DNA from: Pseudomonadota bacterium
GTDB lineage: Bacteria > Pseudomonadota > Gammaproteobacteria > Acidiferrobacterales > Sulfurifustaceae
Reading direction: 5' to 3'
Length of the DNA stretch: 64,000 bases
Assembly: GCA_040755435.1 (NCBI GenBank)
Contig: JBFMBB010000002.1
Coordinates: 8,415-72,414 of the forward strand
Shown: piece by piece, positions 1 through 64,000 of the stretch
Numbering within the stretch: position 1 is the first letter of the stretch
Layout of the letters: every line of letters starts with the position of its first letter
Made by a program: the position numbers and the translations under genes
Notes under the pieces: model-generated
What the model was told of the DNA's origin: nothing
What the model saw: the letters and a program-made list of their open reading frames with translations, nothing else
Database searches by the model: none

Positions 1-1515
1 CTGGGACCAGGACGGAAGGTCGGCTGCGGCGGCCACGAAGAAATGCGCCAGGTATTCGGCCCCGCCGGTCTTCATCAGCGCCAGGCCGAGTGCCAGGCTC
101 GCCACCACGATCAGAATCACCTGGGTGCTGAGGGCGCGGCCGACGTCGCGCCAGTCGAGGCAGCCGCTGAGCACCATGAGCAGCGCGCCGGCGGTGGCGC
201 TGATGGCGATCGGCAGCGCGCCCAGCGCCGCCGCCAGCACGATCGCCGCCAAGATCGCGAGCGCCAGCGGCGCCTTGCGCGTGAACGGCAGGTCGGTGGT
301 GGCGTCCAGCACCAGCAGGTTGCCGCGGCGCTTGATCTCCGCGATCTGCTCGCGCGGTCCCTGCACCAGCAGCACGTCACCCGCCAGCAGCTCGGTGTTG
401 CGCGTATCCTCGTCGCCCGCGAGCGTGCGCCCGGCGCGGTGGATGGCGAGCGGCACCAGCTGGTAACGCTCGGCGAAGCGCGCCTGTTCCAGGGTGTACT
501 GCTCCAGCAGCGAGCCCGGCGTGATCACCAGCTCGGCCAGCTGCTGATCCGCCTCCGCCAGCGGATGTTCCTCGTCGATCGCCTGCTCGCCGGAATAGAG
601 CTTGGCGCCGCTCACCTGCTCCAGTTCCTTCAGGCGGTCGGGCGTGCCGGCCACCCACAGCTGGTCTCCCGCCTGCACTACGACGTCCGGTAGCGGCGTG
701 ATGTACACGCCGGCGCCGCGCTGGATGCGCTTGACGTTGAGCGGGCCGCCGAGTTTCTCCGACAGCTGCACCAGGGTCTTGCCGGCGGCGAAACTGTCCG
801 CGGGCACGTGCAGCTGGGCCGTGAAGATGCGCGGCGAAGTGTCGGCCAGGCGCGCCTGGCGTTCCGGCAGCAGCCGCGGCGCGATCAGCCACAGGTACAG
901 GATGCCGGCGCCGCCGGCGATCGCCGCCGGCAGGAGAAAATCGAACATCCCGAAGCGCGGCAGGCCCATGTCCGCCGCTACCGCGACCACCAGCAGGTTG
1001 GTCGAGGTGCCTATGGTCGTGCCCATGCCGCCGATCAGGGTCGCGAGCCCCATCGGCATCAGGATGCCCGAGGCCGCCGTCTTGGCGCGCAGCGACACGC
1101 TGATCAGGATCGGCAGCAGCAGCACTACGATCGGTGTGTTGTTGACGAAGGCGCTCAGTATCGCGCCCACGACCAGGGTCGCGAGCAGCGAGAACCACGG
1201 GCTCACGCTCCAGGCGCGCGCCAGCACCCGGCCCACCGGCTCGAGCGCGCCGGTGCGAACCAGCCCCTGCCCGGCGATCATCAGGGCGCAGACCGCGACC
1301 AGCGCCTCGTGGCCGAAGCCGTAGAAGAAATCCGTCGCGTGGATGGACCCTTCCGGACCGTCATAGGGAAACAGTTCGAAGCCGACCGCGAGCCCGACCA
1401 GGATCAGCAGGCTCGAGGTCTCGAGCGGAATGCGCTCGCGCGTGAACAGGAACAACGCCAGCACCGTGAGCGCCAGCACGGACAGGGCATGGGTGTCAGG
1501 TAACGATGGCCACAT
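1..1515 (-). CDS. SLC13/CitMHS-like permease with TrkA-C domains (3' end runs off the window)
   Basis: Manual translation from ATG at 1515 gives MWPSLPDTHALSVLALTVLALFLFTRERIPLETSSL..., hydrophobic helices and a GGMxTxIGTSTN-type motif. It is absent from the ORF track because no stop lies in the window. Confidence 0.8.
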   Translation of the reverse strand, partial: MWPSLPDTHALSVLALTVLALFLFTRERIPLETSSLLILVGLAVGFELFPYDGPEGSIHATDFFYGFGHEALVAVCALMIAGQGLVRTGALEPVGRVLARAWSVSPWFSLLATLVVGAILSAFVNNTPIVVLLLPILISVSLRAKTAASGILMPMGLATLIGGMGTTIGTSTNLLVVAVAADMGLPRFGMFDFLLPAAIAGGAGILYLWLIAPRLLPERQARLADTSPRIFTAQLHVPADSFAAGKTLVQLSEKLGGPLNVKRIQRGAGVYITPLPDVVVQAGDQLWVAGTPDRLKELEQVSGAKLYSGEQAIDEEHPLAEADQQLAELVITPGSLLEQYTLEQARFAERYQLVPLAIHRAGRTLAGDEDTRNTELLAGDVLLVQGPREQIAEIKRRGNLLVLDATTDLPFTRKAPLALAILAAIVLAAALGALPIAISATAGALLMVLSGCLDWRDVGRALSTQVILIVVASLALGLALMKTGGAEYLAHFFVAAAADLPSWSQ

Positions 1516-1650
1516 GGGTATTTTTATCGGTCCTGATCAGCGCCGGTCATTACGGCAAGGTCGACACATATATATCCCTGTCAACGGCGACTAACAAGGG
1601 CGGCGCTTACTCCATCCACACAGGATTTCACATCGGAATCATTCCCTCAG

Positions 1651-1696
1651 CAGCAAAACAAAAGGGCCCCGCACAGGGGGCCCTTTTGTTTTGCTG
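1651..1696 (-). terminator. Perfect 20-bp hairpin downstream of the duplicated tRNA 3' end
   Basis: cagcaaaacaaaagggcccc-gcacag-ggggcccttttgttttgctg. Confidence 0.75.
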
Positions 1697-1799
1697 GCGG
1701 AGAGGGAGGGATTACTCGGGCCTGCGGCCCTCGCCCCTCCGGGGCCGCCGTCGCTACGCTCCGGCGTTCAAGTTCGCCTGCGGCGAACTTGTCGAACCC
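1694..1799 (-). repeat. tRNA-linked repeat: copy of the tRNA-Ser 3' end with a hairpin-rich insert in the T-loop
   Basis: ctggcggagagggagggatt is identical at 1694-1713 and 1883-1902. After a 79-nt insert (1714-1792) the sequence resumes with cgaaccc as in the tRNA. Confidence 0.75.
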
Positions 1800-1840
1800 G
1801 CTTATGATTTTCCACGGGGGTTCTAATCCACCTTCGCAGG

Positions 1841-1883
1841 GTTCAAATGCAAATGGGGCTAGAAGCCCCATTTGCATTTGAAC
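1841..1883 (-). terminator. Perfect 20-bp hairpin immediately 3' of the tRNA CCA
   Basis: gttcaaatgcaaatggggct-aga-agccccatttgcatttgaac. Confidence 0.75.
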
Positions 1884-1972
1884 TGGCGGAGAGGGAGGGA
1901 TTCGAACCCCCGTGGCGTTTCCGCCCATCTGATTTCGAGTCAGCGCCGTTGTGACCGCTTCGGTACCTCTCC
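1884..1972 (-). tRNA. tRNA-Ser(CGA)
   Basis: The reverse complement reads GGAGAGGT...CTGA-CTCGAAA-TCAG...long variable arm...GGTTCGAATCC...CTCTCCGCCA. A TATAAT -10 box lies at 1984-1989. Confidence 0.93.
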
Positions 1973-2053
1973 GGAAGGACGGGATTATACCAGCGCGCGT
2001 TGTTTCAGCCACACCAAAGCAAGCGTGACAAGGGCTTCCCGCTGCACTAGTTT

Positions 2054-3508
2054 ATGCCTATGGATGGCAAGCGGCCCGGACAATGGATTGGACGGTTTCA
2101 TGTCGTATCGCGGCGCTTCCGTACCGTCCTGCTCGTCACCCTGCTCGCGCCCGCCATCCTGTCCTGCTCATTCTTCGAGAAAACCAAGCTCCGGGCGGTC
2201 ATCGCCGCCGGCGAGCTGGTGGTGCTGACACGAACCAGCCCGACTACCTATTATGAGACACCGGAAGGACCGGCCGGTTTCGAATACGATCTGGTGAAGG
2301 GCTTCGCCGATTACCTGGGCGTGAATCCCCGCTTCATCGTCGTCCCCAGATTCAGCGATATCCTGCCGCGCTTCCTCGAGGGCGACGGCGACATGGCCGC
2401 GGCCGGGATCACGGTGACCGAGGCGCGCGCCCGGCTGGTACAGTTCGGACCGCCCTACCAGGAAATCCGGCAACAGATTGTCTATCGACTGGGGACTCCG
2501 CGCCCCGCCGATGTCCCGGCGCTGATCGGACGCCAGATCGAGGTGCAGGCCGGCACGAGTTACGTCGAGCGGTTGAACGAATACAAACTGGAATATCCGG
2601 AACTCAAATGGACCGAGGTGGACCGGGAAACCGAGGAGCTGCTGGTGACCGTCTGGGAAGGACTGCTCGAGCTGACCATCGCGGACTCCAATATCGTGTC
2701 GATCAACCGGCAGTATTTTCCCGATCTCCAGGTGGCCTTTACGCTTCCGAAGCCTGAATCCCTGGCCTGGGCCTTTCACCGGGGCGAGGACCAGAGCCTG
2801 CACGAGGCGGCCGTGAAATATCTGGAACAGACCCGCGCCTCGGGCAAGCTCGCCCAGCTGGTCGATCGTTATTACGGCCCGGCCAGCCGGTCGAACTTCA
2901 TCAATCTCAGCGTCTACCGGGTGCGGATTCGCGGGCTGCTGCCGCATTATCAGATGCTGTTCGAGAACGCCGGCAAGAAGTACGGTCTGGACTGGCGGCT
3001 GCTCGCCGCCATCGGCTACCAGGAATCCTTCTGGAATCCCGATGCCGTCTCGCCGACCGGCGTGCGCGGCATCATGATGCTGACGCAGGAGACCGCCGGG
3101 CATCTTGGCGTGGTGGACCGTCTCGACCCCGCCGAAAGTATCGACGGTGGCGCGCGCTACCTTCAGAGCCTGATCACGCGCATGCCGCCCGGTATCACCG
3201 AACCGGACCGGCTGTGGATGGCGCTCGCGGCCTACAACGTCGGTATCAGCCACCTGGAAGACGCGCGCATCCTTACCCAGAAGCAGGGGCACGACCCGAA
3301 CAAGTGGAACGACGTGAAGAATTACCTGCCCTGGCTGGCGGACGAGGCTTGGTACCCCAAGACCAAATACGGCTATGCCCGCGGCATGGAACCCGTGCTT
3401 TTCGTCAATCGTGTGCGGACCTATTACGACGTGCTGGTAAAGATCGACGAGGAAGAGAAGGCCAGGAACAAACCCCAGGCGCTCGACCTGAAGGCGCCGG
3501 CCATTTGA
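2054..3508 (+). CDS. mltF: Membrane-bound lytic murein transglycosylase F
   Basis: SBP-like N-domain (GPAGFEYDL) plus an SLT domain (YQESFW, GIMML, AAYNVG); adjacent to tadA. The start is uncertain. Confidence 0.92.
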   Translation: MPMDGKRPGQWIGRFHVVSRRFRTVLLVTLLAPAILSCSFFEKTKLRAVIAAGELVVLTRTSPTTYYETPEGPAGFEYDLVKGFADYLGVNPRFIVVPRFSDILPRFLEGDGDMAAAGITVTEARARLVQFGPPYQEIRQQIVYRLGTPRPADVPALIGRQIEVQAGTSYVERLNEYKLEYPELKWTEVDRETEELLVTVWEGLLELTIADSNIVSINRQYFPDLQVAFTLPKPESLAWAFHRGEDQSLHEAAVKYLEQTRASGKLAQLVDRYYGPASRSNFINLSVYRVRIRGLLPHYQMLFENAGKKYGLDWRLLAAIGYQESFWNPDAVSPTGVRGIMMLTQETAGHLGVVDRLDPAESIDGGARYLQSLITRMPPGITEPDRLWMALAAYNVGISHLEDARILTQKQGHDPNKWNDVKNYLPWLADEAWYPKTKYGYARGMEPVLFVNRVRTYYDVLVKIDEEEKARNKPQALDLKAPAI

Positions 3509-3513
3509 TAAAC

Positions 3514-3595
3514 GTAGGTTGGGGTGAGCGATAGCGAACCCCAACGGAAATCGCCGATAAATTGTTGGGCTTCGCTATCGCTCAGCCCAACCTAC
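3514..3595. repeat. GTAG-type REP doublet (inverted pair), family 1
   Basis: Two 32-nt inverted units, gtaggttggggtgagcgatagcgaaccccaac and its near reverse complement at 3564-3595, lie between convergent mltF and tadA. Confidence 0.85.
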
Positions 3596-3604
3596 ATTTA
3601 TGAA

Positions 3605-4126
<522 letters not shown>

Positions 4127-4128
4127 CT

Positions 4129-5703
4129 TTATTCCCATTCGATCGTCGCCGGCGGCTTGCCGGAGATATCGTAGACCACGCGCGAGATACCGCGCACTTC
4201 GTTGATGATGCGGTTGGAAATGATGCCGAGGACCTCATACGGTATCTTTGCCCAGTTGGCGGTCATGAAGTCGACCGTCTCCACCGCGCGCAGGGCGACG
4301 ACGTAATCGTAGGCGCGCGCGTCGCCGAGCACCGCCACCGACTTGACCGGCAGGAACACCGCGAAGGCCTGGCTGATCTTGTCGTAGAGGTCGTGACGGT
4401 ACAACTCTTCCAGGTAAATCGCGTCCGCCTTGCGCAGCAGTTCGGCGTATTCCTTTTTCACTTCGCCCAGGATCCGCACGCCCAGGCCCGGCCCGGGGAA
4501 TGGATGACGGTAGACCATCTGGTGCGGCAGCCCCAGCTCCGTGCCGATGGCCCGCACCTCGTCCTTGAACAGCTCGCGCAGCGGCTCGAGCAGCTTGATG
4601 TTCATCTTCTCCGGCAGGCCGCCGACGTTATGGTGCGACTTGATGACGTGCGCCTTCTTGGTCTTGGCCGCGGCCGATTCGATCACGTCCGGGTAGATCG
4701 TTCCCTGCGCCAGCCAGCGCGCGTTTTTGATCTTGGCCGCTTCTTCCTCGAAGATCTCGATGAACAGGCCGCCGATGATCTTGCGCTTCTTCTCCGGGTC
4801 GGCCACGCCCTTGAGCGCCGACAGAAACCGGTCCTGGGCGTCCACGCGGATGACCTTCACGCCCATGTGGCGCGCGAAGGTTTCCATCACCTGGTCGCCC
4901 TCGTTCAGGCGCAGCAGGCCGTTGTCCACGAAGATGCAGGTTAGCTGCTTGCCGATGGCGCGCGCGAGCAGCGCCGCGACCACGGAGGAATCGACTCCTC
5001 CCGACAGGCCGAGGATGACTTCGTCCTTCCCGACCTGGGCGCGCACCGATTGCACCATGCTCTCGATGATGTTGCCCGGCGTCCACAGCGAGGCACAGCC
5101 GCAGATGTCGTGCACGAAACGTTGCAGGATACTGCGTCCCTGCGTGGTATGCGTCACCTCGGGATGGAACTGGATGCCGTAGAAACCGCGCGTCTCGTCG
5201 GCGATGCCGGCGAAGGGCGCGGACGGGGTTTCCGCGATCACCTTGAAGCCCGACGGCAGTTTCGTGACCTTGTCGCCATGGCTCATCCACACGTGCAGCC
5301 ATTCCGCGCCGGAATCTTCCTTCTCGTCGCGCAGGTCGCGAAACAGCTTCGAGTGCCCGTGCATGCGCACGCGCGCGTAGCCGAACTCGCGCTTGTCACC
5401 GGCCTCCACGGTCCCGCCCATCTGCGCCGCCATGGTCTGCTGGCCGTAGCAGATGCCGAGCACGGGGATCTGCATGTCGAAGATCTCCCGTGGCGCGCGC
5501 GGGGTTTCCGCTTCCGTCACCGATTCCGGCCCGCCGGAAAGAATGATGCCGCGCGGCGCGAATTTGCGGATTTCCCCGATCGGCGTGTCCCAGGAATACA
5601 GCTCGCAATAAACGCCGGCCTCGCGCACGCGGCGCGCGATCAGCTGCGTGGTCTGGGAACCGAAATCGAGGATGAGGATTCTTTGCGAATGCGGGTCGGT
5701 CAC
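4129..5703 (-). CDS. guaA: GMP synthase (glutamine-hydrolysing)
   Basis: [32 protein letters not shown] and C-terminal KPPATIEWE. Confidence 0.98.
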
Positions 5704-5705
5704 GG

Positions 5706-5808
5706 GTTCAGGGCTCGAAGTACAGAGTACAGAGTTTAGAGTTCAGGGTTTATGGCATATCAGGCACGGCACTTTGTACTTTATGCTTTAGAACCCTGAA
5801 CTCAGCAC
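5706..5808. repeat. Degenerate palindromic heptamer array (GTWCAGR-type)
   Basis: gttcagg gctcgaa gtacaga gtacaga gtttaga gttcagg, followed by inverted units tttgtac ... cctgaac tcagcac; fills the guaB-guaA spacer. Confidence 0.65.
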
Positions 5809-5826
5809 ACGAAGCGGTTAACACTC

Positions 5827-7295
<1,469 letters not shown>

Positions 7296-7509
7296 ATTAT
7301 CTGACCCGCGTCCGTAAACCGGCGCGGCAACTGGCGTTTGGCTCCATTCCCGGCGCCCGGAAACCCCCGGTACCGGTGGTGGCGTTTCTGTTGACCCCGT
7401 TGGGAATGTATTTTACCGTGGCAGCGTCTATCATTTGAGCCCGGCAAGAAATGTCACGGATTCATGCCGTCGTCATCACCGGTCACCGTCAGACACAGGA
7501 GGAATAAGG

Positions 7510-7836
7510 ATGAAACAAACGCTTGTTTTAGGTGCAATTACCCTGGTGCTTGCCGGCTGCGCCGGCGGCATCGACCAGAGCGAATACAACAAGCTGGTCG
7601 CGGAGGCGGAAAACGAAATCAAGCTCGCCGGCAAGACCGGCTTTCAGTGGAACAACACCGAGAAGTTCCTGACGGAATCCAAGGAAGCCATGGAGGCCGC
7701 CAAGGCCGCCGGCGACAGCGCCACGCGCGACAAAGAGTTCGACCAGGCCATGAAGCTGGCCAAGAAGGCCCTGTCCGAGGCAAAACTGGCACAGCAACAG
7801 GCGAAGGACAACGCCAATCCCAAGATTCATTTCTAA
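7510..7836 (+). CDS. Small helical lipoprotein resembling SoxXA-binding protein (SoxK-like)
   Basis: RBS AGGAGG and lipobox LAGC. The pattern AE...K.A...G..W..TE..L..(GD)...A.KLA..A..EA.LA.QQA matches my recollection of the SoxK/SaxB family; no search was run. Confidence 0.6.
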   Translation: MKQTLVLGAITLVLAGCAGGIDQSEYNKLVAEAENEIKLAGKTGFQWNNTEKFLTESKEAMEAAKAAGDSATRDKEFDQAMKLAKKALSEAKLAQQQAKDNANPKIHF

Positions 7837-7856
7837 AATAGGCGATTTTCGTTTAC

Positions 7857-7887
7857 AAAAAAAACCGGGCCATGCCCGGTTTTTTTT
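7857..7887. terminator. Bidirectional intrinsic terminator
   Basis: A8-ccgggc-cat-gcccgg-T8. Confidence 0.9.
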
Positions 7888-7957
7888 GTTCCGTTTTCCC
7901 GGCCGGACCCTGCCAGCCGAGCTTTGTATATTTCGTGAATGGGGTTATGTTCAAGGG

Positions 7958-9316
7958 ATGGAACAGTCATCACTCGCTCTCACCCCCCTGCGTGACATCT
8001 ACACCGTCTCGCGCCTGAACCGCGAAGCCAAGGCGGTGCTGGAAGGCGGGTTCCCGCCGATCTGGATCGAGGGCGAGCTTTCCAACCTGTCCCGCCCGGC
8101 CTCGGGCCATGTCTATTTCTCGCTCAAGGACGCCCAGGCCCAGGTGCGCTGCGCCTTCTTCCGCCAGCACCAGCGCCTGTCCGGCATGACGCTCAAGGAC
8201 GGGTTGCACGTGCTGGCGCGTGCCCGCGTCAGCCTGTACGAGGGACGCGGCGACTATCAGCTCATCATCGAGTACCTGGAAGAGGCCGGCGAAGGCGCCC
8301 TGCGCCGCGCCTTCGACGCGCTCAAGCAGCGCCTGTCGCAGGAAGGCCTGTTCGATGCCGCGCACAAGAAACTCCTGCCGCGGCTGCCACGGCGTCTCGG
8401 CATCATCACTTCCCCTTCCGGCGCGGTGCTGCACGACATCCTGACCACCCTGCGCCGCCGCTTTCCGGGAATCGCCGTGCTGGTGTACCCGGTGCCGGTG
8501 CAGGGCGAAGGCGCGGCGGAAAAAATCGCCGCCGCCATCCGGCTGGCGGGCCGGCGCGGCGACTGCGACGCGCTGATCCTGGCGCGCGGCGGCGGCTCGC
8601 TCGAAGACCTGTGGGCCTTCAACGAAGAGATCGTGGCGCGCGCCATTCATGCCTGTCCGATCCCGGTCGTCAGCGGCGTCGGGCACGAAACCGATTTCAC
8701 CATCGCCGACATGGTGGCCGACGCGCGCGCGCCGACGCCCACGGCCGCGGCGGAAATGCTGAGCCCGGACCGGCGCGAGTGGCTGGCGCAGTTCGAGCGC
8801 ATCGAAAGCCGGATCATCGCCGGCATGCAGGGTCGCCTGCGTCACCGCCAGCAGCATCTGGACTGGCTCGGCGCGCGCCTGGTGCACCCGCGCAACCGGA
8901 TTGCGCTGTTGCAGCAAAACCTCAAATCGCTGGCGCAACGGCTGTATCTCGCGCAAACCGCCGGCCTGCGCCACGCGCGCGCGGAATGGCAGGCCGTGAC
9001 GGCGCGGCTGCTCCGGCATTCGCCACAACCCCGGCTGCGGGCGCTGATGCTGAACAACGGTCATTTATCTTCACGACTCGTCACGGGCATGAAACGCCGG
9101 CGCGAGCTGGCCGAGTCGCGCCTGCGACAGCTCATGCAAAGCCTGCACACGCTGAGCCCGCTGGCCACGCTGGAACGCGGTTACGCCATCGTGCAGCGGC
9201 CGGATACCGGCGCGGTCGTGACGGACGCCGGCGAAGTCAGGCCGGGCGAGCGCGTGCGGGCGCGACTGGCGCGCGGCCAGCTCGACTGTCTGGTGGAAAA
9301 AATCCGTGAAGATTAG
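7958..9316 (+). CDS. xseA: Exodeoxyribonuclease VII large subunit
   Basis: WIEGELSN, SGHVYFSLKD, ARGGGSLEDLWAFN, GHETDFTI and TLERGYA. Start moved to the ATG at 7958. Confidence 0.96.
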   Translation: MEQSSLALTPLRDIYTVSRLNREAKAVLEGGFPPIWIEGELSNLSRPASGHVYFSLKDAQAQVRCAFFRQHQRLSGMTLKDGLHVLARARVSLYEGRGDYQLIIEYLEEAGEGALRRAFDALKQRLSQEGLFDAAHKKLLPRLPRRLGIITSPSGAVLHDILTTLRRRFPGIAVLVYPVPVQGEGAAEKIAAAIRLAGRRGDCDALILARGGGSLEDLWAFNEEIVARAIHACPIPVVSGVGHETDFTIADMVADARAPTPTAAAEMLSPDRREWLAQFERIESRIIAGMQGRLRHRQQHLDWLGARLVHPRNRIALLQQNLKSLAQRLYLAQTAGLRHARAEWQAVTARLLRHSPQPRLRALMLNNGHLSSRLVTGMKRRRELAESRLRQLMQSLHTLSPLATLERGYAIVQRPDTGAVVTDAGEVRPGERVRARLARGQLDCLVEKIRED

Positions 9317-10145
9317 GGTCTGGCCGATGCTGGTCCTGCTGCTCGGCGCGCCGGTTCTGGCGCAGGAGCTGCCGCGCGAAAGCCCGGTGCCGGGCGGCAT
9401 CGCCATCGTCCCGGTGGCGGCGGAGACCGAACCCGCGCCCGAGGTGTATTACGACAACCAGCGCGTGCTGGTCGTGCCGCACGCCGGCCAGTGGCAGGCG
9501 GTGGTCGGCCTGCCTTTGTCGCTCAGTCCCGGACCGCAGGCGGTGCAGGTCAGCGACCGCAACGGACAACGGCGGGAATTTTCATTCATGGTGCAGGCCA
9601 AGGACTATGCCGAGCAGCGCTTGATCGTCAAAGAAAAGCGCATGGTCGAGCCTTCGGCGAAGGACCTGGCGCGCATCGCGCGTGAAACGGAAGTCATCCG
9701 CAAGATATTCGCCGCCTGGACCGACCAGCCGCTGACATCGCTGCGCTTCGCGTCGCCGGCGCGCGGGCGTCTCAGCAGCGTGTTCGGCTTGCGGCGCTAC
9801 TTCAACGACCAGCCGCGCCAGCCGCACAGCGGCATCGACATCGCCGGGCCCGTCGGCACGCCCGTGACGGCGCCGCTCGCGGGTGTCGTGGCCAACACCG
9901 GCGACTATTTCTTCAACGGCAAAACCGTTTTCATCGATCACGGACAGGGACTGGTCAGCATGTTCAACCACCTGAGCCGCATCACGGTCAAACACGGCGC
10001 GCGCGTGGCCGCGGGCGAGAAAATCGGCGAGATCGGCATGACCGGGCGCGTCACCGGCCCGCACCTGCACTGGACCGTGAGCCTCAACAACGCCCGCGTC
10101 GACCCGGCGCTGTTCCTGCCGGAAGATTTCGAGGCAATGAAATAA
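9306..10145 (+). CDS. M23 family peptidase with N-terminal domain
   Basis: Signal peptide, HSGID (HxxxD) and GPHLH (HxH). Confidence 0.9.
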   Translation: MKIRVWPMLVLLLGAPVLAQELPRESPVPGGIAIVPVAAETEPAPEVYYDNQRVLVVPHAGQWQAVVGLPLSLSPGPQAVQVSDRNGQRREFSFMVQAKDYAEQRLIVKEKRMVEPSAKDLARIARETEVIRKIFAAWTDQPLTSLRFASPARGRLSSVFGLRRYFNDQPRQPHSGIDIAGPVGTPVTAPLAGVVANTGDYFFNGKTVFIDHGQGLVSMFNHLSRITVKHGARVAAGEKIGEIGMTGRVTGPHLHWTVSLNNARVDPALFLPEDFEAMK

Positions 10146-10161
10146 GGTGATTTGAAATTCA

Positions 10162-10234
10162 GCCACAGAGAGCACAGAGGCCACAGAGCTAATACATTTT
10201 TGTTTGCCTCTGTGTTCTCTGTGATCTCTATGGC
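10162..10234. repeat. Nonamer palindromic element, copy 1: (NNCACAGAG)3-loop-(CTCTGTGNN)3
   Basis: gccacagag agcacagag gccacagag, 19-nt loop, ctctgtgtt ctctgtgat ctctatggc. Confidence 0.85.
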
Positions 10235-10242
10235 AAAAACTC

Positions 10243-12390
10243 TTATTTGGCCTTCCACAGCCGCAGGGTCTTGTCGCGGCTGCCGGAGACCAGCAGGGAA
10301 CCGTCGGGGGAAAATGCCAGCGACTGCACGTGATCCTGATGCCCGGCCAGCGTCTGCATCACCGCGCCGTCGCCGGCGTCGAACATCTGGACCGTCTTGC
10401 TCGCGAGGCCCGCGGCCAGCCAGCGGCTGTTGGGCGAGAAGGCCAATGCCAGCACGGCCTGATTGGTCGACAGGGTCCTCAAATACGTGCCGGTGCCGGC
10501 ATCCCACTGACGTATCGTCTGCCCGGCATCGCCGGAGGCCAGCCATTTCCCGTTCGGCGACCAGGCCAGCGCCAATATCTTGTCCTTGTGACCGGCCATG
10601 CGCATCGATTCCAGGCCGTTGGTCACGCTCCAGACGAGAATGGTCTTGTCCGCGCCGGCGGCGGCAAGGGACTTTCCGTCCGGCGAGAAAACCAGCGAAT
10701 AGATGTCGCCCGTGTGTCCCTCCAGCGTCTGCACGCGCCGTCCGTCATTCACGTCCCACACGAACACCAGCCGGTCCTTGCCCGCGGCGGCCAGGAGTTT
10801 TCCGTCCGGTGAAAACGCCACGGCATACACCGCGTAACCGGGACCGCTGAAGGCGCCGCGCGGCGTTCCCGATTTTGCCTCCCACAGCCTCACGGTGCCG
10901 TCATCGCCGGCGGAGGCCAGCCACTGGCCGGTGGAAGCAATCGCAATGGCATTCACCGCGTAGCTCTGGCGCAAGGTGCCGAGCGGCGTTCCCGTGGCGG
11001 CGACCCACAGCCGGATGGTCCTGTCGAGGCCGGCCGAGGCGAACCATTTTCCGTCCGGCGCGAACGCGACCGACTGCACCCAGTCGCGATGCTCGCTGAT
11101 CGTTTTCACCGCCACCGACGGGAAAGTGCTGGCGTAGGCGATGGCTTTTGGCGCCGGGGCCGCGACAGGCGCGGGCGCCGGACGCGCGACGGGTGCCGGC
11201 GCGGGAGCTTCGTTCCGGATCGCCGTGCCTGCGGTGGATTGCTCCGCGACATCAGGGGTTGTCGGCGTGCCGGCCGGCTGACTTTCAAACAGATCCAGTT
11301 GGACTTTGATATCCGACCAATACACGAATCCTGCCACGGTCAGACTGGCCACCATCAGGCCCGCCGCCATCCAGGCAACGGCGGTGGAACTGGAATCCCT
11401 TTTGGATTGACGCGCGGCAATCGGCGGCCGGCGGTAGGCGGCCGTGGAGGTCGGCCGCTTGAATGTCGCGGGCTGGCTGACGCTGTTGGAACGCGAGCGA
11501 CTGCCTCTTCCCATCAGGGCATCCTGGAATTCACGCGCCGATTGCGGCCGGTCGCGGGGATAAATCTGCATGGCCCAGTCGATGCATTCCAGAATGTTGC
11601 GCTGATAGGAATTTCCTCCGGCCTTTACGGCCGGTGCCAGCGGATCCACCTGATATTTCAGCACCGCGTCATAACGGTCCAGCGCCTCATCCGGTTTCTT
11701 GCCGGTGACGCAACGGTACATGGAGGCGCCGATGGCATAGACATCGGTCCAGGGACCCGGCGTGCCCTTGTCCGGATACTGCTCCATCGGGGCATAGCCG
11801 TGGGTCAACGCGATCTTGTGCATGTGGGACGCGCCCTTGCGCGCCGAGCCGAAGTCGATCAGCATCGGGCTGCCGTCCTTGCGCAGGTAAATGTTTTCCG
11901 GCTTGATGTCGAGATGCAGCATTTCGGCCTGATGCACCGCGTGCAGGCCGTTCAGGATCGGAATGAAAACGCGCAACAGCATCTGTTCGTCGAGCCGCGG
12001 ACCGTTGCGCTTGAGATAGTCCGCGAGACTCTGCCCCGCCTCGTACTCCATGACCATGTAGGCCGTGCCATTGGCCTCGAGGTAACGCAACACGCGGACG
12101 ATGTTGTGATGCTTGAATTTCGCCAGCGCGCGCGCTTCCTTGACGAAGTTTTTCAGGCCGGACTGGTAATCGCGCACGGCCTCGCGCTCGGGATTCGGCA
12201 GCACCTGGGTCTTGTCTTCGCGACTGGCGATTTCATGCGGCAGGTATTCCTTGATGGCCACCTGCGCGCCCAGCGCCGTGTCGTGCGCAAGGTAAGTGAT
12301 TCCGAAACCGCCATGGCCCAGAACCGATTCAATCTTGTATTCCGCCAGCCGGAAACCCGTCCGGAGGGCGCTCTTGTGAAACGCGCTCAC
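10243..12390 (-). CDS. Hanks-type Ser/Thr kinase - transmembrane helix - WD40 beta-propeller
   Basis: LGHGGFG, VAIKE, HLDIKPEN, DFG and YAPMEQ; TM AVAWMAAGLMVASLTVAGFVYW; about 7 WD40 repeats (GH...V.SLAFSPDG..L.SGS.DKT.RLW). Confidence 0.92.
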   Translation of the reverse strand: MSAFHKSALRTGFRLAEYKIESVLGHGGFGITYLAHDTALGAQVAIKEYLPHEIASREDKTQVLPNPEREAVRDYQSGLKNFVKEARALAKFKHHNIVRVLRYLEANGTAYMVMEYEAGQSLADYLKRNGPRLDEQMLLRVFIPILNGLHAVHQAEMLHLDIKPENIYLRKDGSPMLIDFGSARKGASHMHKIALTHGYAPMEQYPDKGTPGPWTDVYAIGASMYRCVTGKKPDEALDRYDAVLKYQVDPLAPAVKAGGNSYQRNILECIDWAMQIYPRDRPQSAREFQDALMGRGSRSRSNSVSQPATFKRPTSTAAYRRPPIAARQSKRDSSSTAVAWMAAGLMVASLTVAGFVYWSDIKVQLDLFESQPAGTPTTPDVAEQSTAGTAIRNEAPAPAPVARPAPAPVAAPAPKAIAYASTFPSVAVKTISEHRDWVQSVAFAPDGKWFASAGLDRTIRLWVAATGTPLGTLRQSYAVNAIAIASTGQWLASAGDDGTVRLWEAKSGTPRGAFSGPGYAVYAVAFSPDGKLLAAAGKDRLVFVWDVNDGRRVQTLEGHTGDIYSLVFSPDGKSLAAAGADKTILVWSVTNGLESMRMAGHKDKILALAWSPNGKWLASGDAGQTIRQWDAGTGTYLRTLSTNQAVLALAFSPNSRWLAAGLASKTVQMFDAGDGAVMQTLAGHQDHVQSLAFSPDGSLLVSGSRDKTLRLWKAK

Positions 12391-12500
12391 GCAACTGCCT
12401 CGCCGTCGTGCCTTGGGCTCAAAAAACCTGTTATTTGCACCGGCATGTGTGGTTTTAATTGGTGCTTCAAATCACGTTTTTAGTATAGATCACGCAGATT

Positions 12501-13886
12501 TCACGGGCGGCGGCGTTTTACCCGTCTTCCCGCCCTGCCGCCGCCGGCCTTTTTGCCCTGATAGGGATTTTCTTCCTGACGGCACTCGATCAGCACCGGT
12601 GTGCCGATCAGGTGAAACGCCCGGCGAAAGGCATTGGCGAGGTAGCGGCGGTAGGATTTCGACAGGGAAGCCACCTGATTGCCGTGTACCACCACGCGGG
12701 GCGGGTTCTTGCCGCCCTGGTGGGCGTACTTGGGGCGGGCGCGCCGGCCGTGGACCAGAGGCGGCGGCGTGGCCGTCACGGCCGCCTGCAACACGCGATT
12801 CAGCTTGGGAGTCGCCATGGTCCGCTGGGCCGAGGCATGCGCCTCGTCCACCGAGCGGAACAACCCGCTCACGCCGCTGCCCTCGCGCGCCGAGATGAAA
12901 TGCATGCGGGCAAAATCCAGGAATGGCAATTTGCGCTCCAGTTCGCGCTTGGCCCAGTCCCGGTCGGACGTCTTGACGGCATCCCATTTGTTCACCGCCA
13001 CCACCAGCGACCGGCCGGCCTCCAGCGCATAGCCGGCCAGCGAGGCATCCTGTTCGGCCACGCCGGCCTGCGCGTCGATCACGAGAATGGCCACGTTGGC
13101 CTCGTCGATCGCCTGCAGCGTCTTGAGCACCGAGAATTTTTCCAGCAGGTCGTCGATGCGCGCGCGCCGGCGCACGCCGGCGGTATCGACCAGCACGTAA
13201 CGCCGGCCGGCCCGCTCGAGCGGTATATGGATGCTGTCGCGCGTGGTTCCCGGCTCGTCGCACACCACCACGCGCTGCTCGCCCAGCAGCGCGTTCACCA
13301 GCGTGGACTTGCCGACGTTGGGCTTGCCGATCACGGCGATGCGCGGGACGCTCTCGTCCGGTCCGGTTTCCGCGGCCACCGGCAATTTTTCCAGCACGCG
13401 CTGGATCAGCCCGGCAACGCCCTCGCCGTGCGCGGCGGAGATCGCCGCAGGCTCGCCGAGTCCGAGGGCGTGAAATTCCGCGACGGCCGTGGCGGGATCA
13501 TGTCCCTCGGCCTTGTTTACCGCAACCCATACCGGCTTGCCCAGCCGGCGCAGATCCGCGGCCAGCACGCGATCGACCGGATGCACGCCTTCGCGCGCAT
13601 CCACGATGAGAATGACGGCGTCGGCCTCGGTCAGCGCGGTGCGCACCTGGGTGGCGACGCCGGACGACATGTCCTCGCGCTCCTTCGCCTCGCCAAGGCC
13701 GGTCACGACACCGCCGGTATCGACGACAAAATAGGGACGATCGCCGATCCGGCCGTCGCCATACTGGCGGTCGCGCGTCAGTCCCGGCGCGTCGGCCACC
13801 AGCGCGCTGCGGCTTCGGGTCAGCCGGTTGAACAGCGTGGACTTGCCGACGTTGGGGCGGCCGATGAGAACGACGACGGGTTTCAT
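12501..13886 (-). CDS. der: Ribosome biogenesis GTPase Der (EngA)
   Basis: Two GTPase domains (GRPNVGKS, GKPNVGKS, DTAG) and a KH-like C-terminus. Confidence 0.97.
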   Translation of the reverse strand: MKPVVVLIGRPNVGKSTLFNRLTRSRSALVADAPGLTRDRQYGDGRIGDRPYFVVDTGGVVTGLGEAKEREDMSSGVATQVRTALTEADAVILIVDAREGVHPVDRVLAADLRRLGKPVWVAVNKAEGHDPATAVAEFHALGLGEPAAISAAHGEGVAGLIQRVLEKLPVAAETGPDESVPRIAVIGKPNVGKSTLVNALLGEQRVVVCDEPGTTRDSIHIPLERAGRRYVLVDTAGVRRRARIDDLLEKFSVLKTLQAIDEANVAILVIDAQAGVAEQDASLAGYALEAGRSLVVAVNKWDAVKTSDRDWAKRELERKLPFLDFARMHFISAREGSGVSGLFRSVDEAHASAQRTMATPKLNRVLQAAVTATPPPLVHGRRARPKYAHQGGKNPPRVVVHGNQVASLSKSYRRYLANAFRRAFHLIGTPVLIECRQEENPYQGKKAGGGRAGRRVKRRRP

Positions 13887-13901
13887 AGGATACGAAATCC
13901 A

Positions 13902-13975
13902 GCCACAGAGTACACAGAGATCACGGAGAATGGTTGTATTGCTTTTTTCTCCGTGCCCTCTGCGCGCTCTGTGGC
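13902..13975. repeat. Nonamer palindromic element, copy 2
   Basis: gccacagag tacacagag atcacggag, 20-nt loop, ctccgtgcc ctctgcgcg ctctgtggc; between bamB and der. Confidence 0.85.
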
Positions 13976-13999
13976 CAAAGATAATAAATCAAAACCTGC

Positions 14000-15142
14000 C
14001 TAGTTTTTCTCCAGGCGCAGCGCGGCGAGATCGCCGGCCTGATTGCTGACGTAGAGCATGTCATGCCCCGCCAGCGCCTGGGACCGGACGGCCTTGCTGC
14101 CGACCCGGTGACGCGCGACGAAGCGGCCGTCGTCGCTCGACAGCCAGTGCACGTAACCCTCGAAGTCGCCGACCGCCACCAATCCGTCCACGCAGCGCGG
14201 AGCATTCAGCTGGCGCGCGCGCAGCTGTTCCTGTTTCCACACGCTGGCGCCGGTGCGCTGGTCGAAGGCCATGACGTTGCTCCGATCGTCGGTGAGATAA
14301 ATGTTGTTCCTGTCCGCGTCCATGCCGGAAAAGGTGGACACGTCGCGCGACCACAGGATGCGCCCGGATTGCGCGTCCAGCGCGATGATCTTTCCCTGAT
14401 AGCTCGCGGCATACAGCACGCTGCCCACCACCACCGGGGAGATATCAACGTCCACCAGGCGCTCGATCTCGTTGCGTCCCTGCGGTTGCGCCACCGGCAG
14501 TTCCCACAGGAGCTTGCCGCTCTGCACATGGACCGCGACCACCTTGCCGCTGGCGAAGCCGGTCAGCACCGCGTCGGCCACGATCACGGGCCGTGCCGTG
14601 CCGTGCAGGCTCAGCGGCGGCTCGGTGCGCTCGTAGCGCCACAGACGTTTGCCGTCTTTGGCCGACAGGCCTGTGAGCTTGCCATCCACCGACTGCACCA
14701 CGACGACGCCGGCGCCGATCGCCGCCGGCGCCAGGGTCTGGCTCGATATGCCGCTGGCCCAGAGCCGGTGGCCGTCCTTGGCGTCGAGCGCGATCGCCTC
14801 GCCTTTCTTGGTGGCGACCACCACCAGGCCGTCGCCGGCGGCCGTGGCGCCCGTCACCAGCTGTTTCACGCGCGCCTGCCACAGGCGGCGGCCGCTGTTC
14901 GCGTCGAAGGCGCGCACCTTGCCCTTGGGGTCGGAGGTATAAATCACGTCGCCATCGAGCGCGGGCGACAGAATCACCGCCAGCTTGGCCGCACTCGCAC
15001 CGCTGTCCGCCGTCCATACTTCCCTGATGCGCGCCTCGGCGGCGAACGGCCGGAGCTCGACGGGCTCCTCGCGCACCGACTTGCCGCCACCGCAGGCGGA
15101 CAGCGCGGTCAGGACACACATGGCGGCAATGAGCTGTTTCAT
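14000..15142 (-). CDS. bamB: Outer-membrane assembly lipoprotein BamB
   Basis: Lipobox LSAC, PQQ-like repeats, GRNEIERLVDVD motif and synteny. Confidence 0.95.
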   Translation of the reverse strand: MKQLIAAMCVLTALSACGGGKSVREEPVELRPFAAEARIREVWTADSGASAAKLAVILSPALDGDVIYTSDPKGKVRAFDANSGRRLWQARVKQLVTGATAAGDGLVVVATKKGEAIALDAKDGHRLWASGISSQTLAPAAIGAGVVVVQSVDGKLTGLSAKDGKRLWRYERTEPPLSLHGTARPVIVADAVLTGFASGKVVAVHVQSGKLLWELPVAQPQGRNEIERLVDVDISPVVVGSVLYAASYQGKIIALDAQSGRILWSRDVSTFSGMDADRNNIYLTDDRSNVMAFDQRTGASVWKQEQLRARQLNAPRCVDGLVAVGDFEGYVHWLSSDDGRFVARHRVGSKAVRSQALAGHDMLYVSNQAGDLAALRLEKN

Positions 15143-15777
15143 GCGGCCGGCCCCGGCCCCAGATCGTCGAGCTTCATTTCAAGCATCGGGGCATAAGGCG
15201 ATTCGGGCGCGAGATGTTTGAGCGCTTCGCGATACGCCGCGCGCGCCGCTTCGCGCTGGCCCTGCGCAACATGCACGTCGCCCTTCAGCTCCTCGTATTC
15301 CGCCTCGAAGCCCGCGCGATCCTTCACCTCCAGCAGCGCCAGCGCCGCATCCTTGTCACCACTGTCGAGATGGATGCGCGCCAGGCGCAGGCGCGCGGCG
15401 TGCCGCACCGCGTCGTCGTCCGCGTTTTTCAGCACCCATTGCAGGCGTTCCCCGGCCTTGCCCGCGTCACCGGCCTCGAAATCCAGGCGCGCGAGCAGCA
15501 GACCGGCCATGCCGGCGTAGGGCGTGGAGGCATACTCGCTCATCAGCGACTCGCCTCGCTGGCGCGCATCGCCGGATTTTTGGGCGTGAAGCTCCTGGAA
15601 CATGCGGTCATAAAGCGCGGCGGCGGCCTGTCGCTGTGTTTCCACGTGCTGGGTCCAGTAGCGAAAACCGACCAGTATCGCGACACCCAGCGCGATGCCG
15701 AATACCACGGAATTACCGTAGTTCTTCCACCACGCCTTGAGTCGATCCAGGTCTTCCTGTTCTTCGTAAGCCGCCAA
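15139..15777 (-). CDS. yfgM: Ancillary SecYEG chaperone YfgM (TPR_21)
   Basis: EEQEDLDRLKAWWKNYGN, TM, YEELKGD. TTG start at 15777 with a GAGGA RBS. Confidence 0.92.
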   Translation of the reverse strand: MAAYEEQEDLDRLKAWWKNYGNSVVFGIALGVAILVGFRYWTQHVETQRQAAAALYDRMFQELHAQKSGDARQRGESLMSEYASTPYAGMAGLLLARLDFEAGDAGKAGERLQWVLKNADDDAVRHAARLRLARIHLDSGDKDAALALLEVKDRAGFEAEYEELKGDVHVAQGQREAARAAYREALKHLAPESPYAPMLEMKLDDLGPGPAA

Positions 15778-15781
15778 GACT

Positions 15782-17050
<1,269 letters not shown>

Positions 17051-17060
17051 TGGAACGCCC

Positions 17061-18194
17061 TCAACCGGTCTGCTTGATGGGAAAGACTTTCTTGTCCGGC
17101 GCCGTGTCACCCTGCTCGCGGCGCCGTTGCAGTTCCGCACGGATCACGCGCTCGATCTCGTCCACCAGCTGTCCCTTGTCGATCTTGTGATCCGGCTTGC
17201 CGTTGATGTAGAGCAGGCTCGGCGTGCCGCCGGCCAGACCGATGTGCGCGGCCTTGGCCTCGCCCGGGCCGTTGACGCAGCAACCGATGACGGCCACGTC
17301 GAGCGGCTCCTTGATGTCCTCGATGCGGCTCTCGAGCGCGTTGACCGTGGCGATGACGTCGAACTCCTGGCGCGAGCAGGACGGACAGGCGATCAGGTTG
17401 ATACCCTTGTTGCGGATGTGCAGCGCCTTGAGGATATCCCAGCCCACGCGCACCTCCTCCACCGGGTCGGCCGCGAGCGACACGCGGATGGTGTCGCCGA
17501 TGCCCTCGGCCAGCAGCATGCCGAGACCGATGGCGGACTTGACGGCGCCGGAACGGAAGCCGCCGGCCTCGGTGATGCCGAGATGCAGCGGCTGCTCGAT
17601 CTGCGTCGCCAGCTGCCGGTAGGCGGCCACCGCCATGAACACGTCCGAGGCCTTGACGCTCACCTTGAAGTCGTGGAAATCGAGCTTGTCGAGCATCTCG
17701 ATATGCCGCAGCGCCGATTCCACCAGCGCCTCCGGTGTGGGTTCGCCGTATTTCTTCTGCAGGTCCTTCTCCAGCGATCCGGCGTTCACGCCGATGCGGA
17801 TCGGGATGCCGCGGTCGCGCGCCGCGTCGACCACGGCGCGCACGCGGTCCTCGCGCCCGATGTTGCCCGGGTTGATGCGCAGGCAATCGGCGCCGAGCTC
17901 GGCCACGCGCAGCGCGATCTTGTAATCGAAGTGAATGTCCGTCACCAGCGGCACGGCGACCTGCGGCTTGATCCGGCCGAAGGCCTCGGCGGCCTCCAGC
18001 GTCGGAATCGACACGCGCACGATATCGGCGCCGGCGTTTTCCAGCGCCTGGATCTGGGCCACCGTGGCCGTCACGTCCGTGGTCTCGGTGTTGGTCATGC
18101 TCTGCACGCTGACCGGCGCATCGCCGCCGACCGCGACACCGCCGACCATGATGCGCCGGCTCTTGCGGCGCTTGATGGGATTTTCACTGAACAT
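17061..18194 (-). CDS. ispG: HMBPP synthase
   Basis: [30 protein letters not shown] and GCCVNGPGE. Confidence 0.97.
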
Positions 18195-19198
18195 CAGTTG
18201 TTCACCGCCGTTTCCTCGCCGAGCGTGAAGCGCGCCACCTGGCCGCGCTTGTGCCGGCTGACGTCATAGTCCTGACCGTTGAATTCTACCCGCACCCCGT
18301 CGGCGTTGCCGACGAAAACGCTGAACGGCGCCACGCCCTCGATGCTGATGCGCCGTCCCGCCGGAACATTTTCATAAAGCAGCCGGTTGTCGCGGGCATC
18401 GCGAATATCGGCCCACGATTCCTGGATGGCATGCAGCACCATGCGCGCCCGCGGCACACCCGGAGGAATGTCCACGGCCCGCCGCGTGCGCGTCGTGACG
18501 CGCTCGACCGGTGCCGTATCGGCGCCGGCCGGCTTGGGCGCCGGCACCGCGTTGGGGGTGTTGCCGGATACCGCCGGCAGATCGCCGGGCGATGCCGCCG
18601 GCGTGGCGGTATTCCGGGTCGGCGCCACCACCGCGCCGGCAGACGCGGATTCCCCGTCGACGGCGCTGCCGGGCAAACCGGCCGGCGCAGCCGCCGGACC
18701 GGTCTCGGCCGTGACATCCGGGCCCAAACGATCATCGACAAGCGTTTCCGCCGCCTCCGGAGACACGGCCAGCTGATCCAGCGGCTCATCCCCGCTCTGC
18801 CACCACAGGTAAACCAGCGCGAGCAGGATCGCCGTCACGCCCAGGGTCGCGACCTTGACGATACGGTCGCTGCTCGTGATTTGCGGCGGCGGCGCCGATT
18901 GCGGCAACGTGATCGGTTTGGGGGCGATCGTGAGGCCGTTGTAGGACTCCACGACTTTTTCCGGCGACAGGCCGAGCAACTGCGCATAGCTGCGCAGGTA
19001 ACCGCGGACATAAGTCGGGCCTGACAGGGATTTGTAATCGTCGTTTTCGAGCGCAGTGATCTGCTTCGACGACAGGTGCAGAATCTGCGCCACGTCTTCC
19101 GGCGCCAGGCGCAAATCCAGACGCGCCTGCCGCAGTAACTGTCCTGGACCGGTACGCGGCGTGCCGGACTCGGGGTTTTCCGGATTCATGTTTTCCAT
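18194..19198 (-). CDS. rodZ: Cytoskeleton protein RodZ
   Basis: N-terminal HTH ([10 protein letters not shown]), TM and C-terminal DUF4115-like domain; synteny. Confidence 0.9.
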
Positions 19199-19201
19199 GG
19201 A

Positions 19202-19978
19202 CTACTTCTTCCTCGCTCCCGACAAAGTCTGCAATTGTCCGGCCTCGGGTGAAGTCGGGAATTTGCCGCGCAGGCGCAGCGCATAACTCGCTTCGGCATT
19301 CTTGTTGTGCAGGGCACGTTCGATCTTGACGGCCAGCAGCAGGCTCTCGGGCGTATCCTCCGCGGCATGGAAATAACGTTCAATGAACGCGCGCGCGGTC
19401 AGTGCCCGGCCCGAATCCAGGCTGATTCTGGCCATCTGGTACAACGCCCCGGGCATTCTGGGATTGATGCGCAGTGCCTCGCGGAAATACTTTTCGGCGG
19501 CGACCGGCGCCGGCTTTTTCATCAGGCAGACGCCGGCGTTCAGATTGGCCTCTTCGGGCGTCCGGTAAAACGCGTTGGCGGCCGCCTTCTGAAACCAGGC
19601 CAGCGCCTCGTCGATCTTGCCGTATTCGCACAGGAATACACCGTAATTGTTCCACGCCTCGGGGTTCGGCGGTTCCGCGTCGACGGCCTTGCGGAAATGC
19701 CGCGCCGCCGCATCGCGATTGTTCAGCCGCCATTGCAGCAGCGCCATCATGTTGTTGACCTGCGAATTGCCCGGCGCCAGATCGTAGGCCTTGTCCAGCT
19801 CCTGCTTGGCCACGTCCAGCTGGCCGCGTTGCATGTAGCCGGAGCCGAGCAGCACATGGGTCTCGGCGCGCTTGTTCAGCTTTTCCTGCTCCGCCTCCCG
19901 TTCCGCGGACGAGGCGCAGCCGGCCAGCATGGCGCACAGCAGCAGCATCGCCGCCGGTGACAGGAAACGCGCGCTCAC
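19202..19978 (-). CDS. pilW: Type IV pilus biogenesis/stability lipoprotein PilW (PilF)
   Basis: Lipobox LAGC, TPR repeats ([14 protein letters not shown]); located between rlmN and rodZ. Confidence 0.9.
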
Positions 19979-21075
19979 GCCCGGCCCGCCCTGAGCGCCA
20001 GACGTTCGCGCCGGCGCGTACGATCCTGCACGCGCCCGGCAAGCTGGCCGCAGGCCGCGTCGATATCATCGCCGCGGGTCTTGCGCGTGATCGTGGTCAA
20101 CCCCGCCGCGATCAGTACGTCGCGGAAGCGGTCGATAACCTGCTTCGGGGAGCGCCGGTAATGCGTCTGCGGGAACGGATTGAACGGGATCAGATTCACC
20201 TTGGACGGTACATCGGCCAGAATCCTTGCCAGCTCATGGGCGTGCTCGATGCTGTCATTAATTCCATCCAGCATCACGTACTCGAAGGTCACGCGCGAGC
20301 GCGGCGAATCGGCGCAATAACGCCGGCAGGCCTCGAGCAGCTCCCGAATCGGATATTTTTTGTTCAGCGGGACCAGCTGGTCGCGCAAGGCGTCGTTCGG
20401 CGCGTGCAGCGACACCGCCAGGCTCACCGGGCATTCCGCGCGCAGGCGTTCCAGCATCGGCACCACGCCGGCCGTGGACAGCGTCACGCGCCGGCGCGAC
20501 AGGCCGTAGGCGTAATCGTCCAGCATCAGGCGCATGGCCGGCAGGACATTGTCGAAATTGAGCAGCGGCTCGCCCATGCCCATGAGCACGACGTTGGTGA
20601 CGATGCGCTCGCCCCTGGGATCGCGCCCCAGGGCGCGGTTGGCGACCAGCAACTGCGAGATGATCTCGGCCGTGGTCAGGCTGCGGTTGAAGCCCTGGTG
20701 ACCGGTGGAGCAGAAGGAACAGTTGAGCGTGCAACCGACCTGCGAGGACACGCACAGCGTGCCGCGATCCTCTTCCGGGATGAATACCGTCTCGATGGCG
20801 TTGCCGTCATCGAGGCGCAACAGCCACTTGCGCGTGCCGTCCGCGGCCGTCTGGTCCTGGATGATTTCCGGCACGCGAATTTCCGCGGCGTCGCGCAGGC
20901 GCGTGCGCAATTCCTTGCTCAGGTTGGTCATGGCATCGAAATCGTCGACCCCATACTGGTGGATCCACTGGATCACCTGGGTGGCGCGAAACGGTTTCTC
21001 GCCGATGCCGGTGAAAAACTCCTGCATCGCCACGCGATCGAGGTTGAGCAAATTGACTTTTTCAGCAGCTGACAA
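19975..21075 (-). CDS. rlmN: 23S rRNA/tRNA m2A methyltransferase RlmN
   Basis: [21 protein letters not shown] and [11 protein letters not shown] start at 21075 with a GAGGA RBS. Confidence 0.97.
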
Positions 21076-21283
21076 GACGATCCTCAACAAGCACTGGCGC
21101 CGGTGTCTGGCTTGCGGGCGGACGCTCCCCAGCCGGGACATCTCCGGTGCTGCACAAAAATATTGGTGCAACCTGTGGAAAAAACGGGATTTTTACGGCC
21201 ATCCCGGATACATAGTGTAGCGTCTGATGCCGGGTCCGACAACGAAAACGGGCTGTTTTGGCGGGGAAACCCGGGTTCCGGCC

Positions 21284-21487
21284 TCAGCCCCCGTGCTCCT
21301 CCATCCAGGCCATCTGGATGGCCTCGAGGATTTTCTCGCCGGAATGCTCGGGCAGGTCGTCAAAATCCGCCAGTGACATCACCCATTTGTGCAGGTCCGT
21401 GAAACGCACGGACATCGGGTCCACGTCCGGGAACTTCTCGCTCAGCTCGATGGCGATTTCGCGAGTATCGGTCCATTTCAGGCCCAT
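21284..21487 (-). CDS. iscX: Fe-S assembly protein IscX
   Basis: LKWTD..EIA, VRFTDLH and EKILEAIQMAW. Confidence 0.95.
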   Translation of the reverse strand: MGLKWTDTREIAIELSEKFPDVDPMSVRFTDLHKWVMSLADFDDLPEHSGEKILEAIQMAWMEEHGG

Positions 21488-21499
21488 GGCCGGCTCCTT

Positions 21500-21834
21500 C
21501 TAATGTTGTTCAGAAACGAGGTTGATGGTGTATTTGGGGATCTCGACCACCAGGTCCTGGTCGGCAACCTTGGCCTGGCAACTCAGCCGCGACTCGGGTT
21601 CCAGCCCCCAGGCCTTGTCCAGCAAGTCCTCCTCCTTCTCCTCGGCCGGCTCCAGGCTGTTGAAGCCTTCACGCACGATCACATGACAGGTGGTGCAGGC
21701 GCAGGCCTTTTCGCAGGCATGCTCGATGGGAATGCCGGCATCCAGGGCGGCGTTGCAGATGCTGGTGCCCGGCTCCACCTCGATGGTTTTTCCCTCGGGG
21801 CAGATTTGCGGATGCGGCAGGAAAGTCAGTCGCG

Positions 21835-21838
<4 letters not shown>
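21500..21838 (-). CDS. fdx: ISC [2Fe-2S] ferredoxin
   Basis: [13 protein letters not shown] and SRLSCQA. Confidence 0.97.
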
Positions 21839-23730
<1,892 letters not shown>

Positions 23731-23745
23731 AGTTAATAAAAATCT

Positions 23746-23816
23746 GCCACAGAGATCACAGGGGCCACAGAGAAAAAACCGATCATACACTCCGTGAACT
23801 CTGTGCCCTCTGTGGC
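23746..23816. repeat. Nonamer palindromic element, copy 3
   Basis: gccacagag atcacaggg gccacagag, 17-nt loop, ctccgtgaa ctctgtgcc ctctgtggc; between hscB and hscA. Confidence 0.85.
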
Positions 23817-23823
23817 CGGGGTT

Positions 23824-24363
23824 TTAGAGCAATTCTTCCTCGAGATCGTCGATCTCGCGCCGCAACTTCTCCAGAAACTGCATTTCGCGCGCGATGTTAC
23901 GCGCCCTGGCGGTTGCCTCCGGCCCGTCTCCGGCGATGGCCTGGCGGAACCGCGCGATCTTGTCCTGCATGCCCTGCTCGAGGCGGTTGGCCAGTTCCAC
24001 CAGCCGCTTGCGCGGATTGTCCGCCTGTCGCAGCTCTTCGAGGCCTTCGCGCCACTCCATCTGCTCCATGAGGAACGCCGGGTCCATCGCCGTGTCGGTC
24101 TCCGCGTCGATGTCCACGCCGCGCAGGCTCAGCAGGTAACGCCCGCGCCGCGCCGGATCCTTGAGCGTCTGGAACGCTTCGTTGACCTGCGCCGTCATCT
24201 GCAGGGACAGGCGCCGCTCCTGGTCGGAGGCATTGGCAAACTTGTCGGGATGAACGCGCCGCTGGAGTTCGCGATAGCGCGACGCCAGATCGCCGGCATC
24301 GATATCGAATGCCACCGGCAAACCGAAAAGTTCGAAATGATTTTTTCCCGGTGCGGCGCGCAT
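23824..24363 (-). CDS. hscB: Co-chaperone HscB
   Basis: NHFELFGLP, J-domain HPD and DPAFLMEQME. Confidence 0.95.
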   Translation of the reverse strand: MRAAPGKNHFELFGLPVAFDIDAGDLASRYRELQRRVHPDKFANASDQERRLSLQMTAQVNEAFQTLKDPARRGRYLLSLRGVDIDAETDTAMDPAFLMEQMEWREGLEELRQADNPRKRLVELANRLEQGMQDKIARFRQAIAGDGPEATARARNIAREMQFLEKLRREIDDLEEELL

Positions 24364-24382
24364 GCCGGTGGCACCCGCCGTG

Positions 24383-24706
24383 TCAGGTGTTGAAGCTTTC
24401 CCCGCAGCCGCAGGAGTCCTTCACGTTGGGGTTGTTGAACTTGAAACCCTCGTTCAGGCCCTCACGGGTGTAGTCGAGTTCGGTGCCGTCGAGATAGATC
24501 AGACTCTTGGGATCCACGATCACCTTGGCGCCGTGGCTCTCGTAAACGAGATCATCGGGTTCGATCTTGTCGGCGTACTCGATGACATACGCCTTGCCCG
24601 AACAGCCGGACGCGCGCACGCCCAGGCGCAGGCCCTCGCCCTTGCCGCGCTTCTCGATGAATTTCCGCACGCGTTCCGCGGCGGCCTGGGTCATGGTAAT
24701 GGCCAT
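24383..24706 (-). CDS. iscA: Fe-S carrier IscA
   Basis: SGCSG and CGCGESF. Confidence 0.96.
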
Positions 24707-24733
24707 ATCCGTTTCGCTCCGTAATTCCGGGGC

Positions 24734-25138
24734 TCAGGCGGCGTCCGCCTTCGAGCCCTTGCCGGTTTTGGTCTGGTAATCCGCGATCGCCGCCTTGATG
24801 GCGTCCTCCGCCAGCACCGAACAGTGAATCTTCACCGGCGGCAACGCCAGTTCCTCGGCGATCTGGGTGTTCTTGATCTTGCCCGCCTCCTCGATGCTCT
24901 TGCCCTTGACCCATTCGGTCAGCAGCGAGCTCGAGGCGATGGCGCTGCCGCAGCCGTAGGTCTTGAACTTGGCGTCCTCGATGATGCCCTGTTCGTTGAC
25001 CTTGATCTGCAGCTTCATGACGTCGCCGCAGGCCGGCGCGCCGACCATGCCGGTGCCCACCTGCGCGTCGTTCTTGTCGAACGAGCCGACGTTGCGCGGG
25101 TTCTCGTAATGATCCAGTACCTTGTCGCTGTATGCCAT
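24734..25138 (-). CDS. iscU: Fe-S scaffold IscU
   Basis: YSDKVLDHYENPRN, GAPACGD and LPPVKIHC. Confidence 0.98.
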   Translation of the reverse strand: MAYSDKVLDHYENPRNVGSFDKNDAQVGTGMVGAPACGDVMKLQIKVNEQGIIEDAKFKTYGCGSAIASSSLLTEWVKGKSIEEAGKIKNTQIAEELALPPVKIHCSVLAEDAIKAAIADYQTKTGKGSKADAA

Positions 25139-25175
25139 GGTTTGTACCCCCGAAAATAATAATATGTTTACCGGT

Positions 25176-26390
25176 TCAATGCGCGGCCCACTGCACCTTG
25201 CTGAGATCGACGCCTTCCTGATGCATCTCCCACAGCGGCGACAGTTCGCGCAGCTTCGCGACCTTTTCCCGTACCAGCGCGGCGGCGTAATCGATCTCCT
25301 CCGCCGTGGTGAAACGCCCGATGGTGAAACGGATCGAGCTGTGCGCCAGCTCGTCGTTGCGCCCCAGCGCGCGCAACACGTAGGAAGGCTCCAGGCTCGC
25401 CGAGGTGCAGGCCGAACCCGAGGACACCGCGATGTCCTTGAGCGCCATGATCAGCGACTCGCCTTCCACGAAATTGAAACTCATGTTGAGATTGTGCGCC
25501 ACGCGATTTTCCAGGTCACCATTGACATAGACCTCGGGCATGTCCTTGAGCGCGTTCAGCAGCCGGTCGCGCAGGCCGCGGATGCGCTCGATTTCGGTGG
25601 CCATCTCCTCCCGGGCAAAACGGAACGCCTCGCCCATGCCGACGCACTGGTGCGTGGCCAGCGTGCCGGAGCGCATGCCGCGCTCGTGTCCGCCGCCGTG
25701 CATCTGCGCCTCCAGCCGCACGCGCGGCTTGCGCCGTACGTACAGCGCGCCCACGCCCTTCGGTCCGTAGGTCTTGTGCGCCGACATCGACAGCAGGTCC
25801 ACGTTCATGGCGTTGACGTCGATCGGCACCTTGCCGGTGCTCTGCGCCGCATCGCAGTGAAACAGCACGCCGCGTTCGCGCGCGAGCTTGCCGATAGCGG
25901 CGATATCCTGGATCACGCCGATCTCGTTGTTCACGTGCATGACCGAAACCAGGATCGTGTCCTTGCGGATGGCGGCCTCGAGCTTGCCGAGATCGAGCAG
26001 GCCGTTCGGCTCCGGATCCAGATATGTCACCTCGAAACCTTCGCGTTCGAGCTGGCGGCAGGTGTCGAGCACCGCCTTGTGTTCGGTCTTGCAGGTGACG
26101 ATGTGCTTGCCCTTCTTGCCGTAGAAACTGGCCACGCCCTTGATGGCGAGGTTGTCGGATTCGGTCGCGCCCGAGGTCCAGACGATTTCCTTGGGATCGG
26201 CGCCGATCAGCGCCGCCACGTTGGCGCGCGCCTCCTCGACCGCTTCCTCGGCGTGCCAGCCGAAGGGATGCGAGCGCGACGCCGGATTGCCGAATTCGCC
26301 ATCGGGCGTCAGGTATGAGCACATCTTGTCCGCCACGCGCGGGTCCACCGGCGTGGTGGCGGAGTAATCAAGATAAATCGGTTTTTTCAT
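25176..26390 (-). CDS. iscS: Cysteine desulfurase IscS
   Basis: [13 protein letters not shown] (PLP Lys) and SSGSACTS. Confidence 0.98.
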
Positions 26391-26425
26391 GTGTTGCCAT
26401 CATCTCCGTTTCATTCTTTGCGTAT

Positions 26426-27574
26426 TCACCCGACGGCCCGGCCCGCCATGCGCCGCAACTGGTGCAGCTGCGCGGCCAGCGCCGCAACAAAAGTATCGAC
26501 ATCCTGCGCCGTATTGCCGGCGCCGAAACTGACCCGGATCGCGCTCAGCGCCAGCGCCGGATCGACACCCATGGCCTGCAACACCGGGCTCGGTTCGCGA
26601 TGACTGCTGGAACACGCCGAACCGCTCGATACCGCGATGCCGGCCCGGTCCAGGTTGAGCAGCAGCGTCTCGCCATCCACGCCGTGGGTGCCGAAACAAA
26701 CCGTGTTGGGCAGGCGGTTTACCTGCGCGCCGAAAATCTCGATGTCACCGAGCGCCTGCAATTCCACTTCCAGCTTTTCACGCAACAAACGCATGCGCGC
26801 GCCGTAATCCGTCAGCTGCGCCTTCGCCAGACCGGCGGCGGCGCCGAAACCGGCGATACCGGCAACGTTCTCGGTGCCGGAACGCCGGCCCTTTTCCTGT
26901 CCGCCGCCCTGCAGCCACGGCATCAGCTCCACCGACTTGTCCGCGATCAGCGCGCCCACGCCCTTCGGGCCGTTGATCTTGTGCGCCGACAGGCTCATGA
27001 GATGCGCCCCGCTCGCGGAAAAATCAACCTCGATCTTGCCCGCCGCCTGCACCGCATCGGTATGCATCACGCCACCGTATTCGCGCACCTGCGCCGCCAG
27101 CGCTGGGATATCCTGGATCACGCCGGTTTCGTTGTTGGCCCACATCACCGAAACCATTTGCGGATGAAGCTTCAGCAGCGCTTGCGTTTCCGTTTCGATC
27201 AGGCGGCCTTGCCCGTCGACCGGAAGGACAGAAACATGCCAGCCGGATTTTTTCAGCGACTCGGCAGGCTCGGTCACCGAGGGATGCTCGGTCGCGCCGA
27301 TAACGATCCGTCCCGGCTCATGCAGCGCCGCAAAACCTTTGATCGCGAGATTGCTGGCTTCGGTGCCGCAGCCGGTGAAGATCACCTGCGTCGGATGCGC
27401 GTTGACCAGCTCTGCCACCTGCTCGCGCGCGCGGTCGACGGCGGCGCGTGCCGCGCGCCCATAGCGATGCACGCTCGACGGGTTGCCGTGCTGTTCCGTC
27501 AGGAACGGCAGCATCGCTTCCAGCACCCGTGCGTCGAGCGGCGACGTCGCGTTATGGTCCAGATAGACCGGCAT
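26426..27574 (-). CDS. Second group-I cysteine desulfurase (NifS/IscS-like)
   Basis: YLDHNATSP, SAHK and SSGSACSS. It is 382 aa and lacks the IscS C-terminal tail (...SPLWEM...). Confidence 0.9.
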   Translation of the reverse strand: MPVYLDHNATSPLDARVLEAMLPFLTEQHGNPSSVHRYGRAARAAVDRAREQVAELVNAHPTQVIFTGCGTEASNLAIKGFAALHEPGRIVIGATEHPSVTEPAESLKKSGWHVSVLPVDGQGRLIETETQALLKLHPQMVSVMWANNETGVIQDIPALAAQVREYGGVMHTDAVQAAGKIEVDFSASGAHLMSLSAHKINGPKGVGALIADKSVELMPWLQGGGQEKGRRSGTENVAGIAGFGAAAGLAKAQLTDYGARMRLLREKLEVELQALGDIEIFGAQVNRLPNTVCFGTHGVDGETLLLNLDRAGIAVSSGSACSSSHREPSPVLQAMGVDPALALSAIRVSFGAGNTAQDVDTFVAALAAQLHQLRRMAGRAVG

Positions 27575-27597
27575 CGAAAACTCCGCGGCGATCAGGA

Positions 27598-28053
27598 CTA
27601 GCGTGCCGCGATCTGCATCCTGCCTTCCTGGCGCGAGGCCACTTCCTGCACATGCGGCTTGGTGACCAGGTCGCCCAGGGTGATCCCGCTCAGGAATTCA
27701 TGGATGCGGGTGCTCAGGTCTTCCCACAGCTGGTGCGTCAGGCAGGTCTCGTCGCCATGGCAATTCTTCTCGCCGCCGCAACGCGTGGCGTCGATATTCT
27801 CGTTGATCGCCACGACGATCTCGGCGACCGAGATTTTATTGGGTTCCATGGCGAGGGTGTAACCGCCGCCGGGACCGCGGACGCTGTCCACCAGTCCGCT
27901 GCGACGCAGCTTGGCGAACAGCTGTTCCAGGTACGACAGCGAGATGCCCTGGCGCTTGGCAATATCGGCCAGCGTGACCGCGCCCTTGTCATAGCGCAGC
28001 GCGAGATCCAGCATGGCTGTCACGGCATAACGACCTTTGGTAGTCAGTTTCAT
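27598..28053 (-). CDS. iscR: Fe-S cluster regulator IscR
   Basis: MKLTTKGRYAV, Rrf2 HTH and C-x5-C-x5-C-x2-H ligands. Confidence 0.96.
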   Translation of the reverse strand: MKLTTKGRYAVTAMLDLALRYDKGAVTLADIAKRQGISLSYLEQLFAKLRRSGLVDSVRGPGGGYTLAMEPNKISVAEIVVAINENIDATRCGGEKNCHGDETCLTHQLWEDLSTRIHEFLSGITLGDLVTKPHVQEVASRQEGRMQIAAR

Positions 28054-28088
28054 AGGATATATTCCCACACGGTTTATATACCCTTGCC

Positions 28089-28120
28089 ATTCTACTTACT
28101 TGATAGTTTCAGTCAACTAT
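28089..28120 (-). promoter_or_regulatory. iscR sigma70 promoter with a type-1 IscR operator
   Basis: Minus strand ATAGTTGACTGAAACTATCAAGTAA (28120-28096) against the consensus ATASYYGACTRWWWYAGTCRRSTAT; TTGACT-16-TAGAAT. Confidence 0.8.
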
Positions 28121-28907
28121 TCTCTTTGGGCTTATCTCTTTGCGGATATTCGGCGGGTATCGGATCTTCGAGGTTGCTGACTTCAAGTTCCGGCATGTCC
28201 AGGTTGACCTTCACCCCCGTCTTTTCCAGTGCACTGGAAATAATTTTCATCTTTTTATCAACGACATGCATGTGATCCAGGATCAGATCGATGGCATGTG
28301 CCACCGGGTCCGGCATATCCGGGCTCTGACCATAGGCATCAAACCCGATTTTCTTCGCCATGGCCTCCCGTTGCTGGTATCTGGCATCGGCCTTTTTGGG
28401 ACCAATCACCCGCCCGGGAATGCCTACCACGGTGGCCCCGGCCGGGACATCCTTTACCACGACTGAGTTCGAGCCCACCCGGGCATTGTCGCCCACCGTG
28501 ACCGGGCCGAGAATCTTGGCACCCGCTCCGACCACGACATTATTCCCCAGCGTCGGATGTCGCTTTTCCTTGCGCCAGGTGGTGCCACCGAGAGTGACGC
28601 CGTGGTACAGGGTGACGTCATCGCCGATCTCGGCGGTCTCACCGATGACCACGCCCATGCCGTGATCGATGAAAAAGCGCTTGCCGATCTTGGCCCCGGG
28701 GTGGATTTCAATGCCGGTCAGCCAGCGGCCCAGCTGGGAAAGCATCCGCGCCAGCCAACGCAACTCCCAGCCCCACAGACGATGCGCCAGCCGGTGCAGC
28801 GCCAGCGCGTGCACGCCCGGATAGGCCGTGAGCAATTCCAGCATCGATCTTGCCGCTGGATCGCGCTGGAAAATGCTGTTCAGATATTCACGCAGATTTT
28901 TAAACAT
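28113..28907 (-). CDS. cysE: Serine O-acetyltransferase
   Basis: [27 protein letters not shown] and KRHPT. Confidence 0.96.
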
Positions 28908-28957
28908 GACAAATAATTAATTGATTTGAATATGATATCTATTCTTGATTATTTTAG

Positions 28958-29689
28958 TCAATTTTTAGGCAGGCGCTGCTGTATGGCTGTTAGTATGCCA
29001 CGCATTATGTTCATCTCGTTATCGTCCATGCCGGCGCGATTGAACAGTCGCATCAGGCGGCGCATCAGGTAGCGCGGGTTATCCGGGTCGAGGAAACCGA
29101 CCTGCTGCAACACTTCTTCGAGATGCTGATAAAAGCGCTGCATGTCTTCGCTGCTCGCCAACCTGCCCTCGCGCGGTTCCAGCTCCCCTGCCGGCTTTCC
29201 GGAGAGAACCGACCGATAGATCTCGTACGCCAGAATCTGCACCGCGCTGGCCAGATTCAGGGATGAATAAGCCTGATCGGCCGGGATGGTGACCACGAAA
29301 TGGCAGCGGTCGAGCTCGGCATTGAGCAGGCCGGTGCGCTCCTGGCCGAACAGCAGCGCCACCGGCCCCTGCCGCGCCCCTTCCACCAGGCGGCTGGCGC
29401 CGGCCGCCGGGTCGAGCGTGGGCCATTCGATGCGGCGCGGGCGCGCGCTGGTGCCGATAACGAGATGGCAATCCCTGAGCGCTTCATCGAGTGAGGCGCA
29501 GATCACCGCGGATTCCAATACATCATCCGCACCGGCGGCGCGGTCGGTGGCTTCGGGGCCGGGAAATCTTTCAGGCTCGACCAAATACAGACTGCGCAGG
29601 GCCATGTTCTTCATGGCCCGCGCGGTCGCGCCCACGTTGCCCGGATGGGTCGGGCGGACCAGCACGATGCGAATGTTGGAAAGCGCCAT
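28958..29689 (-). CDS. trmJ: tRNA 2'-O-methyltransferase TrmJ
   Basis: HPGNVGATARAMKNM, FGQERTGL and SSLNLASAV; start at ATG 29689. Confidence 0.93.
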   Translation of the reverse strand: MALSNIRIVLVRPTHPGNVGATARAMKNMALRSLYLVEPERFPGPEATDRAAGADDVLESAVICASLDEALRDCHLVIGTSARPRRIEWPTLDPAAGASRLVEGARQGPVALLFGQERTGLLNAELDRCHFVVTIPADQAYSSLNLASAVQILAYEIYRSVLSGKPAGELEPREGRLASSEDMQRFYQHLEEVLQQVGFLDPDNPRYLMRRLMRLFNRAGMDDNEMNIMRGILTAIQQRLPKN

Positions 29690-29809
29690 GGTCGGTTTTG
29701 TTCTGCCGCCCATTCTACACGCCTTGTGCTTTCAACCGGCAAGGCGGGCGATTACAATGCCGGCCCACATCGGCGGCACTTCGCTCCTTGATAACATCCG
29801 GATAATCCC

Positions 29810-30607
29810 ATGCATCCCATGCTCAACATGGCGGTCAAAGCCGCGCGCAATGCCGGTAACATCATCATGCGCCATGCCGACCGGCTGGAGCGCCTGACGG
29901 TGGAGAGCAAGGGCCTCAAGGATTACGTCAGTGAAGTGGACCGCATGGCGGAGAACGAAATCATCCGCGTGCTGCGCGCCGCCTATCCCAACCACGGTTT
30001 TCTCGGCGAGGAATCCGGCGCCCATGCCGGCGACGAGTTCGTCTGGATCATCGACCCGCTCGACGGCACCACCAACTTCCTGCACGGATTCCCGCACTTT
30101 GGCGTTTCCATCGCGCTCAAGCATCGCGACAAGCTGGACCAGGCGGTGGTGTTCGATCCTTCGCGCAACGAACTCTTCACCGCCTCGCGCGGCAGCGGCG
30201 CGCAGCTGAACGACCGCCGCATCCGCGTCAGCCGCGTTACCGAGCTCGAATACGCCCTGCTCGGCGCCGGCTTCCCGTTCCGCTCGCACGCGCATACGGA
30301 TGCATGGCTGGCCACACTGAAGGAACTCATGCTGAACAGCAGCGGCATCCGCCGCCCCGGCTCGGCCTCGCTGGACCTGGCCTATGTCGCCTGCGGACGT
30401 TACGACGGATTCTGGGAAATCGGCTTAAGCCCCTGGGACATCGCCGCCGGTGCGTTGCTGGTGCAGGAGGCCGGCGGACTGGTAACCGACTTCGCCGGAG
30501 GTCACGGTTATCTGGAAAGCGGCAACATCCTCGCCGGCAATCCGAAAATCCACGCCGAAATGCTGCGCCGCTTGCAGCCGCACCTGACGGAAGATCTACG
30601 ACGTTAA
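29810..30607 (+). CDS. suhB: Inositol monophosphatase SuhB
   Basis: WIIDPLDGTTNF, GSASLDL and WDIAAG. Confidence 0.96.
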   Translation: MHPMLNMAVKAARNAGNIIMRHADRLERLTVESKGLKDYVSEVDRMAENEIIRVLRAAYPNHGFLGEESGAHAGDEFVWIIDPLDGTTNFLHGFPHFGVSIALKHRDKLDQAVVFDPSRNELFTASRGSGAQLNDRRIRVSRVTELEYALLGAGFPFRSHAHTDAWLATLKELMLNSSGIRRPGSASLDLAYVACGRYDGFWEIGLSPWDIAAGALLVQEAGGLVTDFAGGHGYLESGNILAGNPKIHAEMLRRLQPHLTEDLRR

Positions 30608-30610
30608 GAT

Positions 30611-30681
30611 GTAGGGCGCGTATCACGCGCCATTGCTTGGTTTTATCGTCAGATTGGTTCGGCGCGTGGTGCGCGCCCTAC
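30611..30681. repeat. GTAG-type REP doublet, family 2
   Basis: gtagggcgcgtatcacgcgcc ... ggcgcgtggtgcgcgccctac. Confidence 0.8.
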
Positions 30682-30685
30682 GCTG

Positions 30686-30976
30686 CTATTGAACACGGAG
30701 TCTTTTTGCCAATCCAAAAATGGCCATAGCAATAAAGGCATAACCAATAATTATGAGCCCCATGCCTGATTCAATCGCCCCAAAAGAATACAGTTCCCAT
30801 ATAGATTTTTTTCCTCCGGTAAACCAATGATACGCTGGTCCAATTGCAAGTAGAGCAAACCCAAACACAAACGAAATTAAGATTGTCCTTGTTTCCCATA
30901 CCGGCTTTCCAAATTCGCGCCACAACAACCAGACGAAGAGACAAAGCATAAAACCGTTAAATATAACCTCGATCAT
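30686..30976 (-). CDS. Low-GC small membrane protein (3 predicted TM), unknown function
   Basis: 96-aa hydrophobic ORF with about 40% GC by hand count over 30721-30900. Confidence 0.6.
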   Translation of the reverse strand: MIEVIFNGFMLCLFVWLLWREFGKPVWETRTILISFVFGFALLAIGPAYHWFTGGKKSIWELYSFGAIESGMGLIIIGYAFIAMAIFGLAKRLRVQ

Positions 30977-31068
30977 GGCTTGATTTAGCTATAGGTAGCT
31001 CTGACATTCTACGAAGGGTCAATAGCGTCAGACACGATTACGATATGAACTTTCGCTGCTGTCTTTAA

Positions 31069-32796
31069 TCATCCCATCTGCTCGGGAATGACGTCGGCAA
31101 ACACCAGTAGCTCGAAAACATTCGTATATTCCAGCCGCTGCAACAGGCGCACGGTGCGCGCATTTTCTGATTCTTCCGCCAGCAATAAATTACTGCCGGG
31201 CGCGTAAACGCCGCGCGGCAGCAGCAGGGTCGCCGGGCGCTTGAGCGCCTCGATGGCCGGCAGCAGCAGCGCCGGCTGGTAGTCCGGCTCCTTGATGCCG
31301 CGCGCCAAGGCGACCGCCACCGGCTTCACGCCCGAGGCCAGCAACTCGACGCCCATCTCGAGGCTGCTGGCCTCGGGGCTTTTCATCCAGCGCACCACGC
31401 CCACGTTCCAGCGGCCGATTTCATCCAGCTGCTGGATGCCGATCGCGTCGCCGACGCGCACGTAAGTATGCGAGCTGCCGAAGCGCACCAGCTGCAAACC
31501 TTTCGGTGCGGTGTCCTTGATCTGCCAGCGATCCACACGGAAGGCCTCTCCTGACGCTACTGGAGTTTCTTTGGATTCGCGTCGCGGCATCGGGCCCACC
31601 ACCGGCTGGTCGAGCGCGATGAAGTCCTCGTCGGCTTTGGCCTCGCTGGCAATATCCTCTTCAATGTGGGACGGCAACGTAATGCGATCGTCTGATGTTT
31701 CTTTATGCGCCGTCACCGGTGAAACAAAAGCCTTCTGGCCGCCGGCGAAGAAATGCATGGCGGGAATGCCGGCGCACACGAAGGCCGGCCCGCTGCGCCG
31801 CAGGCGCGAATATTGCCGCCGCGGCGACTGGCCCCAGGCGCGCATCATGCGCAGCAGCATGTCGAGGCAGACGGAATCCAGGCCTTCGAACCCGAGCGAC
31901 AGCGTGCGCGCGCTGTCGCCCTTTTGCAGGCGCTGGATGAAAAACTGGATCGAACCCAGCAGCTCCAGCGCGTCCAGCACGCGCAGCCCCTGACCCGGCT
32001 GCAACGCGACGGCGCGCGCGTACGGCACCGGCGGCGCATCGGTCGCGGGATCGATGAGAAAATATCCGGGCGCCGGCGTGGCGTCGAGATTGTCGCGCAA
32101 CAGCGCCTTGCCGCCCCATTGATGCAGGAAGCGCTGCACCTGCCGGCATTCGTTCTGCGGCAGCTGGTAGGGATTGCTCAAACCCAGCAGCAGGATGCGA
32201 ATGTATTCCTGGTTGATCGTGGTTTTGGCAACCATGGGCGCAGGCGTGTCGAGCACCTCCTGCGCCAGATCATGCTCAGCGGCATACCGATAGATCGCAT
32301 GCAGTTCGCGCCACACCTCCGGCGGATACGGCATGTACACCTGGTAGGAATGCAGCAGTACCTCGCCGAGATAATGCAGGGCGCGCAGCAGCGCCTGCGC
32401 CCGCAGGGTTTTCCGGCCCCAGCGCAGCCGCTGTTTTTCCAGGTCCTGCAGGCAACCCTTGTAGCCGTAGGCCATTTCCATGTGCAGCTGGCGGATGAAC
32501 TCTGCCAGCTGGCGTTTCTTCGGCGTCAGCGGCAGCGCAGCGCGGGTGAAATAGGATTCCAGCGCCGCCGTGACCGAGGCCACCGGCGAGTTGTACAGCT
32601 CCATCAGCTCGAAGCGGCGCGCGGCGTCCAGCTCCTGGCGATTGAGGGTATAAAGCGCCTGGTAGATTTCGCGCGCGGTCTCGGCGCTGTCGGCGAGCGG
32701 CAGCGAAGCCAGCCACGCTTGCGCGTACTTGGGATCGGTTTCGGCCATCCAGGCCGAAACGCGCTTCACGGGCATTGAAAGGGCGAGTCCGGTCAC
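31069..32796 (-). CDS. Conserved hypothetical protein with a PilZ-like C-terminal region
   Basis: Helical N-terminus; RQYSR (RxxxR) and WQIKDTAPKG (D-x-S/A-x-x-G-like); VGVVRW beta-barrel signature. Confidence 0.6.
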   Translation of the reverse strand: MTGLALSMPVKRVSAWMAETDPKYAQAWLASLPLADSAETAREIYQALYTLNRQELDAARRFELMELYNSPVASVTAALESYFTRAALPLTPKKRQLAEFIRQLHMEMAYGYKGCLQDLEKQRLRWGRKTLRAQALLRALHYLGEVLLHSYQVYMPYPPEVWRELHAIYRYAAEHDLAQEVLDTPAPMVAKTTINQEYIRILLLGLSNPYQLPQNECRQVQRFLHQWGGKALLRDNLDATPAPGYFLIDPATDAPPVPYARAVALQPGQGLRVLDALELLGSIQFFIQRLQKGDSARTLSLGFEGLDSVCLDMLLRMMRAWGQSPRRQYSRLRRSGPAFVCAGIPAMHFFAGGQKAFVSPVTAHKETSDDRITLPSHIEEDIASEAKADEDFIALDQPVVGPMPRRESKETPVASGEAFRVDRWQIKDTAPKGLQLVRFGSSHTYVRVGDAIGIQQLDEIGRWNVGVVRWMKSPEASSLEMGVELLASGVKPVAVALARGIKEPDYQPALLLPAIEALKRPATLLLPRGVYAPGSNLLLAEESENARTVRLLQRLEYTNVFELLVFADVIPEQMG

Positions 32797-33017
32797 GACG
32801 ATTCCCTGTTCACGGCTTGAGATTATTTTCGAATACTATCAAGTGATTATATAGCACACGTCGCGCGTGCCTGATCCGGAGGCGCGGCGCGTGTCAGAGC
32901 GGATTCCCGCGTTTTTTGGCGATTTATATCGAATATAAACAACGGTTTCGCTTATTCCCCGCACCCGCGCGCGCGTGTATCATTCGGCGCGTTCTTGAAA
33001 AAGCATGGAGAAGGTCG

Positions 33018-33341
33018 ATGACGTACGTGGTCACGGAAAACTGCATCCGCTGCAAATACACGGATTGCGTGGAAGTCTGCCCGGTGGATTGCTTTCATGA
33101 GGGCCCGAATTTCCTGGTCATCGACCCCGATGAATGCATCGACTGCACCCTGTGCGTACCGGAATGCCCGGTGAACGCCATTTTCGCCGAAGACGACCTG
33201 CCGGATGAGCACAAGCAATACACCGCCCTCAACGCCGAGCTGGCCAAGAAATGGCCGGTGCTGACCGAGAAAAAACCCGCGCCCGCGGACGCCGCCGAGT
33301 GGGAAAACAAGCCCGACAAACTCAAGTACCTTGAGCGCTGA
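33018..33341 (+). CDS. fdxA: 7Fe ferredoxin (FdI type)
   Basis: [26 protein letters not shown] ... [12 protein letters not shown]. Confidence 0.95.
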
Positions 33342-36243
33342 CGCACCGGTCATACTGGTCCCCTACGGAGACGATCCGCTACGCCATCTCGCCACGCTGC
33401 TGCTGGAACGGCATGAAGACCGTCTCCCCGACTTAAGCCGTCAGACTGTCCTGCTGCCGCACGCGAGTGCGGTGCCGCGCTTCCGCCGGCTGCTGCGAGC
33501 GCAGGCGGAACAAAAAGGTTTTCCTGCCCTGCTCCCGCCCATCACCGGCACGCTGACTTCCTGGGCCGCGCGATTCGCCGGCGACGATCAACACCACCTG
33601 AGCTCCACCGCGCGCCAGATCCTGCTGCTCGATCTGCTGCATGATTATCCGCGCTGGCTGCGCCAGTACGGCGACTGGCCGCTGGTCGACAGCCTGCTGG
33701 CGCTGTTCGACGAGCTGGCGCTGCACGCAGGCCGGCTTTCCGGCGACGCCGATTCGATCCGGCATGTCCTCGCAGGCCACGGCGCGAACACGGACGAGAT
33801 TTCGCCCTTCAGCGACGAGGCGCAGCTGGTGCAGGAACTGTGGGACGCGTGGCGCGAACGTCTCACGAAAAATAATCTCCAGGATCCCGTGCGGCGTCAC
33901 ACGGACGGCCTGGCGCGCAGTCTCGAACGGCTGCCGGCCGGCACGAATATCTATCTCGCCGGTTTCGCGGATTTTCCGGATGCGGAGATCGCCTGGATCA
34001 GGGCGCTGATGGCGCGCGGCGGTCTGACCCTGTTGCTGCATGGTTCAGCCGATAACGTCGTGGAAAATCCGGTGACGCGTCTGTTGAGCGCCTTGACGAT
34101 CAAACCGCATTTCATCGCATCCGCCGATGCCTATGCGGATTTTCTCGATCGTGTCTTTGCCACGGACGCGGGTCATTTGCATGAGCGCGCGCAACAACAG
34201 GCAAAAGCGGCGCCGGCCAGCCCCGCGCGCGGGCGCCTGACGCTGCACCAGGCCGCCGACGCCGAATCCGAGGCGCGCGCCATCGATCTGCAGGTGCGGC
34301 GCTGGCTTACCCAGGACCGGCACGACATCGGCATCGTCACTAACGACCGCAAGCTGGCGCGGCGCGTGCGCGCCCTGCTGGAACGCGCGAACGTCGGCCT
34401 GGTGGATGCCGGCGGCTGGGCGCTCTCGACCACCAGCGCGGCCACGTCACTGGCGCGCTGGCTCGAGTGCGTGGAGCAGAATTTCTCCCACGCGCCCCTG
34501 CTCGATCTGCTGAAGTCGCCGTTCCTGCAACCCGGTATCGGCCGCACCCAACTCGACCGCCTGGTACCGGTGTTCGAGCGCGACGTCGTACGGGCCGGAA
34601 ACATTACTTCCGGGCTGGAGCATTATCACCACGGGCTCGAACGCGCGGTTGCGGATTCGGGCGACGGGACAGGCGAAACCTGGCCGGCGCTGACACAACT
34701 GCTGGAACGGCTGGCGGACGCCGCCGCGCCGCTGCTGCCCCTGCTGTCGGCGCGCCCCCGGCCAGCGCTGGAATTTCTTGCCGCCCTGCAAACCAGCCTG
34801 GAAAAACTGGGTTTGGCGGCCGGATTCGAAAACGACGATGCCGGCCGGGAATTGCTGCAGGTGCTGGACGAAATGCGTGCCGCCTCCGCGCACAACCCCC
34901 TGCGCCTGGCGTGGGCGGGCTTTCACCAGTGGCTGCGGCGCGGCATGGAACAGCGGCGCTTCCACCCGCCCATGCAGGGCAGCGGCGTGGAGCTGATGAG
35001 CTTCTCGGAATCGCGGCTGTACCGCTTCGACGCGCTCATCATCGCCGGCGCCGTGCGCGAGCATCTGCCGGGACAGATCTGCGCGCCGCCGTATTTCAAC
35101 GACGGCGCGCGCAGCGAGCTGGGATTGCCCTCGCTGGCGCGGCGCTATGCCGTGCTGTTCCAGGATTTCCGCCGCCTGCTCGAGGCCGCGCCGCGGGTCA
35201 TGGTCAGCCTGCGCCGTGAACAGGATGGCGAACGACTGGCGCCGAGCCCATGGGTGGAACGGATACGCGCGTTTCATGCCCTCGCCTACGATGAGTCCCT
35301 GGGCGATCCCGAACTGGAATGGCTGGTGCAACAGCCCGCTGCCGTTATCGCGCAACGCTCTGCACCGCTGCCGGCACCGGTTACGCCACCGGCCGCGCAT
35401 CTGCCGCCCGCCATGCTGCCGGCGATGTTCACGGCCACGGACTGCCAGCGTCTCCTGGACTGTCCCTATCAGTTCTTCGCCGCGCGCGGCCTTGGCCTGG
35501 CGCCGGAAGACGAGGTGCGCGAGGAAATCGAAAAAGTGGACTACGGCATCCATGTGCATCGCATTCTGCAGGCGTTTCACACCGGCGTGCCAGGCCTGCC
35601 CGGCCCGTGGCGGGAACAACTCGATCACGCCACGCGCGCGGAAGCGGAGGCGCTGTTGCGCGAGATTTCGGAACGGGTGTTCGCGCGCGATCTGCGCCGG
35701 CGCTTCCTGGCACGCGGCTGGCGATACCGCTGGGAACAATGCATCCCGGCCTACCTGGATTGGGAAATGCAGCGCGCCGCCGACTGGAAGGTCGAGGCAA
35801 CCGAACTCAAGCGGGAGCGCGTCTACCGTAAAGGCGCGACGCAAATAGCCCTGACGGGACGCATCGACCGTCTCGATCACGGACGCGACGGTTATGCCAT
35901 CATCGATTACAAGACCGGCACGGTGCCGGCGCGCGATCCAGTCGAGCGTGGCGAAAAAATCCAGCTCCCGTTTTACGCCCTGCTGCTGGAACAGGGTAAT
36001 GTCGCGAGCGCGGCGTTTCTGGCGCTGGACGACGAAGAGGCAAAGGAGAAAACGGCGCTCGAGGGCGAAGCGCTGGACATGCTGCGCGACGCGATCCGCG
36101 CACGACTGCTGCAGATCAAGCGCGGTCTCGACACCGGCGCGCCGCTGCCGGCCTGGGGCGACATGGAAACCTGCCGCCTGTGCGACATGGAAGGACTGTG
36201 CCGCCGGGAGATGTGGGCTGAACCGGATACAAAAACGTCATGA
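33331..36243 (+). CDS. addB: AddB-like PD-(D/E)XK nuclease subunit with Fe-S staple
   Basis: CPYQF ... GRIDRLD ... IIDYKTG ... [10 protein letters not shown]. Confidence 0.85.
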
Positions 36244-36250
36244 ATCGACC

Positions 36251-36396
36251 AAAAAAAAGAGGCGGCCGTTCATGGCCGCCTCCGGTATTTCCACTGATCA
36301 CTTGCTTCCGGAATGCATCCTTGCATCCCTTGAAACTTCCCTGCTTACGTCCGATGTCGTCAGCTTCGATATGTCCCTATCGGGCTTCCTTTCCTC
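36251..36396 (-). ncRNA. Candidate CsrB/RsmZ-like CsrA-sequestering sRNA
   Basis: Ten GGA motifs in about 125 nt, several in hairpin loops; TTGCAT-16-TATAGT promoter (36429-36402); 9-bp terminator stem plus U8. Confidence 0.72.
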
Positions 36397-36491
36397 TTCA
36401 AACTATAGGTGTCACCACTGAAGATGCAAGCCGCTCATCCCGGCCCGGGGCCTGAAAAAATGTCATTTCCATACATGGACTTAGACTTTCA

Positions 36492-39400
36492 TTGCCGGAC
36501 ATTCCAAGGGCGGATAAAGCCGTGCTGGACATAGCGCGCGCCACCGCCCCGGAGAATAACGTCGTGGTCCAGGCCGCCGCCGGGACCGGCAAGACCTGGC
36601 TGCTGACCAGTCGCATCGTCCGCCTGCTGCTCCAGGGGACGGAGCCCGGCGCCATCCTGGCCATCACCTTCACCCGCAAGGCCGCCGGCGAGATTCACGA
36701 ACGTGTCACCGAGCGCCTGCTGGCATTGGCCGCCGCCGACGAAGATGGACTGACGGCGCAGCTCACCGCGATCGGCGCCGCTACCGACACCGCCACCCGC
36801 GCGGCGGCGCGCGGACTCTACGAGAAACATCTGGGCGCCATCCATCCGCTGCGCACGACAACGTTCCATGCCTTCTGCCAGGAAATCCTGCGACGCTTCC
36901 CGCTCGAGGCCGAGGTGCCGCCGGGATTCGAGCTGGTCGAATCCACCGCCGAACTGGAACAGGTTGCCTGGCTCGCGCTCGACCGGAAGGCCGCGCGCAA
37001 CAGCGACGGCGCGCTGGCGACGGCGCTGGACACGCTGTTGCGCGAGTGCGGCGGTGTTCATGGCACGCGCACGACGCTGGACGATTTTCTGTCGCATCGC
37101 AGCGACTGGTGGGCCTACACCGAGGACGAAGCGGACCCGGTGGAATTCGCCGTCGCACTGCTCGCGCAGATGCTGGGTGTGGCGGACGACACCGATGCAC
37201 TTGCCGCGTTTTTGCGCGATCCGGAAATCCGCCAACATATCGTGCGTTACGCCGAACTGCTGTGCGGCCATGCCACGGCGACGAACCAGAAATATGCCGC
37301 GGAACTGGCACGGGCGCTGGCGGACAAGGAAGCTTCGTCGCGAAGCTTTGAATGGATTCGCGGTGTGCTGCTGACCGATGCGGATGAACCGCGGAAACTG
37401 AAACGCTCCGACACTCTGGAGAAGAAACTCGGAACCGGACGCGTTGATGAGCTCATCAAGCTGCACCAGGAAATCGCCTCGCGCGTGCTGGCGGCGATGG
37501 CCGCACACAAGCGTCAATGGACATATCGCGTCTCGCGCGCCTGGTACGTCTGTGGCACGACGCTGCTCGCGGAATTCCAGCGGCTCAAGCTGGAGCGCGG
37601 CGTGCTCGATTTCGCCGACCTGGAATGGAAAACCTGTCGTCTGCTGAACCGCAGCCGTCACGCCGAGTGGGTGCAATACAAGCTGGACCAGCGCATCGAC
37701 CATCTGCTGGTGGACGAATTCCAGGACACCAACCCGACCCAGTGGCGGCTGTTGCTGCCGCTGTTGCAGGAGATCGTGGCCGGCGATCCGGAACGCCGGC
37801 GCAGCGTGTTTCTCGTCGGTGACGAGAAACAGTCGGTGTACCGATTCCGCCGCGCCGACCCGCGCCTGTTTCATGCCGCGCGCCACTGGCTGGAACAGCA
37901 CGCGCAGGCACAGACGTTGACTCAGCACCTGTCGCGGCGCTCCTCGCCCGCCGTGATCCGCTTCGTCAACCTGATATTTCACCGCCCGAGCGACACGACA
38001 GCGGAAGCCGAAGATGATGACTATCCGCTGCAGGACTTCCAGCTGCACGACACGCATCATCATCAGCTCTGGGGCCGGGCCGAGCTGTTGCCGCTGGTAC
38101 GCCGCGCCGACAGGAACGCGGGAAAAACCGCCGTGGCCATGCGAAATCCGCTGGAACAGCCGCGCCTGACGGCCGAGGACCAGCGGCACCGCCAGGAAGG
38201 CGAGCTGATCGCCGGCAAAATCCGGGAAATCATGGGCCAACCGATCGCCGACGGAGAACGGGTACGGCCCCTGACCGGCGACGACATCATGATCCTGCTG
38301 CGTGACCGCACCCACGCGCGCTCCTACGAGGAGGCCCTGCGGCGCGCCGGCATACCTTATATAGGAACCGGCCGCGGGGCCTTCATGCAGTCGCTGGAAG
38401 TGCGCGACCTCATGCATCTGTTGCGCCAGCTGGTCGAGCCCTATAACAACCTGGCGCTGGCTTCGGCGCTGCGTTCGCCGCTGTTCGCCGCCGGTGAAAC
38501 TGACCTGCTGCGCCTGGCGCAGAGTCCGCCAGGTTCATGGCGCGAACGCCTCGAACGATTGGCGGATCCTGCGCCGGAAGGCGCGCTGGCACGCGCGCGG
38601 GAGCTGCTGCCGCGCTGGAGCAGTCTTGTCGGCCGCCTGCCGGTGCACGACCTGCTCGATCGCATCTACGGCGAGGGCAACGTGGTGGCGCGCTACCTGG
38701 CCGCAGCGGTGCCGCATCTGCGGCCGCGCGTGGAGGCCAATCTCAACCGCTTCCTCGAACTGGCGCTGGAGGTCGACAGCGGACGCTATCCTAGCCTGTC
38801 GCATTTTCTCGCTTACCTGGAAAGACAGGCGAAGCACGACGACAAGTCGCCGGCGGAGCCGGCCTGGAACCGCGCGCCGCGCGTGCGCGTCATGACCATC
38901 CACGCCGCCAAGGGCCTGGAGGCGCCGGTGGTGTTCCTCGCCGACGCCGCGCGCGCCACCGACAACCGCGACCGCGGCCTGCGTCCGCTGGTTGACTGGC
39001 CGGCGCAGGCTCCACGGCCGCGGTATTTCCATCTCGGCGGTGCCGGCAGAAAAATCGACGACGTCAGCCTGGCGCTGCGCACCGAACAACAGTGGCCGGC
39101 GCGGCGCGAAGAGGCCAATCTTTTATACGTCGCGCTCACGCGCGCGCGCCAGATGCTCTACGTCTCGGGTTGCGAACCCGGAAAAGACGGTCGCGGCTGG
39201 TACGGCTTCATCGAGAAACGTCTGCGCCACGCCGGCGTTTCCGGCGAGGCGGCGCGCGCCGGCCTCGAACTCGACAGCATTTCCCTGGACGACGACGCTA
39301 GCGTGTTCAATACCCGCGCCTGGCTGGAATTCGGCGCGCCGCCGCCGTTACCGCCGCTGCAACCGCCGGCACCCGCCGCCGCCTTCAGCCTCGATGCGCG

Positions 39401-39995
39401 CCTGACGCAACCGCTGCCCGCGATGCCGCAAACCGGAATGGTCAACCCAAGCCGCTCATCGCACGTGGAAGACGATTATCCTGGCGAGACCGCCGGTTTT
39501 ACACCGGCACGCACGGAGAGACAGCGCCGGGGCGAGGTGATTCATCGCATGCTGGAACGGCTGGCTGGCGGCGAGGGACGTGCGGCGGTCGAAAAAATGA
39601 TATGGCAGGAATTCGGCGAGTGGCTGGAGGAAAAACATTTCAGCCAGTGGTGGCGCGAGGCCTGTGCCGTGGTGGATCACGAGGATTTCCGCGGGTTTTT
39701 CGACCCCGCCCGCTACCAGGAGGCGCGCAACGAAATGCCGATTCTCTATCAGGAAGGCGGGCGTGACGTCTACGGCGTCATCGACCGGCTCGTGATTCGC
39801 GAGCAGGAAATCGTTCTCATCGACTACAAGACCCATGCGCGCGCCAGCCGGGAAAACGTCGCGCAGCTGGCGGAGGATTTCCGGGAACAGATGCGCCAGT
39901 ACGGCGAAGGCGCGCGGCGGCTGTGGCCGGGTAAAAAATTGAGGCTGGTATTGCTGTTCACCGCCTGCGGCGGCGCGGTGGAACTGACACCGTGA
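36492..39995 (+). CDS. addA: AddA-like UvrD helicase/nuclease subunit
   Basis: AAAGTGKT, DEFQDT, GDEKQSVYRFR, MTIHAAKGLE, LYVALTRAR and C-terminal GVIDRL...IDYKT. The exact start is uncertain. Confidence 0.88.
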   Translation: MPDIPRADKAVLDIARATAPENNVVVQAAAGTGKTWLLTSRIVRLLLQGTEPGAILAITFTRKAAGEIHERVTERLLALAAADEDGLTAQLTAIGAATDTATRAAARGLYEKHLGAIHPLRTTTFHAFCQEILRRFPLEAEVPPGFELVESTAELEQVAWLALDRKAARNSDGALATALDTLLRECGGVHGTRTTLDDFLSHRSDWWAYTEDEADPVEFAVALLAQMLGVADDTDALAAFLRDPEIRQHIVRYAELLCGHATATNQKYAAELARALADKEASSRSFEWIRGVLLTDADEPRKLKRSDTLEKKLGTGRVDELIKLHQEIASRVLAAMAAHKRQWTYRVSRAWYVCGTTLLAEFQRLKLERGVLDFADLEWKTCRLLNRSRHAEWVQYKLDQRIDHLLVDEFQDTNPTQWRLLLPLLQEIVAGDPERRRSVFLVGDEKQSVYRFRRADPRLFHAARHWLEQHAQAQTLTQHLSRRSSPAVIRFVNLIFHRPSDTTAEAEDDDYPLQDFQLHDTHHHQLWGRAELLPLVRRADRNAGKTAVAMRNPLEQPRLTAEDQRHRQEGELIAGKIREIMGQPIADGERVRPLTGDDIMILLRDRTHARSYEEALRRAGIPYIGTGRGAFMQSLEVRDLMHLLRQLVEPYNNLALASALRSPLFAAGETDLLRLAQSPPGSWRERLERLADPAPEGALARARELLPRWSSLVGRLPVHDLLDRIYGEGNVVARYLAAAVPHLRPRVEANLNRFLELALEVDSGRYPSLSHFLAYLERQAKHDDKSPAEPAWNRAPRVRVMTIHAAKGLEAPVVFLADAARATDNRDRGLRPLVDWPAQAPRPRYFHLGGAGRKIDDVSLALRTEQQWPARREEANLLYVALTRARQMLYVSGCEPGKDGRGWYGFIEKRLRHAGVSGEAARAGLELDSISLDDDASVFNTRAWLEFGAPPPLPPLQPPAPAAAFSLDARLTQPLPAMPQTGMVNPSRSSHVEDDYPGETAGFTPARTERQRRGEVIHRMLERLAGGEGRAAVEKMIWQEFGEWLEEKHFSQWWREACAVVDHEDFRGFFDPARYQEARNEMPILYQEGGRDVYGVIDRLVIREQEIVLIDYKTHARASRENVAQLAEDFREQMRQYGEGARRLWPGKKLRLVLLFTACGGAVELTP

Positions 39996-40102
39996 TTTAT
40001 GATTTCTGATTCCTGGTTTCTAGTTTCTGATTTCCAGAATTCAGGAGTTGGCGATTTGGACACCCTGAAAATCAGAAATCAGGAATTAGAAATCGGAAAT
40101 TA
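39993..40102. repeat. Palindromic heptamer array (GATTTCT)n ... (AGAAATC)n, copy 2
   Basis: Six left units at 39994-40035 and five inverted units at 40067-40101. Confidence 0.85.
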
Positions 40103-41185
40103 CCCTTGTTGGGCCTGAATCACGCGGTTGCGCCCCGCTTCCTTGGCCTGGTAAAGCGCGGCGTCCACCTGCTTGAACAGCCACACGGCCGGATCGGGCC
40201 CGTAGGAATCCACGCCTGGCTGGAGACAGGCCATGCCGATGCTGACAGTGACATCGAGATCGATTCCTTCGGGAATCACGAAAGCGCTGTGCTCGACGCG
40301 CGAGCGCAGGCGCTCGGCGATGGCCGCGCCCTGGACGGGCGTGGTGCCCGGCAACAACAGCACGAACTCCTCGCCGCCATAACGCGCCAGCACGTCGCTG
40401 CCGCGCAGGTCCTGGCCGAGCAGGCTGGCGATCTGGCGCAGCACGCGGTCGCCGACCTGGTGGCCGTACTGGTCGTTTACCTGCTTGAAAAAATCCACGT
40501 CCACCAGCATGCACACCAGCGGCCCGGCCTGGCGCGCCCAGCGCTCCACCTCCTCCGCCAGGCGGCGCTCGAAGAAGCGCCGGTTGGAAATCCCGGTCAG
40601 GGGATCGGTAAGGCCATCGAGTTTCAGTCGTTCGTGATTGATGGAGTTGTCGATGCACATGGCCGCCACCGCCGCCAGGTGTTCGAGCAGATCCGTGGCG
40701 ATGCCCGGAATGAAATGACGCGGATCGCGGCTGCCCTGGTTGAGGCTGCCGATGAGTTCGCCGCGTCGGACCAGCGGCGCGATCGCCACCGAACCCGAGG
40801 CGCAGGGATGGCCGGAGAACAACAGCGCATGCAGGCGCTCATCGACCGGCCCGAGGCGTGGACGCCAAGGCCTGGTAAAGAGCCCGTCCAGCGTGTCGCG
40901 AGGAATGGCGACGAAACTGTGCGCCCCGGAATCCGGCTCGCTACCGGCTTCGATCAGCCGCGTCATCTCGTATTCGGGATCGGCGCAGGCGACCGTAACG
41001 CAGTCGATGCCGGGAAAGGTTTCAGGGATGCCGCGGGTGATGACGTCGATCAGGTCGGGAAGCGAGGGAGAGCCGATCATGCGCACTTCGATCTGGCGAA
41101 AGCCGGACCAGATGCGCTCGTTATCGCGCAGTTGCTTGCTGAGCCTGAGCCATTCCCGTTCCTGCGTCGTGATTCCCTGGTCCAT
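40100..41185 (-). CDS. Diguanylate cyclase with a DUF484/GAF-like N-domain
   Basis: DPLTGISNRR, DVDFFKQVND, RGSD (I-site) and RYGGEEF. Confidence 0.9.
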   Translation of the reverse strand: MDQGITTQEREWLRLSKQLRDNERIWSGFRQIEVRMIGSPSLPDLIDVITRGIPETFPGIDCVTVACADPEYEMTRLIEAGSEPDSGAHSFVAIPRDTLDGLFTRPWRPRLGPVDERLHALLFSGHPCASGSVAIAPLVRRGELIGSLNQGSRDPRHFIPGIATDLLEHLAAVAAMCIDNSINHERLKLDGLTDPLTGISNRRFFERRLAEEVERWARQAGPLVCMLVDVDFFKQVNDQYGHQVGDRVLRQIASLLGQDLRGSDVLARYGGEEFVLLLPGTTPVQGAAIAERLRSRVEHSAFVIPEGIDLDVTVSIGMACLQPGVDSYGPDPAVWLFKQVDAALYQAKEAGRNRVIQAQQG

Positions 41186-41224
41186 GCCTCCGTCTCGCGG
41201 TCGCTGTGCCGGCAGGGCCGGCGA

Positions 41225-41941
41225 TCAGCTCTTCAGGTCAAGTATAGCGAGCAACCGCGGCGCCGGGATGTAGCCCGGCAACACTTTACCATCATCGAGG
41301 AAGATCGCGGGAGTTCCGCCGATGTCCAGGCGCTGGCCCAGCTGGAAATGGCTTTCCACCGGATTGGCGCAGGTTTTCATGTCCACCTTGCCGCCGGCCT
41401 TGGCGACACCGATGGCCTTGGCGCGATCGCCGGAGCACCATACCGCCACGGCGCGCTTGTAACTTTCCGAACCGATGCCGGTGCGCGGATAGAACAGGTA
41501 GCGCACCTTGACGCCCGCCTTGTTGAGCGTCGGCACGTCGAGATGAAACTTGGCGCAGTAACCGCAATCCACGTCGGTGAACACCGTGACCGTGCGCTTG
41601 GGCTTGTCGGGACCGATCACGAGCATGTTGTTCTCGCCCACCTCGTCCAGCAGCCGCTTGCGGATCGCGGCGCGGCGGGTCTCGGTGATGTTGCTCTTGG
41701 CGCGCAGGTCCATGACGTCGCCCATGAAGAGATACTTGCCGTCGCTGGTGGTGTAGAAAATCTTGGAGTCGAATTCGACCTCGTACATCCCGGAAACGGG
41801 AGAGGGTTTGACGGACGCCGCCTTGAGCTCGGGGAAGGCGCGGACGAGTTCCGCTTTTATCTGTTGCTCTTCCTGCTCGCCGGCGTAGGCGGAAAGGGGC
41901 ATGACGAGGCAGACAAGGCTTAATACGAAGAATCGCAACAT
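41225..41941 (-). CDS. dsbC: Thiol:disulfide isomerase DsbC
   Basis: Signal peptide, dimerisation domain, FTDVDCGYC and GTP; start at ATG 41941. Confidence 0.92.
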   Translation of the reverse strand: MLRFFVLSLVCLVMPLSAYAGEQEEQQIKAELVRAFPELKAASVKPSPVSGMYEVEFDSKIFYTTSDGKYLFMGDVMDLRAKSNITETRRAAIRKRLLDEVGENNMLVIGPDKPKRTVTVFTDVDCGYCAKFHLDVPTLNKAGVKVRYLFYPRTGIGSESYKRAVAVWCSGDRAKAIGVAKAGGKVDMKTCANPVESHFQLGQRLDIGGTPAIFLDDGKVLPGYIPAPRLLAILDLKS

Positions 41942-42053
41942 GGGATTGTTTCTCGCTGACAGGAAGTTTCGGGTCTGGATCGCGCCGGCCATCATACTGG
42001 CCGGTCGCGGTCCGCGCCAGCATTAGACGGCGCCGGACGGATTCGGTTCGGGG

Positions 42054-44447
<2,394 letters not shown>

Positions 44448-44547
44448 GCCGAGAGCACAAAATACCCCATGGCCGATGGATTTCCAATGAAGTCCCTGAT
44501 GTCAGGCCGATCCGCCCTGGTCACCGGAGGGATTGAAAATAAGCTCT

Positions 44548-44628
44548 TGTAAACAGGAAGTTACAAAAATTAAAACGAGTCCAGATTGCGCGGCGACCCC
44601 CTCCCTGATCATAGGCATGATCTATGCT
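44548..44628 (+). promoter_or_regulatory. Putative sigma54 promoter (44613-44628) with an upstream 18-bp dyad (44548-44565)
   Basis: AGGCATGATCTATGCT (GG-N10-GC) and TGTAAA-CAGGAA-GTTACA. Confidence 0.5.
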
Positions 44629-44669
44629 TGCCTAAAGAACACATTTACCGGGCTGCACCTCTAATCTGA

Positions 44670-47177
44670 ATGCTCAACGCCGTTAATTCATCCGCCTCCC
44701 CCACCCAGAAACCCACAATCTCGATACGGATCCTGAAAAGCCTGGGGCTGGACAGTTTCCGCGGCCGTATGCTGTACATCGCGGCGCTTTCCATCGGCTT
44801 CATGGTGATCACTTCGTGGATGGCGGAAACACGTGTCCGCGAAGTCACGCGCCAGGGGATTTCCAATGCCATCGACCAGCAGGAAATCCTGCGCGTGCTG
44901 CGTGACGTCTCCGGCGACATCCGGCTGGCGGAATCCAGCCTGCACCATCTCCCCGAATCAAGCCTGTCACGCGGCGCCACCGTCCAGAAGCACCTGAAGA
45001 ACGCGCTTGCGAAAACCGGTCTTCTGGCGGAGGTGGCGAAAAGACAGCGCTTGCCGGAACTGCAGCAGAAAACACAGGAGTTCATCTCCGGTCTTCACCG
45101 GTTGCATCAGGAGGTGATGGCCACGACTACCAGCGGGCCCTTGACCGCGTTGCACGCGCACGCTGAACCTAATCTCGAAAAAGTCCGGGACGCGACGTTG
45201 GCGCTGGAAAAATCGCTGGGCGCCCGCAGCATCGAGGATATGCACCGGCTGTCGCAGGCCGTCGAGCGCCAGTTGCGCCTGCTCTGGGTCGCAGCGCTGG
45301 TGGGCATCATCGCCATCGTCGCATGGCTGCTCCTGTTCGAATACTCCATCCGCCAGCCGGTGGCGCGCATTACCGGCGCCCTCAAGGCCGAGGCGGAAGG
45401 TTCCCGCCAAGTCACGGTAGCGTCGACGTGGACCGAGGAGACGGGTAATCTCGTTTCCGCCTTCGATCACATGCGGCGGCAGGTGCACGCGCGCCAGCAG
45501 CGCCTGGAAACCATCCTGGACAATGCCGCCGAGGGCATCATCACCTTCGACGCCGACGGCCACATCGAGAGTTTCAACAAGGCGGCCGAAAAACTGTTCG
45601 GCTACGCCCAGGAGGAGGTGCTCGGAAAGGACCTGCGGCTCATCCTGCCGCCACAGACGCGCGAGAGCCGCGAGGATTACCTGAAGCATTTCATCCGCAC
45701 GGAAATACGGCGCCTGATCGGCCATGAGGGCGAGGTCACCGGGCGCCACAAGGACGGCACCACCTTCCCGATGGCACTCAAGATCAGCGCCATGGTGCTG
45801 GACGGAAAACAGTTGTACACCGGGCTGGTGGCGGACATCAGCGAACGCAAGGCCATGGTGGAGAACCTCAAGAACATGGCCGAGCACGACGGGCTCACCG
45901 GTCTTTACAACCGCAGCTATTTCCAGCAGGAACTGGAGCGCGTCGTGGAGCGCGTCAGGCGCGCCGGCGGTATCTGCTGTTCCCTGCTCTATATCGACCT
46001 GGACAATTTCAAATACATCAACGACACGCTGGGGCATGCCGCCGGCGACCGGCTGATCATCGAGGTCTCCGCCATCCTGAACAAGCGCGCGCGCAAAAGC
46101 GACCTCATCGCCCGTATCGGCGGCGATGAGTTCACCGTGCTGCTGTTCGACACCACGCCCATGCTGTCGGTGCAGGTGGCCGAGTCCTTCCGCGCCAGGC
46201 TGGCCGACTACCTCTTCAAGCACGGCGGCGAGCAGATCGACATCGGCTGCTCCATCGGCGTGGCCGCAATCAATCCCGGCACGGCCTCGGCCGCCGAGGT
46301 CCTGTCGCAGGCCGATCTCGCCTGCCACCTGGCCAAGCGCGGCGGCCGCAACCGCGTGCACCTGTACAATACCGAGGATGCCGAGAGCGCCGCCGCCATG
46401 GCCATCGACATGGGCTGGTCGCGCCGCATCAAGGAAGCCATCGAAAAGGATCGCTTCGTGCTGGCGTGCCAGCCCATCATCAATACCGCCACGCGCGAAA
46501 TCGAATCCTACGAGGTGCTGATACGCATGCTCGACGAGCGTGACGAACTGATCATGCCCTCGGGATTCCTGGCCACCGCCGATCGTTTCGGGCTGGCAGC
46601 GGAAATCGACAAATGGGTCATTCGCCACGCCATCGAAGGCTTGGCCCGCCAGCGTGTCGCCGCTCCCCGCCTGCGCTATGCCATCAACCTGTCAGGCCGC
46701 ACCCTGACCACGCCCGGCATCTGCGAGTTGATCCAGGACATGCTCAAGGACACCGGCCTGGACCCGTCCGCCCTGACCTTCGAAGTGACGGAAACCGTGG
46801 CCATCGCCGACATGGTGGCGGCCGATCTTTTCCTGTCGCGCCTGCGTTCCATGGGTTGCCAAACCGCCCTGGACGACTTCGGTTCGGGCATGGCCTCGTT
46901 CGCCTATCTCAAGGATCTGCCGGTCAACAGCGTCAAGATCGACGGGCGTTTCGTGAAGAATCTCGCGACCAGTCCGGTGGACCAGGCGATGGTCAAGGCC
47001 ATGAACGAAATCGCCCACGCGCTCGGCAAGCAGACCATCGCCGAGTTCGTGGAAAACGAGGAGAGCCTCAGACTGCTCGCCGCCTATGGCGTGGACTTCG
47101 CCCAGGGCTACCACCTTGGAAGACCGGACGTGACGCTGCCCTGCTCCACCCTCACCAAGGGACGCTGCGCCTCCTGA
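44670..47177 (+). CDS. Membrane HAMP-PAS-GGDEF-EAL protein
   Basis: Two TMs, HAMP, PAS (NKAAEKLFGY), RKSD...GGDEF, YEVLIR and DDFGSG. Confidence 0.93.
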   Translation: MLNAVNSSASPTQKPTISIRILKSLGLDSFRGRMLYIAALSIGFMVITSWMAETRVREVTRQGISNAIDQQEILRVLRDVSGDIRLAESSLHHLPESSLSRGATVQKHLKNALAKTGLLAEVAKRQRLPELQQKTQEFISGLHRLHQEVMATTTSGPLTALHAHAEPNLEKVRDATLALEKSLGARSIEDMHRLSQAVERQLRLLWVAALVGIIAIVAWLLLFEYSIRQPVARITGALKAEAEGSRQVTVASTWTEETGNLVSAFDHMRRQVHARQQRLETILDNAAEGIITFDADGHIESFNKAAEKLFGYAQEEVLGKDLRLILPPQTRESREDYLKHFIRTEIRRLIGHEGEVTGRHKDGTTFPMALKISAMVLDGKQLYTGLVADISERKAMVENLKNMAEHDGLTGLYNRSYFQQELERVVERVRRAGGICCSLLYIDLDNFKYINDTLGHAAGDRLIIEVSAILNKRARKSDLIARIGGDEFTVLLFDTTPMLSVQVAESFRARLADYLFKHGGEQIDIGCSIGVAAINPGTASAAEVLSQADLACHLAKRGGRNRVHLYNTEDAESAAAMAIDMGWSRRIKEAIEKDRFVLACQPIINTATREIESYEVLIRMLDERDELIMPSGFLATADRFGLAAEIDKWVIRHAIEGLARQRVAAPRLRYAINLSGRTLTTPGICELIQDMLKDTGLDPSALTFEVTETVAIADMVAADLFLSRLRSMGCQTALDDFGSGMASFAYLKDLPVNSVKIDGRFVKNLATSPVDQAMVKAMNEIAHALGKQTIAEFVENEESLRLLAAYGVDFAQGYHLGRPDVTLPCSTLTKGRCAS

Positions 47178-47305
47178 ACCGCGTCTCGGCCCGCGGCGCT
47201 GGCACATCCAGACCCGCGAGCAAAAAAAATGGCTGGAAAATTAATCAGGATATGGCAGGATTGGCGGCCAAATCAGCGCCAACCGGAAACTGACTGCTTT
47301 TTCAC

Positions 47306-48325
47306 TTGCGCCACGCCTCTTTCTTCCGCGCCTCCTCCCTGTTTCTGTGCGTGACAGCCCTGTCATGCGGCATATCCCGGGCCGAAACCGCTATCGCGCC
47401 ACCCAGACCGCTGTACAGCTTCAACCAGAGTCCCCTGATACAGATCTATGGCCTGCCGGCCCTGGGGGCATCGCGGGTTCTGGGCCAGGGGGAATCTGCC
47501 TTGGCGGTCCATCTGCAGATTGCCAATCATTTCACCGGCACCAGCACCAGCTCCGAAACCCTCAGCCTGGACGGGGAAACCCGGCGCCTGACGCTGCACT
47601 GGCGTCAGGGCCTGCCCGGAAACCGGGAATGGGGCATTGAGCTGCCGTATGTATCGCACAATGGCGGGTTTCTCGACATGTCCATCGAAGAATTCCACGA
47701 CATACTGGGCCTGCCCCAGAACGGCCGCACCGACCTGCCGCGCAACCGCATCGATTTCCGTTACGCCCGCCAAGGCGTGAATCTGGTCAATCTCGACCGC
47801 GCCGTCAGCGGGGTCGGCGATGTGCGCCTGTCGGCCGCCATCCCGCTGGCTGCGGAGCCGGCATCCGGCGCTTACACCGCGGCCTGGCGCATGAGCCTCA
47901 AGCTTCCCACCGGGGACGCGGACGAGCTGCTGGGCAGCGGCAGCACCGATCTGGCCGGCTGGCTGAGCGCGGCCACGACGCGCGCGCCGGACAAGTGGAA
48001 CCTGTATGGTGGCGGTGGGCTGCTGATGATGAGCGAAGGCGATGTCATACCGTCACAACAGCGCGGTCTTGTCGCATTCGGCACTCTGGGACTCAGCCAG
48101 CGATTCTTTCCGGCGGTGACGGTCAACGCGCAGCTGGACTTCCACAGTCCGTTCTACAGCGACAGTGGTCTGCGACAACTGGGAAGATACGCCGCGCAGG
48201 GTTTGCTCGGCCTGGACTGGGAGTTCGCGCCGCGGAAGTTCCTGGCGTTCTCGATCTCGGAAGACATGGTGGTCGGCGCGGCGCCCGACGTGGCCTTCAA
48301 TCTTTCTCTGGCCATGCCCCTGTGA
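47306..48325 (+). CDS. Outer-membrane beta-barrel protein (DUF3187-like)
   Basis: Signal peptide, NQSP..IYGLP, GGFLD..IE.FH...GLPQ and LKLPTG. Confidence 0.7.
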   Translation: MRHASFFRASSLFLCVTALSCGISRAETAIAPPRPLYSFNQSPLIQIYGLPALGASRVLGQGESALAVHLQIANHFTGTSTSSETLSLDGETRRLTLHWRQGLPGNREWGIELPYVSHNGGFLDMSIEEFHDILGLPQNGRTDLPRNRIDFRYARQGVNLVNLDRAVSGVGDVRLSAAIPLAAEPASGAYTAAWRMSLKLPTGDADELLGSGSTDLAGWLSAATTRAPDKWNLYGGGGLLMMSEGDVIPSQQRGLVAFGTLGLSQRFFPAVTVNAQLDFHSPFYSDSGLRQLGRYAAQGLLGLDWEFAPRKFLAFSISEDMVVGAAPDVAFNLSLAMPL

Positions 48326-48340
48326 CCGGGGCGCGTCTCG

Positions 48341-49264
48341 TCAATCGCCGAGAGACTCGAGCAGTTTTCTCAGCCCCTGTTCAAAGGATGTCGCCGGAGC
48401 ACTGCCAAAAACCCCCTTCAACCGCGTGACATCGGCGCAGGAATCCCGGATGTCGCCGGCGCGCGCCGGTTCGTGTCGCCGCTCGATTTTCTTCCCGGAA
48501 ATTTTCTCGAGCAAAGCCAGCAGGTCCAGCAGCGCATTCTGCCGGCCGGTGCCGACGTTGAAAACACCGCCGTTGCCCTCCCTGCCGCGCGCCGCGCGCG
48601 CCAGCAGATCGGCCAGGTCGGCGACGTAGACGAAATCGCGCGTCTGTTTTCCGTCCCCGTACACCGTTACCGGCAGATTCCGCCTCAGACGCTCGACGAA
48701 AATACTGATGACGCCCGAATAGGGCGAAGACGGATCCTGGCGCGGACCGTAGATGTTGAAAAACCGGAATGACGTGGCGGCGAGCCCGTGGACCCGGTGA
48801 TAGTGCATGAGGTAATGCTCGCCGGCCAGCTTGTCCACGGCATACGGCGACAGCGGCCGCGCCGCCGCCTCCTCCGTAACCGGAATGGCGGCGGCATCGC
48901 CATACACCGCGGCGGAACAGGCATAGACAAACCGTCCGATGCCGTGTCGGCGCGAGGCCTCGAGCAGATTGAGCGTGCCGTCGAAATTGACCTGGTGCGT
49001 GCGAACCGGATCATCCATGCTCGCCTGCACCGAGGCCACGGCGGCCAGATGCACCACGGCGTCCACCCCGCGCGCGCTGCGGTCGACCAGTCCGGCATCG
49101 CGGATATCCCCCTCGATGAATTCCAGCGCCTCGTGGCGCGGAAGGTTCTCCCTCTTGCCGGTTGAGAGATCGTCCAGTACGCACACGCGGTCGCCCGCGC
49201 CCAGCAGCCGTTCCGCCAAATGCGAGCCGATAAATCCGGCTCCGCCAGTAACCAGTATTTTCAT
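48341..49264 (-). CDS. NAD-dependent nucleotide-sugar epimerase
   Basis: GGAGFIGS, YAVDK (YxxxK) and RFFNIYGPRQ. Confidence 0.92.
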   Translation of the reverse strand: MKILVTGGAGFIGSHLAERLLGAGDRVCVLDDLSTGKRENLPRHEALEFIEGDIRDAGLVDRSARGVDAVVHLAAVASVQASMDDPVRTHQVNFDGTLNLLEASRRHGIGRFVYACSAAVYGDAAAIPVTEEAAARPLSPYAVDKLAGEHYLMHYHRVHGLAATSFRFFNIYGPRQDPSSPYSGVISIFVERLRRNLPVTVYGDGKQTRDFVYVADLADLLARAARGREGNGGVFNVGTGRQNALLDLLALLEKISGKKIERRHEPARAGDIRDSCADVTRLKGVFGSAPATSFEQGLRKLLESLGD

Positions 49265-49559
49265 GTCGCCTCGATTTATTTTTCGCTTTGCCCGGCGCCG
49301 CAGACGGTTCGGCCGATCACACAGCTTTCTGACTACCGTTGATCCGGCCTCTGGCTCCGAATATCCCCAATATTTTAAGTTTTAAGCCAAAAATGCGTAG
49401 GATTTGTAGATATACAGATTCCAACTGACTCAAAAATAAGGAAGTCCGACCCCGCTTGGGTTCGACGATAGACCGGCTGGGCGCCTGGAGCAACGATAAT
49501 TCAAGCAGAGGCAAGCGTGGCAGGGAAAGCGATAATGGAAAAAAGTTTACCACAGCTGC

Positions 49560-49916
49560 ATGCGAATCGTCGGTTGGTTTAAAACTGCGGTTCTGTGCCT
49601 GGCACTGCCGGTGCTGCTTTCCGCCTGTGGCGGCGGCGCAGAAAGCCCCCCATCCGCGAATTCCCTGCCAAACGCCGCCATCCTGACGTGGGATGCCGTC
49701 GCCGCCACCAATCTCTCGGGCTATCGTGTTTATTACGGCACGTCGCCGGGAAGCTACCAGCAGGCCCCCGGGCAAGGATTGAGCGTCGGTAATATCACCG
49801 CCTATACGCTCACGGGGCTGAGCAACGGCACCAGATACTATTTCGCCGTGACCGCCTTCGACACGGCGGGCAATGAAAGCGGTTACTCGAACGAAGTTTT
49901 CAAGGACATTCCCTGA
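49560..49916 (+). CDS. Small FnIII-domain lipoprotein
   Basis: Lipobox LSAC; LTW...GYRVYYG...GL.NGTRYYFAVTAFD..GNES. Confidence 0.85.
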   Translation: MRIVGWFKTAVLCLALPVLLSACGGGAESPPSANSLPNAAILTWDAVAATNLSGYRVYYGTSPGSYQQAPGQGLSVGNITAYTLTGLSNGTRYYFAVTAFDTAGNESGYSNEVFKDIP

Positions 49917-49917
49917 C
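49677..49917 (+). repeat. 241-bp exact direct repeat, copy 1 (FnIII cassette including stop codon)
   Basis: Base-by-base identical to 52772-53012. Confidence 0.95.
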
Positions 49918-50073
49918 TTAAAGAAGCGCCATCGGCGACGGCAGGAAACTCCCCGAGATATTCATGGCTGCCGCCCCACGCTCACTGTATCGATCTCCCC
50001 GGAAAAGATAGACTGGAAACCCCGGCCCGGCGCAGCGCAACAAGGCGCGGTCATTTGCACGGATTTTCATTTC

Positions 50074-51474
50074 ATGAAGTCTCCCCATCTGGCCGTACGC
50101 GCAAAAATATTCTCCCTGCTTTTTCTCGGCCTCTTCGTTTCCGTTGTGCTGTCTCCCGCCCGGGTCAATGCGGCGCCGGATTACCCCCTGAAACTGAGTT
50201 CCAGTGGACAATATCTCGTGGATCAGGCCAATCGGCCTTTTTTCATGAATGGCGACACGGCGTGGTCGCTGATTTCCCAGCTCTCCCGGGCGGAGGCGGA
50301 CATCTATTTGTCTGACCGCGCAAAGAAGGGATTCAATCTTGTCCTCGTAAATCTGATTGAGCACAAATTCTCCGACAACGCCCCGGCCAATCACGCCGGT
50401 CACGCTCCGTTTGCCGGCGCCGGCAACTTCAACGCCCCCACCGAGGAATATTTCGCCCACGCCGATTGGGTCATCAGGAAGGCCGCGGAAAAAGGCATCG
50501 TTGTCCTGCTGGCCCCGATTTATCTGGGATACGACTGTGGCGATCAAGGCTGGTGCGCCGCTGTAAAATCGAGCTCCCCGGCCACCATGCGCAATTACGG
50601 CCGGTATGTGGGCAAGCGCTACAGGAACTTCCCGAATATCATCTGGCTCATCGGCGGCGATGCCAATCCGGTGGCCCACGGCGTGGCGGCAAAACTGCGT
50701 GAATTCGTTGCCGGTTTGCGGGAAGCCGACACCGTCCATCTGATAACCGCGCATAACGCGCGCAATCTGGCGGCCATGGATATATGGACCACGGATTCAT
50801 GGCTGGATATCAACAACATCTACACGTCGGGCAACGAGCACCAGGCTGCGTTGACGCAGTACCACCGGTCCGGCGCCAAACCGTTCTTTCTCCTTGAAAG
50901 CAACTACGAGAATCAGCCCGGCATTACCCAGCTCAATTTGCGGCAACAGGCCTACTGGTCCGTGTTATCCGGCGGCACCGTGGGACACATATTCGGAAAT
51001 TGTCCCATGTGGCATTTCGACGCGCCTTCCGCGTCGAGCTTTTGCTCCGGCTCCACCTGGAAATCGCAACTCGACTCCACCGGATCGACCACGCTGGCGC
51101 ATGTGGGCCGGCTGTTTCGCTCGCGGGCCTTTCATCTGCTCGTGCCCGATCGGACGCACTCCGTGCTGACTGCCGGCTTTCAGTCCGGCGCAAGCCAGGC
51201 AGCGGCGGCCCGGGCAAGCGACGGGTCGACGATCATCGCCTACATTCCCACGAGTCGCGCCGTCACCATTGACCTCGCGAAAATCGCCGGTGCTTCTGTG
51301 CGCGCCTGGTGGTTCAACCCGCGCACGGCGGCGGCAACGCTGATCAGCACCTATCCCGCCCGGGGCACAATGGCCTTCACGCCGCCCGGTTCCGGCGACT
51401 GGGTGCTTGTGCTGGACAATGCCGCGCTGCAACTGCCTGCTCCCGGGAAAAGATCGCGGGTCCCGGCCTCCTGA
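50074..51474 (+). CDS. Secreted DUF4038 (apiosidase-like glycoside hydrolase) plus collagen_bind_2-like domain protein
   Basis: Signal peptide, PFFMNGDTAW, NIIWLIGGD, KPFFLLESNYE, WWFNPR and DWVLVL; start at ATG 50074. Confidence 0.75.
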   Translation: MKSPHLAVRAKIFSLLFLGLFVSVVLSPARVNAAPDYPLKLSSSGQYLVDQANRPFFMNGDTAWSLISQLSRAEADIYLSDRAKKGFNLVLVNLIEHKFSDNAPANHAGHAPFAGAGNFNAPTEEYFAHADWVIRKAAEKGIVVLLAPIYLGYDCGDQGWCAAVKSSSPATMRNYGRYVGKRYRNFPNIIWLIGGDANPVAHGVAAKLREFVAGLREADTVHLITAHNARNLAAMDIWTTDSWLDINNIYTSGNEHQAALTQYHRSGAKPFFLLESNYENQPGITQLNLRQQAYWSVLSGGTVGHIFGNCPMWHFDAPSASSFCSGSTWKSQLDSTGSTTLAHVGRLFRSRAFHLLVPDRTHSVLTAGFQSGASQAAAARASDGSTIIAYIPTSRAVTIDLAKIAGASVRAWWFNPRTAAATLISTYPARGTMAFTPPGSGDWVLVLDNAALQLPAPGKRSRVPAS

Positions 51475-51736
51475 TAAGCCTCCGTGCGGTCTCCCAATGA
51501 TGTCAGATCGAGCGATCATTTTCGCCAGACGCACGGTCATCTGAAGCAACACATCGCGCGCCGTCAATCTGCGCTCACCTCCCGAAAGTCGGTTTTTGCT
51601 TAGGTGCAAGGCAAATATCGATTATCTTTACGTCAACAAGATTCTGCGCTGCTGAAAAACCGAAAAATCGCGGCGGATGTTTTTTAACAATCGAGGGAGG
51701 CGGTCTTCGGGCGGGGGATGGAAACAAGGAAGTAGA

Positions 51737-53011
51737 ATGGAACTGTTTCACCCCGGTTGCACGCGAATCGTCAATTCGTTTAAAGCTGTTGTTTTTGTTC
51801 TGATGCTCCCGGTGCTGCTTGCCGCCTGCGGCGGTGGCGCCGAAGCGGAAACTCAGGCGAGTGCGATCCCGGCCGGCACCACGAGCCCGGACACCACCTC
51901 GCCCAGCGTCCAGATCACCAGTCCTTCCGGCAATACCACCGTGTCCACCAGCACTATCACGCTGTCCGGCACCGCAAGCGACAACGTCGGCGTGACGCAG
52001 GTGACATGGCGTAACACCACCACGAACGCCTCCGGCACCGCGGCGGGGTTGAACAACTGGTCGGCACTGAATATACCGCTGCAAAGCGGCAGCAACACCC
52101 TCACGGTGACGGCACGTGACGCGACCGGCAACCAGAGCAGCGCTTCGCGGACCGTGACTTATAATCCGCCACCTCCGCCTCCGACGCCGGACACCACGGC
52201 ACCCAGCGTGCAGATCAACAATCCGTCAGGCAACGTTACCGTGACGACGAGCAGCATCGCTTTGTCCGGCACCGCAAGCGACAACGTCGGTGTGACGCAG
52301 GTGACATGGCGTAACACCACCACGAACGCCTCCGGCACCGCGGCGGGGTTGAACAACTGGTCGGTGGCGAGCATTCCCTTGCAAAGCGGCAGCAACACCC
52401 TCACGGTGACGGCGCGCGACGCGGCGGGAAACCAGAACACCGACACGCTGACGGTGACGTATAACGCGCCGGATACCACCCGGCCGACGGTGACCATCAG
52501 CCTGCCCACCAGCAGCGCCACCTACACCACGAGCAGCAGCACCCTGAGCCTGGGCGGCACGGCCTCGGACAACGTCGGCGTGACGCAGGTGACCTGGTCG
52601 AACAGCCGGGGTGGCAGCGGCAGCGCCAGCGGCACGACCTCCTGGAGCGTCGCCGGCATCACCCTGCAGGACGGCAGCAACACCCTCACGGTGACGGCGC
52701 GCGACGCGGCGGGAAACCAGAACACCGACACGCTGACGGTGACGTATAACGCTCCGGTGATATCGAACTCTGCCATCCTGACGTGGGATGCCGTCGCCGC
52801 CACCAATCTCTCGGGCTATCGTGTTTATTACGGCACGTCGCCGGGAAGCTACCAGCAGGCCCCCGGGCAAGGATTGAGCGTCGGTAATATCACCGCCTAT
52901 ACGCTCACGGGGCTGAGCAACGGCACCAGATACTATTTCGCCGTGACCGCCTTCGACACGGCGGGCAATGAAAGCGGTTACTCGAACGAAGTTTTCAAGG
53001 ACATTCCCTGA
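51737..53011 (+). CDS. Lipoprotein with three Ig-like (Big) repeats and a C-terminal FnIII domain
   Basis: Lipobox LAAC; three DTT.P.V.I...GTASDNVGVTQVTW...G.NTLTVTARDA.GNQ repeats; start at ATG 51737 after an AGGAAG RBS. Confidence 0.88.
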   Translation: MELFHPGCTRIVNSFKAVVFVLMLPVLLAACGGGAEAETQASAIPAGTTSPDTTSPSVQITSPSGNTTVSTSTITLSGTASDNVGVTQVTWRNTTTNASGTAAGLNNWSALNIPLQSGSNTLTVTARDATGNQSSASRTVTYNPPPPPPTPDTTAPSVQINNPSGNVTVTTSSIALSGTASDNVGVTQVTWRNTTTNASGTAAGLNNWSVASIPLQSGSNTLTVTARDAAGNQNTDTLTVTYNAPDTTRPTVTISLPTSSATYTTSSSTLSLGGTASDNVGVTQVTWSNSRGGSGSASGTTSWSVAGITLQDGSNTLTVTARDAAGNQNTDTLTVTYNAPVISNSAILTWDAVAATNLSGYRVYYGTSPGSYQQAPGQGLSVGNITAYTLTGLSNGTRYYFAVTAFDTAGNESGYSNEVFKDIP

Positions 53012-53012
53012 C
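52772..53012 (+). repeat. 241-bp exact direct repeat, copy 2
   Basis: Identical to 49677-49917. Confidence 0.95.
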
Positions 53013-53175
53013 ACGGTGCCAACAACCGGAGCAAGAAATGTCTTCTACTCTGCCGGTAAACTACAATATTATTACGCCCATGTATCCGGTTGACCGCGAC
53101 AAACACGGCTTTTCCGACACTAAAATCCAGCGCACTGCCCGGCCAGGGCATGCAACAGAAACCCGAGGTTCATAT

Positions 53176-54648
53176 ATGACAATCAAAGCTTCATTTTGGC
53201 GACTGCCCGTCATCCAGGGGCTCATCATGGCGGTTGCCATCATGACGGGACAGGCCTTGATCGCCTCACCGGCCTGGGCCGCGACGTACTATGTCGCAAC
53301 CAACGGCAGCAACACCAGCGCGGGAAGCTCCGCGGCTCCGTTTCAGACCATCCAGAAAGGCCTCTCGGTACTTTCGGCGGGCGACACCCTGGTGATCCGT
53401 AACGGCACCTACAGCGGCTCTTCGAACAGCCTGGCGAATCTCCCGAGCGGCTCCGCCGGGAATTACATTACGATCATGGCCGAAAACGAAGGCAGCGTCA
53501 TCATCACCGGCGGGCTGGGAATGTCCAACTCAAACCAGTATCTGATCTTTCAGGGCCTTCGCCTTCAGGATACCGGCCAAAAAAGCATCCTCGGGAATCA
53601 TATCAAGTGGTTCAGGACTGAATTCAAGGGCGGGCCATCTGGCGGCAACACCATGGCGGTGGTGGTGGGAACGAACGATGTCGGCACGACGGCCGATATC
53701 CTGCTGGAGGATGTCTGGGTGCACGGATTCGGCGGCCGCTACAAGATTCTCGTATACAACTCGACGCGGGTGGTCATTCGCCGGGCCGTCACAAGATACG
53801 ACGGCACCGTCACGGCGATAGGTGAACCGCAAGCCAATATTACCGTTTACGATTCTGACAGCGTGGAAGTCCAGAATTCCATCGCCATTGACGGTATTAC
53901 CGGCGCGGGCGCGGAGGAGTTTGTCGCGGCCTTTTACAACATCTGCAACGGCACCGGTTCTGTGCCGGTGAGGAATTACACTCATCGCGGCAACATCGCG
54001 ATTAACCCGACGCGCTTTACCATGGGGTCCGAGGGACAATGCACCATTACCAATCAGGTGATTACGGATATTGCTGGCGCGGGAGGCACTTATGGTATTT
54101 CCCAGCTCAAAGGCAGCGGTACCCAGTACACCCGCATAACGCTCATCGGATCCAAGGGTGATGGTTTTGGCATCTTCGGCGGCAGCGCCAAGGTTCAGGA
54201 TTCAATCGTGGCGAATCAGTCCGGCCAGGCGTACAACGGGGTAACCCCGCTAACTTCGGTTGCCTACAACAACAGCGGGGGGAATTCGGGTGGGATCGTG
54301 CTGAACCCGTTTACCAGCGGCCTGCTTTATCTGCCGAGAATCGAGGCCGCATCCGTGCTTGCTGCCGGCGGAACCGCGGGTCAGCGCGGCGCCCAGATCG
54401 TCAAACGCATTGGCACGCCCGGAACTCTTTACGGGGAATCGGGTTATTCGACCACGACCGCCACGGATCTCTGGCCATGGCCCAATGAGGCCCGGATCAA
54501 GAAGGAAATGTGCACCGATGCGGGTGTCACGCGGGGTTTCTGCTCGTCCGCCTCGCTGACGGCCTATGTCTTCGGCTATCTCGGCAATCCGAATCCCTAT
54601 GGCAGCGTGATATCGCTCTCGCCGCCGGGCAACCTGCGGGTGCAATAA
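53176..54648 (+). CDS. Secreted right-handed beta-helix (pectin-lyase-like) protein
   Basis: Signal peptide ending AWA, YYVATNGSN..G...PFQTIQKG....GDTLVIRNGTY, and Gly/Asn-rich beta-helix turns; start at ATG 53176. Confidence 0.75.
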   Translation: MTIKASFWRLPVIQGLIMAVAIMTGQALIASPAWAATYYVATNGSNTSAGSSAAPFQTIQKGLSVLSAGDTLVIRNGTYSGSSNSLANLPSGSAGNYITIMAENEGSVIITGGLGMSNSNQYLIFQGLRLQDTGQKSILGNHIKWFRTEFKGGPSGGNTMAVVVGTNDVGTTADILLEDVWVHGFGGRYKILVYNSTRVVIRRAVTRYDGTVTAIGEPQANITVYDSDSVEVQNSIAIDGITGAGAEEFVAAFYNICNGTGSVPVRNYTHRGNIAINPTRFTMGSEGQCTITNQVITDIAGAGGTYGISQLKGSGTQYTRITLIGSKGDGFGIFGGSAKVQDSIVANQSGQAYNGVTPLTSVAYNNSGGNSGGIVLNPFTSGLLYLPRIEAASVLAAGGTAGQRGAQIVKRIGTPGTLYGESGYSTTTATDLWPWPNEARIKKEMCTDAGVTRGFCSSASLTAYVFGYLGNPNPYGSVISLSPPGNLRVQ

Positions 54649-54735
54649 CCCGCCGGGAACGTCAGGCAGTCCCTTCCGGGCCAACACCGGGTTGTCTCGA
54701 AGGACTGTTGCCCGGCTTTCGACCTGCAGCGCCGG

Positions 54736-55956
54736 TCAGCCGGGCTCATGCCGAGGCCCAAGACCGAGGATTTTTTCAACGGTCCGGATCCACGAATGCT
54801 CTTCCAATAGCAGGGTTTTCGCGGCTGCGGCAATCCGCTCGCGCAATGGCGCGTTGCCAAACAGGGACAGCACGCACTCGCTACACTCCCCGACGTTGAG
54901 AGGTTCGAACAAAAGCGCCGTTTGACCGTGCCGGTGCACGTCCTCGATGGGCGGCAGGCGCGGCAGCACCAGCGGGATTCCCAGCCCCATCATCTCGAAC
55001 ATGATCATGGGCGATCCGAACATGTTGGAGTTCGGAAGCACGCCTACATCCAGCATGCTGAGATAATCGTACACTTCCGCGCGGGCGACGGCGCCCGTAA
55101 ATATGACCTTGTCCGCAATCCCCAGCTCGGCGGCGCGGGCCGCGGCGGCGACACGACCGCGCCCGTCGCCTATCAGACACAACCGGAAATCGGGACTGAC
55201 CTTGAGAATCCTCGCCATGACCTCCACCAGGTTGGACAGGCGATCCCAGTCGTCGAACCAGCCGGCGAATCCCAGCACGAACGCCCCGTCGAGGCCGAAT
55301 CGCCGCCGCAGCTCGTCGCGACGGGGAACGGCCGGGATCCGCTTCATGTCGAAGCCGTTGGGGACGATAACCAGCTGAGCGGGCGAGGCGCCCGCGGCGC
55401 GCGCCCGTTGCGCCAGGTAGGACGAGACGGCATGGATCCGGGAGCAGCGGCGGAACAGCAGTCTCTCGAATGCATTGCACAGGCGCAGGAATGACTGCTT
55501 CCTCGCGCGCTCGGGGACTCCGGAGACTTCGTTGACTTCCAACACGAACGGCACGGCGTGCCTCGCGGCGGCAAGTGCGCCGGCGACAAGAAAAAATGCA
55601 TAGCGCTCGTAGACCAGATCGTAGCGCTCCGCACGCAACGCCCGGGACAACCTCAAATAGGCGGGAATGTTGTACACGATCTCGGCGATCTCAAACAGCC
55701 AGTTGGGGAAGTGCCGACTGACGAACCGCCACACCCGGCCGATCCCCCGCACCTTCGTGCTGGCCTTGTCCACCGGCGCCGTATCCTTCGAGAACGGATC
55801 AACGCCGCCGGGAGAGATCACCCTGACCTGGTGGCCCAGCTTGCGCAGCGCACTCACCACGCTGACGATGTGGTTGCCCTCGGCGCCTCTTCCCTGGGTG
55901 CGATGATGGTAGAGAATCTGCAGCGGCCGGTCCGGCAGCCTGAAATTTGCGCCCAC
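54736..55956 (-). CDS. GT4 family glycosyltransferase
   Basis: VPNGFD, FAGWF and catalytic-type FGSPMIMFEMMGLG; probable GTG start at 55956. Confidence 0.85.
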   Translation of the reverse strand: MGANFRLPDRPLQILYHHRTQGRGAEGNHIVSVVSALRKLGHQVRVISPGGVDPFSKDTAPVDKASTKVRGIGRVWRFVSRHFPNWLFEIAEIVYNIPAYLRLSRALRAERYDLVYERYAFFLVAGALAAARHAVPFVLEVNEVSGVPERARKQSFLRLCNAFERLLFRRCSRIHAVSSYLAQRARAAGASPAQLVIVPNGFDMKRIPAVPRRDELRRRFGLDGAFVLGFAGWFDDWDRLSNLVEVMARILKVSPDFRLCLIGDGRGRVAAAARAAELGIADKVIFTGAVARAEVYDYLSMLDVGVLPNSNMFGSPMIMFEMMGLGIPLVLPRLPPIEDVHRHGQTALLFEPLNVGECSECVLSLFGNAPLRERIAAAAKTLLLEEHSWIRTVEKILGLGPRHEPG

Positions 55957-55997
55957 AGTCGTGTTTTCCGTTCGCGTTGTTTTTGACCGCCCGATTT

Positions 55998-57119
55998 TTA
56001 CCGGGCGCCGCCTCCGGCCGCGGCCAGATCGCGAATCCTGCAGAACATCTCCCACGCCGAGACGTAGCGCAGCGACATCCCCGGACGATCGCGGAATTCC
56101 GTCTCCAGGCCGGTCCACAATGTCTCGAAACCTTCATCGAGCAGCATATTCATGGTTTCGTCTTCCGCGCCGTGCGTATGCAGCTTGATGAAGACATGCT
56201 GTTCAGCGCCGGCGACCCGCGGGGCATGCTTGAACCACAGGGGCACACGATCCTGAGAAGGCGGCGCGTCATGGGAGATCTCGCCGTTTTCAATTTTCGG
56301 CAGGAGCCCGGCCTTGCGTCGCCGCCAGTTGAAAGCGAGCGGTCCCTGGATCAACAGCAGCTCGCCGGGCTGCAGCCATTCCCCGACGCGTATGTCCCGG
56401 CCGGTGTCATGGGACTTCCGTTTCCCGTCCACGCCGCGGGCGGCGTAGATCGAGTTGATCTTGCGGGTCTGCGTGTCGCTGGGCGCCGATGGCATGGTAA
56501 GGTCGGCGCGGCAACCGGTCGCCACCAGCACCCCCAGCTCGTTATCCACGCCGCACCACTTTCCATCCGGCCTCGAGTTGTCCAGCGCCCAGTTGCCGTG
56601 AATGAAGCAGTAGGCCGGATCGATGTCGCCGTCGGCGCGCAGAAGCCCGTGGCGCTGCCGCAGCGTGCTGCAGAAACCGACCAGGGCCGCCCGCAGCTTC
56701 TCGGCGGTGTCGTCGTGGTGGTGATAATGCACCTCGACGCCGGCAAAGCCGCGACGCTCCAGATCGCCCAGCCGGTCGAGAATCTGCGCGTCGTATTCCT
56801 CGATCGGATAGAAGAACGTGTGCTTCGGATGGCCGCCAAAACTGTCGACATGGCGTGACGCCAGCACTGGATACCTTTCCGCCCAGCGCGCCACTTTTTC
56901 ACGCGCGCGCTCCGTATCCTTGCCTCCCCCGAACGGCTCAAAATGATCCGCGAAACAGACATAGACGGTTATGTTGCCTCCCCCGTCCGCGGCCGGGCGC
57001 GCCATGCGCTGCCGGAGATAGCTCGGCAACCAATACTGCAGATTGCGCGCGCGGATCACCCCAACGATCCCCAGCGCGACGGCGACGCCCAGGAACAGGA
57101 CAACCAGAACCCACATCAT
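55998..57119 (-). CDS. Membrane-anchored polysaccharide-deacetylase-like hypothetical protein
   Basis: N-terminal TM; His/Asp-rich motifs CFADHFEP, EVHYHHH, FIHGNWALDN and FIKLHTHG; sits within the EPS cluster. Confidence 0.6.
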   Translation of the reverse strand: MMWVLVVLFLGVAVALGIVGVIRARNLQYWLPSYLRQRMARPAADGGGNITVYVCFADHFEPFGGGKDTERAREKVARWAERYPVLASRHVDSFGGHPKHTFFYPIEEYDAQILDRLGDLERRGFAGVEVHYHHHDDTAEKLRAALVGFCSTLRQRHGLLRADGDIDPAYCFIHGNWALDNSRPDGKWCGVDNELGVLVATGCRADLTMPSAPSDTQTRKINSIYAARGVDGKRKSHDTGRDIRVGEWLQPGELLLIQGPLAFNWRRRKAGLLPKIENGEISHDAPPSQDRVPLWFKHAPRVAGAEQHVFIKLHTHGAEDETMNMLLDEGFETLWTGLETEFRDRPGMSLRYVSAWEMFCRIRDLAAAGGGAR

Positions 57120-57129
57120 GTCCGCCCTC

Positions 57130-58278
57130 CTAGCGCGCGGCCTTGGACCATAGCACGTTCTGCCGGCCGCGCAGGAACTTCACCAACCCCGCGAATGCCG
57201 CCAGATTCATGGTCGTGAAATAGAATGGCACGTATACCAGCCGGGAGGCCTGGCGCGCCGCCGGCATCAGCCCGCCCAGTGCCGCCAGCCCGTAAAACAG
57301 GCCCTGGGCAAGCAGTAACAACGCATAAGGCAATTCACCGGCGCGCAGCACGCTGATCAGCAGCAGGGTGATCAGGAACAACGGCATGAGCCAGCGCAGG
57401 ATCTTGTGACTGACAAACTTGAACGCGAACCAGCCGGTGCCGGCCAGCGCCAGCCCGTGCAGGACGAGAAACTGGTAGCCGCCCGCGACCATGCGAACCT
57501 TGACCCTGAAATCCTCGGCAATCGAAATCGATGCCTCCTCCGTGGCCGTGGCGCGCGGTTCGTAGCCGACCCTGTAACCCTGCAAGACGACCGCCATGGT
57601 GAGGAACGCATCATCGTTGATCACTTCCGGCGGTATGGGACGATACAGCTCCCGCCGGATGGCGAAAATCTCGCCATCGGCCGCCACCGTCCCCCCCAGC
57701 CTGCTTTCGGCGAGCTTGATCATTGACTCGTAGCGCCAGTAGAGACTGTCGCCGATGCTGGCCGCACGCTCCCGGTTTTCAATGATGCGCTTGGCTCCGG
57801 AAACCCCGCCGGCCAAGGGCCGGGACAGCGTGCGCACCAGCCAGCGCAACGCGTCGCGGGAGAACTCGTTATTGGCGTCCGACAATACCGTGACCTCGCC
57901 CCGGGACGCGGCCACGGCCCGGTTGAGGGCGTGCGACTTTCCGCGGCGCTCCGGGTCGAAGAGACAGATCACATTGCGGTCGGCGAACTCCGCGACGATC
58001 GCGGGGGTCGCATCGGAAGACCCGTCGGCGACGACGATGATTTCCAGCTTTTCGCGTGGGTAATCCAGCGCCAGCGTATTCACGAGTTTCTGCCGGATGA
58101 CTTTCGCCTCGTTGTAGGCGGCAATCACGAAGCTGACGCTCGGCTCGTAATCCGCGGCAGGGGCGTCGTTGGCCGTCAATTTCGAACCGACCATGACAGC
58201 GAGCGGGTAAACCAGATAATGGTAAACCGCGACCGCGATGCAGGTCACGGCGAGCGCATCGGTCAAGGTTGCGATCAA
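57130..58278 (-). CDS. GT2 family glycosyltransferase
   Basis: IAAYNEA, VADGSSD, GKSHALN, SDAN, INDD and RVKVRMV; C-terminal TMs. Confidence 0.9.
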   Translation of the reverse strand: MIATLTDALAVTCIAVAVYHYLVYPLAVMVGSKLTANDAPAADYEPSVSFVIAAYNEAKVIRQKLVNTLALDYPREKLEIIVVADGSSDATPAIVAEFADRNVICLFDPERRGKSHALNRAVAASRGEVTVLSDANNEFSRDALRWLVRTLSRPLAGGVSGAKRIIENRERAASIGDSLYWRYESMIKLAESRLGGTVAADGEIFAIRRELYRPIPPEVINDDAFLTMAVVLQGYRVGYEPRATATEEASISIAEDFRVKVRMVAGGYQFLVLHGLALAGTGWFAFKFVSHKILRWLMPLFLITLLLISVLRAGELPYALLLLAQGLFYGLAALGGLMPAARQASRLVYVPFYFTTMNLAAFAGLVKFLRGRQNVLWSKAAR

Positions 58279-58324
58279 GGGATTGCCCCGGGACGGATCG
58301 CGGGCGGCGCGGCGGCGTGCGCAG

Positions 58325-59584
58325 TCATGACAAATACATGATGACGAAGATTTGCAAAAACATCAGCCAGACGCCAATAACCCCGACGATCTTCACGACT
58401 TCATGCATTTCGAGAGTCTGCGCTGCCGGCTGATGACGAATCAGCCCCACGCACAGCGCCAGCAGGAAATAGAACGTTTCGTACTCCAGGGTAACAAACA
58501 TCGAGCTGACCAGGTAACCTATCAATGCCAGCATCAGCCCGAACCCGATCTTGGAATCCTCGCTGTCCGGCTCGTTCTTCCATGTGAGATAAGCCGCTTT
58601 AAGACTGATGTAAATCAGCGTGCACCAGAGAATAAAGCCGACGAGCCCGGTTTCGCCGCCGATCTCGATCGCGGAGTTATGGGCGATAAGGCGACCGGTA
58701 TAGCCCCTGAAGTTTCCGCGCCCGATGCCGAACACCGGATTTTGCTTGACCATCTCCACGCCTTCCGACCACATCTCGACGCGGTGCTGGGCCGACCGGC
58801 TCTCGTCCTGCATCTCGGTCAACGACTCCGGCGCCAGGAAAAACAGCAGCGTCCCGAGCAGGCCGGCGGCGAGTATGCTGCGCATGCGGATTTTTCGCCG
58901 TATCGCGATATACAGGGCGAGAATGGCAAGGGTCGCGAGAAACCCGCCGCGCGATCCCGTCAGGTAAGTCGCCACGCCCAGCAGGGCGACCAGCGCAACG
59001 GTCATCAGGCGCATGGACTGGTCGACTCCACCCGTGAGCCGAGGCAGGCATATGCCGATGGCGACCGTGAAGATGACGCAGAATACGCCGGGACCGTCGA
59101 ATATCCCGACCCATCGCGCGCGTCCGGTGCCGCCGGCCTCGAGAACGGACGGGTCAACCCAGCCCAGTTTCTGCCCCGCCCACCCGAGCAGGTCCGGACT
59201 GTTCTTGTGCTGGATGGCCTCAACCGCCAGGATCACCGCCAGCAGCACGAATATCGACAACGCGCTTTTGACTTCGGCAGGGGTTTCCACGGAAGCCGAG
59301 ACCGCCTTGTACAGGACGAAAATCCGGATATAGACATAAATATGTTCTTTGACGGCGTCGTTCAGCCCGTTGACCAGCGCGCCGACAATTATCCATACGA
59401 AAAATGCCGCAAAAATCTTTTCGGCAAGCTCGAATTTGAACAACAAATGGCCGCGGCCGCGAATTATCAGCGCCAGATACCACAGGGGGTAAATGATGAA
59501 ATCCACCGGCAGGCCCAGGATTCCGGGCACCCACAACTGCGGTGCGATCATGAGAAAGAACAGGTAACTGCCCAGCATGATCAT
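58325..59584 (-). CDS. O-antigen ligase/Wzy polymerase family protein
   Basis: About 10 TMs, TGSRGG, periplasmic loop and AHN motif. Confidence 0.85.
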   Translation of the reverse strand: MIMLGSYLFFLMIAPQLWVPGILGLPVDFIIYPLWYLALIIRGRGHLLFKFELAEKIFAAFFVWIIVGALVNGLNDAVKEHIYVYIRIFVLYKAVSASVETPAEVKSALSIFVLLAVILAVEAIQHKNSPDLLGWAGQKLGWVDPSVLEAGGTGRARWVGIFDGPGVFCVIFTVAIGICLPRLTGGVDQSMRLMTVALVALLGVATYLTGSRGGFLATLAILALYIAIRRKIRMRSILAAGLLGTLLFFLAPESLTEMQDESRSAQHRVEMWSEGVEMVKQNPVFGIGRGNFRGYTGRLIAHNSAIEIGGETGLVGFILWCTLIYISLKAAYLTWKNEPDSEDSKIGFGLMLALIGYLVSSMFVTLEYETFYFLLALCVGLIRHQPAAQTLEMHEVVKIVGVIGVWLMFLQIFVIMYLS

Positions 59585-60789
59585 GAGTTACCGCCCCGCT
59601 TCTTCATGGCTGTTTCCAGTGACTGCAGGTAATGTTGTCCTGCCCGCTCCCAGGACAAATGAGACACGGTGGCGAGGATGGCCTTGGCGTCCCAGGTTTT
59701 TTCGAGCGCCTTCCCCAGCGCCTCGGCCAGGGCCGCCGCATCGCCGGCTTCGACGAGATAACCGTTGTTCGCGTTCACCATCTCGGGGATGCCTCCGACC
59801 CGGCTGGCCACCACCGGCCGGCCGGAGAACAATGCCTCGAGCACCACGTTCGGGAAACCTTCCCGGATGCTTGGCAGGCAGAATACATCGCCCGCGCCCA
59901 TCCACACCGCGATCTCGGAATGCGGCCGGTTACCCGCGAACTGTATGCGACCGGACAGGCCGCGACGCGCCACCTCGGCTTCGTAGACAGCGCGGCCGGA
60001 ACCTTCTCCCACCAGGTACACGAAGACATCCTTGCCGGCGGCGACCAGACGCTGCACCGCCTCGATCAGATAAATCACGCCCTTCACCTCGAGCAGTTGT
60101 CCCACAAACACCACGGTGTTGTTCCGGGATGCGATGCCCAGCTGCCGGGCGCATTCGGCCTTGTCGCGCGGATGGAACAGCTCGGCGTCCACGCCGTTGG
60201 GGATGACGTCGATCGTCTTGTCCCCGAAACCCTGCCCCACGAGGAACTGCCGCAGCGCCTCGGACACCACCGTCACTCCTTCCACCGACCGGATGGCGCG
60301 CTCGATCTGAAACCGCTTGTGACCCTGGGTCATGAAAAGATTGGCATCGCATCCCAGCGCCGTGACCACATGCGGCAAGCCCAGACGGCGGCAGCACCAG
60401 GCCGCGGCCACGCCATCCGGATAGAGCCATTGGGTGTTCACCGCGTCGAACGGGCGCGAACGGTGCAAGCGCTTCACGGTCCGATACAGGGAGGGGAACA
60501 TGAGCGCGGCATGGGCCGCCTCCGACAGCCTGGGAATCATAAGATACTTCGGACTGTGAACGGTAAAACCCTGCCACTCGTAGCGAGCGGGCACGCGCGA
60601 GTATTCCGCCCATTTTTCGAACAGCTTGCCCCTGGCCCAGCGCGGAAACCACGGCAAGGGGCAGACGATCGTGACGTCACAGATCGCGCGCAGGCGCTTG
60701 GCGAGCTGCCAGGTGAAAACCCCGCGAATCGGATCCACGGGCGTCGGAAACAGGTTGGAAATGAGCAGGACGTTCAGCCGGTGCGTCAT
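59581..60789 (-). CDS. GT4 family glycosyltransferase (TuaC-like)
   Basis: FPTP..P.RGVF, IPNGVD and EGFPNVVLEAL. Confidence 0.9.
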   Translation of the reverse strand: MTHRLNVLLISNLFPTPVDPIRGVFTWQLAKRLRAICDVTIVCPLPWFPRWARGKLFEKWAEYSRVPARYEWQGFTVHSPKYLMIPRLSEAAHAALMFPSLYRTVKRLHRSRPFDAVNTQWLYPDGVAAAWCCRRLGLPHVVTALGCDANLFMTQGHKRFQIERAIRSVEGVTVVSEALRQFLVGQGFGDKTIDVIPNGVDAELFHPRDKAECARQLGIASRNNTVVFVGQLLEVKGVIYLIEAVQRLVAAGKDVFVYLVGEGSGRAVYEAEVARRGLSGRIQFAGNRPHSEIAVWMGAGDVFCLPSIREGFPNVVLEALFSGRPVVASRVGGIPEMVNANNGYLVEAGDAAALAEALGKALEKTWDAKAILATVSHLSWERAGQHYLQSLETAMKKRGGNS

Positions 60790-60792
60790 GGT

Positions 60793-62664
60793 TCACGCGT
60801 CGATGTATTTGCGATGCCAGAGCTCGAGGGTCAGCAGTGAAAAGATGCGCCGGCTCAGGTCCTCGCGGCCGTTCGCGTGCTTGTCCAACACGTTCTCGAC
60901 ATAGGATTTTTTGAAGTAGTGGCGTCCGACGCTCTTCGGGTCCAGAAGGATTTCCCGGGCCTTGTCGCGCAGGTCGGTGCGGAACCATCTGGCGATCGGC
61001 ACCGGGAATCCCCGCTTCTTGCGGTAGATGATCTCATGGGGCAGGTATTTCTCCATGACTTTCTTCATAAGATACTTGCCCTGGTCGCCGTTCAAGCGGT
61101 ATTCGTCCGGCAACGCCACGCAAAACTCCATCAGCCGGTAATCCAGCAGCGGGACGCGCAACTCGACGGAGGTGGCCATGGTCATCTTGTCGGCCTTGAG
61201 CAGGAGATCCTCGGGCAGCCAGGAGTTGATGTCGGCGTAGGCCATGCGTGCCATGTCCGAATGCCCGGCGGGCATGCGGTCGAAAAGACCGGCAAAATAA
61301 TCATGCAGGGCGGAGCCGAGATGCGGAGCCAGCGCGTCGTGATACATTTCCCGCTTGATCGAACCGGTGACGTCGTTGGAAATGGACTGGTAGCGCTCCC
61401 TCAGGGGCAGGCCGGCCCAGTCCCAGTATTTCATCCTCTTCTCGTTGCCGGCGGCCAGGACCGGCCCGATCCGCTTCAGCAGGGAACGCGGGAACATGCG
61501 CAGAATCCCATGGGCGCGGTTCACCGGGCGTGTAAGGCGGTGCAGCGGATAGCCGGCGAGGATCTCGTCGCCGCCTTCGCCGGAGAGCAGCACGATCGCG
61601 TGTTCGCGCGCGAGCTTCGATATGCGGTAAAGCGCCACAGCGGCGCTCTCCACCACCGGTTCCTCCGCATGCGTCAGCAGCAGGTCCAGCGACTCGAAGA
61701 AGTCGCCCGCGCCCAGATTGAACTCGTGGTGCTCGGTCTTGAAATGCCTGGCGACGATTCGCGCGTATTCGAACTCGCTCGAATCCGGATCATCCGAATA
61801 GCCGACGGTAAAGGTCTTGACCGGATCGGGGCTGATCCGGCTCATGCAGGCGACGATGGCGCTGGAATCCAGTCCGCCGGAGAGAAATGCGCCCAGCGGC
61901 ACGTCGCTCATGAGGCGCATGCGCACGCAATCGAGCAGCATTTCCTCGAAACGCTGCCTGGCCTCGTCGAAGGAGATTTTCAGCGGCTCAATATTCGCAA
62001 GATCCCAGTAGCGCTCGATGCGCATCGCGCCGTTCTTCCACGTCAGGCTGTGCCCGGGCAGCAGCTTGCGAATGCCCGCGAACAGCGTCTCGTCGCCCGG
62101 CACGTAACCGAGCGACACGTAGAAGTCCAGGCGCGAGAGGTTGATGCCCGGCTTGCGCGCGAGGGCCGGCAGGATGGCCTTGATCTCGGAGGCGAACAAC
62201 AGGCGACCCTCCTCCACGGCGTAGTAAAGGGGCTTTACGCCGACGCGGTCGCGGCAGAGAAAGACCTCGCCGCTCTTCCGGTCGAACACGGCGAAAGCGA
62301 ACATGCCGCGGAACCTGTTCGGGCAGTCCGCTCCCCACTGTTCATAGGCGTGGACGATGACCTCGGTGTCGCAATGGGTCCGGAAGACATGCCCGCGCGC
62401 CTCGAGCTCGGCCTTGATTTCCATGAAGTTGTAGATTTCGCCGTTGTAAACCACGACCACCGTGCCGTCTTCGTTGAACAGGGGCTGGTGTCCGCTGGAC
62501 AGGTCGATGATGCTGAGGCGACGGTGACCGAGTCCCACATTCTCATGCACGAAAATCCCCTGGTCATCGGGGCCGCGATGCGCCATGGATCGCGTCATGC
62601 GCTCGAGCAGCGCCTTGTCGACGGCGCAACCCTGCGGGGCGACGATACCGGCGATGCCGCACAT
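60793..62664 (-). CDS. asnB: Asparagine synthase-like Ntn amidotransferase (EPS-associated)
   Basis: MCGIAG, HRRLSIID, NGEIYN, SGGLDSS, SGEGGDE and KKRGF. Confidence 0.9.
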   Translation of the reverse strand: MCGIAGIVAPQGCAVDKALLERMTRSMAHRGPDDQGIFVHENVGLGHRRLSIIDLSSGHQPLFNEDGTVVVVYNGEIYNFMEIKAELEARGHVFRTHCDTEVIVHAYEQWGADCPNRFRGMFAFAVFDRKSGEVFLCRDRVGVKPLYYAVEEGRLLFASEIKAILPALARKPGINLSRLDFYVSLGYVPGDETLFAGIRKLLPGHSLTWKNGAMRIERYWDLANIEPLKISFDEARQRFEEMLLDCVRMRLMSDVPLGAFLSGGLDSSAIVACMSRISPDPVKTFTVGYSDDPDSSEFEYARIVARHFKTEHHEFNLGAGDFFESLDLLLTHAEEPVVESAAVALYRISKLAREHAIVLLSGEGGDEILAGYPLHRLTRPVNRAHGILRMFPRSLLKRIGPVLAAGNEKRMKYWDWAGLPLRERYQSISNDVTGSIKREMYHDALAPHLGSALHDYFAGLFDRMPAGHSDMARMAYADINSWLPEDLLLKADKMTMATSVELRVPLLDYRLMEFCVALPDEYRLNGDQGKYLMKKVMEKYLPHEIIYRKKRGFPVPIARWFRTDLRDKAREILLDPKSVGRHYFKKSYVENVLDKHANGREDLSRRIFSLLTLELWHRKYIDA

Positions 62665-62666
62665 GC

Positions 62667-63824
62667 TCAGTCACCCGCCCTTCGGAGCGATTGCAAATAA
62701 ATCTCCTCGTACTGTTTGATGGCCTGCTTCAGGTCGAACTCCGCTTCCATGCGAGCGCGGGCCGCCCGCCCCATTTTTGCGCGCAAATCTCCTTCGCGGG
62801 CCAGCCTGACCAGCGCCCGGGCGAGGCCTTCCGCGTCGCCGGACTCGACCAGGAAACCGCACTCCCCGTCCACCACCACCTCCGGATTCCCCCCGACCCG
62901 CGTGACCACCGCCGGAAGCCCCGCCGCCATGGCCTCCAGCAGGGCCAGGGAAACCCCTTCGTACAACGAGGACAGCACAAAAACCTGGCCGAGCGCGAGC
63001 CAGTCACGCACGTCATCGCGCGCACCGAGGAAATGCACCCGTCCCGAAAGTCCGAGACGTGCGGCGGTCGCCTCCAGCCCGGAGCGCTCGGAACCGTCGC
63101 CCACCATGACCAGCCTGAGCGCCGGCGCCGCTCCTGCCGCGCGTGCCAGCGCCTCCAGCAACAGGCCGTAGTTCTTTATCCCGGCGAGCCGTCCGACAGA
63201 AACGAGAACGACATCGTCCGGCGACAGGCCCAGCTCCTTGCGCCTGGCTTCCAGACCGCGGGGCGGGGTGGCCGACAGATCGATGCCGTTGTGGATCAGG
63301 GAGATCTTTGCCGCCGGAATTCCGACATCCTCGATCAGTCCGCGCCTCACAATATCGGACACAGCAATGACACGGGACAGCTTCAGGGACGCCAGCCGCT
63401 CCGCCTGGCGGCGGATGCGTCGCTTCAGCGACGCCCGGCGATCCGCCGGCGGATACTGGTTGAGCGGTCCGTGAGCCATGTGCATGGCGGTCGTCCCGGC
63501 GAGCATGGCGGCCGCCGCGGTCTCGAGCAGGGTCCCCCAGTCATGCGACTGCACGATATCGATGTTCCTCGATCGCAGGAGACGCGCCAGGCGAAAAGGA
63601 ATCCGGTAATCGTTCCCCTCCATGGCCTTGCCCATTTCGATGATTTCCACGCCCGGACGGATACGCGCGGCGATTGGACCCGAGCGCATCAGGCAGCAGA
63701 TATCCGCGTGGAACCCCGGGGAGGCATGGTTCACCATGTTGGCCACGACGGCTTCGGCGCCGCCCACGTCCAGCGTTTCGATGACGTGAAGAATGCGGAC
63801 TTCACTTCCCTTTGGCGCCGTCAT
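62667..63824 (-). CDS. GT4 family glycosyltransferase
   Basis: GGAE, IHNGID and EGVSLALLEAMAAG; start at ATG 63824 with a GGAG RBS. Confidence 0.9.
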   Translation of the reverse strand: MTAPKGSEVRILHVIETLDVGGAEAVVANMVNHASPGFHADICCLMRSGPIAARIRPGVEIIEMGKAMEGNDYRIPFRLARLLRSRNIDIVQSHDWGTLLETAAAAMLAGTTAMHMAHGPLNQYPPADRRASLKRRIRRQAERLASLKLSRVIAVSDIVRRGLIEDVGIPAAKISLIHNGIDLSATPPRGLEARRKELGLSPDDVVLVSVGRLAGIKNYGLLLEALARAAGAAPALRLVMVGDGSERSGLEATAARLGLSGRVHFLGARDDVRDWLALGQVFVLSSLYEGVSLALLEAMAAGLPAVVTRVGGNPEVVVDGECGFLVESGDAEGLARALVRLAREGDLRAKMGRAARARMEAEFDLKQAIKQYEEIYLQSLRRAGD

Positions 63825-64000
63825 CGTCTCCCAAGGCGCCGGGCTCAAGCCCGCGCGCGCGCCATTCGTTCAGCAGCGCCGGCAGCGCCTCACGAATGGC
63901 ATCGTTATCGTCATGACAGAGAAAGATGTCGCCGCCCTGAACCTGCCGGCCCCTCGACAGGATCGCCGCCACGGAACGTGTCCTGTCGTCGTCCGAATCC
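63802..64000 (-). CDS. C-terminal end of a NodB-type polysaccharide deacetylase (partial)
   Basis: Manual translation DSDDDRTRSVAAILSRGRQVQGGDIFLCHDDNDAIREALPALLNEWRARGL...; GDIxLxHD motif; stop at 63802-63804. Confidence 0.7.
   Translation of the reverse strand, partial: DSDDDRTRSVAAILSRGRQVQGGDIFLCHDDNDAIREALPALLNEWRARGLEPGALGDDDGAKGK

Follow-up and report, generated by a model that had tools for sequence, protein, structure and literature searches.

The sponge RNAs of the Csr/Rsm systems control a global post-transcriptional switch that governs biofilm formation, motility, carbon storage and secondary metabolism. Their sequences change so quickly that homology tools miss them outside the model genera. 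In the RsmX/RsmY RNAs of Pseudomonas and the RsmY/RsmZ RNAs of Legionella, the centre of the activator site lies about 70 nt ahead of the start. The Acidiferrobacterales, the Thiohalomonadales and their allies, which are abundant in soils, sediments and groundwater, are poorly studied. Kulkarni et al. (2006; PMC1488887) listed five criteria for CsrA-regulating sRNAs: an intergenic position, a high concentration of AGGA/ARGGA motifs, a Rho-independent terminator, GGA motifs repeatedly placed in loops or free regions, and a conserved upstream site of the GacA/UvrY type. In the same paper, rsmZ of P. aeruginosa is flanked by fdxA and rpoS, with the arrows '-> <- <-'. Our literature search found no paper on an Rsm or Csr RNA in these lineages or adjoining addA/addB, and none that connects Sulfuricaulis or Acidiferrobacter to CsrA, or rsmZ to addA/addB.

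The stretch of DNA analysed here, referred to as the window, is 64 kb long. It is a core chromosomal stretch carrying mltF, guaAB, xseA, der, bamB, hisS, ispG, rlmN, hscA/isc, suhB, fdxA, addBA, ppsA and EPS genes. Its minus strand at 36251-36395, between addB and addA, probably encodes a Csr/Rsm sponge sRNA that would titrate CsrA/RsmA, a reading drawn from sequence analysis and its comparison with relatives. The features of the locus, in order of position, are listed below.

33018..33341, plus strand: fdxA, encoding a 7Fe ferredoxin (Pfam Fer4 and DUF3470); overlaps the addB start
33331..36243, plus strand: addB, alpha-type (NCBIfam addB_alphas, E = 3.5e-64); convergent with the sRNA
36251..36395, minus strand: predicted sRNA transcript of about 145 nt with 10 GGA; 5' end predicted at 36395-36398
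36251..36283, minus strand: Rho-independent terminator, GGAGGCGGCC-AUGAAC-GGCCGCCUC(U) followed by U8, from the terminator scan
36310..36329, minus strand: central hairpin, GGGAUGCA-AGGA-UGCAUUCC, predicted by both the MFE and the centroid fold; every subfamily has it as its consensus hairpin
36333..36346, minus strand: weak hairpin AAGC-AGGGAA-GUUU, 4 bp including a G-U pair, read from the sequence
36367..36382, minus strand: hairpin CGAUA-GGGACA-UAUCG, 5 bp, read from the sequence
36402..36407, minus strand: putative -10 hexamer TATAGT; TATAGT/TATATT is conserved in relatives
36424..36429, minus strand: putative -35 hexamer TTGCAT; TTGCAT/TTGCAA and the 16-nt spacer are conserved in relatives
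36460..36476, no strand assigned: upstream dyad ATGTAT-GGAAA-TGACAT, read from the sequence, its centre about -73 from the predicted start
36523..39995, plus strand: addA, alpha-type (NCBIfam addA_alphas, E = 3.7e-185); divergent from the sRNA promoter

The sequence-only reading of this locus had described a minus-strand unit made up of a promoter TTGCAT-16-TATAGT, a body of about 145 nt with 10 GGA motifs, three hairpins, and a 9-bp stem followed by U8, and each of these elements was recovered. The two hexamers are found at 36429-36424 and 36407-36402, the count of 10 GGA is reproduced for 36395-36251, and the three hairpins are present at 36367-36382, 36333-36346 and 36310-36329. The terminator scan gives a stem of 10 pairs (8 of them GC) at 36283-36258, followed by T8, and only on the minus strand is the stem followed by a U-run. 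TTGCAT-16-TATAGT was missed by the promoter scan, because TTGCAT matches TTGACA at only 3/6 positions; relatives keep both hexamers and the 16-nt spacing on the minus strand. The size of the addB-addA gap, given earlier as 248 bp, stands if addA starts at TTG 36492, from which the longest ORF runs, and becomes 279 bp if the start is GTG 36523, which agrees with the N-termini of relatives and appears the more likely of the two. With either start the sRNA is intergenic, lying beyond the addB stop at 36243 and overlapping neither coding sequence.

Among the closest described counterparts is RsmZ/PrrB of Pseudomonas. In size, the Rfam model of 133 nt compares with about 145 nt for the window sRNA, and both consist of short GGA hairpins and single-stranded GGA motifs, then a Rho-independent terminator. 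The window sRNA is also convergent to fdxA, as is rsmZ in P. aeruginosa. The arrangement differs in that addB stands between fdxA and the sRNA, which puts fdxA 2.9 kb away, in that no rpoS is among the annotated window genes, and in that the sRNA sits inside the addB-addA gene pair. The position of fdxA upstream of addB is shared by the relatives L001 (fdxA at 501-926), L002 (651-995), L004 (263-643), L006 (614-934) and L012, and the order fdxA-addB-addA is kept even in L006, a relative without the sRNA.

At the gathering score, Rfam returned no sRNA match in the whole 64-kb window. In E-value mode, the only meaningful match was to PrrB_RsmZ (RF00166), which scored 26.6 bits where the gathering score is 44 (E = 4e-4; 701 nt searched), spanning model positions 1-133 and window positions 36252-36383. 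Relatives gave sub-threshold matches in the same gap and on the same strand, to RsmZ in L001 (24.7 bits), L014 (24.0), L051 (25.4), L025 (20.6), L030 (20.2) and L084 (18.5), and to CsrB in L046 (31.0), L059 (34.4) and L062 (16.2). The RsmZ and CsrB models belong to one clan, CL00106. In other words, the likeness to the Rfam CsrB/Rsm models that the first reading anticipated is real in so far as the matches are confined to the CsrB/RsmZ clan, and it fails at the level of the individual families, since all the matches fall below the gathering score.

With CsrB/CsrC of the Enterobacteria and the Vibrio CsrB-type RNAs (RF00018), the window RNA has in common the multiple A(R)GGA motifs, which here would titrate CsrA, and the CsrB model is the best sub-threshold match of the diverged gap relatives L046, L059 and L062; the window RNA itself is far shorter, with about 10 sites as against about 18-22 in 350-420 nt, and it has neither a CsrB match nor a UvrY box. 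The RsmX/RsmY RNAs of Pseudomonas and the RsmY/RsmZ RNAs of Legionella resemble it as small (about 110-130 nt) multi-GGA RNAs with an intrinsic terminator, and their activator site at about -70 may be compared with the window dyad near -73; no Rfam match to them was reported, in a search that suppressed overlapping lower matches of the same clan. Of the properties given by Kulkarni et al. (PMC1488887), the window sRNA shows the intergenic position, the AGGA/ARGGA density, the terminator and a predicted structure with GGA in loops; an upstream site of the 18-bp TGTAAG-N6-CTTACA class was not found in the window. Because the RsmZ threshold is not passed and this canonical box is absent upstream, two points on which it differs from RsmZ/PrrB, we place the RNA outside RF00166 and treat it as a new family within the known Csr/Rsm kind, perhaps related to RsmZ. 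The linkage to fdxA, together with RsmZ as the best Rfam match, suggests that the window sRNA and RsmZ may be of common descent.

The density of GGA motifs sets the locus apart from the rest of the window. No other place in the 64 kb, on either strand, has ten GGA in 145 nt: all 145-nt segments average 2.44 GGA (sd 1.58), and the 0.025% that reach 10 all lie at 36232-36470 on the minus strand. The pattern A.GGA is observed 5 times in the sRNA body against 0.44 expected, and 6 of the 10 GGA of the 145-nt body are in AGGA/ARGGA. The GGA richness of the locus exceeds chance. Across the subfamilies, five GGA motifs are kept in register while adjacent columns vary. At 319 GGA sites from 49 family sequences, C occupies position -3 in 45%, A position -2 in 65% and R position -1 in 67%, and on the 3' side W occupies +1 in 69% and G occupies +2 in 59%. 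The resulting context, CA(R)GGA(W)G, corresponds to the central part of RUACARGGAUGU, the SELEX consensus for CsrA, a string found in PMC4347634. The motifs are also predicted to be accessible: in 34 of the sRNAs, the mean unpaired probability is 0.59 for GGA and 0.45 for other bases (Wilcoxon p = 4e-7), where the members, here as in the other family statistics, are phylogenetically non-independent. A crude test of GGA enclosure, with a stem of at least 3-4 bp and a loop of at most 9 nt, did not discriminate, giving 65% and 39% for the family and 69% and 37% for the genomic background.

The minimum free energy of the sRNA is -50.5 kcal/mol, compared with -37.0 +/- 3.7 for dinucleotide shuffles (z = -3.6), and this low value owes much to the terminator and the central hairpin. 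The best GGA site lies in the loop of a strong predicted hairpin, the central AGGA tetraloop being found in both the MFE and the centroid structures. The AUGCAAGGAUGC of this hairpin matches the CsrA SELEX consensus at 10/12 positions, and the two mismatches in AUGCA-AGGA-UGCAU are an exchange of A-U for G-C within the stem. In the window, 5 of the 10 GGA can be placed in hairpin loops; the central hairpin is the only robust one that carries a GGA, and it alone among the GGA hairpins is both robust and covarying, the other stems being weak or not conserved. The CGAUA-GGGACA-UAUCG stem occurs only in the closest relatives (the window, L001, L013, L014 and L016), and L002, L003 and L012 retain AGGGA at the counterpart of 36367-36382 and lack the stem. 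The CAGGGAAGU of the 36333-36346 hairpin is invariant in the close subfamily, and its stem is absent from the MFE structure. Apart from the central hairpin and the terminator, the stems are weak and lineage-specific, as is usual for the Csr/Rsm sponge class.

Covariation among the addB-addA relatives, which had been proposed as a check, was found for the central hairpin and the terminator. For these two elements taken together, 97.4% of the cells are paired and double changes occur at 4 pairs; the covariation score is 0.304, compared with 0.215 for shuffles, and none of 500 shuffles reaches 0.304. When the pairing is slid, the score is at most 0.164. The terminator stem GGCGGCC/GGCCGCC is kept family-wide, with a compensatory change from AU to GC at its base.

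The closest relatives, judged by the C-terminus of AddB, are MAGs labelled 'Candidatus Muproteobacteria', Sulfuricaulis, Acidiferrobacterales, Sulfurifustaceae, Thiohalomonas and Chromatiales. The element is present on the minus strand of the addB-addA gap in dozens of metagenomic and MAG relatives, with the labels Acidiferrobacterales, Thiohalomonadales and Chromatiales. All relatives whose AddB identity is at least 57% carry it immediately behind the addB stop, again on the minus strand. Iterative nhmmer joined 55 loci (39 unique sequences), a Thiohalomonas denitrificans MAG among them, into one family with constant position and orientation. The description of the sRNA as lineage-specific needs qualifying: it is not narrowly so, the family spanning several orders of sulfur-oxidising Gammaproteobacteria. 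The element is retained at orthologous addB-addA gaps, with the GGA motifs kept and the flanks diverging. Nucleotide identity to relatives is 82-97% for the sRNA and 72-84% for the flanking coding sequences; the conserved stretch runs from the -35 box to the U-tract, the sequence outside it is unalignable, and the subfamilies are separated by indels that are not multiples of three.

At greater distance, where AddB is 42-52% identical, many gaps are unalignable and are GGA-rich on the minus strand only, the GGA counts of the two strands being, for example, 1 vs 12, 2 vs 17 and 3 vs 19; these gaps carry a single minus-strand terminator. Other relatives have no gap, and in them addA begins at the addB stop, with the Walker A motif 45-69 nt beyond. 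The element is therefore an insertion into, or has been lost from, an otherwise tight addB-addA pair. No sibling copies of the sRNA were found in the window or the fetched loci. From all these comparisons, we consider it very likely that the locus is a real, conserved, stand-alone sRNA gene under purifying selection. Among the fetched loci, the addB-sRNA-addA contigs L096, L099, L101 and L108 come from MAGs labelled Methylomirabilis, Bacteroidota, Nitrospira and Burkholderiales, and they are probably mis-binned. The public run X37 ('organism A') was considered as an isolate of the source organism and set aside, as it shows mixed-sample behaviour, with contigs about 10% different.

The sRNA sequence also occurs in RNA-labelled public runs. 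In X30, a true RNA-seq library, one contig has its end at 36396, 6 nt beyond the -10 hexamer and within the range predicted for the start (36395-36398). For the L025 homolog, contigs of X45 and X46 end at 1256 and 1276, compared with a predicted start at 1269; they extend 100-120 nt past the terminator and span the 3' end of addB together with the element. The Logan contigs are unstranded and of depth 2-50, some of them covering the promoter and flanks or passing the terminator, and their coverage partly mirrors sequence conservation. Because the contigs are unstranded, those from the RNA libraries lend weak support to expression of the sRNA. The metatranscriptome contigs were rejected as decisive proof of a discrete transcript, as in the 'METATRANSCRIPTOMIC WGS' runs the depth is similar over the promoter and addA. 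In X29, a Logan contig has the Illumina adapter AGATCGGAAGAGCACACGTCT joined directly after 36402, inside the -10 box; this end was discarded as an RNA end, being an untrimmed-adapter artefact.

Upstream of the promoter, the sequence-only reading had seen no canonical GacA/UvrY box TGTAAG-N6-CTTACA, and we agree: in the 330 nt upstream, the best match is 7/12, which is the background mode. The window dyad TGTAT-N5-TGACA is 3 bp shorter than the GacA box. Relatives in the subfamily keep an AT-rich block (ATGTAw...AATGAAAAT) on the upstream side of the -35 box, at a distance of 46-47 nt. The dyad at -73 and this AT-rich block may be a putative activator site or part of a divergent addA promoter. 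Distant homologous members, in contrast, carry TGTAGG-N6-CCTACA-like boxes that match the GacA box at 9-10 of 12 positions. The box TGTAGGAATTTTCTGAAA, GacA-like with a 9/12 match, recurs in L050, L052 and L053; L107 and L129 show it too, and L042, L051, L046, L062 and L072 carry versions that differ from it by one to three bases. The upstream box of L145, TGTAGGAGGATTCCTACA, is a perfect palindrome with a 10/12 match. One subfamily has a TAAG-N6-CTTAT box. The GacA-like boxes of the distant homologous members argue that the ancestral family was controlled by a GacA-type regulator, and that in the lineage of the window the site has since drifted or given way to another. In the distant members that keep such a box, the activator is probably a response regulator of the GacA/UvrY type. 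In L028 (about 1790-1870) and L029 (about 2560-2640), on the minus strand, a G/C-rich palindromic REP-like insert (…CCCTCCGCCTTGAAGGGGGAGGG…) lies between the conserved upstream AT-rich block and the sRNA promoter, and it shifts the TAAG-N6-CTTAT box to -150 and -270.

In the sponge model that we prefer, a sigma-70-type promoter would drive a terminated RNA of about 145 nt that presents about ten GGA motifs, about half of them in the sequence context that CsrA prefers, CA(R)GGA(W)G. One GGA would be displayed in the loop of the stable covarying hairpin and the others in weak hairpins or single-stranded stretches, so that several CsrA/RsmA dimers could be bound at once and titrated off mRNA leaders, and CsrA-dependent translational repression would be relieved. 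We infer that CsrA binds, and with it the effect on regulation and the nature of the activator. The assignment to the Csr/Rsm sponges, already made in the sequence-only reading, gains support from the clan-level Rfam similarity, the fold, the conserved synteny, and the context and accessibility of the GGA motifs. In tblastn searches with E. coli CsrA, P. aeruginosa RsmA and UvrY (hand-written query sequences), no match to csrA or gacA/uvrY appeared in the window or in any of the 173 fetched loci. Because csrA is not in the window or these loci, the CsrA partner is assumed to be present, as it is in Gammaproteobacteria generally. In other Gammaproteobacteria, csrA often precedes tRNA-Ser; in the window, the tRNA-Ser(CGA) at 1884-1972 (minus strand), which is the only tRNA and the only Rfam match at the gathering score, has no adjoining csrA.

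The most radical alternative to the sponge model would be that the gap holds no RNA gene, only the addB terminator and the addA promoter region, or a small protein encoded by the plus-strand ORF 36240-36455 (71 aa). We regard this as very improbable. The plus-strand frames are indeed open, as few stop codons arise in the complement of a purine-rich sequence, and the upstream AT-rich block could belong to an addA promoter; nevertheless, only the minus strand has the U-run, it is there too that the -35 and -10 boxes and the distance between them are conserved, and nucleotide conservation in the gap exceeds that of the coding flanks. Close relatives, moreover, differ from the window by a 1-nt change in the length of the U-tract next to unrelated flanks. 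The coding reading of the ORF was rejected on account of the frame-breaking indels between subfamilies, and a spacer is unneeded, since addA directly follows addB in relatives without the element. A different proposal accepts minus-strand transcription and makes it a cis-acting device of the addB-addA operon, the GGA richness being secondary. Transcription of the minus strand would collide with read-through from addB, or the sRNA would pair with the complementary intercistronic addBA mRNA, and either would set the AddB:AddA ratio or shut off addA. That addB and addA abut in relatives without the element is what an operon would lead one to expect. The plus-strand hairpin has no U-run, so addB transcripts may read through it, and the X45 and X46 contigs span the 3' end of addB and the element. 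What this proposal leaves unexplained is the preservation of the GGA motifs and their CsrA-like context amid divergence elsewhere, as well as the similarity to the RsmZ/CsrB clan, and the sRNA overlaps neither coding sequence; we think it unlikely as the main function. A cis-acting role is compatible with the sponge model and does not exclude it.

The RNA could also act in trans and yet work without CsrA, by pairing of GGA/AGGA with UCC-rich targets, by Shine-Dalgarno mimicry, or as a sponge for another RNA-binding protein. Such a function is in keeping with the outcome of the csrA searches in the window and the loci, with the lack of a GacA box in the window, and with the sub-threshold Rfam scores. 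We nevertheless hold it to be improbable, in view of a repeated motif that is the CsrA consensus and goes beyond GGA alone, of a multi-site architecture with terminator and of clan-restricted Rfam matches in diverged relatives that both fit Csr/Rsm sponges, and of the GacA-like boxes in homologous family members. If the sponge model is retained, I may speculate further that the sRNA is an ancient fdxA-linked RsmZ orthologue that became embedded antisense in the addB-addA operon, where sponge transcription and addBA read-through would be antagonistic. The antagonism could arise from convergent-transcription interference between the two, or the sRNA could pair with the intercistronic mRNA, to which it is perfectly complementary and which would then serve as an 'anti-sponge'. 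This extension is a doubtful one; if true, it would couple DNA-repair capacity to Csr/Rsm global regulation.

Should the RNA be a sponge, the Csr/Rsm system would be extended to the Acidiferrobacterales, the Thiohalomonadales and allied sulfur-oxidising Gammaproteobacteria. The family sequences would provide, as they stand, the seed alignment from which a new Rfam family could be built, and the constant position between addB and addA offers a simple synteny marker for further members. The location also raises the question of possible cross-talk between a repair operon and Csr regulation, and the linkage to fdxA hints that RsmZ-type genes predate the Pseudomonas lineage.

Some further genes of the window should be mentioned. 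Cyclic-di-GMP and EPS genes are classic Csr/Rsm targets, and within 4-27 kb of the sRNA are genes for a DUF484-GGDEF protein (40100-41185, minus strand) and a PAS-GGDEF-EAL protein (44670-47177, plus strand), as well as a PEP-CTERM/XrtA-type exopolysaccharide cluster with glycosyltransferases and an amidotransferase (54736-63848, minus strand). Three long ORFs with gene-like GC3 of 0.71-0.80, at 31069-32796 (minus strand, between suhB and fdxA), 49873-51474 (plus strand) and 53038-54648 (plus strand), had no NCBIfam match, and 31069-32796, the only one of them scanned against Pfam, had no match there. Finally, the minus-strand gene at 10243-12390 encodes a Ser/Thr protein kinase of 715 aa with a PknB-like N-terminal kinase domain, and it is flanked by an M23 peptidase gene and der, amid housekeeping genes.

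What the first reader, a model, noticed from the sequence alone, without database searches (positions are those of the whole stretch)
49560..54648. Possible donor-strand anchoring system: A-strand-less FnIII lipoproteins plus a secreted enzyme ending in an orphan FnIII A-strand motif
Seen: both lipoproteins carry an FnIII module that starts at strand B (AILTW) and ends at strand G (ESGYSNEVFKDIP-stop). In the long lipoprotein only VISNS separates the preceding Ig module (..VTYNAP) from AILTW, too short for a strand A. The next gene, a secreted beta-helix protein, ends in SLSPPGNLRVQ-stop. Established: FnIII strand A typically reads P-x-x-P-x-[NG]-L-x-V. Inference (speculative): the enzyme's tail completes the lipoprotein's FnIII fold in trans, as in pilin donor-strand complementation. 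That would tether a glycan-acting enzyme to the membrane either close in (118-aa lipoprotein) or on a three-Ig stalk (long lipoprotein). Caveat: the short lipoprotein linker PPSANSL might serve as a degenerate strand A.
Basis: inference. Interest (0 to 1): 0.7.

Follow-up and report, generated by a model that had tools for sequence, protein, structure and literature searches.

The report
Split FnIII plug-and-socket enzyme anchor
Two membrane lipoproteins end in a fibronectin-III domain that lacks its first strand, and the neighbouring secreted sugar-cutting enzyme ends in exactly that strand; this pairing recurs across many bacteria and enzyme families, so it is probably an undescribed way of docking enzymes onto the cell envelope.

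Summary
Both lipoproteins (49560-49916; 51737-53011) end in an FnIII module that matches Pfam fn3 only from profile position 10-11. AlphaFold2 gives six strands and a disordered N-terminal linker. The beta-helix enzyme (53176-54648) ends in SLSPPGNLRVQ, which is unstructured in its model.

The comparative evidence is strong:
- About 55 of 120 beta-helix homologues (36-91% identity) end in [AP]-P-x-[NG]-[LV]-x-[VA]-x-COOH.
- The same tail ends about 30 of 120 GH140 homologues, including the Sulfuricaulis limicola orthologue of the window's GH140, and at least 8 other glycan-related families.
- Tail-less homologues instead are lipoproteins with their own Ig/FnIII stalk, or carry a complete FnIII or a dockerin at that position.
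- 7 of 14 tail-bearing genome loci, against 1 of 64 tail-less loci, hold a lipoprotein ending in an A-less FnIII.
- 6 of 6 reverse look-ups found tail-bearing proteins just downstream of such a lipoprotein.
- Tail types co-vary with socket types.
- Joining tail to socket restores a full fn3 profile match (+10.6 bits). A scrambled tail gives no gain.

I rate trans-complementation at about 0.7. No description was found in the literature searched. The nearest mechanism is type V pilus strand exchange.

The parts
49560..49916 (+). Short 'socket' lipoprotein, 118 aa: signal peptide, lipobox LSAC (Cys23), a 16-aa linker, then an FnIII lacking strand A that ends at the stop codon.
   Evidence: ORF. 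(fn3 35.5 bits, profile 10-81/84). (AF2: six strands, residues 1-12 of the mature chain pLDDT below 50). (88% identical to the S. limicola protein P0121).
49560..49628 (+). Lipoprotein signal peptide ending in lipobox L-S-A-C. Gly at +2 to +4 suggests outer-membrane sorting; that is an inference from the Lol +2 rule.
   Evidence: Sequence read directly. The same lipobox plus Gly-rich linker is seen in most of the 120 relatives.
49671..49916 (+). FnIII module lacking strand A, copy 1 (strand B AILTW to strand G ..NEVFKDIP).
   Evidence: repeat D3, 247 nt, 99% identical to 52766-53012. (identity begins at strand B and stops at the stop codon).
50074..51474 (+). Secreted GH140-like enzyme (apiosidase-like catalytic domain plus Collagen_bind_2). 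Its plug tail has been lost in this lineage.
   Evidence: PF13204 1e-71, PF12904. (S. limicola orthologue ends ..LPAPGALSQAPAAPTNLRVVS*; window ends ..LPAPGKRSRVPAS*). (about 30 of 120 homologues carry the tail).
51471..51500 (+). Out-of-frame remnant of the GH140 tail (..LISLRAVSQ*), left behind by a 1-nt deletion near 51466.
   Evidence: translation. (single-base gap against S. limicola). (independent metagenome contig X1 shares the frame; X2 and X3 carry a further deletion at 51484).
51737..53011 (+). Long 'socket' lipoprotein, 424 aa: lipobox LAAC, three Big_7 Ig modules as a stalk, a 5-aa VISNS junction, then the same A-less FnIII.
   Evidence: (Big_7 x3; fn3 profile 11-81/84). (syntenic 423-aa gene in S. 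limicola).
51882..52765 (+). Three tandem Ig (Big_7 / Glucodextran_B-like) repeats of about 95-100 aa that form the stalk.
   Evidence: repeat families D1, D2, D4; 300, 300 and 285 nt spacing; 74-88% identity..
52766..53011 (+). FnIII module lacking strand A, copy 2. It is kept identical to copy 1 by gene conversion.
53176..54648 (+). Secreted right-handed beta-helix glycan-active enzyme (490 aa, SPI signal peptide). Its catalytic family is unassigned; it resembles PL9, PL6 and GH136 folds.
   Evidence: Pel9A-like / Chondroitinase_B N-terminal matches. (AF2 pLDDT 92). (Foldseek: GH136, PL9, PL6, rhamnogalacturonan lyase at 10-17% identity).
54613..54645 (+). 'Plug' tail SLSPPGNLRVQ-COOH, an orphan FnIII strand A.
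   Evidence: sequence. (conserved in about 55 of 120 homologues). (last 10 residues pLDDT 51, no secondary structure). (adds 10.6 bits and extends the fn3 match to profile position 1 when joined to the socket; a scrambled tail gives no gain).

Best explanation
This is a two-part docking system built from a split fibronectin type III domain. The lipoproteins are the 'sockets'. Each has a lipid anchor, either a short flexible linker or a three-Ig stalk, and a terminal FnIII that genetically lacks strand A. The secreted enzymes are the cargo. After their catalytic core and an 8-20 residue linker they end in a 'plug', P-x-[AP]-P-x-[NG]-[LV]-x-[VA]-x-COOH, which is an FnIII strand A.

Both proteins are exported by Sec. 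The plug then inserts next to strand B (and parallel to strand G) of the socket and completes the beta-sandwich in trans. This holds the enzyme non-covalently on the envelope, next to the exopolysaccharide (EPS) assembly and export genes in which the pair is embedded.

FnIII topology places the enzyme at the pole distal to the stalk. The plug's C-terminus, the socket's C-terminus and the incoming stalk all meet at the proximal pole. That would explain why both chains must stop exactly where they do.

One socket type can serve several enzymes. A short and a long socket of identical specificity give two tether lengths.

Shown here: the sequence anatomy, conservation, modularity, gene linkage, co-variation, the six-strand single-chain model and the free tail. 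Inferred: the physical complementation, the compartment (periplasmic face of the outer membrane versus cell surface) and the EPS-processing role.
For: 1. The socket lacks strand A. Pfam fn3 matches from profile 10-11 only. AF2 gives six strands with a disordered N-terminal linker. Foldseek confirms the FnIII fold. The feature is family-wide, 112 relatives.

2. The plug is conserved and free. About 55 of 120 beta-helix homologues carry it, and the stop falls one residue after the strand in 45 of 55. AF2 gives the tail pLDDT 51 with no secondary structure.

3. The plug is homologous to the strand A of complete FnIII domains found at the same position in homologues: P0042, L032, L042.

4. The two parts are complementary. 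Tail plus socket gives fn3 46.5 bits over profile 1-81. The socket alone gives 35.9 bits over 13-81, and a scrambled tail gives 35.9 bits. The L001 pair rises from 34.1 to 42.8 bits.

5. The plug is modular. The same tail occurs on GH140 enzymes. It also occurs on lectin-like, other beta-helix, PL14-like and unassigned proteins.

6. Alternative anchors sit in the same place. 11 true lipoprotein homologues with Ig/FnIII stalks have no tail, nor do 4 GH140 lipoproteins. Some homologues carry a dockerin instead.

7. The genes are linked. 7 of 14 tail-bearing loci against 1 of 64 tail-less loci have a socket lipoprotein, p = 9.5e-6. 6 of 6 socket look-ups have tail-bearing genes immediately downstream. 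L107 and L124 add two further enzyme families.

8. Three socket classes have class-specific tails.

9. The two sockets within a genome evolve in concert.

10. There is physical precedent. PDB 4m6a is an FnIII with its N-terminal strand swapped between chains. In type V pili a C-terminal donor strand replaces the N-terminal strand of a lipoprotein pilin (PMC13655056).
Against: - There is no direct evidence of binding.
- Half of the tail-bearing genome loci show no socket within 10 kb (L040, L054, Nitrospira L041/43/44/49). Several of these lie at contig ends, and several metagenome tail proteins also have none upstream. The partner would then have to be encoded elsewhere.
- The same FnIII subfamily also occurs as the first, A-less repeat of long tandem arrays (P0374, P0454). 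A six-strand form may therefore be stable without any partner.
- The AF2 alignment contained only A-less sequences, so the model could not have shown an in-chain strand A that is not conserved.
- Class III sockets are not recognised by Pfam fn3.
- In this window the GH140 enzyme has lost its tail while its upstream socket is kept.
Confidence: 0.7

Rival explanations
1. The tail is a short C-terminal sorting, secretion or processing signal read by some other machine, such as an export step, a protease or a PDZ-type reader. The FnIII lipoproteins would then be independent EPS-binding or scaffold proteins that merely share the operon.
For: The tail sits on many unrelated secreted proteins, as sorting tags do. 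Some tail-bearing loci lack a nearby socket. The pairs lie in EPS/exosortase-type loci where C-terminal tags are common.
Against: The tail has no hydrophobic helix or basic cluster, unlike PEP-CTERM-type tags. Its last residue varies (Q, E, D, R, N, S, L), unlike PDZ ligands. It is homologous to strand A of complete FnIII domains in homologues. It fits the fn3 profile exactly where the socket's match stops. Tail class tracks socket class.
Confidence: 0.12
2. The six-strand FnIII is self-sufficient. The tail binds it, or something else, only by loose edge-strand augmentation or not at all, so the 'missing strand' is a normal feature of this FnIII subfamily when it is the first or only domain.
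For: A-less first repeats occur in tandem arrays of the same subfamily (P0374, P0454). AF2 folds the six-strand domain at pLDDT 81-92 without a partner.
Against: This does not explain why enzymes of more than 10 families keep an orphan strand A with a fixed stop position. It does not explain the linkage statistics or the 6 of 6 reverse look-ups. P0374 itself carries an extra A-like segment after its last core, which fits strand donation.
Confidence: 0.1
3. The complementation is real but transient. The socket would act as a folding, export or escort partner, analogous to the pilus chaperone, rather than as a permanent anchor.
For: Donor-strand complementation by chaperones is transient in chaperone-usher pili (established knowledge). 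One socket serves several enzymes.
Against: Homologues achieve the same end by permanent lipid anchors with stalks. Long stalks (3 Ig or 5 cadherin-like domains) make sense for positioning, not for chaperoning.
Confidence: 0.05
4. The tail is a functionless vestige of a C-terminal FnIII domain that was truncated.
For: Some homologues do have a complete C-terminal FnIII. Tails can decay, as in the window GH140 and L017.
Against: The motif and the stop position are conserved across 36%-identity homologues and across unrelated families. When the reading frame is lost, the motif decays quickly (P to L, T to I, N to S, V to A). That shows it is otherwise under selection.
Confidence: 0.03

Closest known systems
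Type V pilus assembly (FimA/Mfa1 of Porphyromonas gingivalis): protease-mediated strand exchange
   Same: The acceptor is an outer-membrane lipoprotein with a beta-sandwich domain. A C-terminal donor strand of the partner takes the place of the acceptor's N-terminal first strand. The extreme C-terminus is essential (PMC13655056).
   Different: In pili the N-terminal strand exists and must be cut away by a gingipain; here it is absent from the gene. The fold here is FnIII, not the transthyretin-like pilin fold. The donor is an enzyme rather than another pilin, so the product is a 1:1 tether and not a polymer. No sequence homology was detected.
Chaperone-usher pili: donor-strand complementation and exchange
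   Same: An incomplete Ig-like fold is completed by a strand from another polypeptide.
   Different: There the missing strand is the C-terminal G strand and the donor is an N-terminal extension or the chaperone's G1 strand. Here the missing strand is the N-terminal A strand and the donor is a C-terminal tail. No chaperone or usher gene lies in the locus.
Cohesin-dockerin (cellulosome) anchoring
   Same: Functionally equivalent. A small C-terminal module on many different carbohydrate-active enzymes docks them onto a cell-bound scaffold. Homologues of both window enzymes carry a dockerin exactly where the tail sits (P0045, P0086, P0271, P0313).
   Different: A dockerin is an autonomous, roughly 60-aa Ca-binding domain that binds the face of a complete cohesin. 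Here an 8-11 residue strand completes an incomplete domain. The hosts are Gram-negative (Sulfuricaulis-like and others) and the scaffold is a lipoprotein.
Engineered split or strand-swapped FnIII and SpyTag/SpyCatcher
   Same: A terminal strand of an Ig-like or FnIII domain can be supplied in trans. PDB 4m6a shows N-terminal strand swapping in a consensus FnIII. SpyTag/SpyCatcher is a split CnaB2 domain (my own knowledge).
   Different: Those are artificial or crystal-packing forms. This would be a natural, selected and widespread use. No evidence for a covalent isopeptide lock was found: a conserved Lys/Asn pair exists in classes I and II only.
Lipoprotein-fused homologues of the same enzymes (lipobox, FnIII/Ig stalk, catalytic domain)
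   Same: Same enzymes and the same stalk modules, so presumably the same location and role (P0006, P0031, P0058, P0071, P0328 and others).
   Different: The anchor and the enzyme are one polypeptide, the FnIII domains are complete, and the C-terminal tail is absent.

Membership tests
Fibronectin type III domain (Pfam PF00041) | Significant match to the fn3 profile above the gathering score | tested here: met
   35.5 and 33.0 bits against a cut-off of 25.
Fibronectin type III domain (Pfam PF00041) | Seven-strand sandwich A-B-E / C-C'-F-G within one chain | tested here: not met
   The profile match starts at position 10-11. AF2 shows only B, C, C', E, F, G. Strand A is encoded on another gene.
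Fibronectin type III domain (Pfam PF00041) | Core signature residues: Trp in strand B, Tyr in strand C, tyrosine corner in strand F | tested here: met
   W22, Y33/Y36 and Y71/Y72 (YYFAV) are invariant or nearly invariant in 70 sequences. Foldseek top hits are FnIII domains and monobodies.
Bacterial lipoprotein (SPII substrate) | Signal peptide ending in a lipobox [LVI][ASTVI][GAS]C | tested here: met
   LSAC (short) and LAAC (long). Conserved in relatives. Lipidation itself was not tested.
Type V pilins | Transthyretin-like two-domain pilin fold (FimA/Mfa family) with an Arg protease site after the anchor strand | tested here: not met
   No pilin family match in Pfam or NCBIfam. The fold is FnIII.
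Type V pilins | A C-terminal donor strand replaces the N-terminal strand of a lipoprotein acceptor | not testable with these tools
   The sequence logic fits.
Chaperone-usher donor-strand complementation | Missing C-terminal G strand, N-terminal extension donor, and chaperone plus usher genes | tested here: not met
   Strand G is present (..NEVFKDIP). The donor is C-terminal. No chaperone or usher domains occur in the locus.
Cohesin-dockerin | Dockerin duplicated Ca-binding repeats on the enzyme and a cohesin domain on the scaffold | tested here: not met
   The window proteins have neither. Only some homologues carry a dockerin in place of the tail.
C-terminal sorting tags (PEP-CTERM, MYXO-CTERM, GlyGly-CTERM, LPXTG, T9SS CTD) | Signature motif followed by a hydrophobic helix and a basic cluster, or an 80-aa CTD | tested here: not met
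   The tail ends 1-2 residues after NLRV and has no hydrophobic stretch. No NCBIfam tag model matches.
Glycoside hydrolase family 140 (apiosidase-like, DUF4038) | PF13204 catalytic domain plus PF12904 C-terminal domain | tested here: met
   1.1e-71 and 2.7e-18. Sources name homologues 'glycoside hydrolase family 140 protein'. Activity was not tested.
Right-handed beta-helix polysaccharide lyase or hydrolase | Parallel beta-helix fold | tested here: met
   AF2 pLDDT 92, all-beta coil pattern. Foldseek hits to PL9, PL6, GH136 and RG-lyase at 10-17% identity. The catalytic family and residues are not assigned.

The most novel reading that the evidence does not exclude
A widespread, modular, natural split-domain docking code. 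An 8-11 residue C-terminal FnIII strand-A 'plug' on many families of secreted glycan-active proteins snaps into strand-A-less FnIII 'sockets' on lipoproteins of defined stalk length. This would be a Gram-negative counterpart of cohesin-dockerin that assembles exopolysaccharide-processing enzymes at set distances from the membrane. At least three orthogonal plug/socket specificity classes exist. Related A-less cores that also end in a plug may polymerise head-to-tail, like pili.
Probability: 0.55. Interest if true: 0.9.

Novelty: new variant of a known kind. Interest (0 to 1): 0.82.

Why it matters
If the plug really completes the socket, this is a new, genetically simple way for bacteria to attach enzymes to their envelope. 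Fold completion by a donated strand is so far known mainly from pilus assembly. Here it would be used as a general enzyme-anchoring module.

- **Annotation.** It would explain thousands of 'hypothetical' small FnIII lipoproteins. The profile search found 1,262 library proteins (50%-identity cluster representatives) at E <= 1e-30, but its top-scoring hits are giant multi-FnIII arrays, so this is only a rough upper bound on the socket family. It would also give a rule for predicting which secreted enzymes are cell-bound.
- **Biology.** It points to spatial organisation of exopolysaccharide processing through short versus long tethers.
- **Biotechnology.** It would offer a small natural peptide tag and receptor pair, in several apparently orthogonal classes, for protein display and assembly.

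Tried and rejected
- **Truncation artefact of this genome.** Rejected. The tail and its stop position are conserved in about 55 homologues.
- **The short lipoprotein's PPSANSL linker as an in-chain strand A.** Not supported. It has pLDDT below 50 in the AF2 model and is replaced in relatives by Gly/Ser/Pro low-complexity linkers of any length.
- **Simple gene fission of an enzyme-FnIII fusion.** Rejected. The socket gene lies upstream, has its own lipoprotein signal, and the strand would have had to move to the other protein's C-terminus.
- **Covalent SpyTag-like isopeptide lock (tail Asn with socket Lys of ..FKDIP).** The residues are conserved in classes I and II but absent in class III. Kept only as a remote possibility.
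- **PDZ or C-terminal protease recognition.** The last residue is too variable.
- **Profile search with the socket alignment.** It was dominated by giant multi-FnIII arrays and did not give a clean family count.
- **Literature searches.** Five searches found no description of such a system. This is absence from one library, not proof of novelty.
- **GH140 frameshift as an assembly error.** Rejected. Independent metagenome contigs share it.

Full report
**What is in the window.** Between 49560 and 54648 four genes lie on the + strand.

- A 118-aa lipoprotein (49560-49916).
- A secreted GH140-like enzyme (50074-51474; PF13204 1e-71 plus PF12904).
- A 424-aa lipoprotein (51737-53011) with three Big_7 Ig modules.
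- A secreted right-handed beta-helix enzyme (53176-54648).

They sit at the edge of an exopolysaccharide (EPS) locus. Upstream are a GGDEF-EAL gene, a DUF3187 gene and an NAD-dependent sugar epimerase. Downstream on the minus strand are GT4, GT2, Wzy_C, further GT genes and an Asn-synthase-like gene. The closest sequenced relative is Sulfuricaulis limicola (AP014879.1), which has a fully syntenic locus with 80-93% identical proteins.

Both lipoproteins have a lipobox (LSAC, LAAC) followed by Gly-Gly-Gly. Both end, exactly at the stop codon, in the same FnIII module (AILTWDAV...NESGYSNEVFKDIP). Pfam fn3 matches these modules only from profile position 10 or 11 of 84. The positions that encode strand A (consensus PsaPsnlsv) have no counterpart. 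In the long protein only VISNS lies between the last Ig strand (..TVTYNAP) and strand B. The enzyme ends ..NPNPYGSVISLSPPGNLRVQ*.

**Single-chain models.**
- AlphaFold2 of the mature short lipoprotein (70-sequence alignment) gives pLDDT 81 and six strands: B 17-21, C 30-38, C' 52-55, E 59-63, F 69-79, G 91-95. Residues 1-12 (CGGGAESPPSAN) score below 50.
- Foldseek places the model among FnIII domains and monobodies. One hit is 4m6a, an FnIII whose N-terminal strand is swapped between chains.
- AlphaFold2 of the enzyme (82 sequences) gives a confident beta-helix (pLDDT 92). Its last ten residues score 51 and have no secondary structure. The tail is a free end, not part of the enzyme fold.
- Foldseek finds only distant beta-helix relatives (GH136, PL9, PL6, rhamnogalacturonan lyase). 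The substrate is unknown.

**The tail is a conserved feature of the enzyme family.**
- About 55 of the 120 best homologues (36-91% identity) end in P-[SAN]-[AP]-P-[T]-[NG]-[LV]-x-[VA]-x-COOH after an 8-15 residue linker. In 45 of these 55 the stop codon follows exactly one residue after the last hydrophobic position.
- All tail bearers have an SPI-type signal peptide and a mature end ATYYV.
- The tail-less homologues are informative. Eleven are true lipoproteins whose Cys is followed by Gly-rich spacers or one to three complete FnIII/Ig modules before the beta-helix. They stop right after the core (..LGNGNPY).
- P0042, L032 and L042 continue from the same linker into a complete FnIII (..TTPPTSPTNLAANATSQSSITVSW..). 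This aligns residue for residue with tails such as ..TTPPSAPTNLRVS*.
- P0045, P0086 and P0119 carry dockerin-like repeats there.

So the position after the core is an anchoring-module slot, and the tail is homologous to an FnIII strand A.

**The tail is portable.**
- The S. limicola orthologue of the window's GH140 enzyme ends ..LNLPAPGALSQAPAAPTNLRVVS*.
- About 30 of 120 GH140 homologues end the same way. Others stop at ..LPAPG, carry a dockerin (P0271, P0313), or are lipoproteins with Big_2-type stalks and no tail.
- I scanned metagenome contigs for DNA encoding APTNLR[VI]x-stop. About 25 real proteins of at least eight further families turned up: legume-lectin-like plus CHB_HEX_C, three kinds of beta-helix protein, a PL14-like protein and several unassigned. 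All end ..P.APTNLRVQ*.

**The socket is a family too.**
- 158 relatives of the short lipoprotein were found.
- In 117 of the best 120 the protein ends 70-77 residues after the strand-B Trp (..NES.[YF]SNEVFKDIP*).
- The FnIII is always the last domain.
- It is preceded either by a lipobox plus a Gly/Ser/Pro-rich linker of any length, or by Ig or complete-FnIII stalk modules. It never has a genuine strand-A motif.

**Linkage.** I fetched 78 genome loci holding a beta-helix homologue.
- 14 of these loci have a tail-bearing enzyme. Seven of the 14 contain a lipoprotein that ends in an A-less FnIII. In six it is the gene immediately upstream: L001, L002, L005, L022, L024, L033. The seventh is L015.
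- Of the 64 tail-less loci only L017 has such a lipoprotein, and the tail there looks frameshifted. Fisher p = 9.5e-6. This does not correct for relatedness.
- In the reverse direction, six socket lipoproteins on long contigs (L127-L132) were each followed by one or two secreted proteins ending in the tail. These belong to yet other families: concanavalin/PL14-like proteins of 280-390 aa.
- L107 and L124, found through the DNA pattern, also have an FnIII-ending protein directly upstream.
- These loci again hold Poly_export, GNVR, Wzy_C, GT and, in L128, exosortase EpsH genes.
- A long plus short socket pair, as in the window, recurs in L033 and L132.

**Complementarity and co-variation.**
- Joining the window tail to either socket raises the fn3 score from 35.9 to 46.5-46.6 bits and extends the match to profile position 1. 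A scrambled tail gives no gain. The L001 pair rises from 34.1 (profile 11-82) to 42.8 bits (2-82).
- Sockets fall into three sequence classes, each with its own tail type:
  - ..SNEVFKDIP sockets go with ..P.NLR[VI][QVK] tails.
  - ..KTIQ sockets go with ..PTNVVA[DE] or ..PSSLVAL tails.
  - Y.V.W...T[IA][IT][DE] sockets go with longer ..P.[GN][IV].[VI][IT]K[N] tails.
- In complete tandem arrays of the same FnIII subfamily (P0392) the in-chain sequence reads ..APQNLQA-TAGNQQ-VTLTW... The sockets keep the A-B loop residues (..SN.A) and the tails stop where that loop starts. The domain is in effect nicked in the A-B loop.

**Concerted evolution.** The two socket modules of the window are identical over 247 nt apart from one base. 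The identity starts at strand B and ends at the stop codon. The same holds in S. limicola, while the two genomes differ from each other at about 22 positions in both copies. Gene conversion therefore keeps the short and the long tether at the same specificity.

**A lost plug.** In the window the GH140 gene ends ..LPAPGKRSRVPAS*. Against S. limicola a single base is missing near 51466, which brings TGA into frame. The old tail is still readable in another frame as ..LISLRAVSQ* (51471-51500), with motif-destroying changes. An independent metagenome contig, 98% identical, shares the frame. Two others carry a further 1-nt deletion in the remnant. The loss is therefore real. It also shows how fast the motif decays once it is not translated.

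**Mechanism proposed (inference).**
- Sec exports both partners. The lipoprotein is lipidated and, with Gly at +2, probably goes to the outer membrane.
- The enzyme folds, and its free tail inserts beside strand B of the socket and completes the sandwich.
- From FnIII topology (strand A antiparallel to B, parallel to G), three things converge at the stalk-proximal pole: the tail's C-terminus, the socket's C-terminus and the socket's incoming linker. The enzyme hangs from the distal pole, as the next domain would in a tandem array. This accounts for both strict chain ends.
- The likely role is to hold EPS-trimming enzymes near the export apparatus. This would be comparable to the periplasmic hydrolases and lyases of alginate, Pel, Psl and cellulose systems (established knowledge). 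The tether would be either about 16 residues or three Ig domains long.

**Comparison with known systems.** The closest mechanism is type V pilus assembly, in which a C-terminal donor strand replaces the N-terminal anchor strand of a lipoprotein pilin (PMC13655056). The closest function is cohesin-dockerin. This system is not a member of either (see the membership tests). Five literature searches found nothing describing it.

**What remains open.**
- No binding has been shown.
- Half of the tail-bearing loci have no socket nearby.
- A-less first repeats in long arrays leave room for a self-sufficient six-strand domain.
- The compartment and the substrate are unknown.

I put trans-complementation at about 0.7.

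Noticed in passing
window 51440-51500 (GH140 3' end): The GH140 gene lost its plug tail through a 1-nt deletion relative to S. limicola. The old tail (..LISLRAVSQ*) survives out of frame with degraded motif residues. Independent metagenome contigs confirm the frame, and two show a further deletion at 51484.
   Followed up: yes
window 49671-49917 and 52766-53012; L079 10110-10357 and 13215-13462: The two FnIII socket modules are kept identical within each genome, with sharp boundaries at strand B and at the stop codon. They differ between genomes at about 22 nt. This is gene conversion (concerted evolution).
   Followed up: yes
P0089, P0090, P0097, P0099, P0105; L020, L026, L028, L050: Xanthomonadales-type (Tahibacter, Rhodanobacteraceae, Dokdonella) homologues of the beta-helix enzyme end in a different conserved tail, ..PPEIY..[IL]F.[ND]GF[EQD]*. 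This may be another orphan strand or docking tag.
   Followed up: no
P0374 and P0454: In tandem arrays of the same GYRVYYG-type FnIII, the first core follows the signal peptide without a strand A. P0374 also has an extra A-like segment (..PTDARTLATSD..) after its last core. The repeat unit looks like [B..G + A], which would allow head-to-tail strand donation between molecules.
   Followed up: partly
L103 6100-6498; L108 (minus strand); L122 3655-4035; L116: Small (about 130 aa) secreted Ig-like proteins end in ..P.APTNLRVQ*. Two of them (L108, L122) sit next to small lipoprotein and holin-like genes that look phage-derived.
   Followed up: no
L017 10777-11394: The tail-less enzyme of L017 (..LGNPSPVTSR*) has an overlapping other-frame ORF ending ..VMPNPPALPAAVHA. 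This suggests a frameshifted, decaying tail in a locus that still has a socket lipoprotein 6 kb away.
   Followed up: partly
L127 4585-6432: The socket lipoprotein of L127 appears split. A lipoprotein with two complete FnIII domains ends in a frameshifted Pro/Arg-rich stretch. The socket part is called as a separate gene starting inside an FnIII domain.
   Followed up: no
window 55998-57119 (minus strand): A 373-aa protein with an N-terminal membrane helix and no Pfam or NCBIfam match. It is conserved between GT4 and GT2 genes in S. limicola and in the L015-type loci, so it is an uncharacterised EPS-locus component.
   Followed up: no
window 47306-48325: A DUF3187 protein, probably an outer-membrane protein, lies directly upstream of the EPS genes. 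It is conserved in S. limicola and has a relative in L053.
   Followed up: no
L041, L043, L044, L049 (Nitrospira): Nitrospira beta-helix homologues end in ..DT[IV]PPA[PS]PKGL[ST]LTIQ* but have no A-less FnIII gene in the short upstream stretch available. The upstream gene has Big_7-like Ig modules and a different C-terminal domain.
   Followed up: partly
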